Source: Dehalococcoidia bacterium (lineage in GTDB: Bacteria > Chloroflexota > Dehalococcoidia > DSTF01 > JACRBR01). From it: a stretch of DNA of 64,000 nt. Below are positions 1 to 64,000 of the stretch, piece by piece. The stretch lies in the NCBI GenBank assembly GCA_021462855.1, contig JAJTXQ010000014.1, positions 42,042 through 106,041 on the forward strand, read 5' to 3'. The notes under the pieces are model-generated. The model saw only the letters and a program-made list of their open reading frames with translations, had not been told where the DNA came from and did not search any database. A program made the translations under genes and the position numbers. Numbering within the stretch: position 1 is the first letter of the stretch; each line of letters opens with the position of its first letter.

Positions 1-139
1 TACATCGCCGCGCGCCTCTCGATTGCTGGCCCGTGGCGATGCCGTGCCGTACCATCCAACTCGCCGGGCCAACTCGCCGGGCTGCGGCCCGGTCCAACGG
101 CCGAGGCAGCCGTCGCGATGCCCATTCCCAGAGGTGAAC

Positions 140-841
140 ATGGCCCCATCCAGCATCGTCGAACGCGCGCGCGCCGAAGGCCGCACGATCCTCACCGAGA
201 TCGAGGCGAAGCAGTTGCTCGAGCAGGCCGGCGTGCCGGTCTCGCCCGCGCGCCTCGCCACGACGAAGGACGCCGCGATCGCCGCCGCCAGTGAGCTCGG
301 CTTCCCGATCGTGCTCAAGATCGTCTCGCCCCAGATCACGCACAAGACCGATGTCGGTGGCGTCGCGCTCGGCCTCGCCTCGGCCGGCGATGTCGGCGCC
401 GCGTTCGACCGCATCATCGCGTCGGCGAAGGAGCACGCGCCGGCCGCCACGATCGAGGGCGTGGCGGTGCAACGCATGGAGAAGGCCGGCACCGAGGTCA
501 TCATCGGCATGACGAAGGACGCCCAGTTCGGCCCCGTGCTGATGTTCGGCCTCGGCGGCGTGCTCGTTGAGGTGCTGAAGGACGTGGCATTCCGCGTCGT
601 GCCGATCAACGAGCGCGACGCGCGCCAGATGGTCGAGGAGATCAAGGGGTATCCGATCCTGCAGGGGTACCGCGGCCAGGCGCCCGCCGACCTCGGCAAG
701 CTGCACGACCTGCTGCTCCGCGTGTCATCGTTCGTCGAGGAGCACCCGGAGATCGCCGAACTGGACCTGAACCCGGTGTTCGCCTACAGCGATGGCGCGA
801 TCGCGGTCGACGCCCGCGTCGTCATTGAAGGCAAGGCGTGA
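140..841 (+). CDS. ADP-forming acetyl-CoA synthetase-like protein, ATP-grasp (beta) subunit
   Basis: Translation from MAPSSIVERARAEGRTILTEIEAKQLLEQAGVPV... has the ATP-grasp architecture of NDP-forming acyl-CoA synthetase beta domains. ATG at 140 is preceded by a GAGGTG SD at 131-136. The track's 5' extension from TTG 23 is low-complexity. Confidence 0.7.
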   Translation: MAPSSIVERARAEGRTILTEIEAKQLLEQAGVPVSPARLATTKDAAIAAASELGFPIVLKIVSPQITHKTDVGGVALGLASAGDVGAAFDRIIASAKEHAPAATIEGVAVQRMEKAGTEVIIGMTKDAQFGPVLMFGLGGVLVEVLKDVAFRVVPINERDARQMVEEIKGYPILQGYRGQAPADLGKLHDLLLRVSSFVEEHPEIAELDLNPVFAYSDGAIAVDARVVIEGKA

Positions 842-2262
842 CGCACGACCTCCGCCGCGCCCTCGCGCCGCGCACCGTGGTCGTCGTTGGCTCCAAGAAG
901 GCCGACGGCTACATGTGGCTGCGCAACTACAGCACGTTCACCGGTAACGTCTACTCGGTGCAGATCGACCCGAACGAGATCCCCGGCATCGAGGCGCTGG
1001 GCGTGCAGAACTTCACGTCGCTCGCCGACGTGCCGGGCGATATCGATTACGTGATGCTCGCGGTGCCGCGACAGGTGGCGCCGCGCATCCTCGCCGACTG
1101 TGCCAAACGGGGCGTCGGCGGCGTTTCGCTGTTCACATCGGGCTTCGCCGAGACCGGCGAGGAAGAAGGCATCAAGCTCCAGCAGCAACTGCTCGAGATC
1201 GCGCGCGAGGGCAACGTGGCGCTGATCGGCCCGAACTGCATGGGGCTGTATAACCGCCGGCTCGGCGTGCGGCAGAGCGGCGAGCAGGGCGCCGGCGAGG
1301 CGGGCGACGCCGGCTTCATCGGCCAGAGCGGCACGCACAGCATCAACTTCGGGCTCGTCGGCGAGGCGCACGGCGTGCGCGTCAGCACGTCGGTCAGCAT
1401 CGGCAACGCGATCATCCTCGATGTGCCCGACTACCTCGACTACCTGACCGATGACCCGGAGACGAAGGTCATCGCGATGTACATCGAGGGTGTGAAGGAT
1501 GGGAGCCGCTTCGTGGAGTCGCTGCGGCGCGCCACGGCGAAGAAGCCCGTCGTCGTCTGGAAGGGCGGCGTGACCGACGCCGGCGCGCGCGCCACGGCAT
1601 CGCACACGGGATCGCTTGCCGCGCCGCGCGCGGTGTTCGACGCGATCGTGCGGCAGGCCGGCGCCGTACCGGCGCACAGCCTCGAGGACACCATCGACGT
1701 GGTGAAGGCGCTGCTCTACGCGAAGCCGGCGACCGGCCGCCGCATGGGGCTGATGGCGATGACCGGCGGCCAGTCCGTCGTCATCACCGACGCGTTCGTC
1801 GACGCCGGGCTCGAGGTGCCGCGCCTGACCGACGCCTCGTACGAGCAACTGCGGTCGTTCTTCAACATCGTCGGCGGCAGCTACCAGAACCCGCTCGATA
1901 TGGGCGGCACGATCGGCTTCGGCGGCTCGCGCGAGACGCTCGGCCGCCTGTTCGACATCCTCGACGCAGACGTGAATATCGACGCGATCGCGATGGAGAT
2001 GGCGTCGGGCTTCCTCGCGCGGATGTGGCAGTCGACCCCGGCCAGCCTCGACACGCTGCTCGACGCAATCGACGCCCACCGCAACCGCTCGGCCAAGCCG
2101 TTCGTCGCCGTCCTCCAGCCGCAGCACGTCGAGGAGGTCGTCGTGGCGGCGCGCAAGCGCATCCAGGAGCGCGGCATCGCGGTGTTCCCGTCGTTTGAGC
2201 GCGCGGCCGCCGCGCTCAATCGCGCGATCGCCGTGCACCGCTTCCGCGCGGGAATGGACTGA
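838..2262 (+). CDS. ADP-forming acetyl-CoA synthetase-like protein, CoA-binding/ligase-CoA (alpha) subunit
   Basis: N-terminus [20 protein letters not shown] plus succinyl-CoA-synthetase-alpha-like region (GPNCMGL, GQSGTH). GTG start at 838 overlaps the upstream stop (GTGA), implying coupling with the beta subunit. Confidence 0.75.
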
Positions 2263-2267
2263 CGCGC

Positions 2268-2657
2268 ATGGAGCGGCGCAACATCAGCAGCGGGTCGAAG
2301 TGGGAGCCAGCCGTCGGCTACTCGCGCGCCGTGCGCATCGGGCCGTACGTGCACGTGTCCGGCACGACCGGCACCGCGCCCGATGGCTCGGTCGCCGGCC
2401 CGGGCGACGCCTACGCGCAGGCGAAGCAGGCGCTCGCCAACATCATCGCCGCGCTCGAGCGCGCAGGCGCGTCGGCCGGCGATGTGGTGCGGACGCGCAT
2501 CTTCGTCACCGACATCAGCGCGTGGGAGGAGGTCGGCCGCGCGCACGGTGAGGTCTTCGGCGACATCCGCCCGGCGACGACGATGGTCGAAGTCGCGAAG
2601 CTCATCGACCCGGCGATGCTGGTCGAGATCGAAGCCGACGCGTACATCGGCGGGTAG
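2268..2657 (+). CDS. ridA: RidA/YjgF family reactive-intermediate deaminase
   Basis: 129 aa; motifs [11 protein letters not shown] and RTRIFVTDI, and C-terminal VEVEA-like end, are typical of the YjgF/RidA fold. Confidence 0.7.
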
Positions 2658-2727
2658 GCCGCTCCGCGCCTGCTGAGTCCACGCGCAGCCGCCGCGCGGG
2701 CTCGTTACCATGCACCGGAGGTTCGCG

Positions 2728-3069
2728 ATGCCCGACTGCCTGTTCTGCAACATGTCCTCCGGCGCCATGGATGTCCCGAAACTGCACGACGACGACCTCG
2801 TCTTCGCCATACGCGACATCAACCCGCGCGCGCCGGTCCACATCCTCATCATCCCGAAGGAGCACATCGCCGATGCGCGCGACGTGTCCGAGCGCCACGG
2901 CCCCGCCATCGCGCGCATGGTCAGCGTCGCACGCGACCTTGCCGGGGCGGACGGCCTTCTGGAGCGCGGTTATCGTCTCGCGTTCAACATCGGCGAGGAC
3001 GCCGGAATGACGATCCCGCACTTGCACATGCACCTCATCGGCGGCCGCCACCTCGGCGCGGAGGGATAG
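2728..3069 (+). CDS. HIT family (histidine triad) nucleotide hydrolase
   Basis: MPDCLFCNM... start motif and the HxHxHxx triad (PHLHMHLIGG). ATG 2728 has a GGAGG SD 6 nt upstream. Confidence 0.75.
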   Translation: MPDCLFCNMSSGAMDVPKLHDDDLVFAIRDINPRAPVHILIIPKEHIADARDVSERHGPAIARMVSVARDLAGADGLLERGYRLAFNIGEDAGMTIPHLHMHLIGGRHLGAEG

Positions 3070-3131
3070 CCGGCGGGTTGGGCAATCTGCGCCGCCGTGC
3101 GAGACTGCACCGGCGCACCGCGCGCCGCATC

Positions 3132-4358
3132 ATGCGCATGCACGCCACCCGTAGCCTCACGCCGCACATCGTGCTGGCGGCGATCGTCGCACTCGCGCTC
3201 GCGGCCGGCGCCGCCGCCGCACGCGCTCTCGCGCTGCCGGACGGCGCGGACGACTACAACTCGCCCGGCTTCATCGTCCGTCACGCCTGGGAGAAGTTCG
3301 CGTACCTCGGCGGCGAGCCGTTCCGCGACGGCCTGAGTCCCGCGGAGGAAGATGCGCGCATCGCCCGCTTCTTCGAGCTCAACGGCCTCATCGCCGACCG
3401 CTCCCGCACCGCCACCGACCCGGAGGCGCAGCCAGATGCCGCGCGCATCGCCGCGGCCGCCGCGGCGACGCTGCGCGCCGAACGCGCGCGCATCGAAAAC
3501 AGCGTCGAGCGCATCATCGAGGGCCGGCTGACGCATGTGCTGAAGGAGCAGGGCCTCACGCGCCGGGTGGGCGGCGACCTCCTCTGGCCGCCGGTTGACA
3601 TTGAATTCGAGGATGCGCCATCGGTGCTCGTCACATCGCCCCGATCGCGGATCGAGAAACGCGGTGAATCGCTCGTGCGCGGCGATCTGCCACCCGAGCG
3701 CATCGAGCGCATCGAAGCGGCGGCCGAGCGCGATGGCGAGACATCGGCGCTCGTCGTCCGCATCGGCGCGATCGCGATGTACCCGTCGATCATCCCGCCG
3801 TCACGCGACTACGCCGGCACGATGGAGACGGCCGCGCACGAGTGGCTGCACCACTACCTGTGGTTCGCGCCGCTGGGACGCCGCTACTACCAGGACGGCC
3901 GACTGACGACGCTCAACGAGACGGTCGCGAACATGGCCGGCCGCGAGCTCGGCGAGGCATTCGTGCGCGCGTACCCGCTCGCCAGAATCGAGGCGAGCGA
4001 CGCGCTCCCGCCGGCCGCGCCCGGTGACACGCCGGCGATCGATTTCACCGCCGAGATGCGCGGCCTGCGCCACGACGTCGAGTCGCTGCTCGCAGCGGGA
4101 CGCATCGAGGACGCCGAGCGGCTGATGGACGAGAAGCGGCGCTTCCTGGCCGGCCACGGATACTACATCCGGAGGCTCAACCAGGCGTACTTCGCGTTCC
4201 ACGGCTCGTACGCCGACACGCCCGGGTCGATCGACCCCATCGGCCCGAAGCTGCAGTCGCTGCGGGAGCGGAGCGCGTCGGTGAGCGCGTTCGTCGAGAC
4301 CGCGCGCGGGTTGACGTCGGAGCGCGATCTCGACGCCGCGCTCGGCGCTACGCCGTGA
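3132..4358 (+). CDS. membrane-anchored putative zinc metallopeptidase (HEXXH) of unknown family
   Basis: N-terminal TM helix (PHIVLAAIVALALAAGAAAA); HEWLHH motif with a downstream NE..E candidate third ligand. Start chosen at ATG 3132 (alternatives TTG 3078, ATG 3138). Confidence 0.45.
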   Translation: MRMHATRSLTPHIVLAAIVALALAAGAAAARALALPDGADDYNSPGFIVRHAWEKFAYLGGEPFRDGLSPAEEDARIARFFELNGLIADRSRTATDPEAQPDAARIAAAAAATLRAERARIENSVERIIEGRLTHVLKEQGLTRRVGGDLLWPPVDIEFEDAPSVLVTSPRSRIEKRGESLVRGDLPPERIERIEAAAERDGETSALVVRIGAIAMYPSIIPPSRDYAGTMETAAHEWLHHYLWFAPLGRRYYQDGRLTTLNETVANMAGRELGEAFVRAYPLARIEASDALPPAAPGDTPAIDFTAEMRGLRHDVESLLAAGRIEDAERLMDEKRRFLAGHGYYIRRLNQAYFAFHGSYADTPGSIDPIGPKLQSLRERSASVSAFVETARGLTSERDLDAALGATP

Positions 4359-5022
4359 CCTTCGCCGCGGCTTTCCGCAAGGCGGCCAGGTTGGCCTGCG
4401 GCGACGCATCGCCGTTGTAGACCGACGACCCGCACACCAGCACGTTCGCCCCGGCGGCGATGCACGACGCGACGTTGTGTTCCTTGACGCCGCCATCGAC
4501 TTCGATGTCCGGTGAGAGGCTTCGCTCATCGAGCATCGCGCGCAGACGGCGCACTTTGTCGATCATCGACGGGATCAGCTTCTGGCCGCCCCAGCCCGGG
4601 TTGATCGCCATCACCATCACCTGGTCAGCGACGTCGAGCACGTCCTCGATCGCGCTGAGCGGCGTCGCCGGGTTGATGCAGATGCCGGCGCGCTTGCGCA
4701 GCGTGTGGATCTGCCGCAGCAGCCGGTCCGCGTGCCGCGTCGCCTCGATGTGGAAGTTGATGATGTCGCCGCCGGCCTCGGCAAACGCGTCGAACTGCGC
4801 CTCCGGGTTGTTGATCATCAGGTGGATGTCGAGCGGCAGCTTCGTCGTGCGGCGCACCGCCTCGACGACGAGCGGGCCGAACGTGATCGGCGGGACGAAG
4901 CGCCCGTCCATCACGTCGAGGTGGATGTAGTCCGCACCGCCGGCCTCGGCCGCCTTGATCTGCTCGGAGATCCGCCCGAAGTCCGCCGTCAGGATCGATG
5001 GCGCCAGCTTGATCGCGCTCAC
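4348..5022 (-). CDS. rpe: ribulose-phosphate 3-epimerase
   Basis: VSAIKLAPSILTADFGRISEQIKAAEAGGADYIHLDVMDGRFVPPITFG... is canonical Rpe. GTG start at 5022 with a GGGAGGA SD; the track ORF extends 5' into low-complexity sequence. Confidence 0.85.
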   Translation of the reverse strand: MSAIKLAPSILTADFGRISEQIKAAEAGGADYIHLDVMDGRFVPPITFGPLVVEAVRRTTKLPLDIHLMINNPEAQFDAFAEAGGDIINFHIEATRHADRLLRQIHTLRKRAGICINPATPLSAIEDVLDVADQVMVMAINPGWGGQKLIPSMIDKVRRLRAMLDERSLSPDIEVDGGVKEHNVASCIAAGANVLVCGSSVYNGDASPQANLAALRKAAAKVTA

Positions 5023-5035
5023 GTGTCCTCCCGCG

Positions 5036-6462
<1,427 letters not shown>

Positions 6463-6472
<10 letters not shown>

Positions 6473-8145
6473 GCCGGGGGCGCCTCCGTCGCCGCGAGCG
6501 CGTCGCTTGCGCCCTTCCGCACCAGCACGTTGAACCATCCACCCTCCGCCGCCGGAGCCACCCGCGGCTCGTACCGCTCCCATAGGTCCGGCATCGCGAT
6601 CATATCGACCAGCGCCGGGATGATCGTCAGCCCTTGCCGGTCGTAATCCGCCTTCCGCGCGGGCTCCGCGGTGATGACATCGATGAGGATGATGATATCA
6701 GGCGACCGGCCGAGCACGTACTCGCTGTCGTATTTCTCGTGCCCGGCGGAAAACGACCCGATCGCCAGGTCGCGGTGCGCGATGTGCTCATCGTTGATGC
6801 CGAGCATGTCGATCGTCGTCAGCCGTGATTCGTAGGCGAGCGCGCCGACCGGGACGGTAGCGATCACCGTGTCGTCCGGCATCGCGTCGCGCAGCCAGCT
6901 GCCCATCGCCTTGCGGTCGGCGACGGCCTCGCGCTCGCCGGTAAAGCCGCGCGCGAAGTCGCTGGTGCCCGACTGCAGCAGGAACGCCATCAGCCCGCCG
7001 ACGATGACCGCCGCCACCAGCGCGAGCGCGCGCGCGTCGCTGCCGCGTTCCGCGTGCGCCAGGCGCAGCAGCGCGACACCGGACGCGGCGACCAGCGCCC
7101 ACGCGAGCGGCTGCACAGGCGCGAAGAAGCGGAACCACACGAGCGAGTCGCCGCCGACGTACACGACGTACCCGAACCACGCCGCCAGCAGCGCGGCGAT
7201 GTACCAGGCGGCGCCGCTCCGCATACGCGTCGCCACGGCGGCGACGGGCGCCAGCAGCAACAGCCACGCCGCGTCCTGCCGCGCGAACTCGGCGAAGTAC
7301 TGCAGGCCGCGGTCGTACTGGTCGACGCCGGTGCCGACCTTCGCGTAGTACGTGTTCGGGAACAGGTGGTCGTAGAACGCGTAGCGCCATCCGAAGTAGA
7401 TACCCCACGTCGCGGCAAAGAGCGCGACCCACGCGAGCAGCCACGCCAGCGACACGGCGAGCGTGCGCAGGCGCCGCTCGCGCCCTTCGCGCGCACGCCA
7501 GCCCGCCTCGATCAACTTCGCGGCGGCTGACACGGCGAACAGCAGCGGCCCCTCCGGACGCGTCATCGATGCGAGCCCCCATGCCGCGCCGGAGAGCGCG
7601 AACGAGCCGTCGCGCTGCTCCCGCAGGTGCAGCAGCGCCGCCCCGAGCGTCAGCAGCGCGAAGAGCGGCACCTCCAGCCCGGCGCTCGTCCACACGCCGA
7701 ACGGCGGCGATGCCGCCAGCAGCAGCACCGCCACGAACCCGGCGATGCGGCCGCTGTCGCCATCGAGCAGGCGCCTCGCCAGCGCATACGTCAGCGCAAG
7801 CGCGGCCACGCCGGCCGCAAAGCCGAGCCACCGCCCCGTCAGCACGATGTCGGCGCCCGCCCGGTGCGCGCCGGCGAGCATCATCACCCAGAGAAAGTTC
7901 GAATACCCCTCGACGTGCTCGCCGCGGTTCCAGACGAGCCCGAATCCCTCCGAAAGGTTGTACGCGTACCGGTACGAGATGTATGCGTCATCGGCCGTGT
8001 AGCGAGCGTATAGCGGGCCGTGCAGGAACAGGATCGCGCCACCCGCCGCCACCGCGCCGACACCGTACTCCGCCGTTAGCCGGACGGCCCACGCCGCCAC
8101 CGCCGCGACGAGCAGCACGGCGATCACCAGCACCGGGAACGTCAT
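6463..8145 (-). CDS. GT-C fold polytopic membrane glycosyltransferase (ArnT/PMT-like, GT39/GT83-like)
   Basis: 560 aa, about 12 predicted TM helices. First periplasmic loop ADDAYISYRYAYNL matches the DxD/RYA motif of ArnT/PMT-type GT-C enzymes. ATG at 8145 lies 6 nt after the HAD hydrolase stop. Confidence 0.55.
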
Positions 8146-8151
8146 CCGGCG

Positions 8152-8988
8152 TCAGCCCTCGCCGTAGATCGGCAGTTCCGTGATCTCCCACAGCGTATGC
8201 ACGGTAAAGTCGGGCGTGGCATCCTCGCCGCCCTTCCACTCGCCGAGCGCGCGGCCCGTCTCCGCACGCGTCGCGCCGATGTTTGGCGGCACCTCGCCCA
8301 CCTGCTCGGGCTCGTGCGGCGGATCCTTCTTCTTCACGCGCCGCCAGATCGCCGTCATCGCGACCGCCTGCGCGCCCTCGACATCCGCGCGCAACGAGTC
8401 GCCGACCATCGCCGTCTCCCGCGGGTCGATACCCATCCGCTCGAACGCGAGCTCGTAGATCCTCGGATGCGGCTTCATGTAGCCGATGTCGCAGGACACG
8501 ATCGTCGTCTCGAAATACTGGTCCAGCCGCAGCTCGCGCATCTCCTCGACAAAGCGTGGGCCGCCGAACACGCGGTTCGTCACGCAGCCGATGCGCACGC
8601 CGCGCTCCCGCAGCCAGTCGAGCGTCCTGTACGCGTCATCGAACATCGTGCGCCCGAGCGTCAGCCCGCCGAGGTTCCACGCATCCCACAGCTGCGCCGC
8701 GCGCTCATAGTCCAGGTGCAAGCCCTTTTCGGCGGCGATGCCGCGCACGACCTCGTTGAAGTCGGGGCTCACGCAATCGCTCTCGTATGCCGCCCGGTCG
8801 ACCTTCTCCACCCCGAGTCTTATGTCACGCCCGAGGAACTGGAGCTCGCCGCCGAGCGGCACATCCCACGACTTCAGCAGCCCGCCGATCCGCCGCATCG
8901 TCTCCGTTCGGATCTCCTGCGCCGGCGGCATCTTCGGGAAGTGCCACAGCGTATCGCCGAGGTCGAAGAGCATGTTCTTGATCGCCAT
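8152..8988 (-). CDS. HAD superfamily hydrolase
   Basis: MAIKNMLFDLGDTLWHF (DxD motif I), CVTNR (motif II) and MVGDSLRADVEGAQ (motif IV). ATG 8988 with a GGAGGGAAG SD; the track ORF is over-extended at the 5' end. Confidence 0.75.
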   Translation of the reverse strand: MAIKNMLFDLGDTLWHFPKMPPAQEIRTETMRRIGGLLKSWDVPLGGELQFLGRDIRLGVEKVDRAAYESDCVSPDFNEVVRGIAAEKGLHLDYERAAQLWDAWNLGGLTLGRTMFDDAYRTLDWLRERGVRIGCVTNRVFGGPRFVEEMRELRLDQYFETTIVSCDIGYMKPHPRIYELAFERMGIDPRETAMVGDSLRADVEGAQAVAMTAIWRRVKKKDPPHEPEQVGEVPPNIGATRAETGRALGEWKGGEDATPDFTVHTLWEITELPIYGEG

Positions 8989-9117
8989 CTTCCCTCCGCG
9001 AGCGAGGATACATCGCGCTCTCGCGCTCAAACAAACGGTGCGCCACGCCCGCTCCCGTAGGTATTCCGCCGATGCCATTCGGCACTGCGGGGCCGATGCT
9101 ACCGTTGGAGGACGCCC

Positions 9118-10512
9118 ATGCGCGAGCGTGCGCTCGAACTCATCACCGCTGCGGTGATCGCTGTGCCGCTGCTGGCGCTCGCTGCGTTCCACGCGTGGCC
9201 CCAGCACGACCCGCTGATCATGCGAAACCACCTGCACTTCTGGTCCGTCGGCGCCACGGCACTGGCATCCGCCATCGCGTGCGGCGTGATCGTCGCCGGG
9301 GCGCGCACGCTGCGGGAGACACGGTTGCTGTTCCTCGCGCTGGCATTCGTGTCGATCGGCGGCATCTTCTCGGTGCACGGTCTCCTGACGCCGCACGTGC
9401 TGGTCGAGACGTTTTACCCGGCGCTCGCCGTGTCATCGTGGGCAAGCGTGCTCGCAGGATCGGCGTTCGTCGCGCTCAGCGCGGCGCCGCTGCCACGGCC
9501 GATAGAGCGCGCGGTCGCCCGCGCCGGCGCCGCGATCTTCGCCTGGGCGACGGTCGGCATCGCTCTCTACATCACGCTCAGCTTCCGGGCGGAGCGCTGG
9601 CTCGACTGGGCGCCGACCGACGAACGCGCCGCGCAGTATCTCATCGCCGCGACGGCGACGGCGCTGTTCGCCTATGCCGCCTACCGCTACTGGCAGGCGT
9701 TCCAGTTCGCGCGCCTCCCCTCGCAGGGCGCGATGGTGATCGCGCTCGCGCTGCTTGCCGACGTGCCGGCGATCCTGCTCTGGGGCCAGCTGTGGGCATT
9801 CTCGTGGTGGATGTACCACCTCCTTTACGGCGCGGCGTTCGTCGTGCTGTTCGCCGGCTGGGCCTACGAGGCGCGGCGCGCCGGCTCGCTCAACGTCATC
9901 GCCGATGCGCTCTCAATGCGCGACGCGCTCGCCGCGCTCGACCGTGGCCGCGACGCCCACCTCATCGAGCTCGTCGACGCGATCGAGACGAAGGATCGCG
10001 CCACGCTCGGGCACGTCCGCCGCGTGAGCGCGTATGCGCTCGCTGCCGGCCGCGAGCTGCGGCTCGGCGCAACCGAATTGCGCGACCTCGCGCTCGCCGC
10101 CGAGATGCACGACGTGGGAAAGATCGGCGTGCCGGACCAGATCCTCGCCAAGCCCGGCAGGCTCACCCCCGACGAGCACGCGGAGATGCAGCGCCATGCG
10201 CAGCGTGGCGGCCGCATCGCGTCGGGTGTACGGTCGCTGCGCGGGATCGCCGCCGTGATCGGCGCGCACCATGAGCGGCTGAACGGCGCCGGTTACCCGG
10301 ACGGACTCCGCGGAGAACAGATCCCGTTCCTCGCCCGGATCATCGCCGTCGCCGACCCCTACGACGCGATGACATCCGACCGGCCGTACCGCCGCGCGAT
10401 GTCGCACGACGAGGCCGTCGCCGAGCTGGAGCGCGTGCGCGGCGTGGAGCTCGATGCGGCATGCGTCGATGCGCTGGTCCGCTCGCTGGACACACGCCGG
10501 GCCGCTGCCTGA
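9118..10512 (+). CDS. 7TM-receptor with HD-GYP domain (predicted c-di-GMP phosphodiesterase)
   Basis: About 7 N-terminal TM helices followed by HD (EMHDVGKIGVPD) and HHERLNGAGYPDGL (GYP) motifs. GGAGGA SD before the ATG. Confidence 0.8.
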   Translation: MRERALELITAAVIAVPLLALAAFHAWPQHDPLIMRNHLHFWSVGATALASAIACGVIVAGARTLRETRLLFLALAFVSIGGIFSVHGLLTPHVLVETFYPALAVSSWASVLAGSAFVALSAAPLPRPIERAVARAGAAIFAWATVGIALYITLSFRAERWLDWAPTDERAAQYLIAATATALFAYAAYRYWQAFQFARLPSQGAMVIALALLADVPAILLWGQLWAFSWWMYHLLYGAAFVVLFAGWAYEARRAGSLNVIADALSMRDALAALDRGRDAHLIELVDAIETKDRATLGHVRRVSAYALAAGRELRLGATELRDLALAAEMHDVGKIGVPDQILAKPGRLTPDEHAEMQRHAQRGGRIASGVRSLRGIAAVIGAHHERLNGAGYPDGLRGEQIPFLARIIAVADPYDAMTSDRPYRRAMSHDEAVAELERVRGVELDAACVDALVRSLDTRRAAA

Positions 10513-10551
10513 TCGCATTACGTCGACCACGTGCGGGCCGCCGCGCCCGGC

Positions 10552-10580
10552 GTCGCCGCAGCGCCATCCGCGCGTATAAT
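10552..10580 (+). promoter_or_regulatory. candidate sigma70-like promoter for dnaX (perfect TATAAT -10 at 10575-10580, weak -35)
   Basis: TATAAT lies 39 nt upstream of the dnaX ATG in a 106-nt intergenic gap. The -35 (GTCGCC) is poor. Confidence 0.3.
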
Positions 10581-10618
10581 GCGGGCATCCCAACGTTCTT
10601 CGAGCGCTCGGAGCCCGC

Positions 10619-12388
10619 ATGCCGGCCGAAGTCCTTTACCGCAAATGGCGCCCCCAGCGCTTCGCCGACGTCTCCGGACAGGAGGTCGTGAAGCGCACGC
10701 TCACGAACGCGCTCGCGCAGGGCAAGGTCTCGCACGCCTACCTCTTCTCCGGCCCGCGCGGCACCGGCAAGACGACGATGGGCCGCCTGCTCACAAAGGC
10801 GATCAACTGCGAGCGCATCCAGGACGCGGCCGGCGAGCCATGCAACGAGTGCGCATCCTGCATCGCGTTCAACGCCGGCACCGCGCTCGACCTCGTCGAG
10901 CTCGATGGCGCGAGCAACCGCGGCATCGACGAGATCCGCAAACTGCGCGAGAACGTCGGCTACATGCCGATGGCCGGCAGCGGCGCGCACAAGGTCTACC
11001 TGATCGACGAAGTGCACATGCTCACCGACCAGGCATTCAACGCCCTCCTCAAGACGCTCGAAGAACCGCCGCCGCACATCGTCTTCATCCTCGCGACCAC
11101 CGACGCGCACAAGGTGCCGCCGACCATCGTCTCGCGCTGCCAGCGGCTCGACTTCCGCCGCATCCCGCTCGGCGCGATCGTCGATCGGCTCGCGCACATC
11201 GCCGCGAACGAGGGCATCGCCATCCCGCGCGAAGGGCTCGAGTTGGTCGCCCGCAGCGCCACCGGCAGCCTGCGCGACGCGATCAACCTGCTCGAGCAAA
11301 TCTGCGACTCCTGGGGCAAGGAGGCCACGCTCGAAGCCGTCCGCGAGGGACTCGGCCTGATCGCCGACGAGCGCGCCGCCGGCCTCGCGCTGCAGGCGGT
11401 GCACGCCGACCTCGCCGGCGCGCTCTCCACCATCGGCGCCGTCCGCGACGACGGCATCGACCTCAAGCAGTTTCAGAAGGAAGTGGTCGCGCGCCTGCGC
11501 GAATTACTGCTCGTGCAGGCCGGCGCCGAGGGCGATGCCACGTACACGCCCGAGCAGGTCGACGCGATGCGCGAGAGCATCGCCGGGGTGCCGGGCGAGC
11601 GCATCGTCCGCGTGCTCAAGCTGTTCAGCCAGGCGGACCTGCGGCAGGATCAGCTCTCGCCGCTGCCGCTCGAGCTCGCCATCGCCGAGTCGATGGTCGC
11701 GCCCGCCGCAACGCAACCCGCCGCGTCGACCACCACGCAACGGCCCGCGCCGCCGATGCAGCGGCCCGCCTCACCTGCGCCCGCCGCGCGCCCGGCTCCG
11801 TCCTCTCGTGCGCCCGCGCGCCCGGCGCCGCAACCGCGCGCGCCCGAGCATCTGCGCCGCGACAACATCACCGGCGCATCGGCCGAGGACATCGCGCGGA
11901 TGGTCGGCAGCAAGGGGCCGGTGATCCCGCCCGCGACCGACGAGCCGGAGGGCGACGCACCGGCAGCAGCGCCCGCGACGGGGAACGGCGGCCAGGACCA
12001 GCCCGCCGCCGCGCCGGCGGCCGAGGGCGCGCACATCGGCGATGACGGCGTCGACCTCGACGCGTTCGTCAGCCAGCACCTGCGCCCGGCGGCGCGCAAA
12101 CGCTCGATGAAGCTCGACGCGCTGCTCAACGGCACCTGCCGCGCCGTCTCGTGGCAGGACGGCGTGCTCACGCTCGGCTTCTACCAGGACGCGTATCCGA
12201 AGAAGACGGCCGAGGAGCCGGCGAACCGCAAGGCGTACGAGGAGATCGCGTCGGCGCTGCTCGGGAAGCCCGTCTCGATCCGGTGTATCATTGCGCCGAG
12301 ACAGGCGAAGGCGCTGAGCAAGAGCCCGCTCGTCCAGCACGCCGTCCAGAACCTCGGCGCGACGATCGTCTCCGACGACGAAGACTGA
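10619..12388 (+). CDS. dnaX: DNA polymerase III subunits gamma/tau
   Basis: LYRKWRPQRFADVSGQE..., Walker A GPRGTGKTT, zinc module CNECASC and a Pro/Ala-rich tau linker; followed by ybaB-recR. Confidence 0.92.
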   Translation: MPAEVLYRKWRPQRFADVSGQEVVKRTLTNALAQGKVSHAYLFSGPRGTGKTTMGRLLTKAINCERIQDAAGEPCNECASCIAFNAGTALDLVELDGASNRGIDEIRKLRENVGYMPMAGSGAHKVYLIDEVHMLTDQAFNALLKTLEEPPPHIVFILATTDAHKVPPTIVSRCQRLDFRRIPLGAIVDRLAHIAANEGIAIPREGLELVARSATGSLRDAINLLEQICDSWGKEATLEAVREGLGLIADERAAGLALQAVHADLAGALSTIGAVRDDGIDLKQFQKEVVARLRELLLVQAGAEGDATYTPEQVDAMRESIAGVPGERIVRVLKLFSQADLRQDQLSPLPLELAIAESMVAPAATQPAASTTTQRPAPPMQRPASPAPAARPAPSSRAPARPAPQPRAPEHLRRDNITGASAEDIARMVGSKGPVIPPATDEPEGDAPAAAPATGNGGQDQPAAAPAAEGAHIGDDGVDLDAFVSQHLRPAARKRSMKLDALLNGTCRAVSWQDGVLTLGFYQDAYPKKTAEEPANRKAYEEIASALLGKPVSIRCIIAPRQAKALSKSPLVQHAVQNLGATIVSDDED

Positions 12389-12410
12389 GCCGCACAGCAG
12401 GAGCACCGAC

Positions 12411-12734
12411 ATGGCCATGAACCGCGACATGATGGCGAAGCTCGCCCAGATGCAGGAGCGTCTCGTCAAGGCGCAGGCCGACCTCGGCGAGAAGCGCGCG
12501 GAGGGCACGTCGGGCGGCGGCGCCGTCACGATCGTCCTCACCGGCGGCATGAAGGTCGACTCGCTCAAGATCAACCCGGAGGTCATCGACCCCGATGACC
12601 CCGAGATGCTCGAGGACCTGCTCACCGCCGCCCTGAACGAAGTCCTGGCGAAGGTGCAGTCGCTGCAGATGGGCCAGCTTGCCGGGCTCGCCGGCAGCCT
12701 CGGCATCGGCGGGCTGCCGGGCCTGGCGCCCTAG
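12411..12734 (+). CDS. ybaB: YbaB/EbfC nucleoid-associated protein
   Basis: 107 aa; [18 protein letters not shown]...[33 protein letters not shown] is canonical YbaB; AGGAG SD. Confidence 0.9.
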
Positions 12735-12754
12735 GCGGCGCACCCGCGCGCGAT

Positions 12755-13366
12755 ATGAACGAACAACTCGGCGCCGCGCCCGCGCCGGTCACCCGCCTGA
12801 TCGAGGAGTTCCACCGCCTCCCCGGCATCGGCCCAAAGAGCGCGCAGCGTCTCACCTACCACCTGCTCCGCGTCCCGCACGGCGACGCCGTTGCGCTCGC
12901 GCAGGCGATCATCGAGCTCAAGGAGCGCACGGTGCTGTGCTCCGTCTGCCAGAACGTCACCGAGGACGACCCGTGCGCGATCTGCCGCGACGACCGCCGC
13001 GACCGCGCCGTCATCTGCGTCGTCGAGGAGCCGCTCGACATCCTCGCGGTCGAGCGCACGCGGGGGTTTCACGGCCTGTATCACGTGCTGCACGGCGTGA
13101 TCTCGCCGATGGAAGGCATCGGGCCGGAGGACCTGAAGGTCAACGAACTCCTCGCGCGCGTGCGCGGCGGCGCCGTGCAGGAGGTGATCATGGCGACGAA
13201 CCCGAACCTCGAGGGCGAGGCGACGGCGATGTACGCCAGCCGGCTGCTGACGCCGCTCGGCGTGCGCGTCACGCGCCTCGCGCGCGGCCTGCCGATGGGC
13301 AGCGACCTCGAGTACGCCGACGACGTGACGCTCTCGCGCGCGATCGAGAACCGGCAGGACGTCTGA
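12755..13366 (+). CDS. recR: recombination protein RecR
   Basis: [12 protein letters not shown] helix-hairpin-helix, C4 zinc finger CSVCQNV...CAIC, and Toprim region; conserved dnaX-ybaB-recR order. Confidence 0.92.
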
Positions 13367-13406
13367 GCACTCGCGCCAGCACCTCCCCTCGCGTAGCATC
13401 AACCCG

Positions 13407-15272
13407 ATGAAGCTCCACCTCGCACCCGCGCCATCGAGCGTCGCCTCCGCCGGCGGCTACCACACGCTCGCCCGCGACCGCACCATCGTCATCGCCTGCG
13501 ACGGCCGCGACGCCTGCATGGCCGGCGCGCGCGCGCTCCGCGATGCGATCGACCGCTACGCCGGCGGCCGCTGGGAGATCCGCGCCGCCAGCGGCCTCGC
13601 CGAGCGCGAGGGCGCCGTCGCGGTCATCGACCGGCGCGCCGTGCGCCAGCGCGAGGGCTATCACCTGACCATCGGCGACGAGCGGATCGGCATCGTCGCG
13701 CACGACACCGCCGGCATCCAGCACGCGTTCAGCACACTGACCCAGATCGTGCGGCAGTGCGGCCGCCGCCTCCCGCGCCTGCACATCGAGGACGCGCCGG
13801 CGTTCGCGCACCGCGGCGTCATGCTCGACATCAGCCGCGACAAAGTGCCGACGATGCAGACGCTGTACGGCCTCGTCGACATGCTCGCCGGCTGGAAGAT
13901 CAACCAGTTCCAGCTCTACATGGAGCACACGTTCGCCTACCAACAGCACCGCGCCGTGTGGAAGGACGCCTCGCCGCTCACCGGCGAGGAGGTGCTCGCG
14001 CTCGACGCATACTGCCGCGCGCGGCACATCGACCTGGTGCCGAACCAGAACAGCTTCGGCCACATGGCGCGCTGGCTCGAGCACAAGCCGTACAACGGCC
14101 TCGCCGAGGCGCCGCGCGGCACGACGCTGCCGTGGGGCAAGCTGCCGCCGTTCACCCTCGACCCCGCGGACCATCGCTCGATCGAGCTGGTCGAGGGGCT
14201 GTACGCGGAGCTGCTGCCGCACTTCACGAGCCGCCTCTTCAACGTCGGCTGCGACGAAACGTTCGACCTCGGCCGCGGCAAAAGCGCCGACGCCGTCGCG
14301 AAGCGCGGCGCCGGGCGCGTATACCTCGACTTCCTGCTGAAGGTCCACGCGCTCTGCGCGCGCCACGACCGGCAGATGATGTTCTGGGGCGACATCATCC
14401 TGCAGCACCCGGAGCTGATCCCCGAGCTGCCCCGCGACGTCATCGCGCTCGAGTGGGGCTACGAGCACGACCACCCGTTCCGGCAGGACGCCAAGGCGTT
14501 CCGAGGCGCGGGCGTCCAGTACTACGTGTGCCCCGGCGCCGGCGGCTGGAACTCGCTCATCGGCCGGCTCGACAACGCGGTCGAAAACATCCGCAACGCG
14601 ACGACGAACGGCAAGCGCCACGGCGCGTCCGGCGTGCTCAACACGGAGTGGGGCGACAACGGCCACATGCAGCCACTGGCCGTCGCCTGGCCCGGCATGC
14701 TCTACGGCGCCGCCATGTCGTGGTCGCCGCGCGAGAGCGCCTCGCTCGACCTTGCGGCGGCCCTGAGCCTGCACGCGTTCGACGATCCCTCGGGCGCCAC
14801 CGGGCGCGCGGCCGTCGAGCTCGGCAACGCGTACCAGGTGAACGGCGCGAAGACGCGCAACGGCTCGCTGCTCGCGCAGCTCTACTTCCTTCCGCTCGAC
14901 AACGAGTGGCCGATGAGCCGCGTGCGCCCCGGCGGGTTCGGGGACACGCGCGACCACATCGCCAGCGCGATTGAACGCGTCGACGCCGCGAACATGCGCC
15001 GGGAAGACGCCGGCCAGGTTGCACGCGAGCTGCGCTGCGCCGCGCGCATGGCGAGCGCCGGCGCAACCATCGGCGAGGCGAAGCACGTGCGCGCCAGCGG
15101 CGGGTCCGCATCCAGGGAGCGCGCGGCGTGGAAGCGCGCTGCCCGCTCGCTCGCCGATGTCACCCCGGAGTACGAGCGGCTGTGGCTCGCACGGAACCGC
15201 CCGGGCGGCCTGCGCGACAGCGTCGCCCGCATCGACGCGCTCGTCGCCGCCCTGCGCAAGGCCGCCGGGTGA
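13407..15272 (+). CDS. beta-N-acetylhexosaminidase, glycoside hydrolase family 20
   Basis: GH20 catalytic region RGVMLDISRD..., HIDLVPNQNSFGHM and the D-E pair in FNVGCDETF. No signal peptide seen. Confidence 0.8.
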   Translation: MKLHLAPAPSSVASAGGYHTLARDRTIVIACDGRDACMAGARALRDAIDRYAGGRWEIRAASGLAEREGAVAVIDRRAVRQREGYHLTIGDERIGIVAHDTAGIQHAFSTLTQIVRQCGRRLPRLHIEDAPAFAHRGVMLDISRDKVPTMQTLYGLVDMLAGWKINQFQLYMEHTFAYQQHRAVWKDASPLTGEEVLALDAYCRARHIDLVPNQNSFGHMARWLEHKPYNGLAEAPRGTTLPWGKLPPFTLDPADHRSIELVEGLYAELLPHFTSRLFNVGCDETFDLGRGKSADAVAKRGAGRVYLDFLLKVHALCARHDRQMMFWGDIILQHPELIPELPRDVIALEWGYEHDHPFRQDAKAFRGAGVQYYVCPGAGGWNSLIGRLDNAVENIRNATTNGKRHGASGVLNTEWGDNGHMQPLAVAWPGMLYGAAMSWSPRESASLDLAAALSLHAFDDPSGATGRAAVELGNAYQVNGAKTRNGSLLAQLYFLPLDNEWPMSRVRPGGFGDTRDHIASAIERVDAANMRREDAGQVARELRCAARMASAGATIGEAKHVRASGGSASRERAAWKRAARSLADVTPEYERLWLARNRPGGLRDSVARIDALVAALRKAAG

Positions 15273-15730
15273 CGCGGCGCTTCACCATCGCGCTCCGCGC
15301 TGACGTCGCGGCGCCCGGGCTCGACACGCGAGCGCTGCGGGCGCTCGCCCGGCGCGCGCTGGCGTCGGAGCGCGTCGACCCGCCGGCCGAGCTCAGCATC
15401 GTGCTGGCCGGCGATGCGGCCGTGCGTGCGCTCAACCGCGAGTACCGCAAGACCGACCGCCCGACCGACGTCCTGTCGTTCGCCCAGTCCGAGGGGGAGC
15501 CGTTCGCGCGGCCGGAGCGCGAAGCGCGGCACCTGGGCGATGTCATCATCTCGGTGGACACGGCCGGGCGGCGAGCGGCGGAGCAGGGGATCGACGTTGA
15601 AGACGAGGTGGAGCACTTGCTGGTGCACGGCATCCTGCACCTGCTCGGCCACGACCACGAAACGGCCGCCGAGGCGGCGATCATGCGCTCGCACGAGGAC
15701 GCGATCCTCGGCCGCGCGCATCACGACTGA
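15269..15730 (+). CDS. ybeY: rRNA maturation RNase YbeY
   Basis: HLLVHGILHLLGHDHE zinc-binding motif. GTG 15269 overlaps the hexosaminidase TGA stop (GTGA). Confidence 0.85.
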   Translation: MTRRFTIALRADVAAPGLDTRALRALARRALASERVDPPAELSIVLAGDAAVRALNREYRKTDRPTDVLSFAQSEGEPFARPEREARHLGDVIISVDTAGRRAAEQGIDVEDEVEHLLVHGILHLLGHDHETAAEAAIMRSHEDAILGRAHHD

Positions 15731-15917
15731 TGCGGGCAGCGTGAAGGGCCGTGCAGGCCAGTTCGGCCCCGCGCGGCCCCTCACATCGGATGCTGTGGTT
15801 GGGTTGCGGCTGATGCCCTCAGGTCGCTCCGTCGCAGCGAAGCCGCAGCATCTTCACCAGAAGCATCGGCCGCCGGGATGCCGTCCGCGTAGGGGAACTG
15901 CCGGATGTTTCGGGTGT

Positions 15918-16043
15918 TCAGTCGCGGCGCGAGCGGCGCTCCTCGCGCCAGGCGTCGTAGCGCGCCCACAGCCCGAACACGTCCGCCACCCACACCAGGA
16001 TGAAGCCGAGCAGGACGATGTACAGGATTTCGCCGGCGTTCAT
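15918..16043 (-). CDS. 41-aa single-TM micro-protein (MNAGEILYIVLLGFILVWVADVFGLWARYDAWREERRSRRD)
   Basis: Not in the ORF track as an independent ORF (too short). ATG 16043 is preceded by a GGGAGG SD at 6 nt; hydrophobic core plus a basic tail. Lies 170 nt downstream of nuoN. Confidence 0.35.
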   Translation of the reverse strand: MNAGEILYIVLLGFILVWVADVFGLWARYDAWREERRSRRD

Positions 16044-16216
16044 CGATGCCTCCCTGCGCATACGCGTGACCCGATCGTGCCCTGTTTCAGCGGCCGCGTC
16101 CAGATCCCTTTGACAAGTACAACTTGACAAGCGACATCTCGTGGTGTCGCGGCCACGCGTGGCCGCCAAAGGACGCGCGCGCTGTCGGAAGGCGCGTGCC
16201 GGTGGCCCGTGGCGAG

Positions 16217-17698
16217 CTACGCGAAGGCGTGGACGGCCCGCTGTGCCGCCTCGATGAGGGGGATGGGATAGACGAAGAACACGCACACGCCCGCCGCCGC
16301 CGCGACGAGCACGGCCTGCGTCGTCAGCGCGGGGCGGAGATCCTCGCCCGGTTCGCCATCGCCGCGATACATCTGCCGCGCCAGCCCGAGGTAGTAGAAC
16401 GCTGACACGACCGTGTTCAGCACGGCGATCATGACGAGCCACACCAGGTCCGCCCGCATGCCCGCGTTGAAGATGTACATCTTCGCCCAGAAGCCGGCCG
16501 TGGGCGGCAGGCCCGTCAGCGACAGTAGGCAAATCGTCAGCACCAGCGCCGCCAGCGGCGACCGCCGCGCGATACCGGCGTAATCCTCGATCTCGTCGCT
16601 GCCGGTCCGGTTGCCGATCGCCATTACCGCGAAGAACGCACCGAGGTTCGTGAAGGCGTACGTCGCGATGAAGAACACCACGCCACTCGCGCCGAGCGCC
16701 GTGCCGTCCGACGTCGACGAGATCGCCGCGAGCCCGACGAGGAAGTTGCCCGCCTGCGCGATCGAGCTGTAACCGAGCAGCCGCCGCACGTTCGTCTGGC
16801 GCAGCGCCATCACGTTGCCGACCGTCATCGACACGGCGGCGAGGACGGCGAACATCATCTTCCAATCCTCACCCACGAACGTGTCCGCGCCGAATCCCTC
16901 GAAGAAGACGCGCAACACCACCGCGAACGCCGCCGCCTTGCTGCCGACCGACAGCAACGCCGCCACCGGCGTCGGCGAGCCCTGGTACACGTCGGGCGTC
17001 CACATCTGGAACGGCACGATCGACATCTTGAATCCGAACCCGGCCGCGAGGAACACCATGCTCACGAGCAGCGCCGAGCGGATGCCGCTGTCGCCCGCCG
17101 CGATCGCCCCCGCGATGCTCGCGCCGCCGTCCGTCGCGACCAGCCGCGTCGTGCCGGCGATGCCGAACAGGAACGCCATGCCGTACAGCACCACCGCCGA
17201 TGAGATCGCGCCGAGCAGCAGGTACTTGATCGCCGCCTCGCTGCCCCGGTCATCGCGCAGGAACCCGGCGAGGATGAACTGCGTGATGCTCGTCAGCTCG
17301 AGCGCGACGAAGATCGCCACCAGGTCGCGCGATCCCGCGAGCAGCATCATCCCCGCTGTCGCGACGAGCACGAGCGCGAAGAACTCGCCCTTGTGGCTGC
17401 CGAACCGCTCGACGTACTCGAGCGACGCGAGCAGCACCGCGCCCGCGACGCCGATGAACAGGAACGTGAAGAAGATCGTGAAGTCGTCGAGCGCCATCGA
17501 GTCGCTGAAATACGACGCCTGGCGGTCGCGCGCGATCAGCTGCACCATCCACGCCGCCGACGCGGCAAGCCCGAGCAGGGCGACGCCGGCGAGCCACTTC
17601 TCGCGGCGGCGCGGCACGACGAGGTCGGCGAGCACGATCAGTCCCGCCGCCACCAGCACCGCCAGCACCGGGCCGAGCCGGTCGAGATCCTGCAGCAT
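16217..17698 (-). CDS. nuoN: NADH-quinone oxidoreductase subunit N
   Basis: 493 aa, about 14 TM, ND2/NuoN-like; its start overlaps the nuoM stop (ATGA). Confidence 0.9.
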   Translation of the reverse strand: MLQDLDRLGPVLAVLVAAGLIVLADLVVPRRREKWLAGVALLGLAASAAWMVQLIARDRQASYFSDSMALDDFTIFFTFLFIGVAGAVLLASLEYVERFGSHKGEFFALVLVATAGMMLLAGSRDLVAIFVALELTSITQFILAGFLRDDRGSEAAIKYLLLGAISSAVVLYGMAFLFGIAGTTRLVATDGGASIAGAIAAGDSGIRSALLVSMVFLAAGFGFKMSIVPFQMWTPDVYQGSPTPVAALLSVGSKAAAFAVVLRVFFEGFGADTFVGEDWKMMFAVLAAVSMTVGNVMALRQTNVRRLLGYSSIAQAGNFLVGLAAISSTSDGTALGASGVVFFIATYAFTNLGAFFAVMAIGNRTGSDEIEDYAGIARRSPLAALVLTICLLSLTGLPPTAGFWAKMYIFNAGMRADLVWLVMIAVLNTVVSAFYYLGLARQMYRGDGEPGEDLRPALTTQAVLVAAAAGVCVFFVYPIPLIEAAQRAVHAFA

Positions 17699-19197
17699 CA
17701 GCCCAGCCTCTGGACGATGTTCAGCATGCCGCTGTCCAGCACGTCAACCACCAGCGACGGCCGCACGCCGACCGCGACGATCACGAGCACCAGCGCCGCC
17801 ATCGGCACGCGCTCCCACCACTGGTCCGCATCGGGCACGTGCGCCCAGCGCTCGTGGCGCGGCCCGAAGAACACGCGCTGCGCCATCCACGTGATGTAGC
17901 CCGCCGACAGCAGGATGCCGATCACCGCGGCGATCGTCGGCAGAGTGTACTTGTCGAAGCTGCCGAGGAACACGAACAGCTCGGCGACGAACCCAGAGAG
18001 CGCCGGCAGCCCGAGCGACGCCAGCCCGGCGATGATCATCACCGTCGCCGTGAGCGGCATGGTGTGCGCGAGCCCGCCCAGCTGGTCGATGTCGCGGGTG
18101 TGCGTCCGGTCATAGATCACGCCGACCATCAGGAACAGCAGTCCCGTGATCGTGCCGTGCGTGAACATCTGCAACGCGGCGCCGCTCATCGACAGGTGCC
18201 CGAGCGCGGCGACCCCGAGCAGCACGTACCCCATGTGGCTCACCGATGAATACGCCACGAGCCGCTTCAGGTCCTTCTGCCGGAGCGTCAGCACCGCGCC
18301 GTAGATCACCGAGATCGCGGCGAGCGTGGCCATCCACACGCCGTAGTCCTTCGCCGTCTCGGGCAATAGCGTGACGAGGATGCGCAGCATGCCGTAGCCG
18401 CCCATCTTCAGCAGCACGCCGGCGAGGATCACCGACACGGCGGTCGGCGCGTCGGTGTGCGCATCCGGCAGCCACGTGTGCAGCGGGAACATCGGCAGCT
18501 TCACCGCGAACGCGATGAAGATGAACCCGAAGATCACCCACAGCGGCAGCAGCGCATCGCCGATCGTCGACTGTTGCAGCGCCACCATGTCGAACGTGGG
18601 ATCCGGCTGTGCGCTGAACCCCATCGCCAGGAACCCGACGAGCATGAACGCCGACCCGGCGACGGTGTACAGGACGAACTTCATCGCCGAGTACTCCTTG
18701 CGGCCGCTCCCCCAGATCGAGATGAGCATGTACATCGGCAGCAGTTCGACTTCCCAGAAGAAGAAGAACATCAGCAGGTCGAGCGAGGTGAAGACGCCGA
18801 GCCCCCCCGTCTCGAGCGCGAGCAGCCAGATGAAGTACTCCTTCGGCCGCAGCGTCACGCCGAACGAGATCAGCGTCGCGATGACGAAGAGGAACGTCGT
18901 GAGCAGCACCATCGTCACGCCGAGGCCGTCGACGCCGAGGTGGAACTGCACGTCGAACCCGGCCGACGCGGCGTCGATCCACGTGCCCTGCGACTCGAAC
19001 TGGAACGGGTTCGCCGCGACCTCGCCCGGGTGCCGGTCGAACGCGAACACGAGCACGACCGACGCGGCAAACGACGCGCCCGTCGCCATCAGCGCGAGCC
19101 ACTTCGCCTGACCCTGGCTGTCGCGCGGCACGGCCAGCATGAGCACGGCCGCGGCCACCGCCGGGAAGAACACCGTGAAGACCAGCACGCCGTTCAT
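17698..19197 (-). CDS. nuoM: NADH-quinone oxidoreductase subunit M
   Basis: 499 aa; ND4-type antiporter-like subunit (LLMFFFFWEVELLPMY, broken-helix motifs). Confidence 0.9.
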   Translation of the reverse strand: MNGVLVFTVFFPAVAAAVLMLAVPRDSQGQAKWLALMATGASFAASVVLVFAFDRHPGEVAANPFQFESQGTWIDAASAGFDVQFHLGVDGLGVTMVLLTTFLFVIATLISFGVTLRPKEYFIWLLALETGGLGVFTSLDLLMFFFFWEVELLPMYMLISIWGSGRKEYSAMKFVLYTVAGSAFMLVGFLAMGFSAQPDPTFDMVALQQSTIGDALLPLWVIFGFIFIAFAVKLPMFPLHTWLPDAHTDAPTAVSVILAGVLLKMGGYGMLRILVTLLPETAKDYGVWMATLAAISVIYGAVLTLRQKDLKRLVAYSSVSHMGYVLLGVAALGHLSMSGAALQMFTHGTITGLLFLMVGVIYDRTHTRDIDQLGGLAHTMPLTATVMIIAGLASLGLPALSGFVAELFVFLGSFDKYTLPTIAAVIGILLSAGYITWMAQRVFFGPRHERWAHVPDADQWWERVPMAALVLVIVAVGVRPSLVVDVLDSGMLNIVQRLG

Positions 19198-21165
19198 CTA
19201 CCGCTCCACCAGCAACAGCATCAGGAGCGACGCAATGACGAGGCCGGCGAAGCCGACCGTGCCATACGCCTGCACCGAACCCGACTGCACCCAGCGCAGC
19301 GTGTCGCCCGCACGGCGCGTCAGCGCCCCGGCGCCGTTCACCGCGCCATCGACGACGTTCGTGTCGAACCACTGGCCGGCGCGCGTCGCGAACGCGTACA
19401 GCCCGCGCCGCACGACGACGTCCTCGTACAGCTCGTCCATGTAGTACTTGCGCGCGACGAGCGTATGCACAGGGCCGAACGTCCTCTGCAGGTCGTCCGC
19501 CGGCACGACGCGCCGGACGTAGATCGCCCACGCCAGCGCGATGCCCGCGAGCGCGAGCGCCGTCGACGCGGCGGCGATGACGGCGTTGAACCCCGCGTGG
19601 TGCAGCGCGTGCGCCGACTCCTCCGGCAGCGAGCCGTGCAGCAGGTGGCCGAGGGCCTGGAGCGAGTCGTTCGGCACGTTCGTGAACCCCGCGAGCGCCG
19701 CCGGCACCGCGAGCACCAGGAGCGGCGCCGCCATCACCCACGGCGATTCGTGCGGCGTGCCGTGGTGCGCGTTGCCATGCTCGGGCGCCTCGCCGCCGCG
19801 GTACTCGCCCTCGAACGTCATGAAGACGGCGCGGAACGAGTAGAACGCGGTCATGAACACCACCGCCATCGCGACGAAGAACAGCAGCTTGTCGTCGTGC
19901 CATACCGTGCCGAGGATTTCGTCCTTCGACCAGAACCCCGCGAGCGGAAACACCCCAGCCAGGCTCAGCGAACCGATCAAGAACGTCGCCCACGTGATCG
20001 GCATGGACCGCCGCAGCCCGCCCATCTTGCGCATGTCGAACGTGCCCGTTGCGTGGTTCACCGAGCCCGAGCCCAGGAACAGCATCGCCTTGAAGTACGC
20101 GTGCGTGAACAGGTGGAAGATCGCCGCAACATACCCGCCGGCGCCAAGCGCCAGCATCATGTAGCCGAGCTGGCTGATCGTCGAGTACGCGAGCACGCGC
20201 TTGATGTCCGTCATCACGATGCCCATCGACGCCGCGAAGATCGCCGTGAACCCGCCGATGTACGCCACCGTCGTCATCGCCACGTCGGACGCCTGGAACA
20301 CGGGGAACATCCGCGCGACGAGGTACACGCCGGCGGCGACCATCGTCGCGGCGTGGATCAGCGCGGACACCGGCGTCGGGCCTTCCATCGCGTCCGGAAG
20401 CCATACGTGGAGCGGGAACTGGGCCGACTTGCCGACGGCGCCCGCAAACAGGCCGAGCGCAAAGAGCGTGATTACCGTGTCGGAGAGCGCACCGCTATGC
20501 GCCATCTCCTGCAGCACGGGGATGTCGAACGTGCCCGCCTTCGTCCACACGAGCAGGATCGCCAGCAAGAAGCCGATATCGCCGAGGCGCGTCGTCAGGA
20601 ACGCCTTCTTCGCCGCGTCGGCCGCCGACGGCTTGTGGAACCAGAACCCGATCAGCAGATACGACCCCAGCCCGACGAGCTCCCAGAACACGTAGATCAT
20701 CAGGATCGAGTCGAACAGCAGCAGGCCAAGCATTGCCGCCGTGAAGAGCGACATCCACGCGAAGTAGCGCGAGTAACCGCCGTCGTGCTCCATGTAGCCC
20801 TGCGAGTACACCTGGACGAGCAGCGAGACCGACGTCACGACGACCAGCATCACCGCGCTGAGCCCGTCGATGTTCAGGGCGAGACGGACCTCCAGCGACT
20901 GCCCGCCGAGGCGTTGCAACACGGGGTTGTCGGTGTGGACCTTCACCCACTCGTACGAGCTGAACGCCAGGCGATGGCCGTCGCTTTCGATGATGCTGTC
21001 CAGCACCCACAGCGATAGCAGGAACGCCGTTCCGATCGCCGCGATCGTCACGTAGCCCGACAACCGCGGGTACGGCTTCGTCACGAACCCGATGATCAGC
21101 AGCGAGGCGACCGGCAGCAGCAGGATCGCCCAGACCACACCCTCGGGGACCACCGGAAGCAGCAC
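19198..21165 (-). CDS. nuoL: NADH-quinone oxidoreductase subunit L
   Basis: 655 aa ND5-type with a long C-terminal amphipathic helix region; GTG start with AAGGAGAA SD. Confidence 0.9.
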   Translation of the reverse strand: MLLPVVPEGVVWAILLLPVASLLIIGFVTKPYPRLSGYVTIAAIGTAFLLSLWVLDSIIESDGHRLAFSSYEWVKVHTDNPVLQRLGGQSLEVRLALNIDGLSAVMLVVVTSVSLLVQVYSQGYMEHDGGYSRYFAWMSLFTAAMLGLLLFDSILMIYVFWELVGLGSYLLIGFWFHKPSAADAAKKAFLTTRLGDIGFLLAILLVWTKAGTFDIPVLQEMAHSGALSDTVITLFALGLFAGAVGKSAQFPLHVWLPDAMEGPTPVSALIHAATMVAAGVYLVARMFPVFQASDVAMTTVAYIGGFTAIFAASMGIVMTDIKRVLAYSTISQLGYMMLALGAGGYVAAIFHLFTHAYFKAMLFLGSGSVNHATGTFDMRKMGGLRRSMPITWATFLIGSLSLAGVFPLAGFWSKDEILGTVWHDDKLLFFVAMAVVFMTAFYSFRAVFMTFEGEYRGGEAPEHGNAHHGTPHESPWVMAAPLLVLAVPAALAGFTNVPNDSLQALGHLLHGSLPEESAHALHHAGFNAVIAAASTALALAGIALAWAIYVRRVVPADDLQRTFGPVHTLVARKYYMDELYEDVVVRRGLYAFATRAGQWFDTNVVDGAVNGAGALTRRAGDTLRWVQSGSVQAYGTVGFAGLVIASLLMLLLVER

Positions 21166-21179
21166 GCGTTCTCCTTACG

Positions 21180-21371
21180 TCAGATCTTGCGCAGGATCTC
21201 GGCCGCGACGTGCGTCTTGCTGTCGGGCACCCAGATCTCGCGCGCCTGCGCCATCGGCGCGTCGCTCGTCAGCGGCGGCACGACGCGGTTCGAGACGCCC
21301 TCCGCATCGAGCAGTTCCTTCCACACCTCGGCGGCGTACCCGTTCTTCACGTCCATCAGCTTCGACCACAC
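21180..21371 (-). CDS. DUF2007-like small soluble protein embedded in the nuo operon
   Basis: 63 aa, VWSKLMDVKNGYAAEVWKELLDAEGVSNRVV...IWVPDSK..AAEIL. Strong GC3 codon bias. GTG start 16 nt after the nuoK stop with a GGAGGGA SD; its stop is 15 nt before the nuoL start. Confidence 0.5.
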   Translation of the reverse strand: MWSKLMDVKNGYAAEVWKELLDAEGVSNRVVPPLTSDAPMAQAREIWVPDSKTHVAAEILRKI

Positions 21372-21386
21372 GTCGGCGTCCCTCCG

Positions 21387-21719
21387 TTACCAGCGCAGCA
21401 GGTCAATCTCGTCGATGTTCACCGTCTCGCGGTGCCGGTACACGGCGACGGCAAGCGCGAGCGCGACCGCCGCCTCCGCCGCCGCGATGGCGATGACGAA
21501 CATCGCGAACACCTGCCCATCGAGCGGCCGCGGCGACTCCACGTAGCGCGAGAACGCGAGGAACGTCACGTTCACGGCGTTCAGCATCAACTCCACGCCC
21601 ATCAGGATGCCGACGGCGTTGCGCTTCGACAGCGAGACGTACAGGCCGATGCTGAAGAGCAGCGCGCCGATCACCAGCACGTTCTCGAGCGACACCGAGG
21701 CGAGCACGACGCTAGACAT
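21387..21719 (-). CDS. nuoK: NADH-quinone oxidoreductase subunit K
   Basis: 110 aa, 3 TM, ND4L-like (LSLSKRNAVGILMGVELMLNAVNV). Confidence 0.9.
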   Translation of the reverse strand: MSSVVLASVSLENVLVIGALLFSIGLYVSLSKRNAVGILMGVELMLNAVNVTFLAFSRYVESPRPLDGQVFAMFVIAIAAAEAAVALALAVAVYRHRETVNIDEIDLLRW

Positions 21720-22218
21720 CGTCGCCCTCCTCGCGCGTGAGCACGATCGCGCCGATCATCGCCGTCATCAGCAGCACTGAGACGACCTCGAACGGCACCA
21801 CGTACGGCTTGAGGAACGCCTCCCCGAGCGACGCCGCGGTCGCCGGAAACGCATCGCGCCCCGAGATGCGCCACTCGGTGTCGTACGCGACGAACGTCAC
21901 GATGGCGAGCACGAGGCCCGCGAGCACCGCCGCCGGCGCCTGGAAGATCGTCTCGGAGTTCCGGCGGTCCGCCGCCGGCGTAAGCATGATCGCGAACGTC
22001 ATCAGCACGCCGACCGCGCCGGCGTAGATCAGCACCTGCACCAGCGCCACGAAGTCCGCCGCCAGCACGATGTAGATGCCGGCGACGCCGACGAACGTCA
22101 GCGCCAGGAACAACACGGCGTGGACCAGGTTCCGCACCGCCGCGACCATCAGCGCGCATACCACCGTTGATACCGCGATCACCCAGAAGGCGACGACCAC
22201 GCCCGCGTCGTCGATCAC
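21712..22218 (-). CDS. nuoJ: NADH-quinone oxidoreductase subunit J
   Basis: ND6-like (LVQVLIYAGAVGVLMTFAIML). Start chosen at GTG 22218 (GAGGGAAGGA SD); the track start 22254 lacks an SD. Confidence 0.8.
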   Translation of the reverse strand: MIDDAGVVVAFWVIAVSTVVCALMVAAVRNLVHAVLFLALTFVGVAGIYIVLAADFVALVQVLIYAGAVGVLMTFAIMLTPAADRRNSETIFQAPAAVLAGLVLAIVTFVAYDTEWRISGRDAFPATAASLGEAFLKPYVVPFEVVSVLLMTAMIGAIVLTREEGDDV

Positions 22219-22261
22219 GCGCGCCGTCCTTCCCTCGCGGCGCCACCGCCGCACGCGCGCG

Positions 22262-23548
22262 TCATTGCGACTGCGTGCCCGGCTGCACCGGCGCCACCGC
22301 CGGCAGCGACGGCACGTCGATCGTCGAGTAGAAGCGCGGGCGGTCGGGGAATCGCTCGAAGCGCGGCGCGAACACGCGCACCCACGCGACGATGAGCGCC
22401 AGCGCCAGCGCGTTGTTGAGCACGACGTAGATCGGCAGCAGCACGCCCGCGCTCCAGCCTGTCTCCTCCCAGATGAGCACCTCGGCCGCGACCATCAACA
22501 CGTTGACGAGCGCCATCGGCGTCATCCACTTCCAGGCGAAGGCGAGCAACTGGTCGATGCGGAATCGCGGCAGCGTACCGCGCGTCCAGATGAAGAGGAA
22601 GTACACCGCGTACACCTTGCCGATGTAGATCATCCAGCCCGGCACGATCTCATCGAGCTTGTACGCCCACCACCCGCCCAGGAACAGCGTCGCGATGATC
22701 GCCGACACGGTGACGCAGTTGATGAGCTCCGCCGCGTAGTACAGCCCGAACTTCATCCCGGAGTACTCGACGTGGTATCCGCCCGCGATCTCGGACTCCG
22801 CCTCGGCAAGGTCCGCGGGCGTGCGGTTCAGCTCGGCCGAAGACGACATGAAGTAGATCACGAACGCCAGCGGTTGGAGCATGATGAGGAAGAGCCAGTG
22901 ATCCTCCTGGAAGCGCACGATGCCGTCGAGGTTCATCGTCCCCGCGAACATGGCGATGCCCAGCAGCGACATCACGATCGGGATCTCGTACGTCACGAGC
23001 ATCGCGATCACACGCATCGACCCGAACAGCGCGTACTTGTTGTTCGAGCCGTACCCGCCGATGAACACCGCCAGCGCCGCCAGCGACGACATCGCGAAGA
23101 TGAACACGATGCCGGCGTCGAGGCTCGCGAGCGTCATGTTGCGGCCCCACGGGACCACCGCCAGCACCGCGATCCCCGGCACGGTGAACGCGATCGGCGC
23201 CGCCGTGAACACCAGCGCGTCGGCAAGCTTCGGCTGCAGCACTTCCTTCTGCATGAGCTTGATCGCGTCGGCCAGCGGCTGCAGCAGGCCGACCGGCCCG
23301 GGGCGGTTCGGCCCCAGCCGTGACTGCATTCGCCCCACCACGCGCCGCTCGATCCAGATGTTGATGATGGCCGTCACGCCCACGAACGTCACGATGCCGG
23401 CGGCGCCGAGCAACCCGGCCACCACGTAGACGAGCCAGCCCGGCCCGCCGGCGTCGCTGACCAGGTCGCGGATCGCGCCGCTCAGGTTCGACAGGTCGCG
23501 GATGTCCCACCAGTTGTCCGTGATGATCGTCAGCAGCGCGCCGGTCAT
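22262..23548 (-). CDS. nuoH: NADH-quinone oxidoreductase subunit H
   Basis: ND1-like (RRVVGRMQSRLGPNRPGP, YEIPIVMSLLG). ATG 23548 overlaps the nuoD stop (ATGA). Confidence 0.9.
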   Translation of the reverse strand: MTGALLTIITDNWWDIRDLSNLSGAIRDLVSDAGGPGWLVYVVAGLLGAAGIVTFVGVTAIINIWIERRVVGRMQSRLGPNRPGPVGLLQPLADAIKLMQKEVLQPKLADALVFTAAPIAFTVPGIAVLAVVPWGRNMTLASLDAGIVFIFAMSSLAALAVFIGGYGSNNKYALFGSMRVIAMLVTYEIPIVMSLLGIAMFAGTMNLDGIVRFQEDHWLFLIMLQPLAFVIYFMSSSAELNRTPADLAEAESEIAGGYHVEYSGMKFGLYYAAELINCVTVSAIIATLFLGGWWAYKLDEIVPGWMIYIGKVYAVYFLFIWTRGTLPRFRIDQLLAFAWKWMTPMALVNVLMVAAEVLIWEETGWSAGVLLPIYVVLNNALALALIVAWVRVFAPRFERFPDRPRFYSTIDVPSLPAVAPVQPGTQSQ

Positions 23549-24651
23549 CGGTCCACCTCGCCGACGTTGATGTCGATGCTGCCGAGCGTGACGATCGCGT
23601 CGGCGATCGACTGGCCGATCGTCATCTGCGGCAGCACGCTGAGGTTGATCAGCGATGGCGCGCGCACGTGCCAGCGATAGGGCGCCGGCCCGCCGTCGCT
23701 CACGACGTAGAACCCGAGTTCGCCCTTCGGCGACTCGACGCGCGAATACGCCTCTCCGGCCGGCGGCCGCAGCGCGAGCGGCACGTCGACCTTGTGCGGG
23801 CCGTCCGGCAACTCGGCCATGCACTGACGGATGATCCGCAAGCTTTGCTTCATCTCCTCGATCCGGATCACCATCCGGTCATACGAATCGCCGTTGTAGC
23901 CGACCGGGATCTCAAAGTTCATCCGGTCGTACACGCAATAGGGGTCCGCCTTCCGGATATCCCACGCGATGCCGGCGCTGCGCAGCATCGGCCCGCTGAG
24001 CGAGGCGTTGATCGCCATCTCCGGCGTCACGACACCGACGTCGCGCGAGCGCATGAGGATGATCTCGTTTCCGACGATCAGGTTCTCGAGCTCCTCGAAG
24101 CGCGCCGGCAGGTCGTCGTTCACGAGCCAGTCGAGCGCCGGCAAGAACTCGTCCGGGATGTCGAATGCCACGCCGCCGATCCGCATGTAATTCGTGGTGA
24201 TGCGCGCGCCGCACGTCATCTCGAACAGGTCGAGCACCTTCTCGCGGTCGCGGAAGGTGTACATCACCGGCGTCTGCCAGGCGCCGCAGTCGTTGATGAA
24301 CGCGCCGGTCGCCATGCAGTGGCTCGCCACGCGTTGCAGCTCCGAGAACATCGTCCGCAGGTACTGCGCGCGTTCCGGCACGTCGATGCCCGCGAGCTTC
24401 TCCACCGACAGGCAGTAGCCGAGATTCCCGGTCATCGCCGCCAGGTAATCCATGCGGTCCGTGAACGGGATGTTCTGCGTGTACGTGCGCTCTTCGGCCA
24501 GCTTTTCCATGCTGCGGTGCAGGTAGCCGACGACCATCTTCACGTCGGTGACGCGCTCGCCGTCGATCCGCGCGACCATGCGGAACACGCCGTGCGTGCT
24601 CGGGTGCTGCGGTCCGATGTTGACTTCGACGGGCTCCGACTTGATCGGCAC
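23545..24651 (-). CDS. nuoD: NADH-quinone oxidoreductase subunit D (49 kDa)
   Basis: VNIGPQHPSTHGVFRMV... and C-terminal GELGFYVVSDGG...RAPSLINL match Nqo4/NuoD. Confidence 0.9.
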   Translation of the reverse strand: MPIKSEPVEVNIGPQHPSTHGVFRMVARIDGERVTDVKMVVGYLHRSMEKLAEERTYTQNIPFTDRMDYLAAMTGNLGYCLSVEKLAGIDVPERAQYLRTMFSELQRVASHCMATGAFINDCGAWQTPVMYTFRDREKVLDLFEMTCGARITTNYMRIGGVAFDIPDEFLPALDWLVNDDLPARFEELENLIVGNEIILMRSRDVGVVTPEMAINASLSGPMLRSAGIAWDIRKADPYCVYDRMNFEIPVGYNGDSYDRMVIRIEEMKQSLRIIRQCMAELPDGPHKVDVPLALRPPAGEAYSRVESPKGELGFYVVSDGGPAPYRWHVRAPSLINLSVLPQMTIGQSIADAIVTLGSIDINVGEVDR

Positions 24652-24669
24652 GTGATCCTGCTTCGCGCG

Positions 24670-25233
24670 TTATGGCGCGCCCGCGCCCGCGTCGCGCGGG
24701 CGGAACTCGCCGCCGGTCTGCCCCGGCGCCTGCTTCGGGAACTGGCTCAGCCCCGACTTCTGCCCTCCCGGCAACGACATGAAGTCCTTGCGCAACGGGT
24801 GCCCCGGGAACTTGTCCCAGAGGAAGAGGCGCGTGAGCTCCGGGTGGCCCTCGAACGCCACGCCCATCAGGTCGTACACCTCGCGCTCCTGCAGCGTGGC
24901 GCCGATCCAGAGCGGGGCGACCGATGCCACGGCGGGGCGCTCGTGATCCGCCGGCACCTTCACCTCGAAAATGTGGTTCCGCGCCAGCGATGCCAGGTGG
25001 TAGACGACGTCGATGCGCGTGATCATGTCCACGCTGCACATCTGCACCAGGTACTTCGCATCGAGTTCGGGGTCGTCGCGCATGAACGCCATGGCCGCGA
25101 ACAGCGAAGCCGGTTCAAGCACGACGTGTTCGGCGAACGCCTCACGCACGGCGCCCGGCAGCGCCGCGCCCAACCGCTCGGCGACAGCCGTGCCCGGCAG
25201 CGTGACCGTGGCGGGATGCGGCACTACTTCCAC
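24670..25233 (-). CDS. nuoC: NADH-quinone oxidoreductase subunit C (30 kDa)
   Basis: NuoC-like core (EREVYDLMGVAFEGHPELTRLFL). Start is GTG 25233 or 25224, overlapping the nuoA stop, so no room for nuoB. Confidence 0.8.
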   Translation of the reverse strand: MEVVPHPATVTLPGTAVAERLGAALPGAVREAFAEHVVLEPASLFAAMAFMRDDPELDAKYLVQMCSVDMITRIDVVYHLASLARNHIFEVKVPADHERPAVASVAPLWIGATLQEREVYDLMGVAFEGHPELTRLFLWDKFPGHPLRKDFMSLPGGQKSGLSQFPKQAPGQTGGEFRPRDAGAGAP

Positions 25234-25595
25234 TCCATCGCGCCCTTGCGCCACGCGTACGCATATCCGACGAACAGGATCCCCAGGAACAGCACCACCT
25301 CGACGAACGCGTACAGGCCGAGCTGCCGGTACGTCACCGCCCAGGGATACAGGAACACCGCCTCGACATCGAAAATCACGAACAGCAGGCCGAACACGTA
25401 GTACCGCACGTTGTAGCGGACCTGCGCGTTGCCGATCGGCACCATGCCGCACTCGTAGATCGACTCCTTGACCGGATCCGGCTTCCGCGGGCGGATCTTG
25501 AACACCCCGAGCACCACCGAGGCAACGATTGGGAGCAGGGGGAACGCGACCGCAAACAGGAGCAGGAACCCGGCGCGGCCGAATTGCTCAATCAA
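25224..25595 (-). CDS. nuoA: NADH-quinone oxidoreductase subunit A
   Basis: 123 aa, ND3-like (YECGMVPIGNAQVRYNVRYYVFGLLFVIFDVEAVFLYPWA); AGGGAGCAAGAG SD. Confidence 0.85.
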   Translation of the reverse strand: MIEQFGRAGFLLLFAVAFPLLPIVASVVLGVFKIRPRKPDPVKESIYECGMVPIGNAQVRYNVRYYVFGLLFVIFDVEAVFLYPWAVTYRQLGLYAFVEVVLFLGILFVGYAYAWRKGAMEWK

Positions 25596-25829
25596 CTGCT
25601 CTTGCTCCCTGGCGGCACTTTGTGAATTTCTGCGCTAGCGCGCGGAATATATCACAGGCCCCCTGCACGGACAACAGAATCGTGCCCCCGGAACCCTGCC
25701 CAGAGTAGGCGTTCCTGCCACCTCGGCCAATCCCGTTCCACTACGGGCCTTACGCCCCTCAAGTACGGGAAAACCCTGCCGATAGCTCCTGTAGCAGAAG
25801 GAAACCGCATCTCAGCTCGGAGGTAACCG

Positions 25830-25919
25830 ATGTCCCGCTACATCACTGCAGCCCTCATCGCCGGTAACTTCATCGCCGTGGTCGCCATCGCTGCCGCGCC
25901 GTGGTCCTGGGGCCGCTAA
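25830..25919 (+). CDS. 29-aa hydrophobic micro-ORF (MSRYITAALIAGNFIAVVAIAAAPWSWGR)
   Basis: ATG at 25830 with a GGAGGT SD 6 nt upstream; single predicted TM; TAA stop; 100 nt upstream of a polytopic membrane protein. Too short for the ORF track. Confidence 0.35.
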   Translation: MSRYITAALIAGNFIAVVAIAAAPWSWGR

Positions 25920-26020
25920 CCGGCCGCCGGCAAGCGAAACGCGATGCCCCGCCTGGCGGGGCATCTTCGCATCTGCGGCAGAAGCCGATACTCCGGCGGC
26001 CGCACCGACCGGGGAGAGCC

Positions 26021-26590
26021 ATGCCGACGCCCACCAACCGCATCGTCCTGAGCACATCGCTGGCGCTCGCGCTCCTGCTCGCCCAGGCGCTGACCATCCG
26101 CTTCGCGCCGTCCGAGCTTGCCGTGCGCATCGTCCTGCCCGCGACGATCGCGCTCGTGCCGCTCGCGCTGTGGCCGCAGCGGCGCTTCGCGGGCGTGTGG
26201 GTGATGTTCGTTGGCCTTGCCGCGAACCTCGCGGCGATCCTCTCGAACGGCGGACTGATGCCGATCCGTTACGACACCGTCGTCCACGCCGTCGGCGAAG
26301 CACGCGCGGCCACGTATGCGCCCGGCGCCTGGATGCCCCGCTCGAAGGACGTGCTGCTGGCGCCCGGCGACGGGCGCCTCGTCGCGCTCGGCGACGAGAT
26401 CATCGTGCGCACCGGGCGGCGCGGGTTCGCCGTGAGCGCCGGCGACCTCGTCATCCTCGCAGGCATGGCCGTGCTCGTCGCACAGGCGTCGTGGGAGTGG
26501 CAGCGGCGGCGCGCGCCACGGGGGGAGGGCGGCGTGCCTACTCCTCGCGCGGCACGCCACCCCGCCACCACGGGGCGTACCCCGCGATAG
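26021..26590 (+). CDS. polytopic membrane protein of unknown function (DUF5317-like by recollection)
   Basis: ATG 26021 with GGGGAGAG SD; about 4 TM helices; NGGLMPIR and GDEIIVRTG..SAGDLVILAG motifs. Family assignment is from memory and not verified. Confidence 0.5.
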   Translation: MPTPTNRIVLSTSLALALLLAQALTIRFAPSELAVRIVLPATIALVPLALWPQRRFAGVWVMFVGLAANLAAILSNGGLMPIRYDTVVHAVGEARAATYAPGAWMPRSKDVLLAPGDGRLVALGDEIIVRTGRRGFAVSAGDLVILAGMAVLVAQASWEWQRRRAPRGEGGVPTPRAARHPATTGRTPR

Positions 26591-26766
26591 CGAGGGCAAG
26601 GTCTATCGCGGACGCCACCGGAGCCATCGTATGGCCGCTGTCTGACGAGATTCTGACCGCCGCACGTTGGTGATACCCCGGTCGCCGCGCCACTTCGCCA
26701 TGTCAACGGCGCGAACGCAAGGGAGGCCCGGCGGGCCTCCCCTGTCGCGCGATCCGTATCTCCGCG

Positions 26767-27051
26767 CTAGCCGGTGATGGCGTCGACCTTCGCCCGCGCG
26801 GCCGCCTTGTCCTTGTACCACAGCGCATTGATCTCGGTGAACGGCTTCGCGGCGTCCGGCACGTCGTCCTCGGCGAAGATCGCGTTCACCGGGCATGCCG
26901 GCTCGCAGGCGCCGCAGTCGATGCACTCGTCCGGGTCGATGTACAGCAGCTTGTCATCGTCGCCTTCGTCGTGGATGCAGTCCACCGGACAGACGTCCAC
27001 GCACGAGCGGTCCTTCGTGCCGATGCAGGGGTCGGTGATGACGTAGGCCAT
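26767..27051 (-). CDS. fdxA: 7Fe ferredoxin ([3Fe-4S][4Fe-4S], FdxA-type)
   Basis: [30 protein letters not shown]...[18 protein letters not shown]: CxxDxxC...CP and CxxCxxC...CP motifs. Confidence 0.85.
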
Positions 27052-27132
27052 GGTTTGAGTTCGCTCCTTGTGTGCCTTTCCGAGTCGCTGGTCCGGCGAT
27101 CCGCGGGCATTGTAGGCACGGCCCAACGCTAA

Positions 27133-27624
27133 GTGAAGGAGGTTTGCGAAGTCTTTGCTTCGCTTATCCAGCGGATTGTCGGAATCGATACCCGGCCCGA
27201 CAATGCCACCGTGGATGACTCACGCGACCCCATCCTGCGTCGCATCGCGGCGCTCGCCGGCGAGTACGATGCGACGGCGGAGCCGTTCGTCGTGCAGTGC
27301 CTGCACGCCGGGCACGATGTCGCCATCGCCGCCGCGGCGCTCGACCTGCTCTGCCGCCGCTGGAGCCGCACCGCGGAGTACCTCGACGCGGTGCATCTCT
27401 TCGTGCGCGGCGTCGCGTGGGACGAGGGCGACCGGCTCCGGCTCGCTGCCATCGCCATTGCCGGCGCGTGGCTCCAGGAGCGCGAGGACCTGCCGCTGCT
27501 CTATGAGCTCATCGACATCGCCGAACGCGGCGACGGCGCCAGCGACGCCGTGCGCGACGGCGCGGTGCGCGCGCTCGCGCGTGCGACGGGCTATCGCGGC
27601 AAGCCGATCAGCCTCGACCTCTAA
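27133..27624 (+). CDS. hypothetical protein (alpha-helical)
   Basis: ORF with GTG 27133; the first ~25 codons have atypical low GC3, so the true start may be further downstream. No recognisable family. Confidence 0.3.
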
Positions 27625-27923
27625 CCCGCGCCCTCGTACCGCGCGGCGATCAGCGCCAGCAGCACGACCGATGGCGCGTAGTACACGAACCCCGCGTATC
27701 CGACCGCCGACGCCAGTGCGATTACAACTACGATCGCCGCACCCGCCCACACGCGCGCCGGCGCGAGCAGCCACCGCGCGCCCAACGGCATCGCCGCATA
27801 GAAGCCGATCGCGATCCCGAGGAACACGACGCGCGCCGTGTCCGCGGCCGTCCCATCGAACTCGGCGCGGCAGATGCGCCACACGGAAACGGCGACCCCC
27901 CAGAGCGCCGCCGTGTTGAGCAT
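27621..27923 (-). CDS. small membrane protein downstream of cimA
   Basis: About 101 aa from MLNTAALWGVAVSVW..., 3 TM, good GC3 bias; its start is 18 nt after the cimA stop. Confidence 0.4.
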   Translation of the reverse strand: MLNTAALWGVAVSVWRICRAEFDGTAADTARVVFLGIAIGFYAAMPLGARWLLAPARVWAGAAIVVVIALASAVGYAGFVYYAPSVVLLALIAARYEGAG

Positions 27924-27940
27924 CGACTGCCAGATCACCG

Positions 27941-29530
27941 TTAACCCGGCACGTAGCCCGCGCGCTTCACGAGGAAGTACTCGAGCGAGTCCGCCAGCGC
28001 CAGCCACGACGCCTCGATGATGTCCGTGCTCGCGCCGACCGTCGTCCAGAAGTGCCCGCCGTCCGTCGACTCGATGAGCACCCGCACCGCAGCGCTCGTC
28101 CCCGCCGCCGAGTCGATGATGCGCACCTTGAAGTCGACGAGCTTCACCGCGTAGATCGTCGGGAAGAACTCCACCAGCGCCTTGCGCACGGCGGCGTCAA
28201 GCGCGTTTACCGGCCCGTTGCCCTCGGCCGCGGTCTGGCGCTGCGTCCCCTCGACGCGCACTTTCGCCATCGCCTCGGCCTGCATCTCGCGGTCGTGGTT
28301 GGCATCGGCGGCGGCGCGGCGCTCCACGATCCAGAAGTCATCGAGCTCAAATGGTGGCGTGTAGCCCGGCTGCAGGCGCCGCACGAGCATCTCGAACGAC
28401 GCTTCCGCGCCCTCGTACTGGTACCCCTTCGACTCCTGCTCGTTCACGGTCTCCTGCAGGTCGCGCGCCTCGTCGCGCGAGAGATCGAACTCCACGCCGA
28501 GTTCCTTGAGCTTCTGCTGCACGCCGCGGCTGCCGCCGAGCTCCGAGACGAGCATCCGCCGCTGGTTGCCGACGGCCTCCGGCGGCACGTGCTGATAGCT
28601 GGCGTCCGTCTTCAGTACCGCGGCGACGTGCAGCCCGCCCTTGTGCGTGAACGCCGACGTGCCGACGTACGGCTGGTACGGGTTCGGCACCATGTTCACG
28701 ACCTCGCTGATGTAGTGACTGACGTCGGTCAGCATCGCGAGCTGCTCGTCGCTGATGACATCGATCCCCATCTTCAGCTTGAGGTCGGCGATGATGCTGG
28801 TGAGGTTGGCGTTCCCGCAGCGCTCGCCGTATCCGTTGACGCACGCCTGTACCTGCCGCACGCCCTCCTGCACCGCCGCAAGCGAATTCGCGACGGCGAG
28901 GTCGGCGTCGTTGTGCGTATGGATGCCGAGGGGCGCATCGACCTGCGCCTTCACCGCGCGCAGCACATCGATGAGCTCGTGCGTCAGCATGCCCCCGTTC
29001 GTGTCGCACAGCACCAGGCAGTCGGCGCCGGCGCTCGCGGCCGCCTTCAGGCAACGCACGGCGTACGAGGCATCGGACATGTAGCCGTCGAAGAAGTGCT
29101 CGGCGTCGAAGAACACCGTGCGGCCGTTCTGCTTCATGAACCGCACGGAGTCGGCGATCATCGCCAGGTTCTCCTCGAGCGACGTCTCGAGCACGTCGCG
29201 CACGTGCATGTCGCTCGTCTTGCCGACGAGCGTGACCACGGGCGTGCGCGCGTCGAGGAGCGCGCGCAGGTTGGCGTCGCTCTCCGTCTCGCCGCCCGCC
29301 TTGCGTGTCGAGCCGAACGCGGCGAGCCGCGCGTTCTGCAGGTTCAGCGACTGCGCGCGCACGAAGAACTCGGCGTCCTTCGGGTTGCTCCCGGGCCACC
29401 CGCCTTCGATGTACTGCACGCCGAGCTCGTCAAGCTTGCGCGCGATCTTGAGCTTGTCCTCGACGGATAGCGACATGCCTTCCATCTGGGCGCCGTCGCG
29501 CAGCGTTGTGTCGTAGAGTTCGAGCTTCAT
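27941..29530 (-). CDS. cimA: (R)-citramalate synthase / 2-isopropylmalate synthase family (CimA-like)
   Basis: MKLELYDTTLRDGAQMEGMSLSVEDKLKIARKLDELGVQYIEGGWPGSNPKD..., HTHNDADLAVANSL, and a C-terminal LeuA-dimer regulatory domain. Confidence 0.85.
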   Translation of the reverse strand: MKLELYDTTLRDGAQMEGMSLSVEDKLKIARKLDELGVQYIEGGWPGSNPKDAEFFVRAQSLNLQNARLAAFGSTRKAGGETESDANLRALLDARTPVVTLVGKTSDMHVRDVLETSLEENLAMIADSVRFMKQNGRTVFFDAEHFFDGYMSDASYAVRCLKAAASAGADCLVLCDTNGGMLTHELIDVLRAVKAQVDAPLGIHTHNDADLAVANSLAAVQEGVRQVQACVNGYGERCGNANLTSIIADLKLKMGIDVISDEQLAMLTDVSHYISEVVNMVPNPYQPYVGTSAFTHKGGLHVAAVLKTDASYQHVPPEAVGNQRRMLVSELGGSRGVQQKLKELGVEFDLSRDEARDLQETVNEQESKGYQYEGAEASFEMLVRRLQPGYTPPFELDDFWIVERRAAADANHDREMQAEAMAKVRVEGTQRQTAAEGNGPVNALDAAVRKALVEFFPTIYAVKLVDFKVRIIDSAAGTSAAVRVLIESTDGGHFWTTVGASTDIIEASWLALADSLEYFLVKRAGYVPG

Positions 29531-29831
29531 GTCGGGGTCTCCTGGCTCATCCGCCGCCGAGTATCACGATCGGCGGCCCGGCTGTCTATCGGGGGAGTGA
29601 CCGACAGCCGATGGCGCCCCGCGGCGATGAACCGCGGGTTGGCGTTCCTCCGGTGAGCAGGTACGACTTCATCGCGCAAAGCCTAACACATCGCGCAGCC
29701 CTCGATGGCCGGGGCGCCGGCTCCCTACTACCTTTGTTCGTGCGGCGGGGTTACGATCACCGTGTGAATCGAGAGGACGCGCGCGCCGCGCATGACCGGG
29801 TGCCCCTCGCCGGCGCCGTGGCGGGAAGCGC

Positions 29832-31979
29832 ATGACAGAACAGCCAGACCCCCCGGCGCCGGACGACGGCGACCCGCCGGCGCGACCGCCGGCGCCGCCC
29901 GGCACGCGCGAGCCGAGCCGCATCCGGCTCCAGCGCGACGGCGGCGCGCTGCCGGACGACGTCGAACAGCACGAGATCGTCACGGGCCGGAAGCCGGGCG
30001 ACCGCTTCGCCCGCCGTGTGCGCGAGGGCGAGCGCCGCTTCCAGCGCGACCAGGAGACCGGCACGATCCGGGCGACCCGCGTGGCGACCGCCCCGCGCAC
30101 CGCCGCCCAGCGCGCGTGGGCGCAGGTGCGCCGCATCGCGATCGGCGCGCCGATCTCGTCCGAGGAGTCGGAGCACCAGCGCCTGCCGAAGCTCAAGGCG
30201 CTCGCCGTCTTCTCGTCTGACGCACTGTCGTCGAGCGCGTATGCCACCGACGAAATCCTGCTCGTGCTGATCGCCGCTGGCACCTCGGCGCTCGTATGGT
30301 CGATCCCGATCGCGCTCGCCATCGCGACGCTGCTCGCCGTTGTGACGTTCTCGTACCGCCAGACAATCCGCGCGTATCCGAGCGGGGGCGGCGCCTACAT
30401 CGTCGCCCGCGAGAACATGGGGGACGTCGCCGGCATCACCGCCGCGGCCGGACTCGCCGTCGGCTATATCCTCACCGTGTCGGTGTCGGTCGCCGCCGGC
30501 GCGGTCGCCGTGGTGTCGGCGTTCCCCGAATTCGACGGGCTGCAGGTGCCGATCTCCGTCGGCGCGGTGGCGATGGTGACGCTGCTCAACCTGCGCGGCA
30601 TCCGGGAGTCCGGCACGATCTTCGCCATCCCGACGTACGGGTTCATCGTCGCCTTTGGCGCGCTTATCGTCGCCGGGTTCATCCGCCTGCTCATCGACCC
30701 GGGGCTCGAGGCGCCGGAACTCGAATCCGCAAAGCACGCCGGCGCGGCGTCGGTCACGGCGTTCCTCGTCTTGCGCGCGTTCTCGTCCGGCGCCGCCGCG
30801 CTGACCGGCGTCGAGGCGATCTCGAACGGCATACCGGCGTTCAAGAAGACCGAGTGGCAGAACGCGCAGATCACGCTCACGTGGATGGCAATCATCCTCG
30901 CGTTCCTCTTCGTCGGCATCACGATCCTGGCGCGCGAGCTCGGCGTGCGTCACTCCGAGGAGGTGTCGGCGCCGGCGCAGGTCGCGCGGACGATCTACGG
31001 CGACAATGTGCTCTTCTACGTGACGCAGGCGTTCACGGCGGGCATCCTGTTCCTGGCCGCGAACACGGTCTACGCGGACTTCCCGCGGCTCGGATCCATC
31101 CTCGCGCGCGACCGCTTCCTGCCGCACCAGTTCCTGTTCCGCGGCGACCGGCTCGCATTCTCGAACGGCATCATCGTGCTGGGACTCGCGGCGTCGTCGC
31201 TGCTGATCCTCTTCAACGCGGACCTGAACCGCTTGATCGCGATGTACGCGTTCGGCGTGTTTATGTCGTTCACGCTGTCGCAGACAGGCATGGTGCTGCA
31301 CTGGCTGCGGCTGAAGGAGCCAGGCTGGAAACGGAGCGCCGTGATCAACACCATCGGCGGCGGCACGACCGGGCTCGTCGCCGTGATCGTCGGCAGCACA
31401 AAGTTCATGGACGGCGCATGGCTCGCCATGATCGGCATCGCCGTGCTGGGGTTGATCCTGTGGTGGATCTACAGCCACAACACGTCGGTGGAAGAGGAGC
31501 TCACCGTGCCGCCCGGCGCGATGCTCCACCAGATGAAGCGACACCCGCAGGCCGTGCTCGTGCCCGTCGACAAGATCAACCGCGCCGTGCTGCGCAACGT
31601 CGACTACGCGCTCACGATCTCGCCGAACGTCCGCGCCATCCATGTCACCGACGACCTGGAAGAGGGCGCGTTGCTCCGCAAACAGTGGGAGCAGTCCGTG
31701 CTCGATGTCGAGCTTGTGATCATCGAGTCGCCGTACCGCTCATTCGTCGCGCCCGTCGTGTCGTATATCGACGCGCTCGACAAGCAGTACCCGGGCGAGT
31801 TCGTGACGGTCGTCCTGCCGGAGTTCCGTACGTTCTGGCCGTGGCACCGGTTCTTGCACAACCAGTCGGCGGCCCGGCTCAAGAAAGCGCTCCTCGGCCG
31901 CCAGAACACGGTGATCGTCGAAGTGCCGTATCACCTCGGGGTCACGGCGCCGGCCGGCGAGCCCGCCCGGCAGACGTGA
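29832..31979 (+). CDS. APC superfamily permease with N- and C-terminal cytoplasmic extensions
   Basis: 715 aa; 12-TM APC core (FSSDALSSSAYATDEILLVL, GGGAYIVARENMG) plus a ~230-aa C-terminal soluble domain. Confidence 0.8.
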   Translation: MTEQPDPPAPDDGDPPARPPAPPGTREPSRIRLQRDGGALPDDVEQHEIVTGRKPGDRFARRVREGERRFQRDQETGTIRATRVATAPRTAAQRAWAQVRRIAIGAPISSEESEHQRLPKLKALAVFSSDALSSSAYATDEILLVLIAAGTSALVWSIPIALAIATLLAVVTFSYRQTIRAYPSGGGAYIVARENMGDVAGITAAAGLAVGYILTVSVSVAAGAVAVVSAFPEFDGLQVPISVGAVAMVTLLNLRGIRESGTIFAIPTYGFIVAFGALIVAGFIRLLIDPGLEAPELESAKHAGAASVTAFLVLRAFSSGAAALTGVEAISNGIPAFKKTEWQNAQITLTWMAIILAFLFVGITILARELGVRHSEEVSAPAQVARTIYGDNVLFYVTQAFTAGILFLAANTVYADFPRLGSILARDRFLPHQFLFRGDRLAFSNGIIVLGLAASSLLILFNADLNRLIAMYAFGVFMSFTLSQTGMVLHWLRLKEPGWKRSAVINTIGGGTTGLVAVIVGSTKFMDGAWLAMIGIAVLGLILWWIYSHNTSVEEELTVPPGAMLHQMKRHPQAVLVPVDKINRAVLRNVDYALTISPNVRAIHVTDDLEEGALLRKQWEQSVLDVELVIIESPYRSFVAPVVSYIDALDKQYPGEFVTVVLPEFRTFWPWHRFLHNQSAARLKKALLGRQNTVIVEVPYHLGVTAPAGEPARQT

Positions 31980-31980
31980 A

Positions 31981-32041
31981 AAGACCAGGGCGCCGAGTCT
32001 GGTGACGGGGATTGTCGCGCCCTGGTCCTTTGAAGAAGCCC
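31981..32041 (+). terminator. long hairpin after the permease stop (stems GACCAGGGCGC and GCGCCCTGGTC) followed by CTTT
   Basis: 11-bp perfect stem with a large loop immediately 3' of TGA 31977-31979. Confidence 0.4.
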
Positions 32042-32182
32042 CTATCGCGTGGGTGCTCTCCACGAGTTAGGTTCACCCCCATTATCGGCAGGGGCTGTTA
32101 AGAAACGATGAGCCAAACCCTAACCGTGGGCTAAGAACACGCGTCAAGTTCCGCAGCGGTGAATCCGGCTGCTTCGCGCGGC

Positions 32183-32503
32183 TCAGGGGATGAGCCCGGG
32201 GCCGCTTTCGCGCGCCTTCTTCCGGCTCTCGGGCGTCGTCATCGGCTGGTCGAGCCGGTACTTCTTGACGAGGCTGTCGAACGACAGGTCCGGGTTCGCG
32301 GAATCGATCATCTTGTCGTACTTGGGGTCGAGCTGGTCGATCCGTGACTTCATCGACAGGTGGAACGAGAAGCTGCTGATCATCCGTGTCAGGCGCTTGC
32401 CGCCACACTCCGGGCAGCGCGGATCGAAGTCGTCGCTCACGCGGCGCACGATCACCTCGACGAACTGCTTGCAACCGTGACAGGCGTACTCGTAGATCGG
32501 CAT
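32183..32503 (-). CDS. FmdB-family zinc-ribbon protein
   Basis: MPIYEYACHGC...CPECGG: two CxxC pairs at the N-terminus, 106 aa. Confidence 0.7.
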   Translation of the reverse strand: MPIYEYACHGCKQFVEVIVRRVSDDFDPRCPECGGKRLTRMISSFSFHLSMKSRIDQLDPKYDKMIDSANPDLSFDSLVKKYRLDQPMTTPESRKKARESGPGLIP

Positions 32504-32512
32504 CTCGTCTTC

Positions 32513-33487
32513 CTATGACCTTCGCTTCAGCACGTACTCGCCAATGTCCTCGAGCGCGGTGCGCGCGGCGCCGGCGGGCAGCGGCGCGAGCGCCTGCAGC
32601 GCGCGGTCGCGGAAGTCGCGCGCCACATCGTACACCTCGTTGAGGATGTCCGAGTTCAGCACCATGTACACGGCTTCCGCGACGTGCTCGGACCGCGGCT
32701 TCTTTGTGCGGAACGCCTTCTTCACCGGGTTGTCCTTCGGGTGCCGCTCCATCAGCAGCAGCGAGGGCAGCGTCAGCGTCCCCTGCATCAGGTCGCTGCC
32801 GATCGGTTTCCCCATCTCATCCTCGTCGCCGGCGAAGTCGAGGATGTCGTCGACGACCTGGAACGCCATGCCGATGTTCAGCCCGTAGGAGCGCAGCGCC
32901 TCGCGCTCGCCGCCGGAACACCGCGCGACCATGGCGCCGCCTTCGGCCGACGTCGCGAAGAGCGACGCCGTCTTTCCTTCGATGCGGCCGAAGTAGGCCA
33001 TCGTGTCCTGCCCGTAGTCGTACGCGCTCATGTCCTGGTGCAGCTCGCCGCTGGCGATCTTCATGATCGTCTTCGCGAAGAGCCGCACCACCGCCGTGTT
33101 GTCCGTCCGCGCGATGAGGTCGGCGGCGTGCGCGAACATGTAGTCGCCGAGCATCACCGCCGCCGAGTTGTTGAACAGCTCGTTGGCCGTCGGCCGCCCG
33201 CGCCGCGACGGCGACGCATCGATCACGTCGTCGTGCACGAGCGTCGCCGTGTGCAGCAGCTCGATCGATGCGGCGAGCGGCACATGCAGCTCCGTGCGGT
33301 AGTCGCCGAACTTGCCGGCGAGCAGCGCGATCGCCGGGCGCAGCTGCTTGCCCGTTCCACCGAGGATCTGCCCGAGCATCTTCGACAGCATCGGGAACTC
33401 CTCGACCGACTTGATCTGGTCGAACGTGTCCTCGACGAGGCGCAGGTCCTCCTGCACGGGCCCGTACAGGGATCCCACCTTCAACAT
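32513..33487 (-). CDS. polyprenyl diphosphate synthase (trans-isoprenyl diphosphate synthase family)
   Basis: First (LVHDDVIDAS) and second (VVDDILDF) DDxxD motifs. ATG 33487 overlaps the tatD TGA stop (ATGA). Confidence 0.85.
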   Translation of the reverse strand: MLKVGSLYGPVQEDLRLVEDTFDQIKSVEEFPMLSKMLGQILGGTGKQLRPAIALLAGKFGDYRTELHVPLAASIELLHTATLVHDDVIDASPSRRGRPTANELFNNSAAVMLGDYMFAHAADLIARTDNTAVVRLFAKTIMKIASGELHQDMSAYDYGQDTMAYFGRIEGKTASLFATSAEGGAMVARCSGGEREALRSYGLNIGMAFQVVDDILDFAGDEDEMGKPIGSDLMQGTLTLPSLLLMERHPKDNPVKKAFRTKKPRSEHVAEAVYMVLNSDILNEVYDVARDFRDRALQALAPLPAGAARTALEDIGEYVLKRRS

Positions 33488-34290
33488 CACATCCCCCTGG
33501 CGGCCACGGCGATGCCGAGCAGCCGCATCGCGTTCTTCGTCGTCGCGTCGGCGACCTCGTCCTCGCCGCAGCCGCGCAGCTCCGCGACCGCCCGCGCCGC
33601 TTCGACGACGTACGCCGGCTCGTTGCGTGTGCCGCGGTATCGCTGCGGCGCGCCGTAGGGCGCGTCCGTCTCCAGCACCATGTCGCCAAGCGGGATGGCG
33701 CGCGCGACTTCCTGCAGCGTCGTGGCCTTCGGGTGCGTAACCGAGGTGTGCACCGAGATCATGAACCCCAGGTCGATGTAGCGCCGCGCGAGCTCCGCAT
33801 CGCCGCTGAAGTAGTGCATCACGCCGACCGGGCGGTCGCCCGAAGGAGCGGCGCCGCGCGCCCAATCGGCGAGCAGCGGGTACATCGTGTCGTGGGCGTC
33901 GCGCGCGTGGATGGCGACCGGCTTCCGTACGCGGCGCGCCGTGTCCAGCTGCCGGTCGAGCACCCGGCGCTGCACATCGCGCGGCGAGAGATCGCGGTAG
34001 AAGTCGAGCCCGATCTCGCCGACGACGGCGACGCGTTCGTCGCCCGCCAGCGCCTCGAGCGCGTCGAGGTCGGCGTCGGTCGCATCAGCGGCGTCGTGCG
34101 GGTGCACGCCGGCGGCCGCCAGCACGCCCTCGTGCGATGCCGCGAACGCCAGCGCGCGCTCACTGTCGGCGCGGTTCACGCCGAGCGTCAGCACCCAGCG
34201 CACGCGGGCATCGCGCGCGCGGCGCGCGGCGTCCGTGGCGTCGTCGCCGAAGCCTTCGTGGATGTGGCAATGCGTGTCCGCGAGGATCAT
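33487..34290 (-). CDS. tatD: TatD family metal-dependent hydrolase
   Basis: MILADTHCHIHEGF..., VVGEIGLDFY, LETDAPY motifs; immediately downstream of metG as in many bacteria. Confidence 0.85.
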   Translation of the reverse strand: MILADTHCHIHEGFGDDATDAARRARDARVRWVLTLGVNRADSERALAFAASHEGVLAAAGVHPHDAADATDADLDALEALAGDERVAVVGEIGLDFYRDLSPRDVQRRVLDRQLDTARRVRKPVAIHARDAHDTMYPLLADWARGAAPSGDRPVGVMHYFSGDAELARRYIDLGFMISVHTSVTHPKATTLQEVARAIPLGDMVLETDAPYGAPQRYRGTRNEPAYVVEAARAVAELRGCGEDEVADATTKNAMRLLGIAVAARGM

Positions 34291-34291
34291 C

Positions 34292-35971
34292 TTACGCCGT
34301 CAGGCGCGCCTCCCCCTCGACACCGGTTTCGATCTTCCGGAAGAGCGGCTCCGGCGGTGGTAGCGGCGCGCCCGGTTCCGGCCGCCGCGCGTCCCAGCCG
34401 GCGTCCTCGATCGCGCCGCTCATCCCCAGGTACTCGTGGATCTTCTGGCTCGAGAACGGCAGGAAGGGGTACAGGGCGACCTTCAGCGCGTTTATAACAC
34501 ACAGCGCCGTGTAGAGGGACGTGGCCGTGCGCTCCCGGTCGGTCTTCGCGGTCTTCCACGGCTCCGTCTCGTTCAGGTATGCGTTCGCTTCCTGCGCGAG
34601 CGCCATCGCGTCCCCGAGCGCCGCCTTCAGCCGCACCGCTTCGATGTGCCGCGCCACGTCGCCAACGACGTCGCCCGCTCGCGCGAGGATGCGCTCGTCG
34701 CGCCCGTCGAAGGCGCCCGGCTGCGGCACCTCGCCGCCGAACGTCCGATGCGTCATCGCCAGCACGCGGTTGACGAGGTTGCCCCACGTCGCCACGAGCT
34801 CGTCGTTGTTCCGACGCACGAGCTCCGCCTCCGTCAGATCCGTGTCCGATGTCTCCGGCAGGTTCGCCGCAAGGCCGTACCGCAGCATGTCCGGCTGATA
34901 CCGCTCGAGATACGAGAGCACGGAGGCGCCGACGCCCTCGCTCTTCGAAGCCTTCTCGCCCTTGAACGTCACGTACTGGTTCGCCGGCACGTCGTACGGC
35001 AGGTTCAGACCGCCGTAGCCCATCAGGATCGCCGGCCAGATGATCGTGTGGAACGGGATGTTGTCCTTGCCGATGAAGTAATACGAGCGCGCGGAGGGGT
35101 CTTCCCACCACGGTCGCCACGCTTCGGGATCGCCGCGCAGTTGCGCCCACTCCTTCGACGCCGACAGGTAGCCAATCACCGCCTCGAACCACACGTAGAT
35201 CCGCTTCCCGGGGCCGAGATCCTCGACGGGGAGCGATACGCCCCACTCCAGGTCGCGCGTGATCGATCGGTCGTGCAGCCCCTCCTCGACAAAGCCGATG
35301 CTGAAGTTCTGCACGTGCTTGCGCCATCCCTCGCGCGAGCGGAGCCAGTCGAGCAGCGGCTGCTGGAACGCGCTGAGCCGGAAGAAAAAGTGCTCCGTAT
35401 CGCGCATCTCGGGCGTGGCGCCTGTGATGCGGCTGCGCGGGGCCAGCAGTTGGTCCGGGTCGAGCGTGCGGCCGCAGTTGTCGCACTGGTCGCCGCGCGC
35501 CTTCTCGTAGCCGCAGTTCGGGCACGTCCCCTCCACGTACCGGTCCGGCAGGAAACGCCCCGCCTGCGGGTCGTAGAACTGCGCGCTCGTGTCCTTGTAG
35601 ATGTGGCCGTGCTCCTGCAGGCGCAGGAAGATGTCGTGGGTCACCGCGGCGTGATTCGCCGTGCCCGTCGTCGTGAACAGGTCGAACGAGATGCCGAGCT
35701 CGCGCCAGTAGCGCAGGAACTCGGGATGGAACTCGTCGACGACTTCCTGCGGCGTGCGGCTTTCGTGGTCCGCCCGTACGGTGATCGGCGTGCCGTGCTG
35801 GTCGCTGCCCGAAACCATGAGCACCGCGCTGCCCTTCATCCGGTGGTACCGCGCGAAGATGTCCGCCGGCAGGTACGCGCCGGCGATGTGCCCCAGGTGG
35901 AGCGAGCCGTTGGCGTACGGCCACGCGACCGCCACGAGGATCCGCTCGCCCGATTGTGAACCTGTATTCAT
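34292..35971 (-). CDS. metG: methionine--tRNA ligase
   Basis: ANGSLHLGHIAG (HIGH), CPNCGYEKARGDQCDNCG zinc knuckle, KASKSEG (KMSKS). ATG 35971. Confidence 0.92.
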   Translation of the reverse strand: MNTGSQSGERILVAVAWPYANGSLHLGHIAGAYLPADIFARYHRMKGSAVLMVSGSDQHGTPITVRADHESRTPQEVVDEFHPEFLRYWRELGISFDLFTTTGTANHAAVTHDIFLRLQEHGHIYKDTSAQFYDPQAGRFLPDRYVEGTCPNCGYEKARGDQCDNCGRTLDPDQLLAPRSRITGATPEMRDTEHFFFRLSAFQQPLLDWLRSREGWRKHVQNFSIGFVEEGLHDRSITRDLEWGVSLPVEDLGPGKRIYVWFEAVIGYLSASKEWAQLRGDPEAWRPWWEDPSARSYYFIGKDNIPFHTIIWPAILMGYGGLNLPYDVPANQYVTFKGEKASKSEGVGASVLSYLERYQPDMLRYGLAANLPETSDTDLTEAELVRRNNDELVATWGNLVNRVLAMTHRTFGGEVPQPGAFDGRDERILARAGDVVGDVARHIEAVRLKAALGDAMALAQEANAYLNETEPWKTAKTDRERTATSLYTALCVINALKVALYPFLPFSSQKIHEYLGMSGAIEDAGWDARRPEPGAPLPPPEPLFRKIETGVEGEARLTA

Positions 35972-36008
35972 GCGCCGACAGTCTATCTCACGTTCGCCGC
36001 GCGGGTGC

Positions 36009-36824
<816 letters not shown>

Positions 36825-36874
36825 GGAGATATGTTAACCTGCTGAAACGTTTATGCGAAAACGGCCGAAAACCC

Positions 36875-36904
36875 TTGACGCTCCTTCGCCGGCGGAGCTA
36901 GACT
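36875..36904 (+). promoter_or_regulatory. candidate sigma70-like promoter (TTGACG, 18-nt spacer, TAGACT) upstream of the IMPDH-family gene
   Basis: Found in the lower-GC 260-bp divergent intergenic region between rsmI and the guaB-family gene. Confidence 0.3.
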
Positions 36905-37086
36905 TGTTCAAATAGTCCTCCGACGCCCGATGTGGCGCCAGCAGACAAGAAAACACGGCAGCATGTAGCGGAAACCGGTAGGAAGCCTCCGCCGGCCTCG
37001 ATCTCGTCATATCCGCGAGACGGGGACCCAGCAGCGAAGCCTCAAGGCGGGCAGGCCCGGCGGCATGAGTTGGAGGTACCCGAACG

Positions 37087-38232
37087 ATGTCCCAGCCCCA
37101 CTTCAAGGAAATGCGCCGCGCCTACGGGTTCGATGACGTAGCGATCGTCCCCGGCGGCACCCACACGATTAACCCCACCCTCGTAGAGCTCTCCTTCAAA
37201 CTCGCCCGTTTCGACTTCCAGCTCCCGTTCGTCGCCGCCGCGATGGACGGCGTCGTCGACGTCGACCTGGCGGTCGCCTTCTCGAAGGCGGGCGGGCTCG
37301 CCGTCCTGAACCTCGAAGGCGTACAGACCCGCTACGACGACCCGGCGCCCGTGCTCGAGGAAATCGCCGCCGCACCCAAGTCCGAGGTGACGGCGCTGAT
37401 GCAGAAGGTGTACTCCGCGCCCATGCGCCCTGACCTCATCGGCGAGCGCATCCGGCAGATCAAGCAGGCGGGGGGCATCGCCGCCGTGTCGGCCACCCCG
37501 ATGAACACGAAGAAGTTCGCGGCGCTCGCCAAGGAGGCGGGCGTCGACGTTTTTGTGGTGCAGTCCACCGTGACCAGCGCGCGCCACATCTCCACCAGCG
37601 AGAAAGGTCTCATCTTCGACGAACTGGTGCGGAACATGGGCGACACGCCCGTTGTCGTCGGCAACACCGTCACGTTCTCGGCGACGAAAGAGCTGATGGA
37701 GACCGGCATCGCCGCGGTGCTCGTCGGCGTCGGTCCCGGCGCCGCATGCACCAGCCGCGAGGTGCTCGGCATCGGCGTGCCGCAGGTGACGGCGACGATC
37801 GACGCCGCGGCCGCCCGCGACACCTACTACCGCGAGACCGGCCGCTACGTGCCGATCGTCACCGACGGCGGCATCACTAACGGCGGCGCGATGTGCAAGG
37901 CCTTCGCCGCCGGCGCCGATGCCGTCATGCTCGGCAGCATCCTGGCGGCGACCGAGGAAGCCCCCGGGCGCGGCCACCACTGGGGCATGGCGACACCGCA
38001 CGGCGAGCTGCCCCGCGGCACGCGCGTCAAGGTGGCGATCGACACGACGCTGCAGCAGACGCTCTTCGGGCCCACGTCGCGCACCGACGGCCGCGAGAAC
38101 CTCGTTGGCGCCCTCCGGACCGCCATGGGCACCTGCGGCGCACGCACGATCCGCGATTTCCAGAAGACCGAGATGGTGGTCGCACCCGCGATCAAGACCG
38201 AGGGCAAGACCTACCAGATCGCACAGGGGTAG
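37087..38232 (+). CDS. IMP dehydrogenase family protein without CBS domains (GuaB3-like)
   Basis: 381 aa; FDDVAIVPG start and GVGPGAACTSREVLGIGVPQ active-site-loop region; no CBS pair. Confidence 0.8.
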   Translation: MSQPHFKEMRRAYGFDDVAIVPGGTHTINPTLVELSFKLARFDFQLPFVAAAMDGVVDVDLAVAFSKAGGLAVLNLEGVQTRYDDPAPVLEEIAAAPKSEVTALMQKVYSAPMRPDLIGERIRQIKQAGGIAAVSATPMNTKKFAALAKEAGVDVFVVQSTVTSARHISTSEKGLIFDELVRNMGDTPVVVGNTVTFSATKELMETGIAAVLVGVGPGAACTSREVLGIGVPQVTATIDAAAARDTYYRETGRYVPIVTDGGITNGGAMCKAFAAGADAVMLGSILAATEEAPGRGHHWGMATPHGELPRGTRVKVAIDTTLQQTLFGPTSRTDGRENLVGALRTAMGTCGARTIRDFQKTEMVVAPAIKTEGKTYQIAQG

Positions 38233-38260
38233 CCCGCGGCACATGCCACGCACACAAATC

Positions 38261-38295
38261 GAGGGCGCCATCCGGCGCCCTCGTCGCTGTCTTGC
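38261..38295 (+). terminator. hairpin GAGGGCGCC-atcc-GGCGCCCTC between convergent genes
   Basis: 9-bp perfect stem, 4-nt loop, weak T tract; sits between the guaB-family stop (38232) and the minus-strand J-like gene stop (38306). Confidence 0.4.
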
Positions 38296-38305
38296 GCGGC
38301 CTTCG

Positions 38306-38689
38306 TCAGGCCGCGTGCTCCCGCTTCCCGAATACGCCGAACAACGCGGCGAACAGCCCGCGGCGAGAGCCGGCCGCCCCATCCGACTTCAATGCGCCGG
38401 CCCGCTGCCGGTCATACGCCAGCCGCTTGTGAGCCGACCCGAGCACCTCGTAGGCCTCGTTGAGCAGCGCCAGCGCTTGCACCGATTCGCGCGTCGGGAT
38501 CGACTGCAGGTCGCGCGCCCGTACCCAGTACGCCTCCTCGATGAGCCGGTGGTGGCAGCGCGGCTTGACGCCGAGCACGTCGTAGTAGTCAGTAAATCCG
38601 GACAAGCGTGCACCTCCTTCGGTTCGCCGGCAAGCCGGGCCCGAAGACGGAGACGAGCGTCCTGCCCACTCGCCTTCGTCTCCTAGCAT
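38306..38689 (-). CDS. DnaJ-like domain protein lacking the HPD motif
   Basis: DYYDVLGV J-domain helix I signature but no HPD tripeptide; 127-aa ORF, start uncertain. Confidence 0.45.
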   Translation of the reverse strand: MLGDEGEWAGRSSPSSGPACRRTEGGARLSGFTDYYDVLGVKPRCHHRLIEEAYWVRARDLQSIPTRESVQALALLNEAYEVLGSAHKRLAYDRQRAGALKSDGAAGSRRGLFAALFGVFGKREHAA

Positions 38690-38765
38690 CGGCCGCCACG
38701 GGTGGATCTGTACCCCCTGGCAGGCGTTGTCTGGCCCAGGGGGGCCGCGTATACTGGGGCCTCGT

Positions 38766-38840
<75 letters not shown>

Positions 38841-38852
38841 TCAGACCACAAC

Positions 38853-38873
38853 GCGGCCCGGCGGGCCGCGTTT
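38853..38873 (+). terminator. hairpin GCGGCC-cggcg-GGCCGC followed by GTTTCG, just 3' of the tRNA
   Basis: Seen directly in the sequence. Confidence 0.4.
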
Positions 38874-38892
38874 CGCGTTCCGGGCGGAGCCA

Positions 38893-38927
38893 AAAGGGGA
38901 GCGCCCGGGTGGGCGCTCCCCTTTCTG
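38893..38927. terminator. bidirectional intrinsic terminator: AAAA GGGGAGCGCCC-gggt-GGGCGCTCCCC TTTCT
   Basis: 11-bp perfect GC stem flanked by an A tract and a T tract; serves the tRNA (+) and the cupredoxin gene (-). Confidence 0.6.
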
Positions 38928-38944
38928 GCATCTCAGCCGGGCGG

Positions 38945-39424
38945 TTACTTGACCTCGAGCTTGCCGAGCATCGTCGCCGGGTGGACGACGCACCAGTAGA
39001 AGTAGTCGCCGGCCTCCAGCGTCAGCTTCAGCTCGTGCTTGACCGGGCCGTTGCTGATCTCCGTCGAGCCGAGCAGCTCGCCGGTCTCGTCCTCTCCCTT
39101 GTACACCTCGATGTTATGGGCGACGCCGGGGTCCTGGTTGTCCAGGATGATCGTGATGGGGCCGGCCGCGGCCTCGATCTCCGGCGTGTCCCAGAGCGTG
39201 TTCTTGGCGGTGATCGTGAACGTGTTGTCGCCGCCGCCCGACGGCGTCTCCGACGACGAGGTCGCCGCCGCCGTGGGGCTGCCGGCAGCCGCCGGCTTTG
39301 TCGCCGTGGCGCCGCCGCCGTTGCCGCCGTCGTCATCGCCGCCGCCGCCACAGGCGACGAATGCGAATGTCAACGCCGCGGCCGCAGCGGCGATGACCAG
39401 TGCCTTCCTTCCTCGGACCATCAT
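38945..39424 (-). CDS. cupredoxin (type-1 blue copper) lipoprotein, putative electron donor to NosZ
   Basis: Lipoprotein signal with lipobox LTFAFVAC and a Gly/Asp-rich linker; cupredoxin ligands H (VAHNIEVY) and C-x2-H-x4-M (YWCVVHPATM). Exceptionally purine-rich SD before the ATG. Confidence 0.8.
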   Translation of the reverse strand: MMVRGRKALVIAAAAAALTFAFVACGGGGDDDGGNGGGATATKPAAAGSPTAAATSSSETPSGGGDNTFTITAKNTLWDTPEIEAAAGPITIILDNQDPGVAHNIEVYKGEDETGELLGSTEISNGPVKHELKLTLEAGDYFYWCVVHPATMLGKLEVK

Positions 39425-39734
39425 CTCTCCTTGTTCCTTCCTTCCTCCTCCTCACGCGCGGACGCCCCGCAACGTGTCGGTTGCGTTCGAGGCTGTGCCG
39501 GGGACTACGCTGCCGCGGGGCGCGGGGCACAGCGCACGGTCCAGCCGTGGCTCAACCCCACTGTATCGCCTGACGACAGATTGGACGAGGCCCGGTCAGA
39601 AAGTGAGTCCATTCGGCCCCCTGCGGCCCGTGCCAAGTACCGAGCACGCACGGCCGGTCATCCCTTCCGATTCGTGGGCTTTTTCACGATCATGAGGAGG
39701 ACGCCTTAACCGTTCCGTAACAGGAGGAGGGAAC

Positions 39735-41777
39735 ATGAGACCCAAGGGCCGATTCCTCGCCATCCTCGCCGTGATGGCATCGCTCCTGCTCACGCTGGGC
39801 GTAACCGTGAGCTGCAGCGACGACGACAACGGCAACGGCAACGGATCCGCCGGGAGCGGCGATTTGGACGCGATTGCCCAGGAGCGCGGGCTTTCGCCGG
39901 ATGACATGCGGCACGCGCTCCAGAGCTTCGTCCCGCCCGGCAAGTTCGACGACTACGTGCTGCTGGCCTCGGGCGGCCACTCCGGGCAGATGCTCGTGAT
40001 CGGCATGCCGTCGATGCGCATCCTCAAGGTCATCGGCGTGTTCACCCCCGAGCCGTGGCAGGGTTACCTCTACGGTTCCGACTGGGGCGAGGTCGCGAAC
40101 GTGGACGCTGACCAGGCCAACCCGCCAACCGAGCTGAGCTGGGGCGACACGCACCACCCCGCAATCAGCGAGACCAACGGCGAGTACGACGGCCGGTTCG
40201 TGTACATCCAGGACCGCGCGAACGGGCGGGTTGGATTCGTCGACCTGCGCGACTTCCGCACGAAGCAGGTCCTCGCCATCCCGAACATCCAGACGTCCCA
40301 CGGCGGCATGTTCGTGACGCCGAACTCCGAGTACGTCCACGTCTCCTCGAAGTTCCCGGAGGTGTGGCCCGAGGGAGCGTATGCGGACCTCACCGAGTAC
40401 AAGGAGAAGTACCACAGCGTCTCGACGTGGCTGAAGATCGACCAGACCACGGGCAAGCTCAACCTCGCCGAGAGCTTCCAGGTCGAGATCCCGCCCTACA
40501 CGCAGGACCTCGCCGACGCGGGCAAGAAAGTCAGCGACGGCTGGGGCTTCATCGGCTCGTTCAACACCGAGATGGCCACCGGCGGCAACATGGAAGGTGG
40601 CCAGTCGATGGAGGCGGGCGCGTCGAAGAACAACTTCGACTACCTGCACGCCATCAACTGGAAGAAGGCCGAGGAAGTCGCGAAGGCCGGCAAGGTCGAG
40701 GAGATGAACGGCATCCGCGTCATCCGCCTCCAGACCGCGATCGAAGAAGGCATCCTCTACCTGATCCCCGAGCCCAAGAGCCCCCACGGCATCGACGTGG
40801 ACCCCTCGGGCCGGTACATGGTCGTCGGTGGCAAGCTTGACCCGCACGTCACCGTCTACGACTTCAACAAGATGCAGACCGCCATCGAGAACAAGGACTT
40901 CGAGGGGAACGACGTCTTCGGCGTGCCGATCCTCAAGTTCGACTCGGTGATGTCCGGCCAGGTCGAAGTCGGCGCGGGCCCGCTGCACACGCAGTTCGAC
41001 AGCAAGGGCCACGGCTACACGTCGCTCTTCCTGGAGAGCGCCGTCGCCAAGTTCACGCTCGGCGACGACGTCGTGCAGACCGGCGAGACGCCGTACACGC
41101 TCGTCGACAAGGTCGCGGTCAACTACAACATCGGCCACCTCGCGATCACCGAGGGCGACACGACGACGCCAGACGACAAGTACCTCGTCGCGCTGAACAA
41201 GTGGTCGATCGACCGGTTCCTGACCGTCGGTCCGCTGCACCCGCAGAACTTCCAGCTGATCGACCTCAAGGGAGGCGACGGCGGGAAGATGGAACTCATC
41301 TCCGACATGCCGATCGGCGTCGGCGAGCCGCACTACGTGCAGATCATCAAGGCCGACAAGATCAAGGCGCTCGATGTCTACCCGGCCGGCACCGACTCAG
41401 CGACGATGCAGAAGAGCGAGTTCGCCATCGAGGGTGGCCAGGAGAAGACGGAGCGCAACGGCAACACCGTCGAGGTGTGGATGTCCGCGCAGCGGAGCCA
41501 CTTCACCCCCGACATCATCCGCGTGAAGCAGGGCGACACCGTCAAGCTCCACATCACGAACGTCGAACAGACGAAGGACGCCACGCACGGGTTCGGCATC
41601 GCCGACTACAACATCCAGGCGAGCCTGGAGCCGGGCGAAGTGTCGAACTTCGAGTTCACCGCAGACAAGTCGGGCGCGTTCAACTTCTACTGCACGGAGT
41701 TCTGCTCGGCGCTGCACCTGGAAATGGCGGGCTGGCTGCTCGTCGAGCCCGCGGGCTCGGCCATGGCCGCCCCGTAG
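39735..41777 (+). CDS. nosZ: nitrous-oxide reductase, clade II (Sec/lipoprotein-type) NosZ
   Basis: 680 aa; non-Tat lipoprotein signal (single R; LLLTLGVTVSC); beta-propeller CuZ domain with conserved His ligands; C-terminal CuA cupredoxin motif HGFGI...FYCTEFCSALHLEMAG. Confidence 0.93.
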   Translation: MRPKGRFLAILAVMASLLLTLGVTVSCSDDDNGNGNGSAGSGDLDAIAQERGLSPDDMRHALQSFVPPGKFDDYVLLASGGHSGQMLVIGMPSMRILKVIGVFTPEPWQGYLYGSDWGEVANVDADQANPPTELSWGDTHHPAISETNGEYDGRFVYIQDRANGRVGFVDLRDFRTKQVLAIPNIQTSHGGMFVTPNSEYVHVSSKFPEVWPEGAYADLTEYKEKYHSVSTWLKIDQTTGKLNLAESFQVEIPPYTQDLADAGKKVSDGWGFIGSFNTEMATGGNMEGGQSMEAGASKNNFDYLHAINWKKAEEVAKAGKVEEMNGIRVIRLQTAIEEGILYLIPEPKSPHGIDVDPSGRYMVVGGKLDPHVTVYDFNKMQTAIENKDFEGNDVFGVPILKFDSVMSGQVEVGAGPLHTQFDSKGHGYTSLFLESAVAKFTLGDDVVQTGETPYTLVDKVAVNYNIGHLAITEGDTTTPDDKYLVALNKWSIDRFLTVGPLHPQNFQLIDLKGGDGGKMELISDMPIGVGEPHYVQIIKADKIKALDVYPAGTDSATMQKSEFAIEGGQEKTERNGNTVEVWMSAQRSHFTPDIIRVKQGDTVKLHITNVEQTKDATHGFGIADYNIQASLEPGEVSNFEFTADKSGAFNFYCTEFCSALHLEMAGWLLVEPAGSAMAAP

Positions 41778-41850
41778 CAATCAACTCCACTGGCGGTGCG
41801 GGCCACGGTGGCCCGCACCCGCCCGTGGTGCATCTTGAGGGAGGTGCATC

Positions 41851-42531
41851 ATGAACAAGATCTTCGGTAAGCCTGACCTGACGTGGATCGTTAGCGCCGT
41901 CATCGCCTGCGCGCTGCTCGCCAGCTCCGCGCTCGTCCCGCTGTGGAAGATGGAGCTCGTCGCGCCGCAATACCCGGAGGGCCTCGTCATGAAGGCGTTC
42001 GGGTACAAGTTCGTCGACGACCCGGGCAGCCGGTACGATGATGTGCGCGAGATCAACGGCCTCAACCACTACATCGGCATGAAGCCGATCGAGGAAGTCT
42101 TCGAGATGCAGATGTTCCTGCCCGGCCTCGCCGCGCTGATCGTCGGCACGCTCGTGCTGAGCTTCGTGAAGTGGCGCCGCACGTGGGTGCGCGGGGTGCT
42201 CATCGCGGGCTTCTGGTTCATCCCGCTGTTCTTCCTCGCCGACCTGCAGGCATGGCTGTACTACTACGGGCACACCATGGACCCCGAAGCCGCGCTCAAC
42301 ACCGGCGACTTCACGCCAAAGGTGATCGGCACGACGAAGGTGTGGAACTTCCACTCCGAGAACAGCGTCGACATCGGCTTCTGGCTGATGGTCATGGCCG
42401 CCCTCGTCATTACGTTCGTACCGCTGTCGGTACGGCTGTTCCGCCGCCTGCGCGCCGCGTCTCCCTCAAACCGGCGCGCAGAGACGGCGGGCCGCGCCGC
42501 AAGCGTCGGCAGCATGAGCGGAGCGCGATAA
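41851..42531 (+). CDS. polytopic membrane protein, NosB-like (clade II nos accessory)
   Basis: 226 aa, 5-6 TM, immediately after nosZ as nosB is in clade II clusters. Family assigned by position and topology only. Confidence 0.55.
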   Translation: MNKIFGKPDLTWIVSAVIACALLASSALVPLWKMELVAPQYPEGLVMKAFGYKFVDDPGSRYDDVREINGLNHYIGMKPIEEVFEMQMFLPGLAALIVGTLVLSFVKWRRTWVRGVLIAGFWFIPLFFLADLQAWLYYYGHTMDPEAALNTGDFTPKVIGTTKVWNFHSENSVDIGFWLMVMAALVITFVPLSVRLFRRLRAASPSNRRAETAGRAASVGSMSGAR

Positions 42532-44036
42532 TGCGTACGCTCGCCGTGGCCGCCGTCCTGGCAGCTACGGCAATCCTGGGGGTGGGCGCGCAGACCGGCG
42601 CGCACAGCGCTGGCGAGGCGCCCACCCTGCAGGAGCGCATCGACCAGGCCGCGCCCGAAGACATCATCGTCGTCGAGGGCGGCACCTTCCACGAGCGCAT
42701 CACCATCAACAAGCCGGTGTCCCTCATCGGGCGCGGCTGGCCCGTCATCGACGGTGGCGGTCAGGGCGACGTCGTGACCATCACCGCCGATGACGCTGTC
42801 ATCTCGGGCTTCGAGGTACGCAACAGCAGCAAGAGCATCTCCACCGAGCCCGCCGCCATCAAGGTCAGCGATGCCGACCGCGTCAGCATCAAGAACAACC
42901 GCGTGCGCGATGCGTACTTCGCGGTGCACATGACGGGCTCGGACAGCAGCACGGTCGCTGACAACGACATCCACGCCGGCGCCGGGGTGGATGAGGGGCG
43001 GCGGGGACACGCGCTGTACCTCTGGGAAGTGCACAACTCGCAGATCCACCGCAACCGCATCCGCGAGGCGGCCGACGGGATCCACCTGGAGTTCGCGAAC
43101 GACAACCTGATCGTCGAGAACACGGTCACCGGCAGCCGCTACGCGCTGCATTTCATGTACTCGCACAAGAACACGATCGTCCGCAACACCTTCACCGGCA
43201 ACCTCGCCGGCGCCGTGCTGATGTTCTCCCACGACCTCGTCGTCAAGGACAACGAGTTCTCGCAGAACCGCGAAGGGGCGACGGGCGCCGGCATGCTGCT
43301 CAAGGACAACGACAACCTCTTCGCCGAGGGCAACCGCATGCTGCGCAACAAGTACGGCATGACGGTTGAAGGCACGCCGCAGACGAAGGGCACCACGGCC
43401 GTGTTCCGCCGCAACCTGTTCGCTCTCAACGACGTCGGCATCGCGCTGACGTCGAACTCGCCGATCACGTTCGTGGAGAACGCGGCGATCGACAACGGCG
43501 TGCAGGTCAAGGCGCTAAGCGGCGCGATCGCCGGCCAGGCGCTCGCCGGCCACGGCGGTTCGCTTCCCGCGCGCGGCCCCGGCGACGATGACGAGCAGGC
43601 GCGCCTGCCCGCGGGCGCCGTGTTCACAAGCAACGGCCGCGGGAACTACTGGAGCGACTACCGCGGCTACGACGCCGACGGCGACGGGGTTGGCGACCAG
43701 CCGTACCTGCCACGCCCGGCGTTCGCCGGCAAGCTGGATGACGACGACACGCTGCGCCTGTTCCAGTTCACCCCGGCGCAGCAGGCGATCGACCTCGCCG
43801 CCGACCTCTTTCCGATCTTCCGCTATCACGCAGTCATCGAGGACCAGGGACCGCTCATGTCACCGCCGGAAGGCCTGGGCGTCCCGCATGGCGAAGGCGT
43901 CAACGTACGCCTGCTCGCTGCGAGCGGCGTCCTGCTGCTCGTTTCGGCGAGCGCCACGCTCTGGCTCTCGGGAGCAGATGCCCGTAACGCATGGCGGGCG
44001 GCCGGCGGCCGCGTTCGGCCCTCGGAGATATCATGA
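42531..44036 (+). CDS. nosD: nitrous-oxidase accessory protein NosD (periplasmic right-handed beta-helix, Cu insertion)
   Basis: Signal peptide, repeated beta-helix NosD/CASH-type repeats (VSGFEVRNSS, NNRVRDAYFAVHM, NTVTGSRYALHFMYS). TAATG overlap with the upstream gene. Confidence 0.88.
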   Translation: MRTLAVAAVLAATAILGVGAQTGAHSAGEAPTLQERIDQAAPEDIIVVEGGTFHERITINKPVSLIGRGWPVIDGGGQGDVVTITADDAVISGFEVRNSSKSISTEPAAIKVSDADRVSIKNNRVRDAYFAVHMTGSDSSTVADNDIHAGAGVDEGRRGHALYLWEVHNSQIHRNRIREAADGIHLEFANDNLIVENTVTGSRYALHFMYSHKNTIVRNTFTGNLAGAVLMFSHDLVVKDNEFSQNREGATGAGMLLKDNDNLFAEGNRMLRNKYGMTVEGTPQTKGTTAVFRRNLFALNDVGIALTSNSPITFVENAAIDNGVQVKALSGAIAGQALAGHGGSLPARGPGDDDEQARLPAGAVFTSNGRGNYWSDYRGYDADGDGVGDQPYLPRPAFAGKLDDDDTLRLFQFTPAQQAIDLAADLFPIFRYHAVIEDQGPLMSPPEGLGVPHGEGVNVRLLAASGVLLLVSASATLWLSGADARNAWRAAGGRVRPSEIS

Positions 44037-44881
44037 ATGCGATGCCTGATGACAAACCACGGCCCATGCTCCGCGTGCAGTCGCTCCAGCGCTCGTACGG
44101 CAAGCGCGTGGTGCTGCGCGACGTCACCTTCGATGCGGCGGCCGGCAGCGTCATAGCGCTACTCGGCAGCAACGGCGCCGGCAAGACCACCGCGCTCAAG
44201 TGCATCCTCGGCGTCATCTCGTTCGGCGGCGAGATAGAGGTCGACGGCTGCTCCGTGAAGAAGGACGGCAAGGAGGCGCGCAAGCGCATCGGCTACGTGC
44301 CGCAACTGCCCGCCCTGGCCGAGGGCGACACCTGCCAGCAGGCGCTCGAATTCATCGCCGACCTGAAGGGCGCGCCACGCGCCGGGATCACGCCCGCGCT
44401 CGAGCTCGTGAACCTGGCGCAGGAGCGCGACGCGAGGATCGGCCAGCTCTCCGGCGGCATGCGCCAGCGCCTGGCCGTCGCCGCGGCCGTGCTGGGCGGC
44501 CCGCCCGTGCTGCTGCTCGACGAGCCGACGGCCAGCCTCGACATCGACAGCAAGCGGGAGTTCCAGCAGCTGATCCTGCGCCTGCGCGACGAGGGTAAGA
44601 CGATCATCCTCTCGACGCACTTCTTCGAGCACCTCGAGGAGCTTGCCGACCGCGTGCTCATCCTGCATGACGGCCGCGTCGCCTTCGATGGCACGACCGA
44701 CGACCTGGCGGCGACGTCCCGCAGCAAGCGCCTCGTCGTCAACCTCAACGGGCACAGCCCGTCGGAGACCGCCGCCGTCCTCGAACGCGCGGGCATCGAC
44801 CGCTCGCGCATCCAGCCCGTAGCGATGGGCTGGGAGGACATCGTGCTGGCGACGCAGCAGACCGAGGAGGACGCGCAATGA
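44033..44881 (+). CDS. nosF: ABC transporter ATP-binding protein NosF
   Basis: Walker A GSNGAGKTT, signature LSGGMRQR, Walker B LLLDEPT. ATGA overlap with the nosD stop. Confidence 0.85.
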   Translation: MNAMPDDKPRPMLRVQSLQRSYGKRVVLRDVTFDAAAGSVIALLGSNGAGKTTALKCILGVISFGGEIEVDGCSVKKDGKEARKRIGYVPQLPALAEGDTCQQALEFIADLKGAPRAGITPALELVNLAQERDARIGQLSGGMRQRLAVAAAVLGGPPVLLLDEPTASLDIDSKREFQQLILRLRDEGKTIILSTHFFEHLEELADRVLILHDGRVAFDGTTDDLAATSRSKRLVVNLNGHSPSETAAVLERAGIDRSRIQPVAMGWEDIVLATQQTEEDAQ

Positions 44882-45702
44882 ACGCCGTCGTCACCGTTGC
44901 CCGCAAGGAAGTGCGCGACGCGCTCAACAGCACGTGGCTGCTCCTCTACGCGGTGATGTTCACCGCGCTCGCTCTCGGCCTCTCGTACCTCGGCGAGCGC
45001 AACCTCGGCTCGCTCGGGTTCGAGAACTTCAGCCGCACGACCGCGAGCCTGCTCAACCTGTGCCTGCTGCTGGCGCCGCTCGTCGCGCTCGCGCTGAGTT
45101 CGGGCGCGATCGCAGGCGAGCGCGACCGCGGCACGCTGACGTTCCTGCTCGCGCAGCCACTCGAGCGCTGGGAGCTGCTGCTTGGCAAGTACGCCGGCCT
45201 CGCCGCGTCGATCGGGCTCGCGACGGCCGCCGGGTTCGGCGTCGCCGGCAGCCTCATCGCGCTGCAGTCCTCGGCGATGGACGCAGGGACGTACATCCTG
45301 TTCCTCGGCCTCGTGCTGGCGCTGATCGTGGTGATGACGGGGCTCGGCCTCGTCGTGTCGGTCGTGTCGGAGTCGCGCGTGCAGGCGCTTGGCATGGCGA
45401 TGCTGATCTGGTTCGTGGCGGCCTTCTTCTTCGACCTCGTGCTGATCGGCATGGTGTCGACGACGTCGCTCGGCGGCGGCGGCCTGCTGCTCGCGCTGCT
45501 TGCGAACCCGATCGAGATCGTGCGCGTGCTGGCGATCATCCGGCTCGAGCCGGACCTGCAGATCCTCGGGCCCTTCGGCTCGTACCTCATGGAGCGCGTC
45601 GGCACGACAGGCGCGACGGTGATCCTCAGCACGGCGCTGCTGGCGTGGATCGCCGTGCCGGTCGGCATCGCCGCATGGCTGTTCGAGGCGCGGGAGGACT
45701 GA
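44878..45702 (+). CDS. nosY: ABC-2 type permease NosY
   Basis: 274 aa, 6 TM, follows nosF with ATGA overlap; GAGGAGG SD. Confidence 0.8.
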   Translation: MNAVVTVARKEVRDALNSTWLLLYAVMFTALALGLSYLGERNLGSLGFENFSRTTASLLNLCLLLAPLVALALSSGAIAGERDRGTLTFLLAQPLERWELLLGKYAGLAASIGLATAAGFGVAGSLIALQSSAMDAGTYILFLGLVLALIVVMTGLGLVVSVVSESRVQALGMAMLIWFVAAFFFDLVLIGMVSTTSLGGGGLLLALLANPIEIVRVLAIIRLEPDLQILGPFGSYLMERVGTTGATVILSTALLAWIAVPVGIAAWLFEARED

Positions 45703-46001
45703 TGGGCCGATGGATCGTCCCGGCCATCGGCGCGCTCGTCCTCAGCGTCGCGATCGTCGCTGGCGCGCTCATTTGGGCCGGCTCCTCCGGCAGCGAGGCA
45801 TCGTGCGACCGCAACGCGCTCGCCGATGCGGCGCGTGACGGGATCGCCGCCGCCGAGCGGGCCGACGACCAGCAAGTGACGATCGAGATGGGCGACGGCT
45901 GCGGGGACGCCGACCTCGAGTTCGTCCTGCCCGAGGTCACTCGGGACTGGCACGTCATGCCCGGCGGCACGCTGATGCGCGCTTCCCAGCACTCCAACTA
46001 G
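45702..46001 (+). CDS. small N-terminally anchored protein at the end of the nos cluster (possible minimal NosL-like; unassigned)
   Basis: 99 aa, one TM then a soluble domain with Cys/Met/His (GDGCGDAD..HVMPGG). TGATG overlap with nosY. Shorter than typical NosL (~170-190 aa). Confidence 0.4.
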   Translation: MGRWIVPAIGALVLSVAIVAGALIWAGSSGSEASCDRNALADAARDGIAAAERADDQQVTIEMGDGCGDADLEFVLPEVTRDWHVMPGGTLMRASQHSN

Positions 46002-46084
46002 CGCGGCGCCAAGGCGCCCGATCGCCCAGAATCCTCCCGCGGGGTGGTTCCAACCTGCCGGGACTGGGCGTACACTCGCGCCTG

Positions 46085-47098
46085 ATGGAATCCGCTGCAA
46101 CCGATTCGCAGGCGGCGACATTCCTGCGACTGATGACCGAGGCCGAATGGTCCGCGCTGCGCGCGACCATGGAGCGGCGCGCGTACGCCGCGGGCGTGCG
46201 CCTCATCGAGCAGGGGACGCCCGAACCGGAGTTCCACGTCATCGTCGAGGGCACCGTCACGGTGATGGCAACCGGGCCGCATGGCGAGCCGCGCGAGGTC
46301 GGCCTCCTGGGGCCGGGTGACGCGCTTGGCGACATGTCGCTCCTCACCGGCGAGCCCGCCTCCGCCGACGCCGTGGCACGCACAGCGGTCACGACATACG
46401 CCATGCCGCAGGAGCGCGTCGCCGCGCTCGGCGACATGCGCGCGCGCATCATGGAAGCGCTGGCGATGCTCCTCGCGCAGCGGCTGCGGCACGCCAATGA
46501 ACGGCTCGTCGCGAGGTACGCCGCGTGCGTCCACACGATCACCTGCGAGCCGTGCGACCTGCCCGCGCTCGCGCGCCTCCCGCACGAGATGGCACGCGTC
46601 GTCGGTGCGCCCGTGCTGGCAATCACGCCTGCGGGTGCGAGCAACGCGTCTGGCCTGCGCCCTTCGGCGCGCGTCACCGTGCGCGAGTGCGACGAACCAG
46701 CGCAGGCGCGCGACCTCCAGCGGCGGGCGGCGTTCGAGTTCGACCAGATCGTTGTGTTCGCGGCGCCCGGCACCGAGGCGCAGATCGATGGCGAGCTCAC
46801 CTCGCACACGCAGGCGCTCCGCGAAGGCGCGTCCACGACCGTGGCCGGGGACTGCGACGTCATCGCGCTCAGCCCGCTGCGCTGGACGCGCCCGGCGCTC
46901 CGCACGCTGGGCGGCGCCTTCGGCCGGAACGTGGTGGCGTGGTCCCCGCCGAACCGCAGCCGGCGCAGCACCGCGATCCCGTCGCAAAGCTCGCGCGCGT
47001 GCTCACCGGAAGGCAGGTCGGACTGGCGCTCGGCGCCGGCGCGGCGAAGGGGCTCGCGCACATCGGCGCGCTCCGCGCGATCGACGAAATGGGCGTGA
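46085..47098 (+). CDS. cyclic-nucleotide-binding (CAP_ED) domain ORF; likely N-terminal part of a cNMP-binding patatin-like phospholipase disrupted by a frameshift
   Basis: RLIEQGTPEPEFHVIVEGTVTVMATGPHGEPREVGLLGPGDALGDMSLLTGEPASADAVA matches the cNMP-binding beta-roll (GE...R.A phosphate-binding cassette). After about nt 46930 the frame becomes an R/S-rich shadow. Confidence 0.55.
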   Translation: MESAATDSQAATFLRLMTEAEWSALRATMERRAYAAGVRLIEQGTPEPEFHVIVEGTVTVMATGPHGEPREVGLLGPGDALGDMSLLTGEPASADAVARTAVTTYAMPQERVAALGDMRARIMEALAMLLAQRLRHANERLVARYAACVHTITCEPCDLPALARLPHEMARVVGAPVLAITPAGASNASGLRPSARVTVRECDEPAQARDLQRRAAFEFDQIVVFAAPGTEAQIDGELTSHTQALREGASTTVAGDCDVIALSPLRWTRPALRTLGGAFGRNVVAWSPPNRSRRSTAIPSQSSRACSPEGRSDWRSAPARRRGSRTSARSARSTKWA

Positions 47099-47808
47099 CG
47101 GCAGACGTCATCGCCGGCACGAGCATCGGCGCGGCGGTGGCCGCCGGGGGGGCGGCCGGCTACACGCCGCCGGAGCTCGACGAGGTGGTGTCGCGCATCG
47201 CCAGGCGCGCCCTGCGGCCGACGGTGCCGCTGCATTCGTTCCTGAGCAGCCGCGGCATCCGTGACGAGTTGGAGCTGGTCGGCGCGGGGCGGCGGTTCGA
47301 GGACCTCGACATCCCGCTCGCGATCTGCGCGACGGACATCGACCTGCGGCAGGAGGTGACGTTCACGACGGGCATCGTCTGGCCGCGCATTCTCGCCAGC
47401 ATGGCGATGCCCGGGATCTACCCCGCGCTCCGGTCCGGCGACAGTTACCTCGTCGATGGTGGCGTGCTGAACCCGATTCCGGCGCGCCAGTGCCGCATGC
47501 TCGGCGCCGGCGTCGTCGTGGCGCTGCGGCTCAGCGGCAAGCGCCACGACACGCCCCGCGCGGCCGGGACGAAGCCGAACCGCCCGTTCGCTCCGGACAC
47601 CATCCTCCGGTCGATGGAGATCATGCACAACCGCCTGTCCGAAATGAGCCGCCACGAGTCGGACCTGACGGTCGAGATGGCGATCGAGCACGGGGGGTTG
47701 CGCGACTTCCGCCGCAGGGAAGAGACTATCGACGAGGGCTACCGCGCAACGCTCGCCGCCGGGCAGGAGATCCGCGCGCTGCTCCCGTACGTCGGGGAGA
47801 GCGCATGA
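46946..47808 (+). CDS. patatin-like phospholipase domain (frame +1 relative to the cNMP ORF)
   Basis: GLALGAGAAKGLAHIGALRAIDEMGV (oxyanion GGxK), GTSIGAAVAA (GxSxG) and LVDGGVLNPIP (catalytic DGG). Candidate GTG start 46946; the track's frame-1 ORF from 46525 is low-complexity before that point. Confidence 0.6.
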
Positions 47809-48914
47809 CGCTGCTTGCGCTGCGCAACCTGGTGAGCGAGAAGACGCGATTCGCGTTCTCCGCCGCGGGCATCGGCTTCGCCGTCTTCCTCATCACGATG
47901 ATGCTCGGGTTGTACCAGGGCTGGAACACGAAGGTCGGCGGCTTCGTCGAGACTGTCGATGCCGACGCGTGGGTCGCCCGCAAGGGCACCACCGACTTCA
48001 TCAACGCGGCGTCGATCCTGCCCGATGACGTGGGCAGCGACATCGCCGCGACGAATGGCGTCACGTCGGTGCACCCGCTGATCGTGCGGCTGATGTCGTT
48101 CGAGAAAGACGGCAAGAAGGTGGACCTGCACCTCATCGGCTACGACGTGGCGTCCGGCGTCGGCGGGCCGGCGAAGGTGACGAAGGGCGCGAAGGAGCCG
48201 TCCGGCAACCAGATCATCATCGACGAGACGCTCTCGCGCACCGATGGCGTGAAGATCGGCGATGAGCTCAAGGCCGGCGACATGACGCTCGAAGTCGTCG
48301 GCATCGCCAGCGGCGCGAACTTCGCCATCTCACAGGGTGGGTTTATGGATGTCGACTCCGCGCGCGAGATGCTGAAGATGCCCGGGCTGTCGACGTTCTA
48401 CCTGTCGCGGCTCGACGAAGGCGCCGACGCGCGCACCTGGGGCGACGCGTTCAGCGCCGAGCACCCGGATCTCGCCGTGTTCACGTCCGGCGAGTTCGCC
48501 TCCGCGACACGTCACAGGATCCTCGACAACATCGTGCCGATCCTGTTCCTGATCGTCGGCCTGGCGTTCGTCGTCGGCATCGCCGTCACGAGTCTCACCA
48601 TCTACACGGCGACGGTCGAGCGCGCACGCGAATTCGGCGTGATGAAGGCGATCGGCTTTGACAACACGGACCTCTACAAACTGGTGATCAGCCAGAGCCT
48701 GATCACCGGCTTCCTCGGCTTCGTCTGGGGCGCGCTGTTGACGTACGCCCTGAGCCAGTTCGTCGACCTGCTCGTGCCGCAGTTCCTCGTGAACGTGCGG
48801 CTCGTCGACCTGGCGTTCGTGCTCGGCGCCACGCTGCTCATGGCAGCGCTCGCATCGATCGTCCCGGCGCGGCGCGTGGGCGCGGTCGACCCTGCCGTGG
48901 TGTTCAGGGGGTAG
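47805..48914 (+). CDS. ABC transporter permease, FtsX/MacB-like
   Basis: N-terminal TM, large periplasmic domain, and a C-terminal 3-TM FtsX domain (GVMKAIGFDNTDLYKLVISQSLITG). ATGA overlap with the patatin stop. Confidence 0.8.
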   Translation: MTLLALRNLVSEKTRFAFSAAGIGFAVFLITMMLGLYQGWNTKVGGFVETVDADAWVARKGTTDFINAASILPDDVGSDIAATNGVTSVHPLIVRLMSFEKDGKKVDLHLIGYDVASGVGGPAKVTKGAKEPSGNQIIIDETLSRTDGVKIGDELKAGDMTLEVVGIASGANFAISQGGFMDVDSAREMLKMPGLSTFYLSRLDEGADARTWGDAFSAEHPDLAVFTSGEFASATRHRILDNIVPILFLIVGLAFVVGIAVTSLTIYTATVERAREFGVMKAIGFDNTDLYKLVISQSLITGFLGFVWGALLTYALSQFVDLLVPQFLVNVRLVDLAFVLGATLLMAALASIVPARRVGAVDPAVVFRG

Positions 48915-48915
48915 C

Positions 48916-49635
48916 ATGGCCAACGCCGTCCTCGAGATGATCGACGTGACGCAGGTCTTCGGCGACAAGGCCAACCCCACGTACGCGCTGCGCAGCGTCT
49001 CGCTGCAGGTCGAGCAGCGCGAGGTGGTGATCATCATGGGACCCTCTGGCGCCGGCAAGTCGACGATGCTGTCGATCGCCGGCGGCCTGCTGCGCCCCAC
49101 GGCGGGCCGCGGGGTCATCGACGGCACGGAGATCACGCGCCTCGGCGACCGCGCGCTCGCCGCGGTACGGCTGCGCGGCATCGGCTTTGTGTTCCAGGAC
49201 TTCAACTTGCTCGAATCGCTGAACGTCATCCAGAACCTCGAGTTGGTGCTGGCCAGGGCCGGCGTGCGCGGCCGGGCGGCGACGGCGCGCGCCCACGAAA
49301 TCCTGCGCATCCTCGGCCTCGAACAGCGGATGGACTATCGCGTCGGACTGCTCAGCGGCGGTGAGCGCCAGCGCGTCGCGATCGCCCGCGCATTGTGCAA
49401 CAATCCCACCGTGATCATGGCCGACGAGCCGACGGCAAGCCTCGACGGCAAGCGGGGCGCCGAGGTCATGACGATGCTCCGCATGATCGCGCATGACATG
49501 GGCAAAGCGGTGCTCATGGTCAGCCACGACCACCGCGTGCTGGCGTACGCCGACCGCGTCGTCTGGCTGCAGGATGGGCTGCTCGAGAACCGCGAGCCGG
49601 AATCGATGGCAACGATCGCAGCGCCGCAGCACTGA
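48916..49635 (+). CDS. ABC transporter ATP-binding protein (MacB/LolD-like)
   Basis: Walker A GPSGAGKST, Q-loop, LSGGERQRVAIARAL, Walker B IMADEPT. Confidence 0.85.
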   Translation: MANAVLEMIDVTQVFGDKANPTYALRSVSLQVEQREVVIIMGPSGAGKSTMLSIAGGLLRPTAGRGVIDGTEITRLGDRALAAVRLRGIGFVFQDFNLLESLNVIQNLELVLARAGVRGRAATARAHEILRILGLEQRMDYRVGLLSGGERQRVAIARALCNNPTVIMADEPTASLDGKRGAEVMTMLRMIAHDMGKAVLMVSHDHRVLAYADRVVWLQDGLLENREPESMATIAAPQH

Positions 49636-49664
49636 TCCCGTAGCGCACAACAGAAGGATGGGGC

Positions 49665-50813
49665 ATGGCATCGCGCGGCGCGCCCGCTGACGGCAGCAAG
49701 CACTGGCGCACGCTCTCGCTCAGTCCCGGCGCGCCCGAGTGCGTGATCCGCGCCGCGCACCGCTACTACATCGAGTTGCACCACCCGGACCGTGGCGGCG
49801 ACGTCGCCGCGGCGCAGAGGATCAACGTCGCGAACGACGAGCTGCGAGACGCCGGGGCGAATGCCAACGAGTACGTCGCGGCGAACTTCAACGGCGAACC
49901 GTGGCTCGTGCTCGGCCTCGCCGCCAATGCGCCCAAGGAGCTCGCCGAGCGGGCGAGCCGCGCGCTCGCGCGCGAGCTGAACGAGCATCGCCGGCTCGCC
50001 GAGCGCGTCGCGTGGGCGGCCGAGCACTTCGGGCGCGCGGCGCGCGTGCGCATCCGCCCCGCGACGCCGCCGCCGCCACCGCGCCCGGAGCCCTCGCCGA
50101 AGCCGCGCCCGCCTGCCGTGCCCGGCATCCCCGAGGGGCTGGCGAGCAACGTCCATCTCGGCACGCTGCCTTGGGGCGCCGGCGTCTCCCACGACATCCG
50201 CCTCACCTGGCGCGAACACGCACCCTACGGCGTGCGCGCCGAGACGTCGGGCGCGTTGCGGGCCGAGGTCAACGAGTCGCGCGCGGTGCCGGGCCGGTTC
50301 GTGGTGTCGCTCTCCATCGACTGGGGCGCGATCCCGCCGCCCGACAGCCCGCGCAGCGCGGCATTCGTAGAGTCGGTGCGCCTGGCATGGGGCGGCGGAG
50401 GGAGCGCGACGATCCACGTGCACGCCACCCTGCAACGTCCGCCGGCGATCACCGCACAGCCCGCCGAGATCGACATGGGCACGACGACGCGCGGACAGCC
50501 GGCGCGCGCCACGCTCGTGCTCACGAGCACCGCCATGGCGACGGCGCACGTCTCATGCTCGGCCTGGCTCAAGCGCGTGGATGCCGCAGGACGCGAGGTC
50601 GATGAAGATGTGCGGCTGCGCGCCGATACGCCGGTCCGCCTCTCGTTCGCGGTCGACTGGGCGCCGATCGACGATCGCGCGAAGCGGTGGCCCGTGCGGC
50701 CGACCGGCAAGATCACGGTCCGCTGGAGCGACGGGACGATCGATGTGCCGGTGCAGATGGTAGCCAACGATGCCCGCGCGCCGGTGTCCGCGCGCCCTTC
50801 GACGCGGCGCTAG
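49665..50813 (+). CDS. J-domain (HPD) protein with Pro-rich linker and beta-rich C-terminal domain of unknown function
   Basis: YYIELHHPDRGGD J-domain motif; PPPPPRPEPSPKPRPP linker; ~230-aa C-terminal domain with no recognisable motif. Confidence 0.55.
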   Translation: MASRGAPADGSKHWRTLSLSPGAPECVIRAAHRYYIELHHPDRGGDVAAAQRINVANDELRDAGANANEYVAANFNGEPWLVLGLAANAPKELAERASRALARELNEHRRLAERVAWAAEHFGRAARVRIRPATPPPPPRPEPSPKPRPPAVPGIPEGLASNVHLGTLPWGAGVSHDIRLTWREHAPYGVRAETSGALRAEVNESRAVPGRFVVSLSIDWGAIPPPDSPRSAAFVESVRLAWGGGGSATIHVHATLQRPPAITAQPAEIDMGTTTRGQPARATLVLTSTAMATAHVSCSAWLKRVDAAGREVDEDVRLRADTPVRLSFAVDWAPIDDRAKRWPVRPTGKITVRWSDGTIDVPVQMVANDARAPVSARPSTRR

Positions 50814-51577
50814 AAGTAGTTGACGCTGATGCCGCCGTCCACGACGAACTCCGCGCCCGTCATCCAGGCCGACTCATCCGAGGCGAGGTACATCGCCGCG
50901 TAGACGATGTCCTCGGGCAGCCCGAAGCGGCCGAGCGGGATGCGGTTCAGCCGCTTCATCTTCTCCTCCTCGTTCGGAAAGAGGTCCGCGAGCAGCGGCG
51001 TGAGGATCGGCCCGGGACAGATGGCGTTGACGCGCACGTGGTTGCGCCCGAACTGCACCGCGAGCGACTTCGTCAGCGCCAGCACGGCGCCCTTGCTCGC
51101 CGTATACGCATCCTGCGGAACCGTGCAGCCGACGAGCGCGACGAACGACGCGATGTTGACCACCGACCCGCCGCCCGCGCGCACGATCTCCGGGATGCCA
51201 TGCTTGCAGCACAGCATGACGCCTTTGAGGTTCACGTCGAGCGTGCGGTGGTAGGTGGCTTCGTCCATTTCCAGCACGCCGCGGTCGGCATCGGGGAAGA
51301 TGCCGGCGTTGTTGTACAGCACGTGCAGCGCGCCGAACCGCGCGACGCCCTCGCGCACCCAGCGCGCGACGTCGGCCTCTCGCGTTACATCGCCGGAGAG
51401 CGGCAGCACGTTGCCGTGCGCGCCCTCCGCGACGAGTGCGGCCGTCGCGGCGAGCCCCTCCTCGTTCACGTCGGTCGCGATGATGCTCGCGCCCTCCCTC
51501 GCGAACATCACGCTCGCGACGCGGCCCATGCCGCTGCCCGCGCCCGTGATCAGCGCCGTCTTTCCTGCGAGTCGCAT
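50810..51577 (-). CDS. SDR family oxidoreductase
   Basis: TGAGSGMG Rossmann motif, NNAG, and catalytic YTASK (YxxxK). Confidence 0.85.
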   Translation of the reverse strand: MRLAGKTALITGAGSGMGRVASVMFAREGASIIATDVNEEGLAATAALVAEGAHGNVLPLSGDVTREADVARWVREGVARFGALHVLYNNAGIFPDADRGVLEMDEATYHRTLDVNLKGVMLCCKHGIPEIVRAGGGSVVNIASFVALVGCTVPQDAYTASKGAVLALTKSLAVQFGRNHVRVNAICPGPILTPLLADLFPNEEEKMKRLNRIPLGRFGLPEDIVYAAMYLASDESAWMTGAEFVVDGGISVNYF

Positions 51578-51723
51578 GCATCCCCCTCACATCCCGCGGA
51601 AGCGCCCGCCCCGCTCCGATCGTAGCGGCTCCGCGGCGTGCGTCCACCGCGCCGCTGACGCTTGACGGTGATGGCGGCTCGCCCTATCATTCCGCACAGA
51701 CGTTCTAAATTGCGAAGGACCGC

Positions 51724-52587
51724 ATGCCCGCCTACCACCGCCTCGGCGCCCTGCACCTCGCCGTCATCTCCGATGGCACGTACTACCAGGACGCGGGCGC
51801 GGTCTTCGGCATCGTGCCGCGCGTGATGTGGGAACGTCTCGGCATCGAGATGAACGCCCGGTACCAGATGGCGCTCGGCCTGAACTCGCTGCTCGTCCGC
51901 TCCGGCGGCAAGACAGTGCTCATCGAGACCGGCGTCGGCGAGAAGGAGCGGCCGCTCGCGCAGACCGAGCGGCCAGCCGGCACGCTGCTCGACGGACTGC
52001 GAGACGCCGGCGTCGCGCCGGAAGATGTCGACATCGTCATTAACTCCCACCTGCATGCCGACCACTGCGGCTGGAACACGCGCGCCGCCGGCGACGGCTT
52101 CGTGCCGACGTTTCCGCGCGCGCGATACATCATCCAGCGCGCAGAGTGGGAGGCGGCGACGCACCCGAACGAGCGCACGCGCGCAACGTACCTCGCCGAG
52201 AACATGCTGCCGCTCCAGGCGTCCGGCCAGCTCGAACTCGCCGACGGCGAGCTGCAGATCACGGACGAGATCACGCTGATCCCCACGTTCGGGCACTCGA
52301 TGGGACATGCGAGCGTCGTGCTCGCCTCGGGCGGCGAGTCGGCGGTGTACGTCGGCGACATGATCCAGCACCCCGTGCAGCTCGAGCGCGCCGCCTGGGT
52401 GTCATCGTTCGACATCTACCCGCTCGAAGCGATGGAGACGAAGAAGGCGGTCGTCGGCCGCGCGATCGACGAGCAGCAGCTCGTGATCGCCGTGCACGCG
52501 GATTACCCCGGCCTCGGCCGCATGTCCGAGGCCGGCGGCAAGCGAACGTGGACGCCGGTAGAACCGAACGGGGAGCGTGCGCCATGA
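51724..52587 (+). CDS. MBL-fold metallo-hydrolase
   Basis: HLHADHCGW (HxHxDH) motif. Confidence 0.8.
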   Translation: MPAYHRLGALHLAVISDGTYYQDAGAVFGIVPRVMWERLGIEMNARYQMALGLNSLLVRSGGKTVLIETGVGEKERPLAQTERPAGTLLDGLRDAGVAPEDVDIVINSHLHADHCGWNTRAAGDGFVPTFPRARYIIQRAEWEAATHPNERTRATYLAENMLPLQASGQLELADGELQITDEITLIPTFGHSMGHASVVLASGGESAVYVGDMIQHPVQLERAAWVSSFDIYPLEAMETKKAVVGRAIDEQQLVIAVHADYPGLGRMSEAGGKRTWTPVEPNGERAP

Positions 52588-54431
52588 TCCAGCTCTATGA
52601 CTGGCAGCGCGAGGCGATCGACGCGCTGGTCAGCGGTCCGGGGCGCGTCCTCGTCGTCGCGCCGACCGGTGGCGGCAAGAGCATGTGCTACCAGCAGCCC
52701 GCCGTCGACCTCGACGGCGTGGCGATCGTCATCTCGCCGCTCGTCGCGCTCATGGCGGACCAGGTCGCGGCGCTCGAAGCACGCGGGGTAGCGGCGACGT
52801 ACCTCGCATCGACCAACGACCCGGAGGAGAACCGCCGCCGCGCGGACAGCGCGCTGCGAGGCGAGGTAAAGCTGCTGTACATCGCGCCGGAGCGGCTCGC
52901 GTCGGAGCGGTTCGTCGAGGAGGTGCTCGCCCGCCTGCCCATCTCGCTGCTCGCCGTCGATGAGGCGCACTGCATCAGCCACTGGGGCCACGACTTCCGC
53001 CCGGACTACCTGCAGATCGGCGCGCTCGTCGAGCGGCTGCGGCCGCGGCGCCTGCTTGCCTGCACAGCGACCGCGACGCCCGTCGTGCGGCACGAGATCA
53101 TCGAGCGGCTGCGCATGGACGGCGCGCACCAGGTGCTGCGCGGGTTCGCGCGCCGCAACCTCGAACTGAGCGTGGCCGAGGTCAGCGGCCCGCGCGCGAA
53201 GGAAGCGCGCATCGCCGATGAAGTGAAGCGTGCGCTCGGCGGCCCGAAGGAAGCGCGCGGCGCGGCGATCATCTACACCAGCCAGCGCCGCCACGCGGAG
53301 GACGCCGCCGAGGCGCTGCGACACCGCGGCTGGCGCTCCGACCACTACCACGCCGGCATGGATGGCGATGCGCGCGCGGCGGTGCAGGCGAAGTTCCAGT
53401 CGCGCGCGCTCGACGTCGTCGCCGCGACGAACGCGTTCGGCATGGGCATCGACCGCGCGGATATCCGCCTCGTGCTGCACCACGCCGTGCCGGAGTCCGT
53501 CGAGGCCTACTACCAGGAGGTCGGCCGCGCGGGCCGCGACGGCGAACCGGCCAGCGGCGTCCTGTTCGTCAGTGACCCGGACATCTCCTGGCGGTTCAAG
53601 CTCATCGCCTCTGATGTCGCGCTTGACCCGCAGCGAGCGCTCCGTCACCGCGACCTGCTGCGCTCGATCGTCGCCTATGCGACGACATCGGCGTGCCGGC
53701 ACGACGCCATCCTGCGCTACTTCGAGGACGATGCCGAGGCGCTCGGCGGCTGCGGCCACTGCGACAACTGCCGCGCCCGCGCCGCCGGCACGCTCGCGGA
53801 TGACCTCGACGCCGTCGCGTCGACGGCCACCGTGCGCGCCACGCTCGACGCGGTCCGCGCGCTGCCGTTCGCCGTCGGCGCGGGCACGCTCGGCGCGTGG
53901 CTGCTCGGCGACCCGTCGGCCGCCGTGCGAAAACACGAATGGGAGAAGCGCGCCGGATTCGGCACGCTCCGCGCATACCGCGAACCGCAGGTCGCGCGCA
54001 TCCTGCGCCGGTTCGTCGCCGAGGGCCTGTTCGCCGTCGATCCCGAGCACAGCACGCTGCGCATCACGCGCCGCGGCGTCGACGTCGCTGGCGGCCGCCG
54101 CGACAACGGCGTCGAGTTGCCGCAGCCCGGGGCGACGGTGCGCCAGGCGAGCGCCAACACGGGCGAGCGCGCGCCGGTTGCGCTCGACGGTCACGGCCTC
54201 GCGCTGTTCGACCGGCTCAAGCAGTGGCGCGCCGCCCGCGCCGCCGCCGACGACGTGCCCCCCTACGTCATCTTCCACGACGCGACGCTCCGCGCCATCG
54301 CCGACGAACGGCCAGCCGATGACGGCGCGCTGCTCGGCATCAGCGGCGTCGGGCCGCGCAAGGTCGAACGCTACGCCGCCGACGTGCTCGCCCTCATCCG
54401 CGACGCCGCTCCCGCAACGGCGACCGCCTGA
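52584..54431 (+). CDS. recQ: RecQ-family ATP-dependent DNA helicase
   Basis: APTGGGKSMCYQ (motif I), DEAHCISHWGHDFRPDY (DEAH), zinc-binding CRHDAILRYF...CGHCDNC, and a C-terminal HRDC-like region. ATGA overlap with the MBL stop. Confidence 0.9.
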   Translation: MIQLYDWQREAIDALVSGPGRVLVVAPTGGGKSMCYQQPAVDLDGVAIVISPLVALMADQVAALEARGVAATYLASTNDPEENRRRADSALRGEVKLLYIAPERLASERFVEEVLARLPISLLAVDEAHCISHWGHDFRPDYLQIGALVERLRPRRLLACTATATPVVRHEIIERLRMDGAHQVLRGFARRNLELSVAEVSGPRAKEARIADEVKRALGGPKEARGAAIIYTSQRRHAEDAAEALRHRGWRSDHYHAGMDGDARAAVQAKFQSRALDVVAATNAFGMGIDRADIRLVLHHAVPESVEAYYQEVGRAGRDGEPASGVLFVSDPDISWRFKLIASDVALDPQRALRHRDLLRSIVAYATTSACRHDAILRYFEDDAEALGGCGHCDNCRARAAGTLADDLDAVASTATVRATLDAVRALPFAVGAGTLGAWLLGDPSAAVRKHEWEKRAGFGTLRAYREPQVARILRRFVAEGLFAVDPEHSTLRITRRGVDVAGGRRDNGVELPQPGATVRQASANTGERAPVALDGHGLALFDRLKQWRAARAAADDVPPYVIFHDATLRAIADERPADDGALLGISGVGPRKVERYAADVLALIRDAAPATATA

Positions 54432-54490
54432 CGCGCTGCGCTATCATCCGCTGATCCGGCGCCAGCAGCGCCGGACGGGGGAGGATATCC

Positions 54491-55780
54491 GTGCGCATGC
54501 CGTCGGGCGCGCTCTGGCGCAACACCGACTTCATCCGGCTGTGGGCCGCGCAAACGATCTCCGTCTTCGGCACGATGATCACGGGCACGGCGCTGCCGTT
54601 CACCGCGATCCTCACGCTCGATGCGACGCCGCTGCACATCGCGCTGCTGCAGGCGAGCCGGATCGTGCCCGCGATCGCGATCGCGCCGTTCGCCGGCGTG
54701 TGGGTCGACCGCCTCCCTCGCCGCCCGCTGATGATGGCCGCAGACCTCGGCCGCGCGGCCATCCTCGCCACGGTGCCGCTTGCGTGGGCATTCGACGCAC
54801 TGACGATCGAGCAGCTGTACGCCGTGTCGTTCGGCGCCGGCGTCCTGACCATGTTCTTCGACGTCGCGTTCCGCTCGTTCCTCCCGGCGATCGTCGAGCG
54901 CGACGAACTGCTCGACGCCAACAGCAAGCTCACGGCGTCGAGCGCGGTCGCCGAGTTCGGCGGGTTCTCGGTCAGCGGCTGGCTCGTGCAGCTGCTCGCC
55001 GGCCCACTCGCGATCCTCGCCGATGCCTGCTCGTTTGTCGCATCGGCGGCATTCCTGCGCACGATCCGCCGCGCCGAGCCGCCGGCCGACCGCAGCACCG
55101 CCGAGTCGGTGTGGGACGAAGCCGCGGACGGGTTCCGTGCCGTCGCGTCGAGCGGGGTGCTGCGGACGATCGCCGCGATCACGGCGATCTATTCGGCCGC
55201 GTTCGGCATGTTCGGCGCCGTGTTCCTCGTGTTCGCCACGCGCGAGCTCGGATTCGGCACGGGCGTCCTCGGCATGATCTTCGCCGTCGGCGGCGTGAGC
55301 TCGCTCGCCGGCGCGCTGCTTGCGGGCCGCGCCGCCCGCGTGCTCGGCGTCGGGCCGTCGATGGCGGCGGGGGTGCTGTTCATGGGGCTGTCGATGCTGC
55401 TTGCCCCGGCGGCGCAGGGCGCGACGCTCGTCGCCGCCGCGCTGCTGCTCGCCCAGCAAGTCACCGGCGACGGTATGTTCACCGTCTTCCAGGTCAACGA
55501 GATGAGTCTCCGCCAGTCCGTCACCGACGGCCGGATGCTTGGGCGCATCAACGCATTCATGGGGATCATGGAGCAGGCGTTCCTGCTCGCCGGCACGCTG
55601 GCCGGCGGCGCGCTCGGCGAAACGCTCGGCCTGCGCCCGACGCTCGTCACCGCCGCATGCGCGCTGACCGCCGGCGCGGCGATGCTGTACGCATCGCCCG
55701 TGCGCGCGGTACGGAGCGCGTACGTCGCGGCGGAGGTCACGCAGTGCGCGCCGGCCGCCGGCGGCGGACCACCGTCCTAG
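54491..55780 (+). CDS. MFS transporter
   Basis: 12 TM, DRLPRRPLMM-type motif A (GxxxDRxGRR-like) between TM2 and TM3. Confidence 0.8.
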   Translation: MRMPSGALWRNTDFIRLWAAQTISVFGTMITGTALPFTAILTLDATPLHIALLQASRIVPAIAIAPFAGVWVDRLPRRPLMMAADLGRAAILATVPLAWAFDALTIEQLYAVSFGAGVLTMFFDVAFRSFLPAIVERDELLDANSKLTASSAVAEFGGFSVSGWLVQLLAGPLAILADACSFVASAAFLRTIRRAEPPADRSTAESVWDEAADGFRAVASSGVLRTIAAITAIYSAAFGMFGAVFLVFATRELGFGTGVLGMIFAVGGVSSLAGALLAGRAARVLGVGPSMAAGVLFMGLSMLLAPAAQGATLVAAALLLAQQVTGDGMFTVFQVNEMSLRQSVTDGRMLGRINAFMGIMEQAFLLAGTLAGGALGETLGLRPTLVTAACALTAGAAMLYASPVRAVRSAYVAAEVTQCAPAAGGGPPS

Positions 55781-56154
55781 TTCTGCACGCCTGACTGGAG
55801 CAGCACGCCGTTGTGGATCAGGAACGACCGGACCGTGTTACCCCACTTGGCTTTGCGGATCCGCGAACCCTCCATCGCCGCCTGCCACACGTCGATGAGG
55901 CCGACGTAGCGCTCGCGGCCCTTGACGCGGATGCGCTTCTCTCCGTCCTTGATCATCGTCGTTTCCTTGATGATCTGGTCGGGGTCGCGGTTGATGTGCC
56001 GGCAGAACGCCTCGAGCATCGGCAGGCGCTCCGGGTCGTCGTTCGCCGGATCGCCACCCCAGTGCTGCTGCAGGCCGCGCAGCCACTCACGCACCGTCGC
56101 GTACTCCTGCAGCGGGCGCAGTTCGACAGGCTGTTCGGTTGTCTCTTCGGCCAT
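55777..56154 (-). CDS. hypothetical protein
   Basis: 125-aa ORF with good GC3 bias; ATG 56154 lies 2 nt after the nitroreductase stop; no recognisable motif. Confidence 0.4.
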   Translation of the reverse strand: MAEETTEQPVELRPLQEYATVREWLRGLQQHWGGDPANDDPERLPMLEAFCRHINRDPDQIIKETTMIKDGEKRIRVKGRERYVGLIDVWQAAMEGSRIRKAKWGNTVRSFLIHNGVLLQSGVQN

Positions 56155-56156
56155 CG

Positions 56157-56945
56157 CTACATCGGCAGGCCGTACTTGTCGGCCAGCTTCTTGATCTCCT
56201 CGATGCGCGCCGGGTCGTTCGGCTTCGCCGGCTCCTGGATCATCTTCGCCGCCTTCAGTTCGGCCACGACCTTGTCGTCGCGCTTGAACGGCTTGCCGTA
56301 CGCGCCTTCGAAGTACATCTCCTCGAACGGCGGGCGCGGCCGCTGGCCGCCGCCATCCGCCCGCTCGGACGGGTAACCGACGAGGATCGTCGAGAGCGGG
56401 ATCCAGTCGTCGGGCGTCTTGAACACTTCCTTGAGCACGGCGCCATTCAGCGTCACGAATCCCACGCCGAGGCCTTCATCGACTCCGGTGAGCAGCGCCT
56501 GGCAGGCAGCGACGCCAACATCGAATGTCGAGGTCACCTGGTAGAACGGGCTGCCCGTCAGGGGCTTGAGGATCTGCGGGTACACGAACTCGTCAACGAA
56601 CTTGTGGCTCCAGCCGTGCGTCGGCGCCAGCGCGCCCACGTCGACCAGCTCCTTGAGCCGCGAACCCTGGATCCGGTTGACGATCCCGAGGTCGTTGAAG
56701 AGGTGGATGTGCACCGGCGCCAGCTCGACGTTGAGCGCGGCGACCGGCGTCAGCAGCCGCTTCAACTGGTCCTCGGCCAGGTCGTCGCGGAACCCGACGA
56801 TGGCGCGCGCCCAGTGCGCGTTGACGGCGCACGACGACAGCCGCATCGCCTCGAGCATCTTCTGAATCTTCTCGCGCTCCACGGGCCGATCCGGGTCGAA
56901 GAACCGGATCGAGCGGCGCGAGCCGATCACTTCCTTGAATTCCAT
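56157..56945 (-). CDS. nitroreductase family protein
   Basis: MEFKEVIGSRRSIRFF FMN-nitroreductase N-terminal signature. ATG 56945 with GGAGG SD; the track ORF is extended at the 5' end. Confidence 0.8.
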   Translation of the reverse strand: MEFKEVIGSRRSIRFFDPDRPVEREKIQKMLEAMRLSSCAVNAHWARAIVGFRDDLAEDQLKRLLTPVAALNVELAPVHIHLFNDLGIVNRIQGSRLKELVDVGALAPTHGWSHKFVDEFVYPQILKPLTGSPFYQVTSTFDVGVAACQALLTGVDEGLGVGFVTLNGAVLKEVFKTPDDWIPLSTILVGYPSERADGGGQRPRPPFEEMYFEGAYGKPFKRDDKVVAELKAAKMIQEPAKPNDPARIEEIKKLADKYGLPM

Positions 56946-57100
56946 GGCGCCTCCACATTGCTGCTGGCCTGTTCCGGCCCGGGAATTGTCCGGCACGCTT
57001 CCGCAAGGCGCCAGAGCCAATTGGCCGCCCCCCGGCGTGGAACCAAACGCCCGCGTGTGCGACGCTTCGGCAGCACGAGCGCCGGCGCGAGGAGGCAGCG

Positions 57101-57910
57101 ATGCACGAACAGATCCTGTACGAAAAGAGCGATGGCGTGGCGGTCATCACGCTCAACCGCCCGGAGCGCATGAACGCCTTCACCGACGTGATGATCCGCG
57201 AGTGGGCTGCCGCGCTCGAGGACGCGCGCCTCGACCCCGCCGTGCGCGTCGTCGTGGTTACGGGCGCCGGGCGCGGGTTCTGCGCCGGCGCCGACCTGCG
57301 CGGCGGCGCCGGCGTCGGCGAGGCGGCGAGCGGCGAGCGGCCGCCGGCGGCCTCCGAGCGCCGCAACTGGCTGCGCGATGGCGTGCACTACGTCCCGCGG
57401 GCCGTGCAGCTGCTGGACAAGCCGTACATCGCCGCAGTCAATGGCGCGGCCGTCGGCGCCGGCATGGACATGGCGACCATGGCAGACCTGCGGTTCGCGT
57501 CCGACGCGGCGAAGTTCGCGATGTCGTACGTGAAGGTCGGGCTCGTGCCGGGCGACGGCGGCTGCTACACGCTGCCCCGCGTCGTCGGGCTGGCGAAGGC
57601 GCTGGAGCTGATCTGGACCGGCGACTTCGTCGACGCCGCCGAAGCGCTCCGCATCGGGTACGTGTCGCGCGTCGTCCCGGGCGATCAGCTCATGGACGAG
57701 ACGCTGGCGTTCGCCCGCCGCCTGGCGGCAGGGCCCGCCGTGGCGATGCAACTCGCGAAGGGGCTGGTGTACCGCGGCCTGAACGCCGACTGGCACGAGG
57801 CATTCGAACAGGCGGGCATTGCCATGTCGATCGCGCAGTCGACCGAGGACGCCCGCGAGGGCCCGCGCGCCTTCGTCGAGAACCGCCCGCCAAAGTTCCA
57901 GGGGCGCTGA
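57101..57910 (+). CDS. enoyl-CoA hydratase/isomerase (crotonase) family
   Basis: ITLNRPERMNAF and GAGRGFCAGADL oxyanion-hole motifs; GAGGAGG SD. Confidence 0.85.
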   Translation: MHEQILYEKSDGVAVITLNRPERMNAFTDVMIREWAAALEDARLDPAVRVVVVTGAGRGFCAGADLRGGAGVGEAASGERPPAASERRNWLRDGVHYVPRAVQLLDKPYIAAVNGAAVGAGMDMATMADLRFASDAAKFAMSYVKVGLVPGDGGCYTLPRVVGLAKALELIWTGDFVDAAEALRIGYVSRVVPGDQLMDETLAFARRLAAGPAVAMQLAKGLVYRGLNADWHEAFEQAGIAMSIAQSTEDAREGPRAFVENRPPKFQGR

Positions 57911-58052
57911 CCGCGGCACGCGCCCGCCTGGTCCGATCGCACCATTTCGGCGCGCCGCACCCGCGCGCTACGCTGTCCTCGGTAAAGTTCTCGTAACTTG
58001 ACCGTGCCGCGCGCCGGAGCGTACGGTACATGAAACTTAGCCGGAGGCTACG

Positions 58053-59405
58053 ATGCGGGTGCGTGTGTTCGAAGTCCTGGAGGAGCGCGGCCAGAAGCAA
58101 CGCTGGCTCCTCGCCGAGCTCGAACGCCGCGGCTACCGCATCAGCGAGGGCTACCTCTCCCAGATCAAGGCCGGCTCGAAGCAGCCCGGCCGCCAGTTCA
58201 TCGACGCGGTGTGCGACATCATGGGCATGCCGGAGCACGAGCTGTTCATCACGCAACGCGAAGGAGGAGCGAGCAGCATGGCAGGAAAGACCGCCGCAAC
58301 GACACCGGCACGAGCGCGGAAGAAGGACGGCAAGGGCAAGATCAACGTCGCCATCATTGGCGTCGGGAACTGCGCGTCGTCGCTCGTGCAGGGCCGCTAC
58401 TTCTACCGCGACGCGCGCGATGGCGAGGTCATCCCCGGCATCATGCACGCCACGCTCGGCGGCTATCACATCAGCGACATCAACTTCGTCGCGGCGATCG
58501 ACATCGACGCCAACAAGGTCGGCAAAGACCTCTCCGAGGCGGTCTTTACCGAGCCCAACAACACCTTCAAGTTCAGCGATGTGCCCCACCAGGGCGTCCG
58601 CGTGTCACGCGGGATGACGCACGACGGCCTCGGCAAGTACCTCTCGACGGTCATCACCAAGGCCACCGGCCCCACCGATGACATCGTCCGCCTGCTGAAG
58701 GAGACCGAGACCGACGTCGTCGTCAGCTACCTCCCCGTCGGCTCCGAGGAAGCGACGAAGTGGTACGTCGAGCAGGTGCTCGCGGCCGGCTGCGGTTTCG
58801 TCAACTGCATCCCGGTGTTCATCGCGCGGGATCACTACGGCTACTGGCCAAAGCGCTTCCGCGAGGCCGGCGTGCCGATCGTCGGCGACGACATCAAGTC
58901 GCAGGTCGGCGCGACTATCGTCCACCGGGTGCTGACGCGCCTGTTCCGCGAGCGCGGCGTCCGCCTCGACCGCACGTACCAGCTGAACTTCGGTGGCAAC
59001 ACCGACTTCCTCAACATGCTCGAGCGCGAGCGCCTCGAGTCGAAGAAGATCTCGAAGACCGGCGCCGTCACTTCGCAACTCGACTACGAACTGCCCGCGT
59101 CCGACGTCCACGTCGGTCCCTCGGACCACGTGCCGTGGCTGCAGGACCGCAAGTGGTGCTACATCCGCATGGAGGGCACGACGTTCGGCAACGTCCCGCT
59201 CAACGCCGAGGTCAAGCTCGAGGTCTGGGACAGCCCGAACTCCGCCGGCGTCGTCATCGATGCCATCCGGTGCTGCAAGATCGCCATGGACCGCGGCATC
59301 GCCGGTCCGCTCGAAGGGCCATCGGCCTACTTCATGAAATCGCCGCCGACGCAGTATGCTGACGATGTCGCGCGCGACATGGTGGAGCAGTTCGTAGCGG
59401 GATAA
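58053..59405 (+). CDS. ino1: myo-inositol-1-phosphate synthase (bacterial/archaeal type) with an in-frame N-terminal XRE-type HTH extension; probable internal MIPS start at 58278
   Basis: Residues 1-75 look like a helix-turn-helix ([28 protein letters not shown]). From M76 (MAGKTAA...[19 protein letters not shown]) it is a canonical NAD-binding MIPS. GGAGG SDs precede both ATG 58053 and ATG 58278; no stop lies between them. Confidence 0.8.
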
Positions 59406-59412
59406 AGGAATC

Positions 59413-60339
59413 GTGCTCGATCGGATCGTCTACTGGCTCTTCCGGCTGGCGATCCTCGTGACACGGCCGCTGCCCCTGCGGCTCGGATACTGGTTCGGCG
59501 AGCGAGTGGCGCTGCTCTGCTACTGGCTGGTCTCCCCGCGTCAGCGGCGCGCCCTCAACGCCAACCTCGCCCACGTGCTCCGGAGCGACGATCACCGCTA
59601 CGTGGACGCCGTCGCCCGGCGCAGCTTTCGCAACTTCGGCAAGTACGTCATCGACTTCATCCACTACCCGCTCATGACGCGCGGCGAGGTGCGGCGGCGC
59701 CTCAAGTTCGACCAGTTCCCGGAACTCGACGAGGCGGTCGCCGCCGGCCGCGGCGTGCTCATCGTCACGATCCACTTCGGCAACTGGGACCTCGGCGCGG
59801 CCGCGCTGGCGGCGCACGACTATCCAATCAACGCCATCGCCGAGTCCTTCCGCTACCGGCCGATGGACGACCTCGTGCAGGGTTCGCGCGCGAAGCTCGG
59901 GATGCGCGTCATCGGCCACGACCGGCTCGGGCCGACGGTATTTCGCGCGCTGCGCAACGGCGAGCTGCTCGCCATGCTCGTCGACGTGACCAACGACGCA
60001 CACCACCGGCTCGAGGTCGACTTCTTCGGCGCGCCGGCGCTCGTCTCGTCCGCACCGGCGCGCATCGCGCTGCGCACCAACGCGTGGGTAGTGCCCGCCG
60101 TCGTCATCCGCGGCCCGGACGACGATCTCGACATCCGCCCCATCATCGACACGTCGCTCGGCGGCTTTGCTCCGACCGGAGACGAGCCGCGCGACATCGC
60201 CGAGCTCACACGGCTGATCATGGCATCCCTCGAGCGGACGATCCGCCGCTACCCGGAGCAGTGGTTCATCTTCCGGCGCCTCTGGGGCCGCGCGGCCGCG
60301 CCCGCGCGCCGCGCCGGGGCCATCGCGGAGGGTGCGTGA
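59413..60339 (+). CDS. lysophospholipid acyltransferase (LPLAT/HtrB-PatA-like) 1
   Basis: LPLAT superfamily pattern (FGNWDLG, HHRLE region). Located between ino1 and a PimA-like GT4, as patA sits beside pimA in mycobacteria. Confidence 0.7.
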   Translation: MLDRIVYWLFRLAILVTRPLPLRLGYWFGERVALLCYWLVSPRQRRALNANLAHVLRSDDHRYVDAVARRSFRNFGKYVIDFIHYPLMTRGEVRRRLKFDQFPELDEAVAAGRGVLIVTIHFGNWDLGAAALAAHDYPINAIAESFRYRPMDDLVQGSRAKLGMRVIGHDRLGPTVFRALRNGELLAMLVDVTNDAHHRLEVDFFGAPALVSSAPARIALRTNAWVVPAVVIRGPDDDLDIRPIIDTSLGGFAPTGDEPRDIAELTRLIMASLERTIRRYPEQWFIFRRLWGRAAAPARRAGAIAEGA

Positions 60340-61277
60340 TTAGCGTCCCGTTCCCCCGGCCGCGACTGTGGAAGTACTACCTGATGGTCATCGTCATCAA
60401 CACGATCGGCCGCATGCCGCTGCGATGGCGCTACGGCATCTCGCGCATCGTCAGCGACCGCATCTACGACTGGCGCAAGTCGGTGCGCGAGGCGACGCGC
60501 AGCAACGTGCGCCACGTGCTCGGTCCCGGCGCGAGCGAGGATGAGGTCGACCGCATCGCTCGCCAGTGCGCGCGCAACACGGGCCGCTACTACGCCGACG
60601 TCGTCGGCATGCACCGCATCAACGTGCGCCGCTTCTTCGAAAATGACCTGGTGCTCGAAGGCCTCGAGCATGTCACGCAGGCGCAGGCGCGAGGCCACGG
60701 CGTGGTGCTCGCGTCGGCGCACTACGCCAACCCCGAGTTCGCCGTCCAGGCGCTCGCCGCGGCCGGTATCGAGGTGTTCGCGCTCGTCGAGCCGCTGAAC
60801 CCGCCAGAGCTCGGCCGCCTGATGTGGAACCTGCGCAACGTCCACGGCCACCGCTACGAGCCGGTGAGCTTCAGCGCCGTGAAGCACGCGATGGAGTGGC
60901 TGCGCAACTGCGGCGTCGTCGCGATCCTGGTCGACCGCGACATCCAGAAGCGCGGGATCGAAATCGAGTTCTGCGGCGCGCCAGCGCGCTTCCCCACCGG
61001 CGCCATCGACCTGGCGCTGCGCACGAACGCGGTCGTCGTCCCGGGCTGGGTGCGCCGCATCGGCGAGTTCAAGGTGCACGCACGCCTCGGCCCGGCAATG
61101 CCGCTCGTGCGCACTGGCAACAACGAGGAGGACGTGCGCGTCAACACGGCGTCGCTGCTCGCCCTCTTCGAGCAGCACCTGAAGTCCGACCCGGGCCAGT
61201 GGAGCGTGCTCGACCGCATCTGGCCCGACGACGCGTCCGCGACGCCCGCGCCGTCCGAGACCGCCGCCACGCACTGA
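60336..61277 (+). CDS. lysophospholipid acyltransferase (LPLAT/HtrB-PatA-like) 2, paralog
   Basis: Same fold signature (ASAHYANPE, VDRDIQKRG). GTG 60336 overlaps the upstream TGA (GTGA). Confidence 0.7.
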   Translation: MISVPFPRPRLWKYYLMVIVINTIGRMPLRWRYGISRIVSDRIYDWRKSVREATRSNVRHVLGPGASEDEVDRIARQCARNTGRYYADVVGMHRINVRRFFENDLVLEGLEHVTQAQARGHGVVLASAHYANPEFAVQALAAAGIEVFALVEPLNPPELGRLMWNLRNVHGHRYEPVSFSAVKHAMEWLRNCGVVAILVDRDIQKRGIEIEFCGAPARFPTGAIDLALRTNAVVVPGWVRRIGEFKVHARLGPAMPLVRTGNNEEDVRVNTASLLALFEQHLKSDPGQWSVLDRIWPDDASATPAPSETAATH

Positions 61278-61361
61278 CGCGCCCCGCCGCGCGCAACATC
61301 GTTACAATGCGGCATCGCTGCGGAACCGGCGCGCTACCGCGCGGCGCGGCGACGTGACGAC

Positions 61362-62156
61362 GTGGGCACAGCCGACCTCCACATCCACACGCGCTACGGC
61401 GACGGCATGGCCACCGTCCCGGAACTGCTCCGTTATGTCGCGCAGCGCGGCGGCATCGATGTCATCGCCGTCACCGAGCACGACACCCTGCGCGCCGCCG
61501 GCGAAGCCCGCGAGATGCATGCGCGCGGCGATTACCCCTTCGGGCTGGTCACCGGCATGGAAGTGACCACGCTCGACGGCCACCTCCTCGCGCTGTTCAT
61601 CGACGAGCCCGTGCCGAGCTTCCGCCGCATGGAGGAGACGCTCGTCGCCATCCACCGCCTCGGCGGCCTGGCGGTCGTGCCCCACCCGTTGTCGTGGCTC
61701 ACCCGCAGCGTCAGCGCGAAGGTGCTCGACCGCATCGCCGCCATCGGCAACGACGCCGTGCACTTCGACGCGATCGAGGAGTACAACCTCTCCCCGGCCG
61801 GCCGTGTGACGTCGGCCCGCGTGCGCCGCCTCAACCGCGAGCGATTCCACCTCCCGGCGGTCGGGTCGAGCGACGCGCACTTCCTGCAGGCGATCGGCAG
61901 CGCCCTCACGTCCTTCGAGGGCACGACGCCCGACGACCTGCGCCGTGCCATCGCGGCCGGCACGACCGCGGGGGCCGCGGGGCGCGCGCCCCGCATGTCC
62001 GAGCTGGGATACCGCAACATCGCGTTGCAGCAGTGGCGCGGCATGATGGCGACGCCGCGCAACATGGGCTGGGCGCCGACGATCCGCAGCTTCATCATCA
62101 GCCGCGCGCGTCACCGCCCCGCGCCCGGCGCCGCCCCGGAGGATCCCGCCCGGTGA
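61362..62156 (+). CDS. PHP-domain metal-dependent phosphoesterase
   Basis: ADLHIHTRYGDG (HxH) and VTEHD motifs of the polymerase/histidinol-phosphatase (PHP) fold; GTG start. Confidence 0.65.
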   Translation: MGTADLHIHTRYGDGMATVPELLRYVAQRGGIDVIAVTEHDTLRAAGEAREMHARGDYPFGLVTGMEVTTLDGHLLALFIDEPVPSFRRMEETLVAIHRLGGLAVVPHPLSWLTRSVSAKVLDRIAAIGNDAVHFDAIEEYNLSPAGRVTSARVRRLNRERFHLPAVGSSDAHFLQAIGSALTSFEGTTPDDLRRAIAAGTTAGAAGRAPRMSELGYRNIALQQWRGMMATPRNMGWAPTIRSFIISRARHRPAPGAAPEDPAR

Positions 62157-63313
62157 AGGTCGCGCTCGTTTCGCCCTACGACTGGTCGGTGTCCGGCGGC
62201 GTGAACAACCACATCGCGCCCCTCGCGGCGGAGTTCGTGCGCCTCGGCCACGAGCCGCACATCGTCGCCGCCGGCGCGAAGGCCGCCAAGCCCGGCATCT
62301 GCCCCATCACGACGATCGGGCGGCCGATCCCGCTGCGCGTCAGCGGCTCCGTGGCGCGCATCACGCTGTCCCTGCGCGTCGCCGGCCGCGTGCGCAAGTT
62401 CCTCGAGGAGCACGACTTCGACATCGTGCACGTGCACGAGCCGTTCATGCCGCAGCTGCCAATCCAGTTCCTGCGCTACTCGACTGCGGTGAACGTCGGC
62501 ACGTGGCATGCGGCGCGCGAGTCGAACTTCGTCTACCTCTACGGCCGCCGCCTGATCAAGCGCTGGGCCACCAAGCTCGATGGCAAGATCGCCGTCTCCT
62601 CGGCCGCGGACAAGCACGTGCAGAAGTACTTTCCCGGCTACTACAACATCATCCCGAACGGCGTCGATGTCGAGCACTTCGCACGCGTCGCCGCCCCGCT
62701 GCCGGAGTTCGAGGACGGCAAGCTCAACGTGTTGTTCGTCGGGCGCCCGGAGAAACGGAAGGGGCTGAAGTACCTGGTCCGCGCGTTCGTCGGTGTGCAG
62801 CGCGAGGTCCCCGACACGCGCCTGATCGTCGTCGGCGCCGGCAAGTTCGACCGGTACGAGGCGGCCGTCCGCAACGCCCGGCTGCAAAACGTGCGCTTCC
62901 GCGCCTACGTGCCGTTCGATGAGTTGCCGCGCTACCCCCATACGGCGCACGTCTTCTGCGCGCCCAATACCGGCTTCGAGAGCCAGGGCATCGTCCTGCT
63001 GGAGGCGATGGCGGCCGGCATGCCGATCGTCGCGTCGAACATCGACGGGTTCGCTGGCGTGCTCACGCACGGCGTCGAAGGCCTGCTCGTCACGCCCGAG
63101 GATGCGCCGGCGCTCGCCAGCGCGCTCGTCGATCTGCTGCGCGATCCCGCGCGCCGCCAGGCGATGGGCGAGCGAGGCCGCGAGCGGGCGCAGCACTACA
63201 GCTGGGACCGAGTCAGTCAGCGCGTGCTGTCCTACTACGAGCGGCTCATCTACGAGCGCCGCATGCTCGAGCGCGAGCAGGGCGCCGCCGCCGCCGATCC
63301 CGTCGTCAGCTAG
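62153..63313 (+). CDS. GT4 family glycosyltransferase, PimA-like (phosphatidylinositol mannosyltransferase-like)
   Basis: VKVALVSPYDWSVSGGVNNHI N-terminus and EAMAAGMPIVASNIDG (E-x7-E region) are GT-B GT4 hallmarks. GTGA overlap with the PHP gene. Confidence 0.8.
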   Translation: MKVALVSPYDWSVSGGVNNHIAPLAAEFVRLGHEPHIVAAGAKAAKPGICPITTIGRPIPLRVSGSVARITLSLRVAGRVRKFLEEHDFDIVHVHEPFMPQLPIQFLRYSTAVNVGTWHAARESNFVYLYGRRLIKRWATKLDGKIAVSSAADKHVQKYFPGYYNIIPNGVDVEHFARVAAPLPEFEDGKLNVLFVGRPEKRKGLKYLVRAFVGVQREVPDTRLIVVGAGKFDRYEAAVRNARLQNVRFRAYVPFDELPRYPHTAHVFCAPNTGFESQGIVLLEAMAAGMPIVASNIDGFAGVLTHGVEGLLVTPEDAPALASALVDLLRDPARRQAMGERGRERAQHYSWDRVSQRVLSYYERLIYERRMLEREQGAAAADPVVS

Positions 63314-63326
63314 CGTCGGCCGCGCA

Positions 63327-64000
63327 TCAGCCGCACGAGGTCCCGTGCTGCCGCACCGCGATGCGTATGTCGAGCGTGTTGACGCTGTTGTCGCCATTCA
63401 CGTCGTACACGGCGGCGACTGCGCCAACGTTCTTCGCGATCATTGCGAGGTCAAGGACATTCACCCGCCGGTCGATGTTCACATCGGCGCATGCGCGCGT
63501 GAGCGGCGCGTATCCCAGCGCGGCAAGCGCGTCCGCGATCGCGGCGCCCCCGTTGGCGTTCGGGTGGACTCCGTCGTAGACGTAGCCGAGCATCCATGGG
63601 TCGTCGGCGCCGCTCGGGCCGTTGAAGATCGCGTGCACATTCGCCACGCGCATGTCTCGCGTCGTGGCCGCCGACGCGTGGATGTGGTCGTTCATCGCGA
63701 GCAGGTACGAATTCAGCAGTTCGAACGGCGGATCTTCGCCGGCCTGATCGAACGTGGGAACGGCATAGTACAGGTCGAAGGCACGGATGATCGTACCGGG
63801 CGCGCGTAGCGCATCGATCTCGCCGAGGATCGCATCCCAGTTCGCCTGGAATCCGGCGACCACCGCACGAAGGCAATCCTGGCCATCCACCCCGCCACAG
63901 GTCCCGTCAACATAGGAAGCACGGGCCGGCCAGAAGTCGTTGATCCCGACCTGCAGCGTCACGATCTCGGCGCCCGCAAGCGCGTCCCTCCCCGCGCCGT
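63327..64000 (-). CDS. SGNH/GDSL-type hydrolase with C-terminal dockerin-like repeats; 5' end outside window
   Basis: C-terminal DVNIDRRVNVLDLAMIAK and DVNGDNSVNTLDIRIAV match the tandem dockerin repeat (DxNxDGxVNxxDxxxL). The upstream part resembles an SGNH esterase (DGVHPN). The reading frame is open to the window edge. Confidence 0.55.
   Translation of the reverse strand, partial: GAGRDALAGAEIVTLQVGINDFWPARASYVDGTCGGVDGQDCLRAVVAGFQANWDAILGEIDALRAPGTIIRAFDLYYAVPTFDQAGEDPPFELLNSYLLAMNDHIHASAATTRDMRVANVHAIFNGPSGADDPWMLGYVYDGVHPNANGGAAIADALAALGYAPLTRACADVNIDRRVNVLDLAMIAKNVGAVAAVYDVNGDNSVNTLDIRIAVRQHGTSCG

What the first reader, a model, noticed from the sequence alone, without database searches (positions are those of the whole stretch)
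16217..25595. nuo locus A-C-D-H-J-K-L-M-N with no space for nuoB, nuoI or nuoEFG
The nuoA stop overlaps the nuoC start, and the nuoH-nuoJ gap is under 45 nt. The subunits carrying clusters N2 (NuoB) and N6a/b (NuoI), and the whole NADH-oxidising module, are therefore not encoded here. Eleven-subunit complexes lacking EFG are known, but a Q-module without NuoB cannot be functional. The missing genes must lie elsewhere, or this is a second, divergent membrane-arm copy.
Basis: seen in the sequence. Interest (0 to 1): 0.55.

Follow-up and report, generated by a model that had tools for sequence, protein, structure and literature searches.

The report
Complex I operon missing nuoB, nuoI
This soil Chloroflexota bacterium, like at least 79 related species, has a respiratory complex I operon that lacks the genes for its two core iron-sulfur subunits, NuoB and NuoI; they are almost certainly encoded elsewhere in the genome, so this is an unusual but probably functional gene arrangement.

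Summary
On the minus strand, 16217-25595 encodes nuoA-C-D-H-J-K-(58-aa ORF)-L-M-N. The nuoA stop overlaps the nuoC start by 1 nt, nuoD/nuoH overlap as ATGA, and 43 nt separate nuoH from nuoJ. I found no NuoB, NuoI or NuoF signature or homologue anywhere in the 64-kb window.

It is not an artefact. The same order appears in 79 species-level Dehalococcoidia-class genomes and in independent read assemblies. None has nuoB or nuoI within 10 kb.

In a NuoD tree these operons form one clade, sister to canonical Dehalococcoidia A-B-C-D-H-I-J-K-L-M-N operons. Both groups share a neighbouring ybeY and a small ORF between nuoK and nuoL. This is therefore the lineage's original operon after one ancient excision of B and I, not a divergent second copy.

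All nine genes are under purifying selection. The NuoD quinone-site residues are invariant in 80 of 80 sequences, so cluster N2 (NuoB) is still needed.

I could not locate nuoB or nuoI in this lineage, so "encoded elsewhere" is inferred. A precedent exists: the Ca. Methylomirabilis oxyfera genome has two orphan nuoB-nuoI pairs.

Verdict: a new organisational variant of the known 11-subunit-type complex I, of moderate interest.

The parts
25646..25674 (-). Promoter-like site (TTGTCC-17 nt-TATATT with an extended-10 TG) about 50 nt upstream of nuoA
   Evidence: Consensus scan only. Two such sites were found in the region against 0.9 expected, so this is weak evidence.
25224..25595 (-). nuoA (123 aa, TTG start preceded by AGGGAG)
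   Evidence: PF00507, E=9e-37. Best NCBIfam match is a NuoA model. Sequence read. The ND3-loop YECG motif is present.
24670..25224 (-). nuoC (184 aa, GTG start sharing one base with the nuoA TAG stop)
   Evidence: PF00329, E=6e-35. Junction read. The same boundary is called on Logan contigs.
23545..24651 (-). nuoD (368 aa) with an intact quinone site and no NiFe-binding CxxC motifs
   Evidence: PF00346, E=4e-94. NCBIfam NuoD models NF004739 and TIGR01962 score above their cut-offs. Alignment to T. thermophilus Nqo4 maps H38, R84, Y87 and D139 to H20, R66, Y69 and D121. These are invariant in 80 of 80 clade sequences.
22262..23548 (-). nuoH (428 aa, ATGA overlap with nuoD)
   Evidence: PF00146, E=1e-103. 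NF004741 scores above its cut-off. Junction read.
22219..22261 (.). 43-nt nuoH-nuoJ spacer at the position where nuoI sits in canonical operons
   Evidence: Sequence. In L080 the same position holds a 168-aa NuoI.
21712..22218 (-). nuoJ (168 aa)
   Evidence: PF00499, E=7e-36. Start chosen from the ribosome-binding site and the independent gene call.
21387..21719 (-). nuoK (110 aa)
   Evidence: PF00420, E=3e-28. NF004320 scores above its cut-off.
21180..21356 (-). Conserved 58-aa ORF between nuoK and nuoL. It is soluble, has no cysteines, and is a candidate accessory subunit or assembly factor.
   Evidence: tblastn finds it at the same position in 73 loci, including canonical Dehalococcoidia operons. 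Its only Pfam similarity is to DUF2007, E=0.0014, below the cut-off.
19198..21165 (-). nuoL (655 aa)
   Evidence: PF00361 and PF00662. NF005141 scores 677 bits, above its cut-off.
17698..19197 (-). nuoM (499 aa)
   Evidence: TIGR01972 scores 536 bits, above its cut-off.
16217..17698 (-). nuoN (493 aa)
   Evidence: TIGR01770 scores 373 bits, above its cut-off.
26767..27051 (-). fdxA-type ferredoxin gene 1.2 kb upstream of nuoA on the same strand, as a separate transcription unit. It is a possible electron donor, not NuoI.
   Evidence: Best NCBIfam match is FdxA_Actino at 105 bits (cut-off 125), against 27 bits for NuoI. It keeps this position in only 13 of the closest relatives.

Best explanation
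This is the main, vertically inherited nuo operon of a high-GC (about 69%) soil member of the class Dehalococcoidia (Chloroflexota). It encodes an 11-subunit-type complex I, the kind without NuoEFG.

In the common ancestor of a large clade, the genes for the two iron-sulfur subunits of the quinone module were removed cleanly from the operon. These are nuoB (cluster N2) and nuoI (clusters N6a and N6b). What remains is nuoA-C-D-H-J-K-(small ORF)-L-M-N.

The enzyme is still a proton-pumping quinone reductase. NuoB and NuoI are made from genes elsewhere on the chromosome: more than 16 kb from nuoN and more than 38 kb from nuoA in this genome, and more than 10 kb away wherever that much flank was available in the relatives. 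They assemble with the operon-encoded NuoC, NuoD and NuoH to rebuild the N6a/b to N2 to quinone electron path.

Shown: gene content, junctions, clade-wide conservation, a single origin, purifying selection and an intact quinone site.

Inferred: that nuoB and nuoI exist in trans, and the identity of the electron donor. The donor could be a ferredoxin such as the neighbouring FdxA, or an unlinked input module.
For: - Gene identities and junctions.
- Conservation: 79 of the 80 closest NuoD loci in GTDB species genomes share the order. The A-C gap has a median of 11 nt and a maximum of 126 nt. The H-J gap has a median of 45 nt and a maximum of 405 nt. No NuoB or NuoI appears in any flank by motif scan or tblastn.
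- Independent Logan assemblies reproduce the junctions.
- The 80 NuoD sequences are monophyletic and sister to canonical Dehalococcoidia A-B-C-D-H-I-J operons.
- ybeY is a neighbour of nuoN in 39 loci, including canonical L080. The small nuoK-nuoL ORF is shared with canonical operons.
- dN/dS is 0.08-0.41 for the nine genes and lowest for nuoD.
- The equivalents of Nqo4 H38, R84, Y87 and D139 are invariant in 80 of 80 sequences.
- Precedents for unlinked B and I genes: two orphan nuoB-nuoI pairs in the complete Ca. Methylomirabilis oxyfera genome; orphan pairs on Methylomirabilota metagenome contigs; nuoB-nuoCD-nuoI operons in other Chloroflexota; and an orphan nuoB2 in Nitrospina gracilis NUO-2 (PMC3578206).
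Against: The trans-encoded nuoB and nuoI were not found. Three NuoB homologue searches returned only proteins from canonical operons or other lineages: a canonical Dehalococcoidia query, a Methylomirabilota query and an Anaerolineae-type query. The look-ups confirmed this. A GC-rich NuoB pattern scan of metagenomes gave 120 loci, none attributable to this clade. It does mean the key step rests on inference. The equivalent of the N2-adjacent His169 of Nqo4 is not a histidine here (Ile in this window, mostly Leu across the clade); it is also absent from cyanobacterial NdhH and Aquifex NuoCD2.
Confidence: 0.8

Rival explanations
1. This is a second, auxiliary nuo copy. The genome also carries a complete nuo operon (11 or 14 genes), and this B- and I-less operon borrows NuoB and NuoI from it or is partly redundant with it.
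For: Many Chloroflexota carry two complex I gene sets, for example Chloroflexus aurantiacus (PMC3150298). The best 80 NuoD loci each come from a different genome, and a paralogue below about 62% identity would not have been listed. A second operon therefore cannot be excluded.
Against: The operon occupies the ancestral context, with ybeY as a neighbour of nuoN and the shared nuoK-nuoL small ORF. Its NuoD clade is the direct sister of the canonical Dehalococcoidia operons, as expected for the orthologue rather than a paralogue. nuoD is its most strongly constrained gene. A borrowed-subunit arrangement would not explain why exactly B and I, and not C and D, were dispensable.
Confidence: 0.13
2. 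The clade has truly lost NuoB and NuoI. The A-C-D-H-J-K-L-M-N complex works without iron-sulfur clusters, as a redox-independent cation/proton transporter like Mrp, or with a non-homologous redox partner.
For: No NuoB or NuoI was found in 64 kb here, in about 1.3 Mb of flanks from 79 relatives, or among the listed hits of three homologue searches. Exactly the two cofactor-bearing subunits are the ones missing.
Against: The quinone-binding His, Tyr, Asp and Arg of NuoD are invariant in 80 of 80 sequences, and nuoD has the lowest dN/dS in the operon. That is not expected for a vestigial redox site. No known complex I relative keeps the NuoD homologue without the NuoB homologue (established knowledge of group 4 hydrogenases, MBH/MBS and Fpo). 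The searches could not sample the clade's genomes exhaustively.
Confidence: 0.05
3. It is an assembly or reading artefact: a chimeric join or a missed short reading frame.
For: None beyond the unusual gene order.
Against: The same junctions occur in 79 independently assembled genomes, including three closed chromosomes, and in Logan read assemblies carrying a NuoD identical to the window's and the same gene boundaries. Six-frame motif scans and tblastn find no hidden frame.
Confidence: 0.01

Closest known systems
Canonical 11-gene nuo operon of Dehalococcoidia (A-B-C-D-H-I-J-K-L-M-N, no nuoEFG), also the Bacillus type
   Same: It has the same subunit families. The best NCBIfam matches for NuoA, C and D are the short models PRK07756, PRK07735 and PRK12322. 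NuoD is 60-62% identical, ybeY is likewise a neighbour of nuoN, and the same small ORF lies between nuoK and nuoL. NuoEFG is absent.
   Different: nuoB and nuoI are missing from their positions between A and C and between H and J.
Orphan nuoB-nuoI pairs of Methylomirabilota (Ca. Methylomirabilis oxyfera FP565575.1 and Methylomirabilota-type metagenome contigs)
   Same: The two iron-sulfur subunit genes sit together away from nuoA, C, D and H. In M. oxyfera one pair follows a nuoG-like gene and the other follows cysteine desulfurase and IscA-like genes. This is the complementary half of what is seen here.
   Different: It is a different phylum. I could not check whether the membrane-arm operons of M. 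oxyfera lack B and I, and no such pair has yet been tied to the Dehalococcoidia clade.
Nitrospina gracilis NUO-2
   Same: The nuo genes are dispersed. nuoB2 is an orphan and the other genes form nuoACHIJKLMN and nuoEGD clusters (PMC3578206).
   Different: There nuoI stays in the main cluster and nuoD leaves it. That system also has modified NuoE, F and G.
Quinone-module operon nuoB-nuoCD-nuoI of other Chloroflexota (named hits are Anaerolineae and Caldilineaceae)
   Same: It occurs in the same phylum and also splits complex I genes into separate loci. In L212-L215 the iron-sulfur subunit genes sit next to an Mrp/ApbC-type iron-sulfur carrier gene.
   Different: There the whole quinone module (B, C, D, I) leaves together. 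Here C and D stay with the membrane arm.
Cyanobacterial and chloroplast NDH-1 (ndh genes)
   Same: It is an 11-core-subunit enzyme without NuoEFG, it uses ferredoxin as donor, and its genes are scattered over several loci (general knowledge; PMC3144371).
   Different: ndhK (the B homologue) stays with ndhC and ndhJ, and ndhI stays with ndhA, G and E. NCBIfam NDH-1 models score below their cut-offs here.

Membership tests
Respiratory complex I, 11-subunit (NuoEFG-less) type | Seven membrane subunits NuoA, H, J, K, L, M and N | tested here: met
   All seven have Pfam hits with E between 1e-28 and 1e-104. The NCBIfam models for H, K, L, M and N score above their cut-offs.
Respiratory complex I, 11-subunit (NuoEFG-less) type | NuoC and NuoD, with the quinone-site residues His38, Tyr87 and Asp139 (Nqo4 numbering) | tested here: met
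   PF00329 and PF00346 hits, with NuoD models above cut-off. H20, Y69, D121 and R66 are invariant in 80 of 80 clade sequences.
Respiratory complex I, 11-subunit (NuoEFG-less) type | NuoB, carrying cluster N2, encoded with the complex | tested here: not met
   NuoB is absent from the locus, from the 64-kb window and from the fetched flanks (up to 10 kb per side) of 79 relatives. Presence elsewhere in the genome could not be tested with these tools.
Respiratory complex I, 11-subunit (NuoEFG-less) type | NuoI, carrying clusters N6a and N6b, encoded with the complex | tested here: not met
   Only 43 nt lie between nuoH and nuoJ. No NuoI is present in the window or the flanks, and the nearby ferredoxin matches FdxA-type models best, not NuoI. 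Presence elsewhere in the genome could not be tested.
Group 4 [NiFe] hydrogenase and Ehr-type complexes | Large subunit with N- and C-terminal CxxC nickel-iron ligands, next to a small-subunit (NuoB-like) gene | tested here: not met
   NuoD has no CxxC motif and ends in DINVGEVDR (sequence; regex). There is no small-subunit gene. MBH and FHL chains are much weaker PDB matches than Nqo4.
Mrp-type cation/proton antiporter | MrpA-G gene set, including MrpE, F and G, without NuoC, D or H homologues | tested here: not met
   NuoC, D and H are present. NCBIfam Mrp models score far below their cut-offs, while the NuoL, M and N models are above theirs.
F420H2 dehydrogenase (Fpo) | Fpo-specific subunit models and FpoF or FpoO | tested here: not met
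   All Fpo models score below their cut-offs, for example FpoD at 347 against 600. No FpoF-like gene was seen among the window ORFs scanned.
Split nuo organisation with an orphan nuoB-nuoI pair (as in Ca. M. oxyfera) | A nuoB-nuoI pair elsewhere in the same genome | not testable with these tools
Protein searches list only their best 120 hits and gave none from this clade.

The most novel reading that the evidence does not exclude
A large Dehalococcoidia clade (79 or more species) has no dedicated nuoB or nuoI at all. Its A-C-D-H-J-K-L-M-N complex would then either work without clusters N2, N6a and N6b, or recruit iron-sulfur subunits from another enzyme. That would be the first complex I relative to keep NuoC and NuoD without the NuoB partner. 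A milder version also remains open: all cofactor-bearing subunits are grouped in a separate locus next to iron-sulfur assembly genes, as in M. oxyfera.
Probability: 0.06. Interest if true: 0.85.

Novelty: new variant of a known kind. Interest (0 to 1): 0.4.

Why it matters
If nuoB and nuoI are simply elsewhere, the finding still has practical value. It documents a conserved way of splitting complex I genes across a whole clade: iron-sulfur subunits apart from the apoprotein scaffold. Together with the Methylomirabilis pairs, one of which lies beside iron-sulfur biogenesis genes, this hints at separate regulation or assembly of the cofactor-bearing parts.

It also warns annotators not to score complex I as incomplete or absent in these abundant soil and aquatic Chloroflexota because the operon lacks B and I.

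If the genes are truly absent, it would challenge the view that the NuoB-NuoD pair is the indivisible core of all complex I relatives.

Tried and rejected
1. A hidden nuoB or nuoI frame in the locus or window. Six-frame motif scans and tblastn found none.

2. The upstream 2x[Fe-S] gene (26767-27051) as a displaced NuoI. Rejected: it matches FdxA-type ferredoxin models best and scores only 27 bits on the NuoI model. It keeps this position only in the closest relatives.

3. NuoB or NuoI fused to a neighbouring gene. NuoC, NuoD and NuoH carry no iron-sulfur domains. The C-terminal extension of NuoH is also present in canonical L080.

4. Finding the lineage's NuoB with the canonical Dehalococcoidia NuoB as query. 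All checked hits sit in A-B-C-D operons, and all 120 listed hits share the N-terminal extension seen in those canonical NuoB proteins.

5. A GC-rich NuoB DNA pattern scan of JGI metagenomes. It gave orphan nuoB-nuoI pairs, which proved to be Methylomirabilota. It also gave nuoB-nuoCD-nuoI and nuoBCD-nuoI loci, whose closest named relatives are Anaerolineae- and Caldilineaceae-type Chloroflexota. Tetranucleotide similarity and flank BLAST linked none of them to this clade.

6. A scan of viral contigs for NuoB. It returned only unrelated hits.

7. Literature searches for this gene order in Chloroflexi, Dehalococcoidia, Tepidiforma or Methylomirabilis. I found no description of it. The one text match to 'nuoACDHJKLMN' is a listing in an Acidobacteria preprint, not this arrangement.


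Full report
**What is there**

The window has about 69% G+C. Pfam and NCBIfam assign nine consecutive minus-strand ORFs between 16217 and 25595 to NuoA, C, D, H, J, K, L, M and N. E-values run from 1e-28 to 1e-104, and several NCBIfam equivalog models score above their cut-offs.

- The nuoA stop and the nuoC GTG start share one base (TAGTG).
- nuoD and nuoH overlap as ATGA.
- 43 nt, containing a ribosome-binding site, separate the nuoH stop from the nuoJ start.
- An independent gene call on read-assembled contigs that carry an identical NuoD gives the same boundaries.

Neither nuoB (about 480 nt or more) nor nuoI (about 400 nt or more) can fit.

I searched the whole 64-kb window in six frames for NuoB, NuoI and NuoF signatures and by tblastn with three NuoB and four NuoI queries. 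The only signal is a ferredoxin gene at 26767-27051. NCBIfam places it with FdxA-type ferredoxins rather than NuoI: 105 bits on FdxA_Actino (cut-off 125) against 27 bits on the NuoI model (cut-off 113). A Pfam pass over the other high-GC3 ORFs of the window found no further nuo gene.

One thing was missed. The 221-nt nuoK-nuoL spacer encodes a 58-aa, cysteine-free protein (21180-21356). It is conserved at the same position in 73 loci and shows only sub-threshold similarity to DUF2007.

**It is real and widespread**

A scan of one genome per GTDB species with NuoD returned 80 loci, all from Chloroflexota MAGs and mostly labelled Dehalococcoidia. Identity to the window's NuoD ranged from 93% down to 62%.

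In 79 of them the order is the same, within the limits of contig length:
- The A-C gap between aligned segments has a median of 11 nt and a maximum of 126 nt.
- The H-J gap has a median of 45 nt and a maximum of 405 nt.
- No NuoB or NuoI is detectable in the fetched flanks, up to 10 kb per side.

The set includes three closed chromosomes and several contigs of 0.5-2 Mb. Only the most distant locus, L080 (62% NuoD identity), is canonical: A-B-C-(radical SAM gene)-D-H-I-J-K-L-M-N. Chimeric assembly is therefore excluded.

**Origin**

A neighbour-joining tree of 157 NuoD sequences places all 80 sequences from B- and I-less operons in one clade. Its sister group consists of canonical Dehalococcoidia operons: L080, L083-L089, L110, L129, L169 and L216.

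ybeY is a neighbour of nuoN in 39 loci, including L080. The small nuoK-nuoL ORF is also shared with canonical operons.

So this is the lineage's orthologous, ancestral operon, and B and I were excised cleanly once. It is not a divergent extra copy. No remnant of either gene is detectable.

**Is it functional, and does it need NuoB?**

Pairwise dN/dS against five relatives is 0.08-0.41 for the nine genes and lowest for nuoD, at 0.08-0.15. Synonymous change is probably underestimated at 93% GC3, so these ratios are likely overestimates.

Alignment to T. thermophilus Nqo4 maps the quinone-site residues His38, Tyr87 and Asp139, and Arg84, to H20, Y69, D121 and R66. All four are invariant in 80 of 80 clade sequences.

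NuoD has no hydrogenase-type CxxC motifs. The Fpo, NDH-1 and Mrp models score below their cut-offs.

A strictly conserved quinone-reduction site implies that electrons still arrive from cluster N2, and hence that NuoB and its upstream partner NuoI still exist. This step is an inference from established complex I structure and function.

**Search for the missing genes**

This search failed, and that limits the conclusion.

- NuoB of L080 as query returned 120 close relatives. All share the same N-terminal extension, and every context checked was A-B-C-D.
- A GC-rich NuoB DNA pattern scan of JGI metagenomes gave 120 loci.
- Among these loci were stand-alone nuoB-nuoI pairs (L101, L125, L151, L175, L189). 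A homologue search showed they belong to Methylomirabilota.
- Also among them were nuoB-nuoCD-nuoI and nuoBCD-nuoI loci (L106, L118, L162, L204). Their closest named relatives are Anaerolineae- and Caldilineaceae-type Chloroflexota. In related MAG contigs (L212-L215) the operon continues with an Mrp/ApbC iron-sulfur carrier gene and a PSP1 gene.
- Neither tetranucleotide similarity nor flank BLAST linked any of these loci to the clade.

All scan and search quotas that could reach the clade's genomes were then exhausted.

**Precedents**

The complete Ca. Methylomirabilis oxyfera chromosome carries two orphan nuoB-nuoI pairs. One follows a nuoG-like gene. The other follows cysteine desulfurase and IscA-like genes.

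Nitrospina gracilis NUO-2 has an orphan nuoB2, with the other genes in nuoACHIJKLMN and nuoEGD clusters (PMC3578206). Chloroflexus aurantiacus has a loosely arranged second nuo set (PMC3150298). Eleven-subunit enzymes without NuoEFG are common (PMC3144371).

Unlinked iron-sulfur subunit genes are therefore an established possibility. I found no description of the A-C-D-H-J-K-L-M-N order as a conserved clade trait.

**Conclusion**

- Best explanation (confidence about 0.8): an 11-subunit-type complex I whose nuoB and nuoI are encoded in trans.
- A co-existing complete operon that lends B and I: about 0.13.
- A truly iron-sulfur-free complex: about 0.05.
- Artefact: about 0.01.

The electron donor is unknown. 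A ferredoxin gene with its own promoter-like site lies upstream of nuoA in this genome and in 13 close relatives. That is suggestive only.

This is a new organisational variant of a known enzyme and of moderate interest. It would become high interest only if whole-genome searches of the closed clade genomes find no nuoB or nuoI.

Noticed in passing
window 21180-21356 (-): A conserved 58-aa, cysteine-free ORF lies between nuoK and nuoL, with C-terminal motif REIWVPDSKTHVAxEIxRKI. It is found at the same position in 73 loci, including canonical Dehalococcoidia operons. Its only Pfam similarity is to DUF2007, below the cut-off. It may be a lineage-specific accessory subunit or assembly factor of complex I.
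   Followed up: partly
window 26767-27051 (-): An FdxA-type ferredoxin gene with its own promoter-like site (27109-27137) lies 1.2 kb upstream of nuoA. A divergently oriented DUF5317 gene (25901-26590) sits between them. The arrangement is kept in 13 close relatives. The ferredoxin is a candidate electron donor for an enzyme without NuoEFG.
   Followed up: partly
window 38945-45702: A nitrous-oxide reductase locus: nosZ (39696-41777, nos_propeller plus cupredoxin domains), a cupredoxin-like gene (38945-39451) and ABC transporter genes (43988-45702) that may correspond to nosF and nosY. The organism may respire N2O.
   Followed up: no
L225 (Ca. Methylomirabilis oxyfera FP565575.1, 1358676-1379203), genes at 8261-11070 and 17311-19969: Two orphan nuoB-nuoI pairs lie about 9 kb apart. 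One follows a nuoG-like gene. The other follows cysteine desulfurase and IscA-like genes. No nuoA, C, D or H is nearby.
   Followed up: partly
L212-L215 (10001-15778); L106, L118, L162, L204: Other Chloroflexota carry a stand-alone quinone-module operon, nuoB-nuoCD(fused)-nuoI. In L212-L215 it continues with a small ORF, an Mrp/ApbC iron-sulfur carrier gene and a PSP1 gene. In L204, B, C and D are fused into one 839-aa protein.
   Followed up: partly
L080 8286-10001; L089 1264-2988; L083 12122-13702 and 17933-18361; L086 5831-7330: Canonical Dehalococcoidia nuo operons carry several insertions and fusions: a B12-binding radical SAM gene between nuoC and nuoD, a NuoH-NuoI fusion protein, a NUDIX gene between nuoM and nuoN, and a TnpB-like (Cas12f1-like_TNB domain) insertion between nuoJ and nuoK.
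   Followed up: no
L218-L220, L223 (IMG/VR contigs, 36-38% GC): Low-GC contigs classified as viral carry a lone NuoB homologue (about 53% identical to a Dehalococcoidia NuoB), and tblastn with the nuo queries found no other nuo gene on them.
   Followed up: no
window 6463-8151 (-), 27133-27624 (+), 41839-42531 (+), 49644-50813 (+): Four ORFs with coding-like GC3 have no significant Pfam match.
   Followed up: no

Follow-up and report, generated by a model that had tools for sequence, protein, structure and literature searches.

The gene cluster described here belongs to an uncultured bacterium of high GC content (Chloroflexota, class Dehalococcoidia). Judged from its sequence, it is a complete and probably functional clade II cluster for reduction of nitrous oxide (N2O to N2), with an electron path that would run via a cupredoxin. 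The analyzed stretch of 64 kb (64,000 nucleotides, in the following called the window) is part of a 409-kb metagenome contig. At 38945-46001 it contains a divergon: the minus strand encodes a cupredoxin lipoprotein, and the plus strand carries nosZ-nosB-nosD-nosF-nosY and a gene for a 99-aa protein, p99. The features are as follows:

38766..38840, plus strand: tRNA-Gly (anticodon GCC), context only; ARAGORN, Rfam tRNA 71.4 bits
38945..39424, minus strand: cupredoxin, 159 aa; Pfam Cupredoxin_1 and Copper-bind
39425..39734, no strand: cupredoxin/nosZ divergent intergenic region, 310 nt; sequence reading
39735..41777, plus strand: nosZ, clade II (Sec-type) nitrous oxide reductase, 680 aa; TIGR04246
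41851..42531, plus strand: nosB, 226 aa; position, four helices, homology to reference NosB
42531..44036, plus strand: nosD, 501 aa; TIGR04247, Pfam NosD
44033..44881, plus strand: nosF, ABC ATPase, 282 aa (296 aa if the start is at 43991); Pfam ABC_tran
44878..45702, plus strand: nosY, ABC-2 type permease, 274 aa; Pfam ABC2_membrane_2
45702..46001, plus strand: p99, 99 aa; 1-nt overlap with nosY, Shine-Dalgarno motif, GC3, dN/dS

All genes of the cluster were found at the positions given in a preliminary description of this DNA. The seven reading frames are intact and have a coding-type composition; third-position GC is 0.91-0.93 for nosZ, nosB, and nosF and lower for the broader nosD and nosY reading frames. 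The nos genes are tightly, translationally coupled. Nearly all junctions had been described as four nucleotide overlaps, which applies to two of the four overlaps, namely nosD/nosF (ATGA at 44033-44036, if nosF starts at 44033) and nosF/nosY (ATGA). The nosB/nosD (TAATG) and nosY/p99 (TGATG) overlaps comprise one nucleotide, and nosZ and nosB are separated by a gap of 73 nt. The start that yields the 282-aa NosF is also the one called in a copy with 89 % identity (L082). A complex I operon is present elsewhere in the window.

The closest relatives are metagenome-assembled genomes of Chloroflexota/Dehalococcoidia, with NosZ identities of 66-79 % and the same layout without nosL. The order nosZ-nosB-nosD-nosF-nosY was found, again without nosL, in L002, L003, L005, L006, L011, L053, L074, L082, L090, and L093 (66-96 % protein identity). 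Conservation of this layout across these loci argues for a maintained, working system.

NosZ, NosB, and the maturation proteins

NosZ scored 787.6 bits on the model of Sec-dependent (clade II) enzymes, TIGR04246 (cut-off 625 bits), versus 402.3 bits on the TAT model and 214.6 bits on the clade III model, and it matched solved NosZ structures with an E value of about 1e-92. Its leader is of the lipoprotein type, with a TVSC lipobox followed by an Asp/Gly-rich tether, and is kept in the closest relatives; a twin-arginine motif was sought in NosZ and not found. The CuZ ligands (H140, H141, H189, H305, H351, H418, and H533) and the CuA ligands (H618, C653, C657, H661, and M664) are conserved in at least 97 % of 77 sequences. 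On these sequence features, NosZ is classified as Sec type with every copper ligand retained. The clade II assignment, the non-Tat leader, and the CuA-type C-terminus had all been proposed beforehand, and the three proposals held.

The 226-aa protein encoded after nosZ had been called NosB-like, and its position, its four helices, and its homology to a reference NosB bear this out. In a BLASTP comparison with the NosB-C2 fusion protein of Sulfurimonas denitrificans, 185 aa aligned with 28 % identity (E 4e-17). The protein matched no Pfam or NCBIfam family and contains no cytochrome c domain. It is a membrane protein in which four helices are combined with a beta-sheet on the extracytoplasmic side (AlphaFold2 model, pLDDT 88.5), and its motifs APQYPxGL and LNHYxGM are conserved among 65 sequences. 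Of 80 clade II loci, about 70 have a nosB homologue after nosZ. For NosB, a role as membrane auxiliary or scaffold subunit without redox function is more likely.

NosD, a beta-helix maturation protein, scored 345.7 bits on TIGR04247 (cut-off 300) and 122.7 bits on Pfam NosD; its translation has a signal peptide at the N-terminus and a hydrophobic segment at the C-terminus. NosF (ABC_tran, 105 bits) is encoded after nosD also in related loci, and NosY (ABC2_membrane_2, 115.3 bits) shares 67-81 % identity with the protein that the closest loci encode after nosF. Together, the lipoprotein leaders of NosZ and the cupredoxin, the membrane anchor of p99, and the signal peptide and hydrophobic C-terminal segment of NosD indicate that all extracellular-side parts are membrane-tethered.

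The cupredoxin as putative electron donor

The cupredoxin exceeded the cut-offs of both Pfam families, Cupredoxin_1 (31 bits) and Copper-bind (21.8 bits). Its leader, kept in the closest relatives, is also of the lipoprotein type (FVAC lipobox, then a Gly/Asp/Thr/Ala-rich tether). By sequence, amicyanins are its only solved relatives, and the match is weak (E 0.014). The HN and C-x2-H...M copper-site motifs of amicyanin align with VAHNI and C-V-V-H-P-A-T-M of the cupredoxin, i.e., with HN and C-x2-H-x3-M.

The preliminary description had named this type-1 cupredoxin as the only obvious electron donor and had noted the lack of a c-type cytochrome, NosG/NosH, NosR, and a regulator. Both points withstood the search of the whole window. 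It contains no other free-standing cupredoxin, and no C-x-x-C-H was found in a coding-type frame in the 64 kb, the frames of all four matches being non-coding or antisense. No match in the window was obtained with HMMs of nos-linked NosH-like, NosG-like, cytochrome c, and Rrf2 proteins, and neither NosR nor a DNA-binding regulator nor a complex able to reduce the cupredoxin was detected within the 64 kb.

We propose, from gene context and copper-site motifs, that the cupredoxin donates electrons to NosZ at its CuA site. Cupredoxin homologues adjoin nosZ in 22 other loci, and the cupredoxin-linked NosZ sequences cluster together in a neighbour-joining tree. Among 80 clade II loci, a cupredoxin gene without one for a cytochrome c adjoins nosZ in 22, the reverse holds for 33, and both genes are present in one (Fisher p = 4e-6, uncorrected for phylogeny and inflated by shared ancestry). 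This near exclusivity fits a copper protein as electron donor. Alternatively, the cupredoxin could serve another enzyme or copper trafficking, and NosZ could be reduced by a carrier encoded elsewhere. The cupredoxin gene is divergent and lies outside the operon, the same nos operon occurs in L005 and L053 with no cupredoxin gene next to it, and the analysis covered 64 kb of the genome, beyond which a carrier could be encoded. However, the adjacency recurs in Chloroflexota, an Ilumatobacteraceae genome, and Caldarchaeales archaea, in divergent as well as same-strand arrangements, and both the near exclusivity with cytochrome c and the alignment with the amicyanin motifs speak against this alternative, which we consider rather unlikely.

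Cupredoxins, for example pseudoazurin, donate electrons to clade I NosZ, and the membrane-tethered auracyanin acts in respiration and photosynthesis of Chloroflexus. Halocyanin has been proposed as the donor of haloarchaeal NirK (PMC8301774). Like such donors of copper denitrification enzymes, the cupredoxin is a small type-1 copper protein that would carry single electrons, in mobile or tethered form, to a copper enzyme, and like auracyanin it is membrane-tethered in a Chloroflexota bacterium. In contrast, its sequence matched neither auracyanin, pseudoazurin, nor halocyanin at E values up to 1.

The 310-nt intergenic region presumably holds promoters. A Shine-Dalgarno motif (GGAGGAGGG) precedes the nosZ ATG, and the motif GGGCC-N5-GGCCC plus TTGCGCAA, common to L002, L003, and L090, is partly retained. 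The region yielded no inverted repeat, no Rfam match, and no match to the sigma-70 consensus.

The p99 gene and the integrity of the cluster

A conventional NosL was not evident in the preliminary description, in which a 99-aa anchored protein was placed in its slot after nosY. A search of the window with an HMM based on 55 nos-linked NosL sequences indeed gave no match. The p99 gene is preceded by a Shine-Dalgarno motif (GGGAGGA) and has a GC3 of 0.91 and a dN/dS of 0.25-0.35; it is a real gene under purifying selection. The product is anchored in the membrane by its N-terminus and has an outside domain with conserved C35, C67, W83-H84-x-M86-P87, M92-R93, and H97. It matched no Pfam or NCBIfam family, and its family is tiny (16 representatives among 1.84 billion proteins). 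Six of nine contexts are in nos clusters: p99 follows nosY in the window, L082-84, and L085-87, and lies beside the cupredoxin gene in L002, L090, and L093. The homologues in L088, L089, and L091 are away from any nos gene and have a two-component system nearby; in L088 and L091 a Cys-rich 165-aa protein adjoins them.

The comparison of p99 with NosL was negative. Homology was ruled out (hhalign probability 2.3 %), and the fold search returned no informative match and no chaperone fold. With NosL (PF05573) p99 shares only the slot and membrane tethering; there is no sequence or profile similarity, p99 is shorter (99 aa versus about 150-190 aa), and its C...C...W-H-x-M-P differs from the C-x2-C-x-M of NosL. 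p99 is a lineage-restricted accessory protein, and our leading guess is a role in copper handling or thiol chemistry during maturation. A narrower reading is that p99 acts as a novel Cu(I) chaperone, anchored in the membrane, which takes over the function of NosL and passes copper to NosDFY or NosZ. Its slot, occupied by nosL in many clusters, the translational coupling to nosY, its confinement to a NosL-less subclade, the prevailing linkage to nos genes, the purifying selection, and the two Cys with the W-H-x-M-P...M-R...H motif, of a kind used for Cu(I) binding, speak for it. But in addition to the lacking homology and the three homologues without a nos gene nearby, p99 was not found in the NosL-less relatives L003, L005, L006, and L053 within the DNA examined, and we regard this specific role as unlikely.

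As described before, the cluster is placed after tRNA-Gly, 104 nt downstream of the tRNA gene, and two GC-rich hairpins lie between the tRNA gene and the cupredoxin stop codon. Integration of a horizontally acquired island at this site would agree with this proximity, a slightly lower GC content over nosZ-nosB (0.64-0.67 versus 0.69-0.73 in the flanks), the different downstream neighborhood of the L082-84 copy despite 89-96 % protein identity, and the mixing of phyla in the NosZ tree. It is nevertheless quite improbable: inspection of the tRNA 3' end, mobility genes, and GC gave no sign of an island, as the 3' end is not repeated elsewhere in the window, neither the 10 kb on each side nor the ORFs scanned in the remainder of the window revealed an integrase or mobility gene, and third-position GC of the nos genes is inside the range of other window genes.

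Decay or loss of function of the cluster, which the missing NosL, regulator, and cytochrome and a frameshifted gene just downstream might suggest, is highly improbable given the intact reading frames, the complete metal ligands of NosZ, the architecture conserved in about ten related loci, the dN/dS of p99, and the lack of nosL also in several Bacillota clusters (PMC11388526). A cytochrome c, NosL, or a regulator could be encoded outside the window, on the remaining 345 kb of the contig or in another part of the genome.

Comparison with known nos systems

Clade II clusters of Wolinella succinogenes and other Campylobacterota have the order nosZ-B-G-C1-C2-H-D-F-Y-L. The window shares with them a Sec-type NosZ, a homologous NosB (the Sulfurimonas match above), and NosDFY, but lacks the NosG/NosH quinol dehydrogenase module, NosC1/C2, the cytochrome c domain of NosB, and NosL.

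The Bacillota clusters are more similar. In Geobacillus thermodenitrificans and Bacillus azotoformans the order is nosC-nosZ-ORF(nosB)-nosD-nosY-nosF, and nosL is missing from several Bacillota clusters (PMC3475470, PMC11388526); nosC, upstream of nosZ, encodes a lipoprotein cytochrome c, and N2O reductase activity was found in the membrane fraction (PMC3475470). Common to both are a gene for a four-helix NosB and nosDFY after nosZ, a gene for a lipoprotein electron carrier directly upstream of nosZ, and a membrane-associated machinery without NosR or NosGH and often without nosL. However, the carrier in the window is a divergently encoded type-1 copper cupredoxin instead of a monohaem cytochrome c, the order is D-F-Y instead of D-Y-F, NosZ itself has a lipobox, and the 99-aa gene is additional.

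Clade II nosZ followed by nosB has also been reported for Chloroflexota, in wastewater metagenome-assembled genomes (PMC11409646) and a Dehalococcoidia N2O-sink genome (PMC10982107). The accessory genes described there are nosB and nosR, none beyond, and some of these NosZ have Tat leaders. The sister group of the window's group (L013-L028) is likewise of the Tat-leader type and keeps nosL between nosZ and nosB. In the window's group, by contrast, the leaders have a lipobox and nosL is missing.

In the mechanism that we propose, NosZ would be exported unfolded via Sec, become attached through its lipid anchor to the outer side of the cytoplasmic membrane, and receive copper there; NosDFY would assemble the CuZ site, and copper supply would proceed without a cluster-encoded NosL. 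A quinol-oxidizing complex encoded elsewhere in the genome would draw electrons from the quinol pool and pass them to the lipid-anchored cupredoxin, which would stand in for the NosC lipoprotein of Bacillota and other clade II cytochromes and deliver them to CuA and CuZ of NosZ.

About ten related loci in public data share the unusual features, and precedents for each of them have been published. As a locus for the enzyme that reduces the greenhouse gas N2O to N2, it represents a lineage-specific variant, with a blue copper protein for the usual cytochrome c, no NosL, and a small new protein, rather than a novel type of system.

Gene layout and setting of the nos cluster

Gene calls across the region 38,766-46,001 reproduced both the coordinates and the gene list of the preliminary description. 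The region is composed as follows:

38,766, left edge of the region: tRNA-Gly(GCC), ahead of the cupredoxin gene
38,945-39,424, minus strand: cupredoxin gene, 159 aa
between the cupredoxin gene and nosZ: divergent intergenic region, 310 nt
from 39,735, plus strand: nosZ, 680 aa
plus strand, after nosZ: nosB, 226 aa
42,531-44,036, plus strand: nosD, 501 aa
plus strand, after nosD: nosF, 282 or 296 aa
plus strand, after nosF: nosY, 274 aa
45,702-46,001, plus strand: p99, encoding a 99-aa protein

Third-position GC is high in all of these genes, as in real genes of this genome, and the window has an overall GC content of 69 %. The nosZ and nosB genes are separated by 73 nt, with a Shine-Dalgarno sequence ahead of nosB, and the genes that follow are coupled by overlapping stop and start codons: TAATG at nosB/nosD, ATGA at nosD/nosF (position 44033), ATGA at nosF/nosY and TGATG at nosY/p99. 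It had been stated that nearly all genes were coupled by overlaps of four nucleotides; this needs correction, as the overlap is 1 nt at the TAATG and TGATG junctions. Over 22 kb the window matches contig Ga0131077_10000123 (408,912 bp) from JGI metagenome 3300009873 at 99.76 % identity, with 52 substitutions. The divergent intergenic region contained no inverted repeat, no Rfam family and no promoter consensus. Its alignment with those of five relatives revealed a short palindrome common to three public loci (L002, L003 and L090), part of which is kept in the window.

A genomic island integrated at the tRNA gene would be marked by an integrase or mobility gene, a direct repeat of the tRNA 3' end and a deviant composition. 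A search for an integrase gene was negative both in the 10 kb to each side and in the scanned ORFs of the window, the tRNA 3' end is nowhere repeated in the window even with up to 3 mismatches allowed, and the third-position GC of the nos genes lies inside the range of the other window genes, with a mild GC dip only. A tRNA-Gly island was thus rejected.

Pfam scans of the other large ORFs of the window yielded housekeeping genes and an operon for complex I (nuo; about 16217-27219, minus strand), 12-22 kb upstream of the nos cluster, which encodes three antiporter-like subunits, NuoK, NuoH, NuoD, NuoA and one 4Fe-4S subunit. Complex I is the only respiratory complex that these scans detected in the window. 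Three sizeable ORFs of coding-type composition matched no Pfam family (49665-50813 and 2658-4358, plus strand; 6463-8151, minus strand); the one of 382 aa is kept downstream of a MacB-type ABC transporter in the related loci L085-87. Directly downstream of the cluster lies a gene for a cNMP-binding/patatin protein (46085-47808). The JGI contig has it as one gene of 574 aa; in the window, a 1-nt deletion near position 46936 splits it into two overlapping frames, which points to a difference between strains or assemblies or to a pseudogene.

NosZ, the adjacent cupredoxin and the maturation proteins

NosZ was assigned to clade II by requiring a score above the curated clade II cut-off and below those for Tat-dependent and clade III enzymes. 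It scored 787.6 bits with TIGR04246 (Sec-dependent, clade II; cut-off 625), whereas the scores with TIGR04244 (Tat-dependent, clade I) and NF052460 (L-NosZ, clade III) were 402.3 and 214.6 bits and thus below the respective cut-offs of 625 and 700. Solved NosZ structures were matched with an E-value of about 1e-92. The leader, MRPKGRFLAILAVMASLLLTLGVTVSC, is free of RR and has a lipobox (TVSC) at its end, after which comes a tether rich in Asp and Gly. This design recurs in the closest relatives, and lipoboxes are also present in the NosZ proteins of the related loci L003-L006. For the copper ligands, the window protein and 76 NosZ proteins from related loci were aligned to the solved NosZ 5i5m and inspected for seven His residues (CuZ) and the pattern H...C-x3-C-x3-H-x2-M (CuA). 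The presumed CuZ ligands H140, H141, H189, H305, H351, H418 and H533 as well as the CuA ligands H618, C653, C657, H661 and M664 are kept in 97-100 % of the 77 proteins; the ligands were matched via this alignment and the Pseudomonas stutzeri numbering. Scores, leader and ligands therefore agree with the clade II placement, the non-Tat Sec/lipoprotein leader and the CuA C-terminus of the preliminary description.

The divergently transcribed gene likewise encodes the type-1 cupredoxin lipoprotein that had been proposed. The protein passed the cut-offs of PF13473 (31 bits, cut-off 27) and PF00127 (21.8 bits, cut-off 21.2), and the His, Cys, His and Met ligands of a type-1 (blue) copper site are predicted. 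A search of PDB sequences retrieved amicyanin with a weak match (E = 0.014), in which the amicyanin HN and C-x2-H...M motifs, which hold its copper-binding residues, align with VAHNI and C-V-V-H-P-A-T-M (C-x2-H-x3-M) of the cupredoxin. The same copper-site motifs occur in the cupredoxin homologues of four related loci (L002, L003, L006 and L090). Like its homologues, the cupredoxin combines a lipobox with a long flexible tether. Kinship with auracyanin was unsupported, as amicyanins alone were found among PDB sequences at E-values up to 1; the likeness to auracyanin would be one of role only, namely that of a blue copper electron carrier tethered to the membrane in Chloroflexota. Cupredoxins are established electron donors of clade I N2O reductases.

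NosB has been defined as a membrane protein of 4-6 helices encoded directly downstream of clade II nosZ (PMC11096178, PMC11388526, PMC11409646). No Pfam or NCBIfam family matched the 226-aa protein, previously described as NosB-like, but its position, its four long helices and its homology to a reference identify it as NosB. The reference, ABB45043.1 of Sulfurimonas denitrificans from the set of PMC11409646, is a NosB-C2 fusion; BLASTP gave an E-value of 4e-17 with 28 % identity over 185 aa, and the motifs APxYP and NHYxGM are common to both proteins. In contrast to the fusion protein, the window NosB has no cytochrome c domain. Of the 80 clade II loci retrieved, about 70 have a NosB homologue directly after nosZ. 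A confident AlphaFold2 model (pLDDT 88.5, pTM 0.82) predicts four membrane helices that bear a five-stranded extracytoplasmic sheet. A metal site in NosB was unconvincing, since H73 and M77 (86 %) were the only His and the only Met conserved among 65 sequences. With a single conserved His and the predicted fold, NosB is more readily seen as an auxiliary or scaffold protein than as a redox protein. Six close NosB homologues (P0024, P0042, P0063, P0111, P0114 and P0116) are publicly misnamed or hypothetical: labels include "cytochrome C" (NCBI) and "copper chaperone NosL" (JGI) for proteins with neither domain, and others read "hypothetical protein". Counts of cytochromes and of NosL for these genomes may therefore be wrong in surveys that rely on annotations.

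The three genes after nosB encode the NosDFY maturation ABC system, in the order NosD beta-helix protein, ABC ATPase and ABC-2 permease. NosD scored 345.7 bits with TIGR04247 (cut-off 300), NosF 105 bits with Pfam ABC_tran and NosY 115.3 bits with ABC2_membrane_2; NosF and NosY have no specific model and were assigned from their position and conservation with other nos loci. The translated C-terminus of NosD contains a hydrophobic stretch, LLAASGVLLLVSASATLWL, which looks like a membrane anchor and would fit a tethering of all extracytoplasmic Nos parts.

Absent components and the p99 family

The preliminary description had listed several components as missing, and these absences held throughout the window. 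No C-x-x-C-H motif was found in a coding-type frame in the 64 kb. HMMs were built from nos-linked proteins of related loci, and those for NosH-like, NosG-like, cytochrome c, Rrf2 and TlpA-like proteins had no match in the window. NosL was sought in all six frames with an HMM made from 55 nos-linked sequences, again without a match (best E = 0.9). Pfam scans of the remaining large window ORFs found no nir, nor, nar, NosR, cytochrome bc or alternative complex III genes. The downstream cNMP-binding protein is not a Crp/Fnr-type regulator, because it is fused to patatin and no HTH domain was detected; it is also frameshifted in the window. A missing nosL is also known from the nos clusters of Bacillota (PMC11388526), and the layout in Geobacillus is nosCZ-ORF-nosDYF-ORF (PMC3475470).

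The 99-aa protein in the place of NosL is encoded by a real gene. Its GC3 is 0.91, it is preceded by a strong ribosome-binding site, and dN/dS is 0.25-0.35 relative to copies that are 80 % and 69 % identical. The family is very small: 3 members came out of a word-indexed search of 5.8 billion proteins and 16 out of an exhaustive profile search against 1.84 billion cluster representatives, and a metagenome scan with a narrower alignment yielded 5 loci. Its members have about 100 aa, an N-terminal hydrophobic anchor, and conserved C35, C67 and W-H-x-M-P-G...M-R...H. No Pfam or NCBIfam model matched p99. The possibility that p99 is a divergent NosL was rejected, as hhalign gave a probability of 2.3 % between the p99 family and 18 NosL proteins, all of which match PF05573.

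In three lineages p99 follows nosY with a 1-nt overlap. In one of these lineages, that of the related loci L082-84, the downstream genes are entirely different, so that p99 is linked to the nos genes and not to the flank. In L002, L090 and L093 it adjoins the cupredoxin gene upstream of nosZ. No further member was found in any other nos locus, and p99 is not needed by all NosL-less relatives. From its conserved residues and its neighbourhood, a copper-handling role is a reasonable guess.

Homologues of p99 are also present away from nos genes, in L088 (884-1685), L091 (8001-8815) and L089 (1517-1816), which hints at a second, nos-independent role of the family. In L088 and L091 the genes adjoining the homologue encode a conserved protein rich in Cys, about 165 aa long, and one that resembles dienelactone hydrolase, and in all three loci a GAF-type histidine kinase or a LuxR-type response regulator (two-component system) is encoded nearby.

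Related clusters, proposed mechanism and implications

The nearest NosZ proteins (66-79 % identity) are from Chloroflexota/Dehalococcoidia genomes assembled from metagenomes. Clustering of the neighbours of nosZ in 80 loci resulted in three groups. The group of the window (L002-L006, L011, L053, L074, plus L082-87, L090 and L093) has lipobox NosZ proteins, mostly an adjoining cupredoxin gene, no NosL and no cytochrome c. Its sister group, of Tepidiformaceae-like Chloroflexota, has Tat-type NosZ leaders (S/T-R-R-E-L motifs, in the same alignment as the lipobox leaders), the cupredoxin gene upstream, and NosL between nosZ and nosB; Caldarchaeales archaea resemble this layout. The third group, of more distant Anaerolineae, Myxococcota, Planctomycetota and Rhodobacteraceae, has cytochrome c genes and NosL after nosY. 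Beside nosZ, 22 of the 80 loci have only a cupredoxin gene, 33 only a cytochrome c gene, one has both and 24 have neither, many of the latter being on short contigs. The two carriers are thus nearly mutually exclusive (Fisher p = 4e-6, uncorrected for shared ancestry). In the sister group, a twin-arginine leader and a nosL gene in the nosZ-nosB gap were observed together in L013, L014, L016-L019, L021, L022, L024, L028 and L051. Judged from the contrast with the window's group, the change in export route and that in NosL presence seem to have gone together, within 60-66 % NosZ identity.

Further genes adjoin individual clusters of the window's group. A molybdopterin oxidoreductase of about 935 aa (Molybdopterin and Molydop_binding domains), which resembles the Nar type by eye, is encoded in L003 (2125-4944, minus strand) and L005 (16125-18929, plus strand), and a similar large ORF in L053 (7224-9752, minus strand); the window contains no counterpart of the L003/L005 enzyme. 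Two thiol-redox-like genes are situated at nos cluster edges: one for an AhpC/TSA-Redoxin protein adjoining the p99 homologue of L002 (7710-8687, plus strand), and one for a lipoprotein with C-x3-F-C, free of Pfam matches, after nosY in L006 (16016-16942, plus strand).

Beyond the observed parts, ligands, export and tether signals, gene coupling and conserved layout, a mechanism can be proposed as the most likely one. NosZ would be exported by Sec, then lipid-anchored and metallated outside the cell, where NosDFY would build CuZ. Electrons would reach CuA from a quinol-oxidising complex encoded at another locus by way of the tethered blue copper protein, which would thereby stand in for NosC, the cytochrome c lipoprotein of Bacillota (compare PMC3475470). 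The anchoring of every extracytoplasmic part would follow from the missing outer membrane; Chloroflexota are generally held to be devoid of one. A joint reading combines all-copper, cytochrome-c-free N2O reduction in monoderm Chloroflexota, a lipid-anchored cupredoxin as donor, p99 as a copper chaperone in place of NosL, and a claudin-like tetraspan NosB scaffold that holds lipoprotein NosZ at NosDFY. In its entirety we regard this combination as rather improbable.

Chloroflexota clade II nosZ genes with nosB, including forms with Tat leaders, were already known (PMC11409646), as were Dehalococcoidia genomes with clade II nosZ as N2O sinks (PMC10982107). In the searchable literature we found no description of cupredoxin genes in Chloroflexota nos clusters, of such clusters that are cupredoxin-linked and NosL-less, or of the p99 family, and nothing that joins NosB to structural analysis. 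The layout of the window is common to about ten public loci.

NosZ is the sole known biological N2O sink. Clade II organisms, which are often non-denitrifiers, are presumed to account for most of this sink in soils, groundwater and wastewater. Knowing which accessory genes are truly required matters for reading N2O-reduction potential from metagenomes. In Chloroflexota, the window and about ten relatives maintain a minimal set of cupredoxin, NosZ, NosB and NosDFY, without NosL, cytochrome c and NosR/GH, and this group would be under-called by pipelines in which nosL or cytochrome genes are required. Blue copper proteins are candidate donors for an entire branch within clade II NosZ, and the p99 family and the predicted fold of NosB offer leads on the assembly of extracellular copper centres in bacteria without an outer membrane.

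Follow-up and report, generated by a model that had tools for sequence, protein, structure and literature searches.

A sensor-fused patatin-like phospholipase gene very probably split by a one-base deletion in a Dehalococcoidia assembly

Reading frames and domains at the locus

The stretch of Dehalococcoidia DNA analyzed here (64 kb; hereafter the window) carries two overlapping open reading frames, each of which encodes a different recognizable domain. ORF A occupies 46085-47098 (+) and translates into 337 aa; ORF B occupies 46525-47808 (+) and gives 427 aa counted from its first GTG. The frame of ORF B is -1 relative to that of ORF A, one base apart, and the two overlap at 46525-47098. In Pfam searches, ORF A matched the cyclic-nucleotide-binding (CNB) model cNMP_binding (PF00027) at aa 32-115 (E 1.3e-18, 67.2 bits, cutoff 27.5), and ORF B matched Patatin (PF01734) at aa 167-322 (E 1.7e-24, 87.5 bits, cutoff 27.7). 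The same patatin model scores 90.7 bits in the intact homologue P0001. In the gene calls of the source NCBI record the gene is likewise broken up, with one product of 337 aa and another of 239 aa.

Frame A has a third-position GC of ~0.9-1.0 until ~46925-46970, after which frame B shows the signal; Viterbi segmentation placed the switch at ~46986. Outside its own coding part, each frame becomes an Arg/Ser/Ala-rich shadow. An earlier note on this DNA had described both the two domains in overlapping frames and an R/S-rich shadow of each frame where the other codes, and the Pfam matches, the GC switch and the translations agree with that description. The two-frame pattern is not due to chance, because the fused translation aligns with full-length homologues over both halves (E = 0 to 1e-180). 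The features of the locus are as follows.

46085..46936 (+): 5′ part of the gene in the original frame, residues 1-284, with the cNMP-type sensor domain and the alpha/beta middle domain
46178..46429 (+): cNMP_binding domain PF00027, aa 32-115 (Pfam)
46936..46937 (+): lesion site, GG here and GGG in conspecific assemblies (alignment)
46937..47098 (+): out-of-frame tail of ORF A, 53 Arg/Ser-rich codons (AWSPPNRSRRST...), ending in TGA at 47096-47098 (translation)
46936..47808 (+): 3′ part in the -1 frame (ORF B), with a linker helix and the patatin-like phospholipase domain, ending in TGA at 47806-47808
47023..47490 (+): Patatin domain PF01734 (Pfam)
47149 (+): substitution private to the window, TGG>GGG, Trp356>Gly (alignment to relatives)

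The 5′ part is 99% identical to residues 1-284 of P0001 and keeps a third-position GC of ~0.9 until ~46930, while the 3′ part is colinear with residues 285-574 of the same protein and shows values of 0.9-1.0 from ~46970. Over the tail of ORF A, the other frame encodes the conserved N-terminus of the patatin domain, and the third-position GC signal is gone from the tail frame.

One missing base and its absence from relatives

At 46931-46942 the window reads GTGGTGGCGTGG, where three independent assemblies of this species (L001, L009 and L010) read TTGGTGGGCGTGG. Aligned at the junction, the window gives GTGGT-GGCGTGG against TTGGTGGGCGTGG in L001, one G fewer. These three assemblies are ~99.5-99.7% identical to the window, and each encodes one intact 574-aa protein; L009 (from SRR6032603) and L010 (from SRR34646257) are assemblies of other samples. 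L001 matches the window at 99.67% identity over 21.7 kb, and its difference at the junction is one extra G. A relative with 78% identity, L002, reads GTGGTCGGCGT at this place and is likewise one base longer than the window. The lesion is the sole gap in the gene alignment, and the deletion of a single G at 46936-46937 shifts downstream reading by -1. One uninterrupted ORF of ~560-600 aa with both domains is found in L001, L002, L005, L007, L009 and L010 and in more than 100 database proteins; in the window it appears only after one G is restored at 46936.

The fused translation matches P0001 (574 aa) at 99% identity and 100% coverage, and more than 100 homologues are single proteins of ~560-600 aa that contain both domains. 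No split or frameshifted relative was found among relatives ranging from 99.7% down to 30% identity. Among distant matches, those with PF24179 are 27-29% identical. A scan of the genome contig collection with P0001 peptide patterns confirmed no relative; the exact junction pattern, with GG or GGG allowed, had no copy in the genome or metagenome contig collections, and a 51-nt exact pattern adjoining the junction had no match in the metagenome contig collection.

These comparisons bear out the suggestion of the earlier note that the locus is a single CNB-patatin gene with a frameshift in the -1/+2 direction, one base being missing, and the alignment to intact orthologs that it proposed for locating the indel found the window one G short against L001, L009, L010 and L002. 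The details of position have to be corrected. The lesion lies in the G run at 46936-46937 and not in the C run at 46944-47, so that the earlier placement at ~46950 was ~10 nt off, and the GTG start proposed at 46946 does not exist; the GTG of the patatin frame is at 46939. Orthologs organized as two genes with the same overlap were looked for and not found, all relatives being single proteins. The domain content, the exact base that is missing and the intactness of the gene in all relatives are direct observations, and positions 46085-47808 very probably represent one gene, broken by a plain, non-programmed one-base deletion that is private to the assembly of the window.

The encoded protein

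The N-terminal domain is of the cNMP type in fold, with matches to the PKA R-subunit and to CRP by both sequence and structure. Its phosphate-binding cassette, GDMSLLTGEPASADAVA, was aligned with that of PKA RI CNB-B, GEIALLLNRPRAATVVA, and shows Glu>Asp and Arg>Ala; the canonical Glu and Arg of the cassette (G-E-x-A-L ... P-R-[AS]-A-[TS]) are thus both replaced. No Arg occupies the cassette position in any of 27 aligned homologues; PASA is found in the majority, and Ser or Thr stands at that position in the most distant ones. The EPASA motif itself is near-invariant (P91, S93 and A94 in at least 90% of 51 sequences), with SVSA or SVSS in the most distant members. The CNB fold is therefore present, and binding of cAMP or cGMP is doubtful on sequence grounds. 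The term "cNMP-regulated" may be wrong for this protein, because the Arg that canonically binds cNMP is absent from its sensor domain. Quite apart from the frameshift, the ligand of the whole subfamily may be other than cAMP or cGMP, given the Ala in place of the cassette Arg.

In the C-terminal half, the predicted catalytic dyad consists of Ser347 in GTSIG (AGC, 47122-47124) and Asp458 in VDGG (GAT, 47455-47457). The usual oxyanion-hole motif of patatins is GGGxRG, and the protein has a variant of this glycine-rich motif, GAGAAKG, which contains G317, G319 and G323. Across 51 homologues, these three glycines, S347, D458 and G459 do not vary. Three domains are seen in the AlphaFold2 model of P0001 (pLDDT 88.7), among them the CNB domain at ~20-145 and an alpha/beta domain at ~148-290. 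This middle domain of ~140 aa has no Pfam model, and the position of the frameshift falls in its last strand. In Foldseek, the model matched CRP-family proteins as well as PlpD, CapE/CapV and patatin. Apart from cNMP_binding and Patatin, the protein matched no model of Pfam or NCBIfam. Collectively, these features point to a predicted patatin-like serine-aspartate lipid hydrolase with a CAP/PKA-type N-terminal fold.

Gene neighbourhood

Three genes follow on the same strand.

47805..48914 (+): MacB/DevC-type FtsX permease, 369 aa (Pfam FtsX and MacB_PCD; NCBIfam DevC/LolCE-like)
48916..49635 (+): ABC ATPase, 239 aa, DevA/LolD/MacB-like (Pfam/NCBIfam)
49665..50813 (+): ORF of 382 aa, with no family match in Pfam, NCBIfam and PADLOC

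The ATG of the permease overlaps the patatin stop (ATGA). This 4-nt overlap and the gene order are also found in L001, L002, L007, L009 and L010, and the overlap is 1 nt in L005. The ABC ATPase directly follows the permease in all relatives examined. Close relatives have the 382-aa ORF as gene four of the cluster, a place taken by a GDPD glycerophosphodiesterase at ~50% identity, and operon order is unchanged in relatives down to 50% identity. Chloroflexota-like genomes share a conserved operon of CNB-patatin, DevC/MacB-type permease, ABC ATPase and, in some cases, GDPD. Upstream in the window lie nos genes; a link to this cluster was considered and rejected, since the upstream genes of relatives are unrelated. 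The CNB-patatin protein may work together with the DevCA/MacB-type exporter and GDPD in membrane-lipid turnover.

Comparison with known systems

Compared to other patatin-like proteins, the gene in the window is nearest to the bacterial CNB-patatin fusions annotated as "NTE family protein." They share both Pfam domains and their order, a length of ~570-585 aa and the invariant GxSxG Ser and DGG Asp, and the best NCBIfam match of the C-terminal half is RssA. The gene in the window differs in its broken frame, its additional middle domain of ~140 aa and its cassette without Arg. Rv2565 of M. tuberculosis presumably has the CNB-patatin architecture. A search of the literature for characterized bacterial CNB-patatin proteins gave only a table entry for Rv2565 and Rv3728; as far as these searches show, the subfamily has no characterized member in the literature searched.

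In PNPLA6/NTE and PNPLA7, cNMP-binding domains precede a patatin-type (lyso)phospholipase domain within one polypeptide (PMC9025805, PMC5704489). The order of domains is that of the gene in the window, and the likeness is at the domain level only: PNPLA6/NTE and PNPLA7 are much larger, are anchored in the ER membrane and have several CNB domains, whereas the protein encoded here has one and is probably cytoplasmic. The closest solved structure to the catalytic half is PlpD of Pseudomonas aeruginosa (PDB 5fqu/5fya; E 4e-29 by sequence), with a Foldseek TM of 0.81 and 31% identity between 5fya and the model of P0001. PlpD is the passenger of a type Vd autotransporter and has no sensor domain, whereas the protein described here is fused to a sensor and has no autotransporter domain match.

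The effectors of CBASS and Pycsar follow a similar logic, in which a small-nucleotide sensor controls an effector that damages membranes or cleaves lipids. The protein has weak domain-level PADLOC matches to the PycTIR CNB (9e-11) and to a CBASS phospholipase (1e-6), in addition to the structural matches to CapE/CapV, which themselves lack a CAP-type CNB domain. No cyclase or CD-NTase gene adjoins the locus, the neighbours being the nos genes upstream and the FtsX/ABC transporter downstream. A role as a CBASS/Pycsar defence effector was rejected on this gene context, the downstream pair being conserved to 50% identity.

As to the lesion itself, the NCBI annotation pipeline flags pseudogenes as "frameshifted," and in that class a conserved ORF becomes two adjacent calls through the gain or loss of one base in a short homopolymer, as it does here. 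No feature distinguishes the gene in the window from the ordinary members of the class. The split gene is of an already known kind and involves no unusual coding.

Real mutation or consensus error

Two accounts of the deletion deserve most consideration. According to the first, to which slightly better than even probability can be assigned, it is a real, strain-specific loss-of-function allele, a young pseudogene whose lipase is not made. According to the second, which is quite possible and falls somewhat short of even, the gene is intact in the organism, with GGG, and one G was dropped from a G-rich stretch during sequencing or consensus building.

The pattern of indels can be read either way. 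Against 61 kb of a sister strain, the window has only three indels, two of them intergenic and the third the lesion. At all three, the window lacks one base of a short homopolymer (AAAA>AAA, CC>C and GGG>GG), the pattern that a systematic error would give. On the other hand, two of three falling between genes would be rare at random (P ~0.03 at 10% intergenic sequence), and such a distribution is of the kind left by selection. A run of GG/GGG is also very short for a homopolymer error. The assembly is otherwise clean, as a frame scan of the 64 kb (~55 genes) found no mid-gene frame switch other than that in the CNB-patatin gene, and the 156 SNPs between the window and the sister strain resemble natural strain variation. 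All other assemblies of the species are intact, which favours an error.

The second private change is similarly ambiguous. At 47149, L001, L009, L010 and L002 share a T and the window has G; the change produces a run of seven G (47146-47152) and lies within the same 8-mer context (GGTGGGCG) as the lesion, as an error might. The resulting Trp356>Gly is a radical replacement nine residues after the catalytic Ser, at a position that is aromatic or aliphatic in 26 of 26 aligned homologues, and it fits relaxed constraint on a real pseudogene.

Substitutions between strains add little to the case for decay. The CNB-patatin gene has nine SNPs (six non-synonymous and three synonymous) where 4.4 are expected (P = 0.035); in the 21.7-kb stretch classified by codon there are 36 synonymous and 29 non-synonymous SNPs. 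The high share of non-synonymous changes in the gene suggests weak constraint in the species. However, the SNP density is no outlier, other regions being higher, and the derived state of most non-synonymous differences is found in the intact sister clade and not in the window; for these reasons, raised SNP density was rejected as a sign of decay. Furthermore, one frameshift and one radical substitution are the only damage, with no stops and no larger decay. Taken together, we lean slightly toward a real mutation over a consensus error.

Expression of the split allele, two genes or recoding

If the deletion is real, the split allele might still be expressed, as a free fragment of sensor and middle domain together with an unregulated patatin made by reinitiation (at GTG 46939 or 46999), or with a little full-length protein through a -1 slip at GUG-G. 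Taken jointly with sensing of a ligand other than cAMP or cGMP and with a role in lipid turnover alongside the transporter and GDPD, this account is very unlikely.

The earlier note had also raised the idea of two overlapping genes with a GTG start. In such a case of domain fission, a sensor-only protein would be made from 46085 and a free patatin from an internal start. In-frame starts are available in frame B (GTG 46939, GTG 46999 and ATG 47089), and the 239-aa product in the source gene calls begins at ATG 47089. Nevertheless, none of the screened Shine-Dalgarno-type motifs precedes GTG 46939 or any other internal start, and initiation at ATG 47089 would delete the invariant glycine-rich motif. 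The 53-codon tail of ORF A is an out-of-frame shadow of conserved sequence, no homologue is split, and the patatin-only matches sit on contigs of ~1-7 kb, several of them labelled partial. The two-gene reading is highly improbable.

Programmed -1 ribosomal frameshifting or transcriptional slippage, by which full-length protein would be made from the shifted template, deserves almost no weight: its sole support is that a -1 slip at GUG-G (46934-46937), re-reading G46936, would restore the ancestral VVGVVP and give a product with the junction peptide GRNVVGVVPAEPQ, whereas the overlap (46525-47098) contains no X_XXY_YYZ slippery heptamer in frame A, the G run is too short for polymerase slippage, and programmed frameshifts are conserved while this shift is present in no relative, not even in the strains at 99.5-99.7% identity. 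Programmed recoding and two overlapping genes were thus both rejected on the absence of a heptamer, of a Shine-Dalgarno motif and of any split or frameshifted relative.

Implications

The preferred reading remains one gene broken by a one-base deletion. Its intact product would be a cytoplasmic protein of ~574 aa in which a CNB fold is followed by an alpha/beta domain in the middle and by a patatin-like hydrolase at the C-terminus, three domains in all. The gene opens a conserved cluster that also encodes a MacB/DevC-type ABC transporter. The effects of the deletion on expression, like its cause and the enzymatic role of the protein, are matters that we infer. In the window, a ribosome starting at 46085 would translate 284 native residues and 53 out-of-frame codons and stop at 47098; the catalytic domain, in the -1 frame, would presumably not be translated, and the permease gene downstream would probably lose its translational coupling.

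It would be wrong to report the two ORFs as separate proteins or as a case of recoding. The finding itself matters little, and its modestly useful by-products, the operon and the sensor without Arg, are traits of the family and not of the frameshift. An expressed split allele, if it exists, would be a natural experiment that parts the regulatory from the catalytic half of a CNB-patatin enzyme. If the deletion is real, this strain would be without a sensor-controlled lipase that its closest relatives have kept, and there may be a polar effect on the coupled ABC transporter genes.

The two reading frames and the change of coding frame

The G+C content of this region is approximately 70-76%, and two overlapping open reading frames lie on its forward strand.

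ORF A: 46085-47098, + strand, 337 aa, the cNMP_binding frame
ORF B: 46525-47808, + strand, 427 aa counted from its first GTG, the patatin frame; overlaps ORF A

ORF B is in the -1 frame relative to ORF A. In the Pfam search, aa 32-115 of ORF A matched cNMP_binding (E 1.3e-18) and aa 167-322 of ORF B matched Patatin (E 1.7e-24). Third codon positions in this genome are approximately 90-100% G+C, so that composition reveals the coding frame. The third-position signal follows ORF A until ~46925-46970 and ORF B beyond, a Viterbi segmentation with four states locates the switch at ~46986, and each ORF becomes an Arg/Ser/Ala-rich shadow beyond its own coding part. Collectively, the Pfam domains, the third-position switch and the shadow composition indicated that the observation of an earlier note, two domains encoded in two overlapping frames, is real.

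A single gene short of one G

The same note had proposed a single cNMP-patatin gene carrying a frameshift, and this main interpretation is supported by homologues and by the junctions in related assemblies. A fused query, in which the ORF A frame to 46942 was joined to the ORF B frame from 46942 to give a 574-aa protein, matched more than 100 proteins of approximately 560-600 aa that all contain the two Pfam domains and align colinearly with 96-100% of its length. The taxon labels of the nearest named homologues (Chloroflexi, Chloroflexota, Dehalococcoidia) suggest that the DNA comes from a Chloroflexota organism. The top match was P0001, a 574-aa protein with 99% identity encoded at locus L001 on a 408,912-bp JGI metagenome contig from a sister strain. 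L001 aligned with positions 36086-57808 of the window at 99.67% identity, the differences being 70 substitutions and two gaps of one base each. One of the gaps is inside the gene, where L001 reads TTGGTGGGCGTGG and the window GTGGTGGCGTGG. At 46936-46937, where L001 has GGG, one G is missing from the window.

The intact 574-aa protein is also encoded, with the G present, in L009 and L010, two same-species assemblies that stem from unrelated sequencing runs, and the junction in L002, a 78%-identical relative, is GTGGTCGGCGT, likewise one base longer than the window. Since all four loci are longer by one base, the longer state is ancestral, which makes the deletion private to the window. With the G restored, the protein reads ...GRNVVGVVPAEPQ..., which agrees with the family consensus VVGVxP. 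The alignment to intact orthologues that the earlier note had suggested thus places the indel at the GGG run and not at the C run (46944-47) where the lesion had been suspected. The gene calls of the source assembly, in which the window lies on an NCBI contig of 402,181 bp, enter the two pieces separately, as products of 337 aa and 239 aa. The coding arrangement is nothing novel: the frameshift belongs to an ordinary class, which annotation pipelines mark as "frameshifted".

Real mutation or consensus error

We judge a real loss-of-function allele to have slightly better than an even chance; a consensus error has a substantial chance that falls somewhat short of even. Among the approximately 55 genes of the window, a direct mid-ORF phase-to-phase switch is seen in the patatin gene alone, where the gap measures 112 nt. 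The other third-position-GC phase segments in the 64 kb extend to within approximately 60 nt or less of an in-frame stop, except at the end of nosD (42521-43825), where the signal fades 211 nt ahead of the stop. Extending the comparison with the JGI sister strain to positions 2755-64000 via L011, L013, L001 and L014 revealed three indels alongside 156 substitutions.

One-base deletions in the window relative to the JGI sister strain
16168: AAAA>AAA, intergenic
38240: CC>C, intergenic
46936: GGG>GG, in the patatin gene

Two of the three lie in the approximately 10% of sequence that is intergenic (P ~0.03 for two or more, if indels were random errors), a bias that favors natural, selection-filtered variation and hence a real allele; all three are homopolymer deletions, a pattern also expected of systematic consensus error. 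Another private change of the window lineage within the gene, TGG>GGG at 47149, converts Trp356 to Gly at a residue that is aromatic or aliphatic in 26 of 26 aligned homologues. This substitution is compatible with the relaxed constraint of a real allele, and, as a T>G change in the GGTGGGCG context shared with the deletion, it also points to consensus error.

The G7 run at 47146-47152 arises from this T>G change. GGTGGGCG is the original 8-mer there and is identical to the 8-mer losing a G at 46936; of the four + strand copies of this 8-mer in the 21.7-kb comparison, two are not the same in both strains, and these two lie inside the patatin gene.

The patatin gene carries 9 SNPs relative to the sister strain (4.4 expected, P = 0.035), a number that is unremarkable because other regions are denser, and for most of its non-synonymous differences the derived state is that of the intact sister clade. 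Substitution density peaks at 56200-58900 (17 SNPs per 1.7 kb, mean ~4.4), around nitroreductase-like and enoyl-CoA hydratase genes, with mostly synonymous changes. The DevA/LolD-like ABC ATPase gene downstream of the patatin gene (48916-49635) has a T>G (GTG>GGG) derived in the window at 49112, which converts Val to Gly in ...TAGRVVIDG..., at a residue presumably hydrophobic. This is another radical T>G beside G residues and could reflect either a miscalled base or a mildly deleterious polymorphism.

Two overlapping genes, the second starting with a GTG at 46946, had also been suggested. There is no GTG at 46946, and the in-frame starts of the patatin frame are 46939 (GTG), 46999 (GTG) and 47089 (ATG). 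None of the three is preceded by the Shine-Dalgarno-type motifs screened, and a start at ATG 47089 would delete the invariant glycine-rich motif; the suggestion was not borne out. Patatin-only database matches come from contigs of ~1-7 kb, several labelled partial. The 46525-47098 overlap holds no long homopolymer, and the only nearby run of at least five identical bases, the G7 at 47146, is downstream of it. A programmed -1 frameshift was rejected, as the X_XXY_YYZ heptamer is absent throughout this overlap and the shift occurs in none of the relatives. Anything exotic is highly improbable at best.

Protein architecture

The intact protein P0001 was modeled with AlphaFold2 from 51 homologues (mean pLDDT 88.7).

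Domains in the AlphaFold2 model
Residues ~20-145: CNB (cyclic-nucleotide-binding) domain, beta-roll and long C-helix
Residues ~148-290 (window 46526-46954): alpha/beta middle domain, pLDDT mostly 80-96
Residues ~300-570: patatin domain

The middle domain, ~140 aa between the sensor and patatin domains, matches no Pfam or NCBIfam model. In the model, the deletion site falls in the last strand of this domain (residues 283-287), so that the deletion cuts off the regulatory part from the catalytic one. For the catalytic half, the PlpD patatin domain is the nearest match (sequence E 4e-29, structure TM 0.81), and CapE/CapV and plant patatin are also similar; the Ser-Asp dyad and glycine-rich motif of this half are invariant in the 51 homologues.

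Gene neighbourhood

The stop codon of the patatin gene and the start codon of a MacB/DevC-type FtsX permease gene share bases (ATGA), and the permease gene is followed by a DevA/LolD-like ABC ATPase gene. These two genes and the one after them span 47805-50813. The trio of patatin, permease and ATPase genes is kept down to 50% protein identity and is also found in L002, L009, L010 and the further relatives L005 and L007. The patatin/permease overlap is the 4-nt ATGA in most loci and 1 nt in L005. The gene after the trio encodes a GDPD glycerophosphodiesterase in ~50%-identity relatives and a 382-aa protein with no family match in close relatives. P0073, a database protein of 930 aa, has MacB_PCD, cNMP and patatin domains in one chain.

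Directly upstream of the patatin gene is a nitrous-oxide reductase cluster (39735-46001) encoding a NosZ-like protein (nos_propeller and cupredoxin, 680 aa), NosD, an ABC ATPase, an ABC-2 permease, and 226-aa and 99-aa proteins, neither with a family match. A cupredoxin gene (38945-39424) is divergent from this cluster, and a tRNA-Gly (GCC) at 38766-38840 is the sole Rfam/ARAGORN match in the 64 kb. The nos cluster and the patatin gene are unlinked in more distant relatives.

Proposed role and the question of ligand

The intact protein would be a ligand-gated lipid deacylase, probably acting in the turnover of membrane lipids together with an exporter of the lipid or lipoprotein type. A parallel to the CNB-patatin fusion is provided by eukaryotic PNPLA6/NTE and PNPLA7 (PMC9025805, PMC5704489). 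A CBASS/Pycsar effector was rejected on gene context. The frameshifted allele would yield only the 284-residue regulatory part with a 53-residue nonsense tail and would no longer be coupled to the permease gene.

By sequence and by structure, the N-terminal domain resembles the regulatory subunits of PKA and proteins of the CRP family. Compared to the phosphate-binding cassette of PKA, GEIALLLNRPRAATVVA, that of the window protein (46319-46369) is GDMSLLTGEPASADAVA, in which the Arg holding the cyclic phosphate is replaced by Ala and Glu by Asp; the Arg is found in none of 27 aligned homologues. Because the cassette lacks this Arg in the window protein and in all 27, the sequence gives no support for control by cAMP or cGMP, an assumption that comes from the domain name. 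Another ligand may be bound in the CNB-patatin family, or no ligand at all.

Follow-up and report, generated by a model that had tools for sequence, protein, structure and literature searches.

The gene studied here is an open reading frame at positions 58053..59405 on the + strand of the window, meaning the whole 64-kb stretch of DNA that was analysed. It encodes a 450-aa protein, identical to database protein P0011, in which a five-helix XRE/Cro-C1 helix-turn-helix (HTH) domain (residues 1-68) is followed by a disordered basic linker (residues 69-96) and a complete myo-inositol-phosphate synthase (MIPS), with zero stop codons between the HTH and MIPS parts. Because an in-frame stop lies at 58038-58040, ATG 58053 is the sole start that includes the HTH. 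The Shine-Dalgarno sequence (SD) of this long form is GGAGG (58043..58047, + strand), 5 nt 5' of the ATG, with an anti-SD duplex energy of -9.5 kcal/mol; the first-start SD is weaker across the family, with a median of -5.9 that rests on our own choice of first start codons. A small hairpin on this SD (TAGCC-GGA-GGCTA, 58038-58050) was considered and dropped since it is not conserved at other loci. A second GGAGG core is found inside the gene at 58263-58267, 10 nt 5' of the in-frame ATG 58278, from which a short ORF (58278..59405, + strand) would encode a free MIPS of 375 aa, the canonical length of a bacterial Ino1. The initial annotation of this locus had described the in-frame fusion and a GGAGG before each of the two ATG codons, and all of these elements were borne out.

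That annotation had also suggested that residues 1-75 form an XRE-type HTH, which was correct, as the region does fold as an HTH by profile search, AlphaFold2 and Foldseek. The predicted domain covers residues 1-68 (58053..58256, + strand), and AlphaFold2 models it as a five-helix bundle (residues 5-11, 16-25, 32-40, 47-57 and 61-64) with a pLDDT of 87.6. When this model was compared with the PDB using Foldseek, the top 50 matches were all XRE-family domains (among them CylR2, TP901-1 CI, SinR, DdrO and ClgR), with CylR2 matching at TM 0.77/0.86 and an rmsd of 1.2 Å. The HTH family profile likewise matched ClgR (6e-4) and SinR (9e-3) in the PDB. A single-sequence Pfam search of the HTH was sub-threshold (HTH_31, 18.2 bits vs a gathering cut-off of 27, E 0.003); its nearest stand-alone relatives, P0164 and P0167, exceed the Pfam HTH_31/HTH_3 thresholds, the cluster representative P0066 has a precomputed PF13560 match, and the UniRef name of the Sorangium orthologue is 'HTH cro/C1-type domain-containing protein'. 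The dN/dS of the HTH is 0.23, close to that of the enzyme domain, and the HTH is therefore translated and under purifying selection.

The remainder of the protein is, by its sequence matches, an intact predicted myo-inositol-1(3)-phosphate synthase, which would convert glucose-6-phosphate to inositol-3-phosphate. Residues 97-448 match the inositol-3-phosphate synthase family TIGR03450 (2.8e-162), and residues 286-394 match Pfam PF01658 (Inos-1-P_synth; 125.3 bits vs a cut-off of 27, 1.4e-36). M. tuberculosis Ino1 (1GR0; E 4e-146, a 65%-class match) gives an end-to-end alignment with the protein from residue 94 onward, with residues 19-375 of the 375-aa short form opposite residues 13-367 of the 367-aa 1GR0, and the motifs GVGNCASS (the N-terminal Rossmann motif), LNFGGNTD and SKKISKT are visible in this alignment. 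The score of 539.9 bits falls below the 638-bit equivalog cut-off of the NCBIfam model TIGR03450 ('mycothiol_INO1'), which places the protein in the TIGR03450 family and outside the mycothiol-type INO1 equivalog. The full-length AlphaFold2 model is of low confidence over residues 302-392 of the MIPS core, and it was therefore not used for contacts between the HTH and the enzyme.

Four genes follow on the + strand: a Lip_A_acyltrans (HtrB/PatA-like) acyltransferase (59413..60339; PF03279, 7e-41), which is syntenic in 10/10 genome loci carrying the fusion; a second Lip_A_acyltrans acyltransferase (60384..61277), assigned by Pfam match and synteny; a PHP-domain phosphoesterase (61362..62156; PHP_C, 4e-12), syntenic in 9/10 genome loci; and a PimA-like GT4 glycosyltransferase (62153..63313; Glycos_transf_1, 4e-35), also supported by synteny. 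This gene content suggests that the HTH-MIPS gene probably heads an operon for phosphatidylinositol-based glycolipids, similar to the phosphatidylinositol mannoside (PIM) pathway. No gene for a PIP synthase (CDP-alcohol phosphatidyltransferase) was found directly 3' of the operon. The ORF next after the operon is a convergent GDSL-lipase/dockerin-like gene.

The region upstream of the gene contains a 23-bp dyad, GGTAAAGTT-CTCGT-AACTTGACC (O1, 57981..58003), which is a candidate operator for the HTH. Its family consensus is GGTnAAGTT-N5-AACTTnACC, with core half-sites AAGTT/AACTT 10 bp apart, and O1 is the sole match within the 64-kb window (0 expected by chance). An imperfect second dyad, CGTACGGTA-CATGA-AACTTAGCC (O2, 58020..58042), shares the 9-5-9 geometry of O1 and is centred 39 bp from it. 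The right arm of O1 includes a -35-like hexamer, TTGACC (57998-58003), and O2 spans a -10-like TACGGT (58022-58027) together with the likely transcription start and leader. This O1/O2 architecture is conserved in an alignment of 30 loci including Sorangium, in which the O2 consensus TA..GTaCA.gAAAcTTAACc lies 17-18 nt 3' of TTGAC. A simple sigma-70 consensus scan called no promoter at the dyads, so the promoter assignment rests on the conserved TTGAC-N17/18-TAnnGT in the 30 loci, which suggests that the O1-O2 region is the promoter of the HTH-MIPS gene. Its conservation would then in part simply reflect its role as a promoter, and the right arm of O2 could be a leader-RNA feature. About 50 bp 5' of O1 is another palindrome, CTGGTCCGATCGCACCAT (57929..57946), with the family consensus ATGGT-N8-ACCAT. 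With at least 9/10 arm matches it was detected in 25/75 fused loci vs 1/69 non-fused MIPS loci, located 110-141 nt 5' of the HTH start, at 172 nt in two loci and at about 355-380 nt where an ORF is inserted, and it is possibly the site of a second regulator.

These upstream elements bear on whether the HTH acts on its own gene. Both the long and the short protein could be made while the HTH serves other DNA sites, nucleoid targeting, protein contacts or other genes, and the dyads are promoter elements or sites of another factor. The conserved block does hold the -35-like and -10-like elements themselves, and the conservation of an unrelated palindrome upstream suggests that other factors probably act there. 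However, the dyad symmetry reaches well past the promoter hexamers (GGTnAAGTT mirrored by AACTTnACC), and the dyad is present twice in the same geometry. It is also exclusive to the fusion: a dyad matching at least 13/16 arm positions was found at a fixed distance upstream of 47/76 fused loci and 0/69 non-fused MIPS loci of related Chloroflexota, although in L133-L156, the clade that diverges most, it is weak or takes another form. Additionally, the dyad persists in Sorangium despite a downstream operon that differs from that of the window. An HTH with no role in regulating its own gene is thus considered unlikely, and O1 and O2 are instead taken as candidate operators that the HTH may bind.

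The initial annotation proposed that the locus could yield free MIPS in addition to the HTH-MIPS fusion. The flexible Lys/Arg/Ala-rich linker (residues 69-96, 58257..58340, + strand; pLDDT about 31-34 for residues 69-93) holds the internal SD and start. From Met76 on it is the counterpart of the basic tail with which stand-alone MIPS from Chloroflexota begin, and a comparison with the N-termini of non-fused MIPS showed that the internal Met aligns with their start. Because the internal Met sits at the ancestral MIPS start, the natural null hypothesis is that only the long protein is made, as a plain domain extension, and that the internal SD and ATG are an unused relic of that start or a by-product of a Glu-Gly-Gly-x3-Met linker. 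Ribosomes starting at 58053 must all read through to the MIPS stop, and one to three members (L130, P0120, P0124) have no obvious internal start. A relic would be expected to decay, yet an in-frame start is kept in the linker at 79/80 loci (77 ATG, 1 GTG, 1 TTG), with only Val or Leu as substitutes for the internal Met at the protein level. A strong internal SD (<= -8 kcal/mol) was found at 89% of the loci with a linker start (median -9.0), with a spacing of 5-13 nt between SD and start across the family. As a control, 422 other in-frame ATGs within the family's MIPS domains were scored, of which just 0.5% reach -8, and since the internal SD at the window locus has a duplex energy of -12.2 kcal/mol, it is more than would be expected by chance.

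The way in which the internal SD is encoded also argues against a relic. At the window locus, GAAGGAGGAG (58260..58269, + strand) includes the codons GAA GGA GGA (Glu70-Gly71-Gly72). GGA accounts for 4/43 Gly codons in the gene and two of those four are in the internal SD, so that a gene with a GC3 of 90% spells this site with rare A-ending codons. Across the family the linker amino acids vary (EGG, EGE, KGEK, ERKQ, QEAP), while the nucleotides always spell a purine-rich SD, and where the internal start has been relocated within the linker the SD and ATG have shifted together. In divergent clades the internal start lies 3-10 codons 5' of INVAIIG rather than 17-49, and an SD is present there too. 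SD-like motifs are generally depleted within bacterial genes (PMC5100845). One locus (L005) has a TGA within the HTH, yet its internal start and MIPS are intact. For orthologue P0014, which other pipelines call at 452 aa, the NCBI record MBF6599762.1 (380 aa) is exactly the short form. No RNA structure masking or exposing the internal ribosome-binding site was seen, as the fold of 58215-58320 did not differ from that of shuffled sequences (z = 0.07). The orthologues thus share the internal SD as well as the fusion, and a plain domain extension is considered quite improbable. Comparison between loci strongly supports two products from the HTH-MIPS gene and upholds this part of the earlier proposal; that both starts are used is inferred from their conservation.

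The same annotation offered a recent stop-codon loss, which would have joined a separate ino1 regulator to the enzyme, as an alternative origin of the gene. The fusion is present in all 120 of the 90%-identity protein clusters listed, down to 73% identity, and these are 436-485 aa proteins with HTH and MIPS, except for one N-terminally truncated 393-aa fragment. When orthologous loci were compared for a stop codon between the HTH and MIPS, 80/81 resolvable loci were fused in frame despite indels in the linker, and the remaining locus was frameshifted. The carriers are Chloroflexota/Dehalococcoidia metagenome-assembled genomes and Sorangium, and the fused MIPS domains formed one clade in a tree with 68 non-fused Chloroflexota MIPS. 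No stand-alone HTH gene was detected beside non-fused MIPS when an HTH profile was run against six-frame translations of loci L011-L080, and an exhaustive profile search across 1.84 billion representatives revealed no close homologue of the HTH that stands alone. Strong scores in that search came solely from fragments of the fusion or from frameshifted parts of it, and the nearest true stand-alone XRE proteins were remote (E about 1e-7). Small regulators beside ino1 are generally known from other bacteria and some database entries are short HTH-only proteins, but these entries are fragments at contig ends, or frameshifted pieces running on into MIPS, and together with the in-frame fusion across clusters and loci, the single clade and the lack of a stand-alone orthologue they make a recent stop-codon loss or assembly artefact in the window genome extremely improbable, so that this claim was rejected. 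By these comparisons the HTH-MIPS fusion is of old origin, widespread among uncultured Chloroflexota and also present in Sorangium.

The model favored here, with a probability of about 0.68, is that this gene yields two in-frame proteins, an autoregulatory enzyme-repressor resembling NadR or BirA and a free enzyme made by internal initiation, and that it heads a PIM-like operon. Initiation at ATG 58053 would give the 450-aa protein, in which the XRE HTH is carried on a roughly 25-residue flexible basic linker attached to complete MIPS, and initiation at the internal SD and ATG (58263-67 / 58278) would give the plain 375-aa enzyme. One gene would thus probably supply both a self-regulating enzyme and a plain one. 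The long form would bind the two 23-bp dyads, O1 over the -35 and O2 over the -10/+1 of its own promoter, and when bound it would repress the operon of ino1, two acyltransferases, the PHP phosphoesterase and the PimA-like GT4. Dimerisation, which the 68-residue HTH lacks, would come from the oligomeric enzyme body, and this body may couple DNA binding to the abundance of the enzyme or to its ligand state (G6P, NAD(H) or inositol phosphate). Repression by dyad binding and sensing by the MIPS body are both inferred parts of this model. The internal start would allow much enzyme and little regulator to be made from one mRNA.

A more speculative extension, which we regard as doubtful, is that the MIPS oligomer is a ligand-sensing scaffold, and that the mix of long and short isoforms from one mRNA determines how many HTH domains it bears. 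At least two long subunits would be needed per dyad, and a tetramer of four long subunits could bridge O1 and O2 through the 25-residue linkers. If this were true, promoter occupancy would report how much enzyme there is and in what isoform ratio, and perhaps also whether G6P, NAD(H) or inositol-phosphate occupies the active site. Inositol-lipid synthesis would then be controlled by a self-contained, ratio-metric feedback device, in which a housekeeping enzyme is made into a transcription factor in a way not described before.

Parts of the favored model have precedents. NadR, the enterobacterial NAD regulator, consists of an XRE-type HTH, an NMN adenylyltransferase and a ribosylnicotinamide kinase, and its enzyme body provides oligomerisation and ligand sensing. 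The HTH-MIPS protein is similar in that an HTH of the XRE/Cro-C1 class precedes a metabolic enzyme, N-terminally fused to it, from the pathway that the HTH would regulate. However, the enzyme here is MIPS, there is no sequence relationship past the HTH superfamily, and a ligand response is known for NadR alone. NadR is also not known to have a conserved internal start that yields an isoform without the HTH. BirA (biotin ligase/repressor) and PutA (proline dehydrogenase/repressor) are the classic bifunctional enzyme-repressors, or 'trigger enzymes'. As in those proteins, a DNA-binding domain is covalently attached to the enzyme, a trait conserved across the HTH-MIPS family, and a palindromic operator, here a candidate, overlaps the promoter of the operon of its own pathway. 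The DNA-binding domain is a winged HTH in BirA and a ribbon-helix-helix in PutA, so neither is XRE, and their switch has been established experimentally, whereas that of HTH-MIPS is proposed. We know of no two-isoform design in either BirA or PutA.

In-frame pairs made by internal initiation are represented in bacteria by ClpB-95/80, IF2 alpha/beta and CheA-L/S. Long and short isoforms have also been described for AerR (PMC6199135), and genome-wide evidence for internal initiation comes from Ribo-RET (bioRxiv 10.1101/520783) and riboproteogenomics (PMC11005335). The HTH-MIPS gene resembles the ClpB, IF2, CheA and AerR pairs in having an internal SD and a start in the same frame, with a predicted short protein that does not have the regulatory N-terminal domain. 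It differs from them in that the skipped domain is DNA-binding and the short product would be a full metabolic enzyme, and in that the two forms of HTH-MIPS are predicted. In Corynebacterium and Mycobacterium, ino1 is activated by IpsA, a separate LacI-type protein that senses inositol (PMC3899939). The enzyme studied here is closely homologous to M. tuberculosis Ino1 over its whole length and, like it, heads a pathway to inositol lipids, but the candidate regulator is an XRE HTH within the same polypeptide and not a separate LacI-family protein.

Literature searches turned up general papers on IpsA and internal initiation, but none that describes an HTH-MIPS fusion. Annotation pipelines disagree on the gene, with 354- or 380-aa forms in NCBI and about 450 aa from other callers, and therefore many records do not show the HTH at all and start-site calls are inconsistent family-wide. 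Sorangium, which has an orthologue (WP_237245127), offers a cultured organism in which to test the model. If it is true, MIPS would join the short list of enzyme-repressors (NadR, BirA, PutA), and the family would provide a clean, evolutionarily validated functional internal start in poorly studied phyla. What is known of how bacteria regulate inositol synthesis comes mainly from actinobacteria with their separate IpsA. Here the enzyme appears to carry its own regulator, and the gene architecture points to a built-in setting of the regulator-to-enzyme ratio through two start sites.

The initial annotation described an XRE-type helix-turn-helix (HTH) joined in frame to myo-inositol-1-phosphate synthase (MIPS, or Ino1), with a Shine-Dalgarno (SD) sequence before each of two ATG codons, and all of these features were found where it had placed them. 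The forward-strand ORF at 58053-59405 encodes 450 amino acids from an ATG start. An in-frame TAG (58038-58040) closes the frame directly upstream, so translation of the N-terminal region can begin only at ATG 58053. Its SD, GGAGG at 58043-58047 (forward strand), lies 5 nt before the start. A second forward-strand GGAGG (58263-58267, within GAAGGAGGAG) lies 10 nt before the in-frame ATG 58278, and no stop codon separates the two ATGs. Residues 97-448 match inositol-3-phosphate synthase (TIGR03450, 2.8e-162; PF01658, 1.4e-36), and the 375-amino-acid product starting at Met76 aligns end to end with M. tuberculosis Ino1 (PDB 1GR0, E 4e-146). The full protein has an identical database entry, encoded on a JGI metagenome contig of 408,912 bp, and its nearest relatives are from Dehalococcoidia/Chloroflexota MAGs. 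The GC content of the window is 69%, and GC3 of the HTH-MIPS gene is 90%.

Profile searches and structure prediction identify the N-terminal 68 residues as an XRE-type HTH, in agreement with the earlier reading of residues 1-75. Single-sequence searches gave sub-threshold matches, HTH_31 (E 0.003) and HTH_26 in Pfam and ClgR (9e-5) in NCBIfam, and a 14-sequence family profile matched ClgR (5woq, 6e-4), SinR and EspR in a PDB search. AlphaFold2 predicted a five-helix bundle (pLDDT 87.6) whose top 50 Foldseek PDB matches were all XRE-family DNA-binding domains; matches to the model included CylR2 (TM 0.77/0.86, rmsd 1.2 Å), TP901-1 CI, SinR, DdrO and ClgR. The closest stand-alone relatives of the HTH, from a search of 1.84 billion proteins, exceed the Pfam HTH_31/HTH_3 thresholds, and the UniRef entry for the Sorangium orthologue is titled 'HTH cro/C1-type domain-containing protein'. 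Full-length modelling gave a confident HTH and disordered residues 69-93 (pLDDT about 31-34), which predicts an HTH that is folded and joined to MIPS by a flexible, Lys/Arg/Ala-rich tether.

The fusion is almost certainly real and conserved (probability about 0.97). A full-length protein search, clustered at 90% identity, listed 120 clusters of 436-485 amino acids and 73-100% identity with both HTH and MIPS, the exception being one N-terminally truncated 393-amino-acid fragment; Sorangium (WP_237245127.1; AUX29479.1) was among them. The HTH was present in ten species-representative genomes and 76 metagenome loci. When the window is included, 80 of 87 HTH-bearing loci are fused in frame with MIPS, 6 reach the contig end and 1 (L123) is frameshifted. 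None of the 87 had a stand-alone HTH gene, and no HTH relative was found within 6 kb of 70 other Chloroflexota MIPS loci. An exhaustive HMMER search with the HTH profile returned only pieces of the fusion at E≤1e-21, with the next score, 2e-13, following after a gap. In a neighbour-joining tree the fused MIPS domains (n=115) formed a single clade against 68 non-fused ones. The dN/dS values of the HTH core (0.23) and the enzyme (0.21) were similar, and the former indicates that the HTH is translated and constrained. The fused clusters and loci, the lack of a stand-alone HTH gene at the loci compared, the single clade and the dN/dS values therefore rule out the alternative that a recent stop-codon loss joined a regulator to ino1. 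On these comparisons the fusion has an old origin, is widely distributed and is obligate.

Two metagenome fragments (P0157, P0158) carry an HTH of the fusion family followed by KINVAIVGLGVGAEFIPIYQ..., a Rossmann start without MIPS continuation, and had no Pfam match. In these the HTH may be joined to a different oxidoreductase, or the contigs may be chimeras. At one non-fused MIPS locus (L013:1-434) the upstream frame runs without a stop as far as the contig end and encodes ...IPAKWHAQLLTLAREHGIDLSPGDL..., which may be another kind of N-terminal extension or a mere open frame in GC-rich DNA.

The proposal that the locus yields both HTH-MIPS and free MIPS was favoured by comparison. The linker contained an in-frame start codon with a preceding SD in 79 of the 80 fused loci (77 ATG, 1 GTG, 1 TTG), at a core-to-start spacing of 5-13 nt. 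The anti-SD duplex energy of the internal SD reached -8 kcal/mol in 89% of these, compared to 0.5% of 422 other in-frame ATGs of the same genes. Linker residues differ among loci (EGG, EGE, KGEK, ERKQ, QEAP), but the nucleotides always give a purine-rich SD. In the window these codons are GAA GGA GGA; GGA makes up 4 of the gene's 43 Gly codons, two of them in the internal SD and one in the SD of the next gene. The internal Met is exchanged solely for Val or Leu, and its position in the alignment corresponds to the N-terminus of stand-alone MIPS from Chloroflexota, among which many proteins have a similar basic tail. Divergent clades have their internal start 3-10 codons ahead of the INVAIIG motif (17-49 elsewhere), again with an SD. 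Junction RNA structure showed nothing unusual (z = 0.07). This conservation makes a functional internal start probable. One Dehalococcoidia MAG (L005) has TGA (6052-6054) in place of the invariant HTH Trp18, with internal SD/ATG and MIPS intact; the TGA is a sequencing error or else marks a natural HTH knock-out, in which MIPS must be made from the internal start. Gene callers also disagree. For one orthologue, NCBI MBF6599762.1 has 380 amino acids, exactly the short form from the internal Met, where another caller gives 452, and for the orthologous database proteins P0014, P0136 and P0141 pipelines give 452 amino acids with the HTH versus 380 and 354 at NCBI. As a consequence, many public records do not show the HTH.

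Two 23-bp dyads precede the gene. The first, O1 (GGTAAAGTT-CTCGT-AACTTGACC, 57981-58003), includes TTGACC in its right arm and is unique within the 64-kb window, with 0 expected by chance. The second, O2 (CGTACGGTA-CATGA-AACTTAGCC, 58020-58042), is imperfect, has the same geometry and ends 10 nt before the ATG; TACGGT follows TTGACC after 18 nt, within O2. The conserved O1-O2 block is also the putative promoter itself, which a simple sigma-70 scan left uncalled. The consensus of 30 aligned loci, including Sorangium, is GGTaAAGTT.tCgTAACTTGAc-N17/18-TA..GTaCA.gAAAcTTAACc. A dyad with at least 13/16 arm positions was found upstream of 47/76 fused versus 0/69 non-fused MIPS loci, mostly 67-86 nt from the start, with a few at 32-44 or 117 nt. 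We infer that O1 and O2 are candidate operators for the HTH, overlapping the -35 and -10/+1 regions, and autoregulation through them is somewhat favoured. In some loci (L002, L084, L093, L094, L096) a small ORF of ~75 amino acids, whose product looks like a two-helix membrane protein, lies between this block and the HTH-MIPS gene, and the dyad is ~300-330 nt upstream. A second conserved palindrome, ATGGT-N8-ACCAT, occurs in the window as CTGGTCCGATCGCACCAT (57929-57946), about 50 bp upstream of O1. It was found at 9/10 positions or better in 25/75 fused versus 1/69 non-fused loci; in L008, L082 and L104, for example, its distance to the HTH start downstream is about 125-133 nt. A different regulator may bind there.

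Downstream of HTH-MIPS, in the same orientation and closely spaced, lie genes for two Lip_A_acyltrans (PatA/HtrB-like) acyltransferases, a PHP phosphoesterase and a GT4 (PimA-like) glycosyltransferase, in an order kept in 9 of 10 genome loci; the Sorangium gene stands alone. This set recalls the actinobacterial phosphatidylinositol-mannoside genes. No CDP-alcohol phosphatidyltransferase gene is adjacent to the operon. The PHP-domain phosphoesterase (61362-62156) has a conserved position between the acyltransferases and the GT4 gene, and it is speculated to be the pathway's phosphatidylinositol-phosphate phosphatase. The last codon of HTH-MIPS, GGA (Gly450), and its stop form GGATAAAGGA (59400-59412), likely the SD of the gene starting at GTG 59413.

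No account of an HTH-MIPS fusion turned up in the literature searched, and databases contain these proteins labelled simply as MIPS. IpsA, the known regulator of bacterial ino1, belongs to the LacI type and is a protein of its own (PMC3899939), whereas here the HTH is part of the enzyme polypeptide. NadR likewise combines an XRE HTH and an enzyme in one protein, and on comparative evidence HTH-MIPS would work in a similar way to NadR, BirA and PutA. The proposed long and short forms resemble the in-frame proteoform pairs of ClpB, IF2 and CheA and that of AerR (PMC6199135); genome-wide evidence on internal starts comes from Ribo-RET (bioRxiv 10.1101/520783) and riboproteogenomics (PMC11005335). 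In the proposed model one mRNA would give both forms, and the long form would dimerise or tetramerise via the enzyme body, bind O1 and O2 and repress its own operon. Mixed long/short oligomers and ligand sensing by the MIPS body are possible but speculative, the latter being less likely than not. The short form would provide most of the catalysis. The family-wide median duplex energy was -9.0 kcal/mol for the internal SD versus -5.9 for the first-start SD, a comparison that depends on the author's choice of first starts, and a stronger internal SD would fit the production of much enzyme and little regulator.
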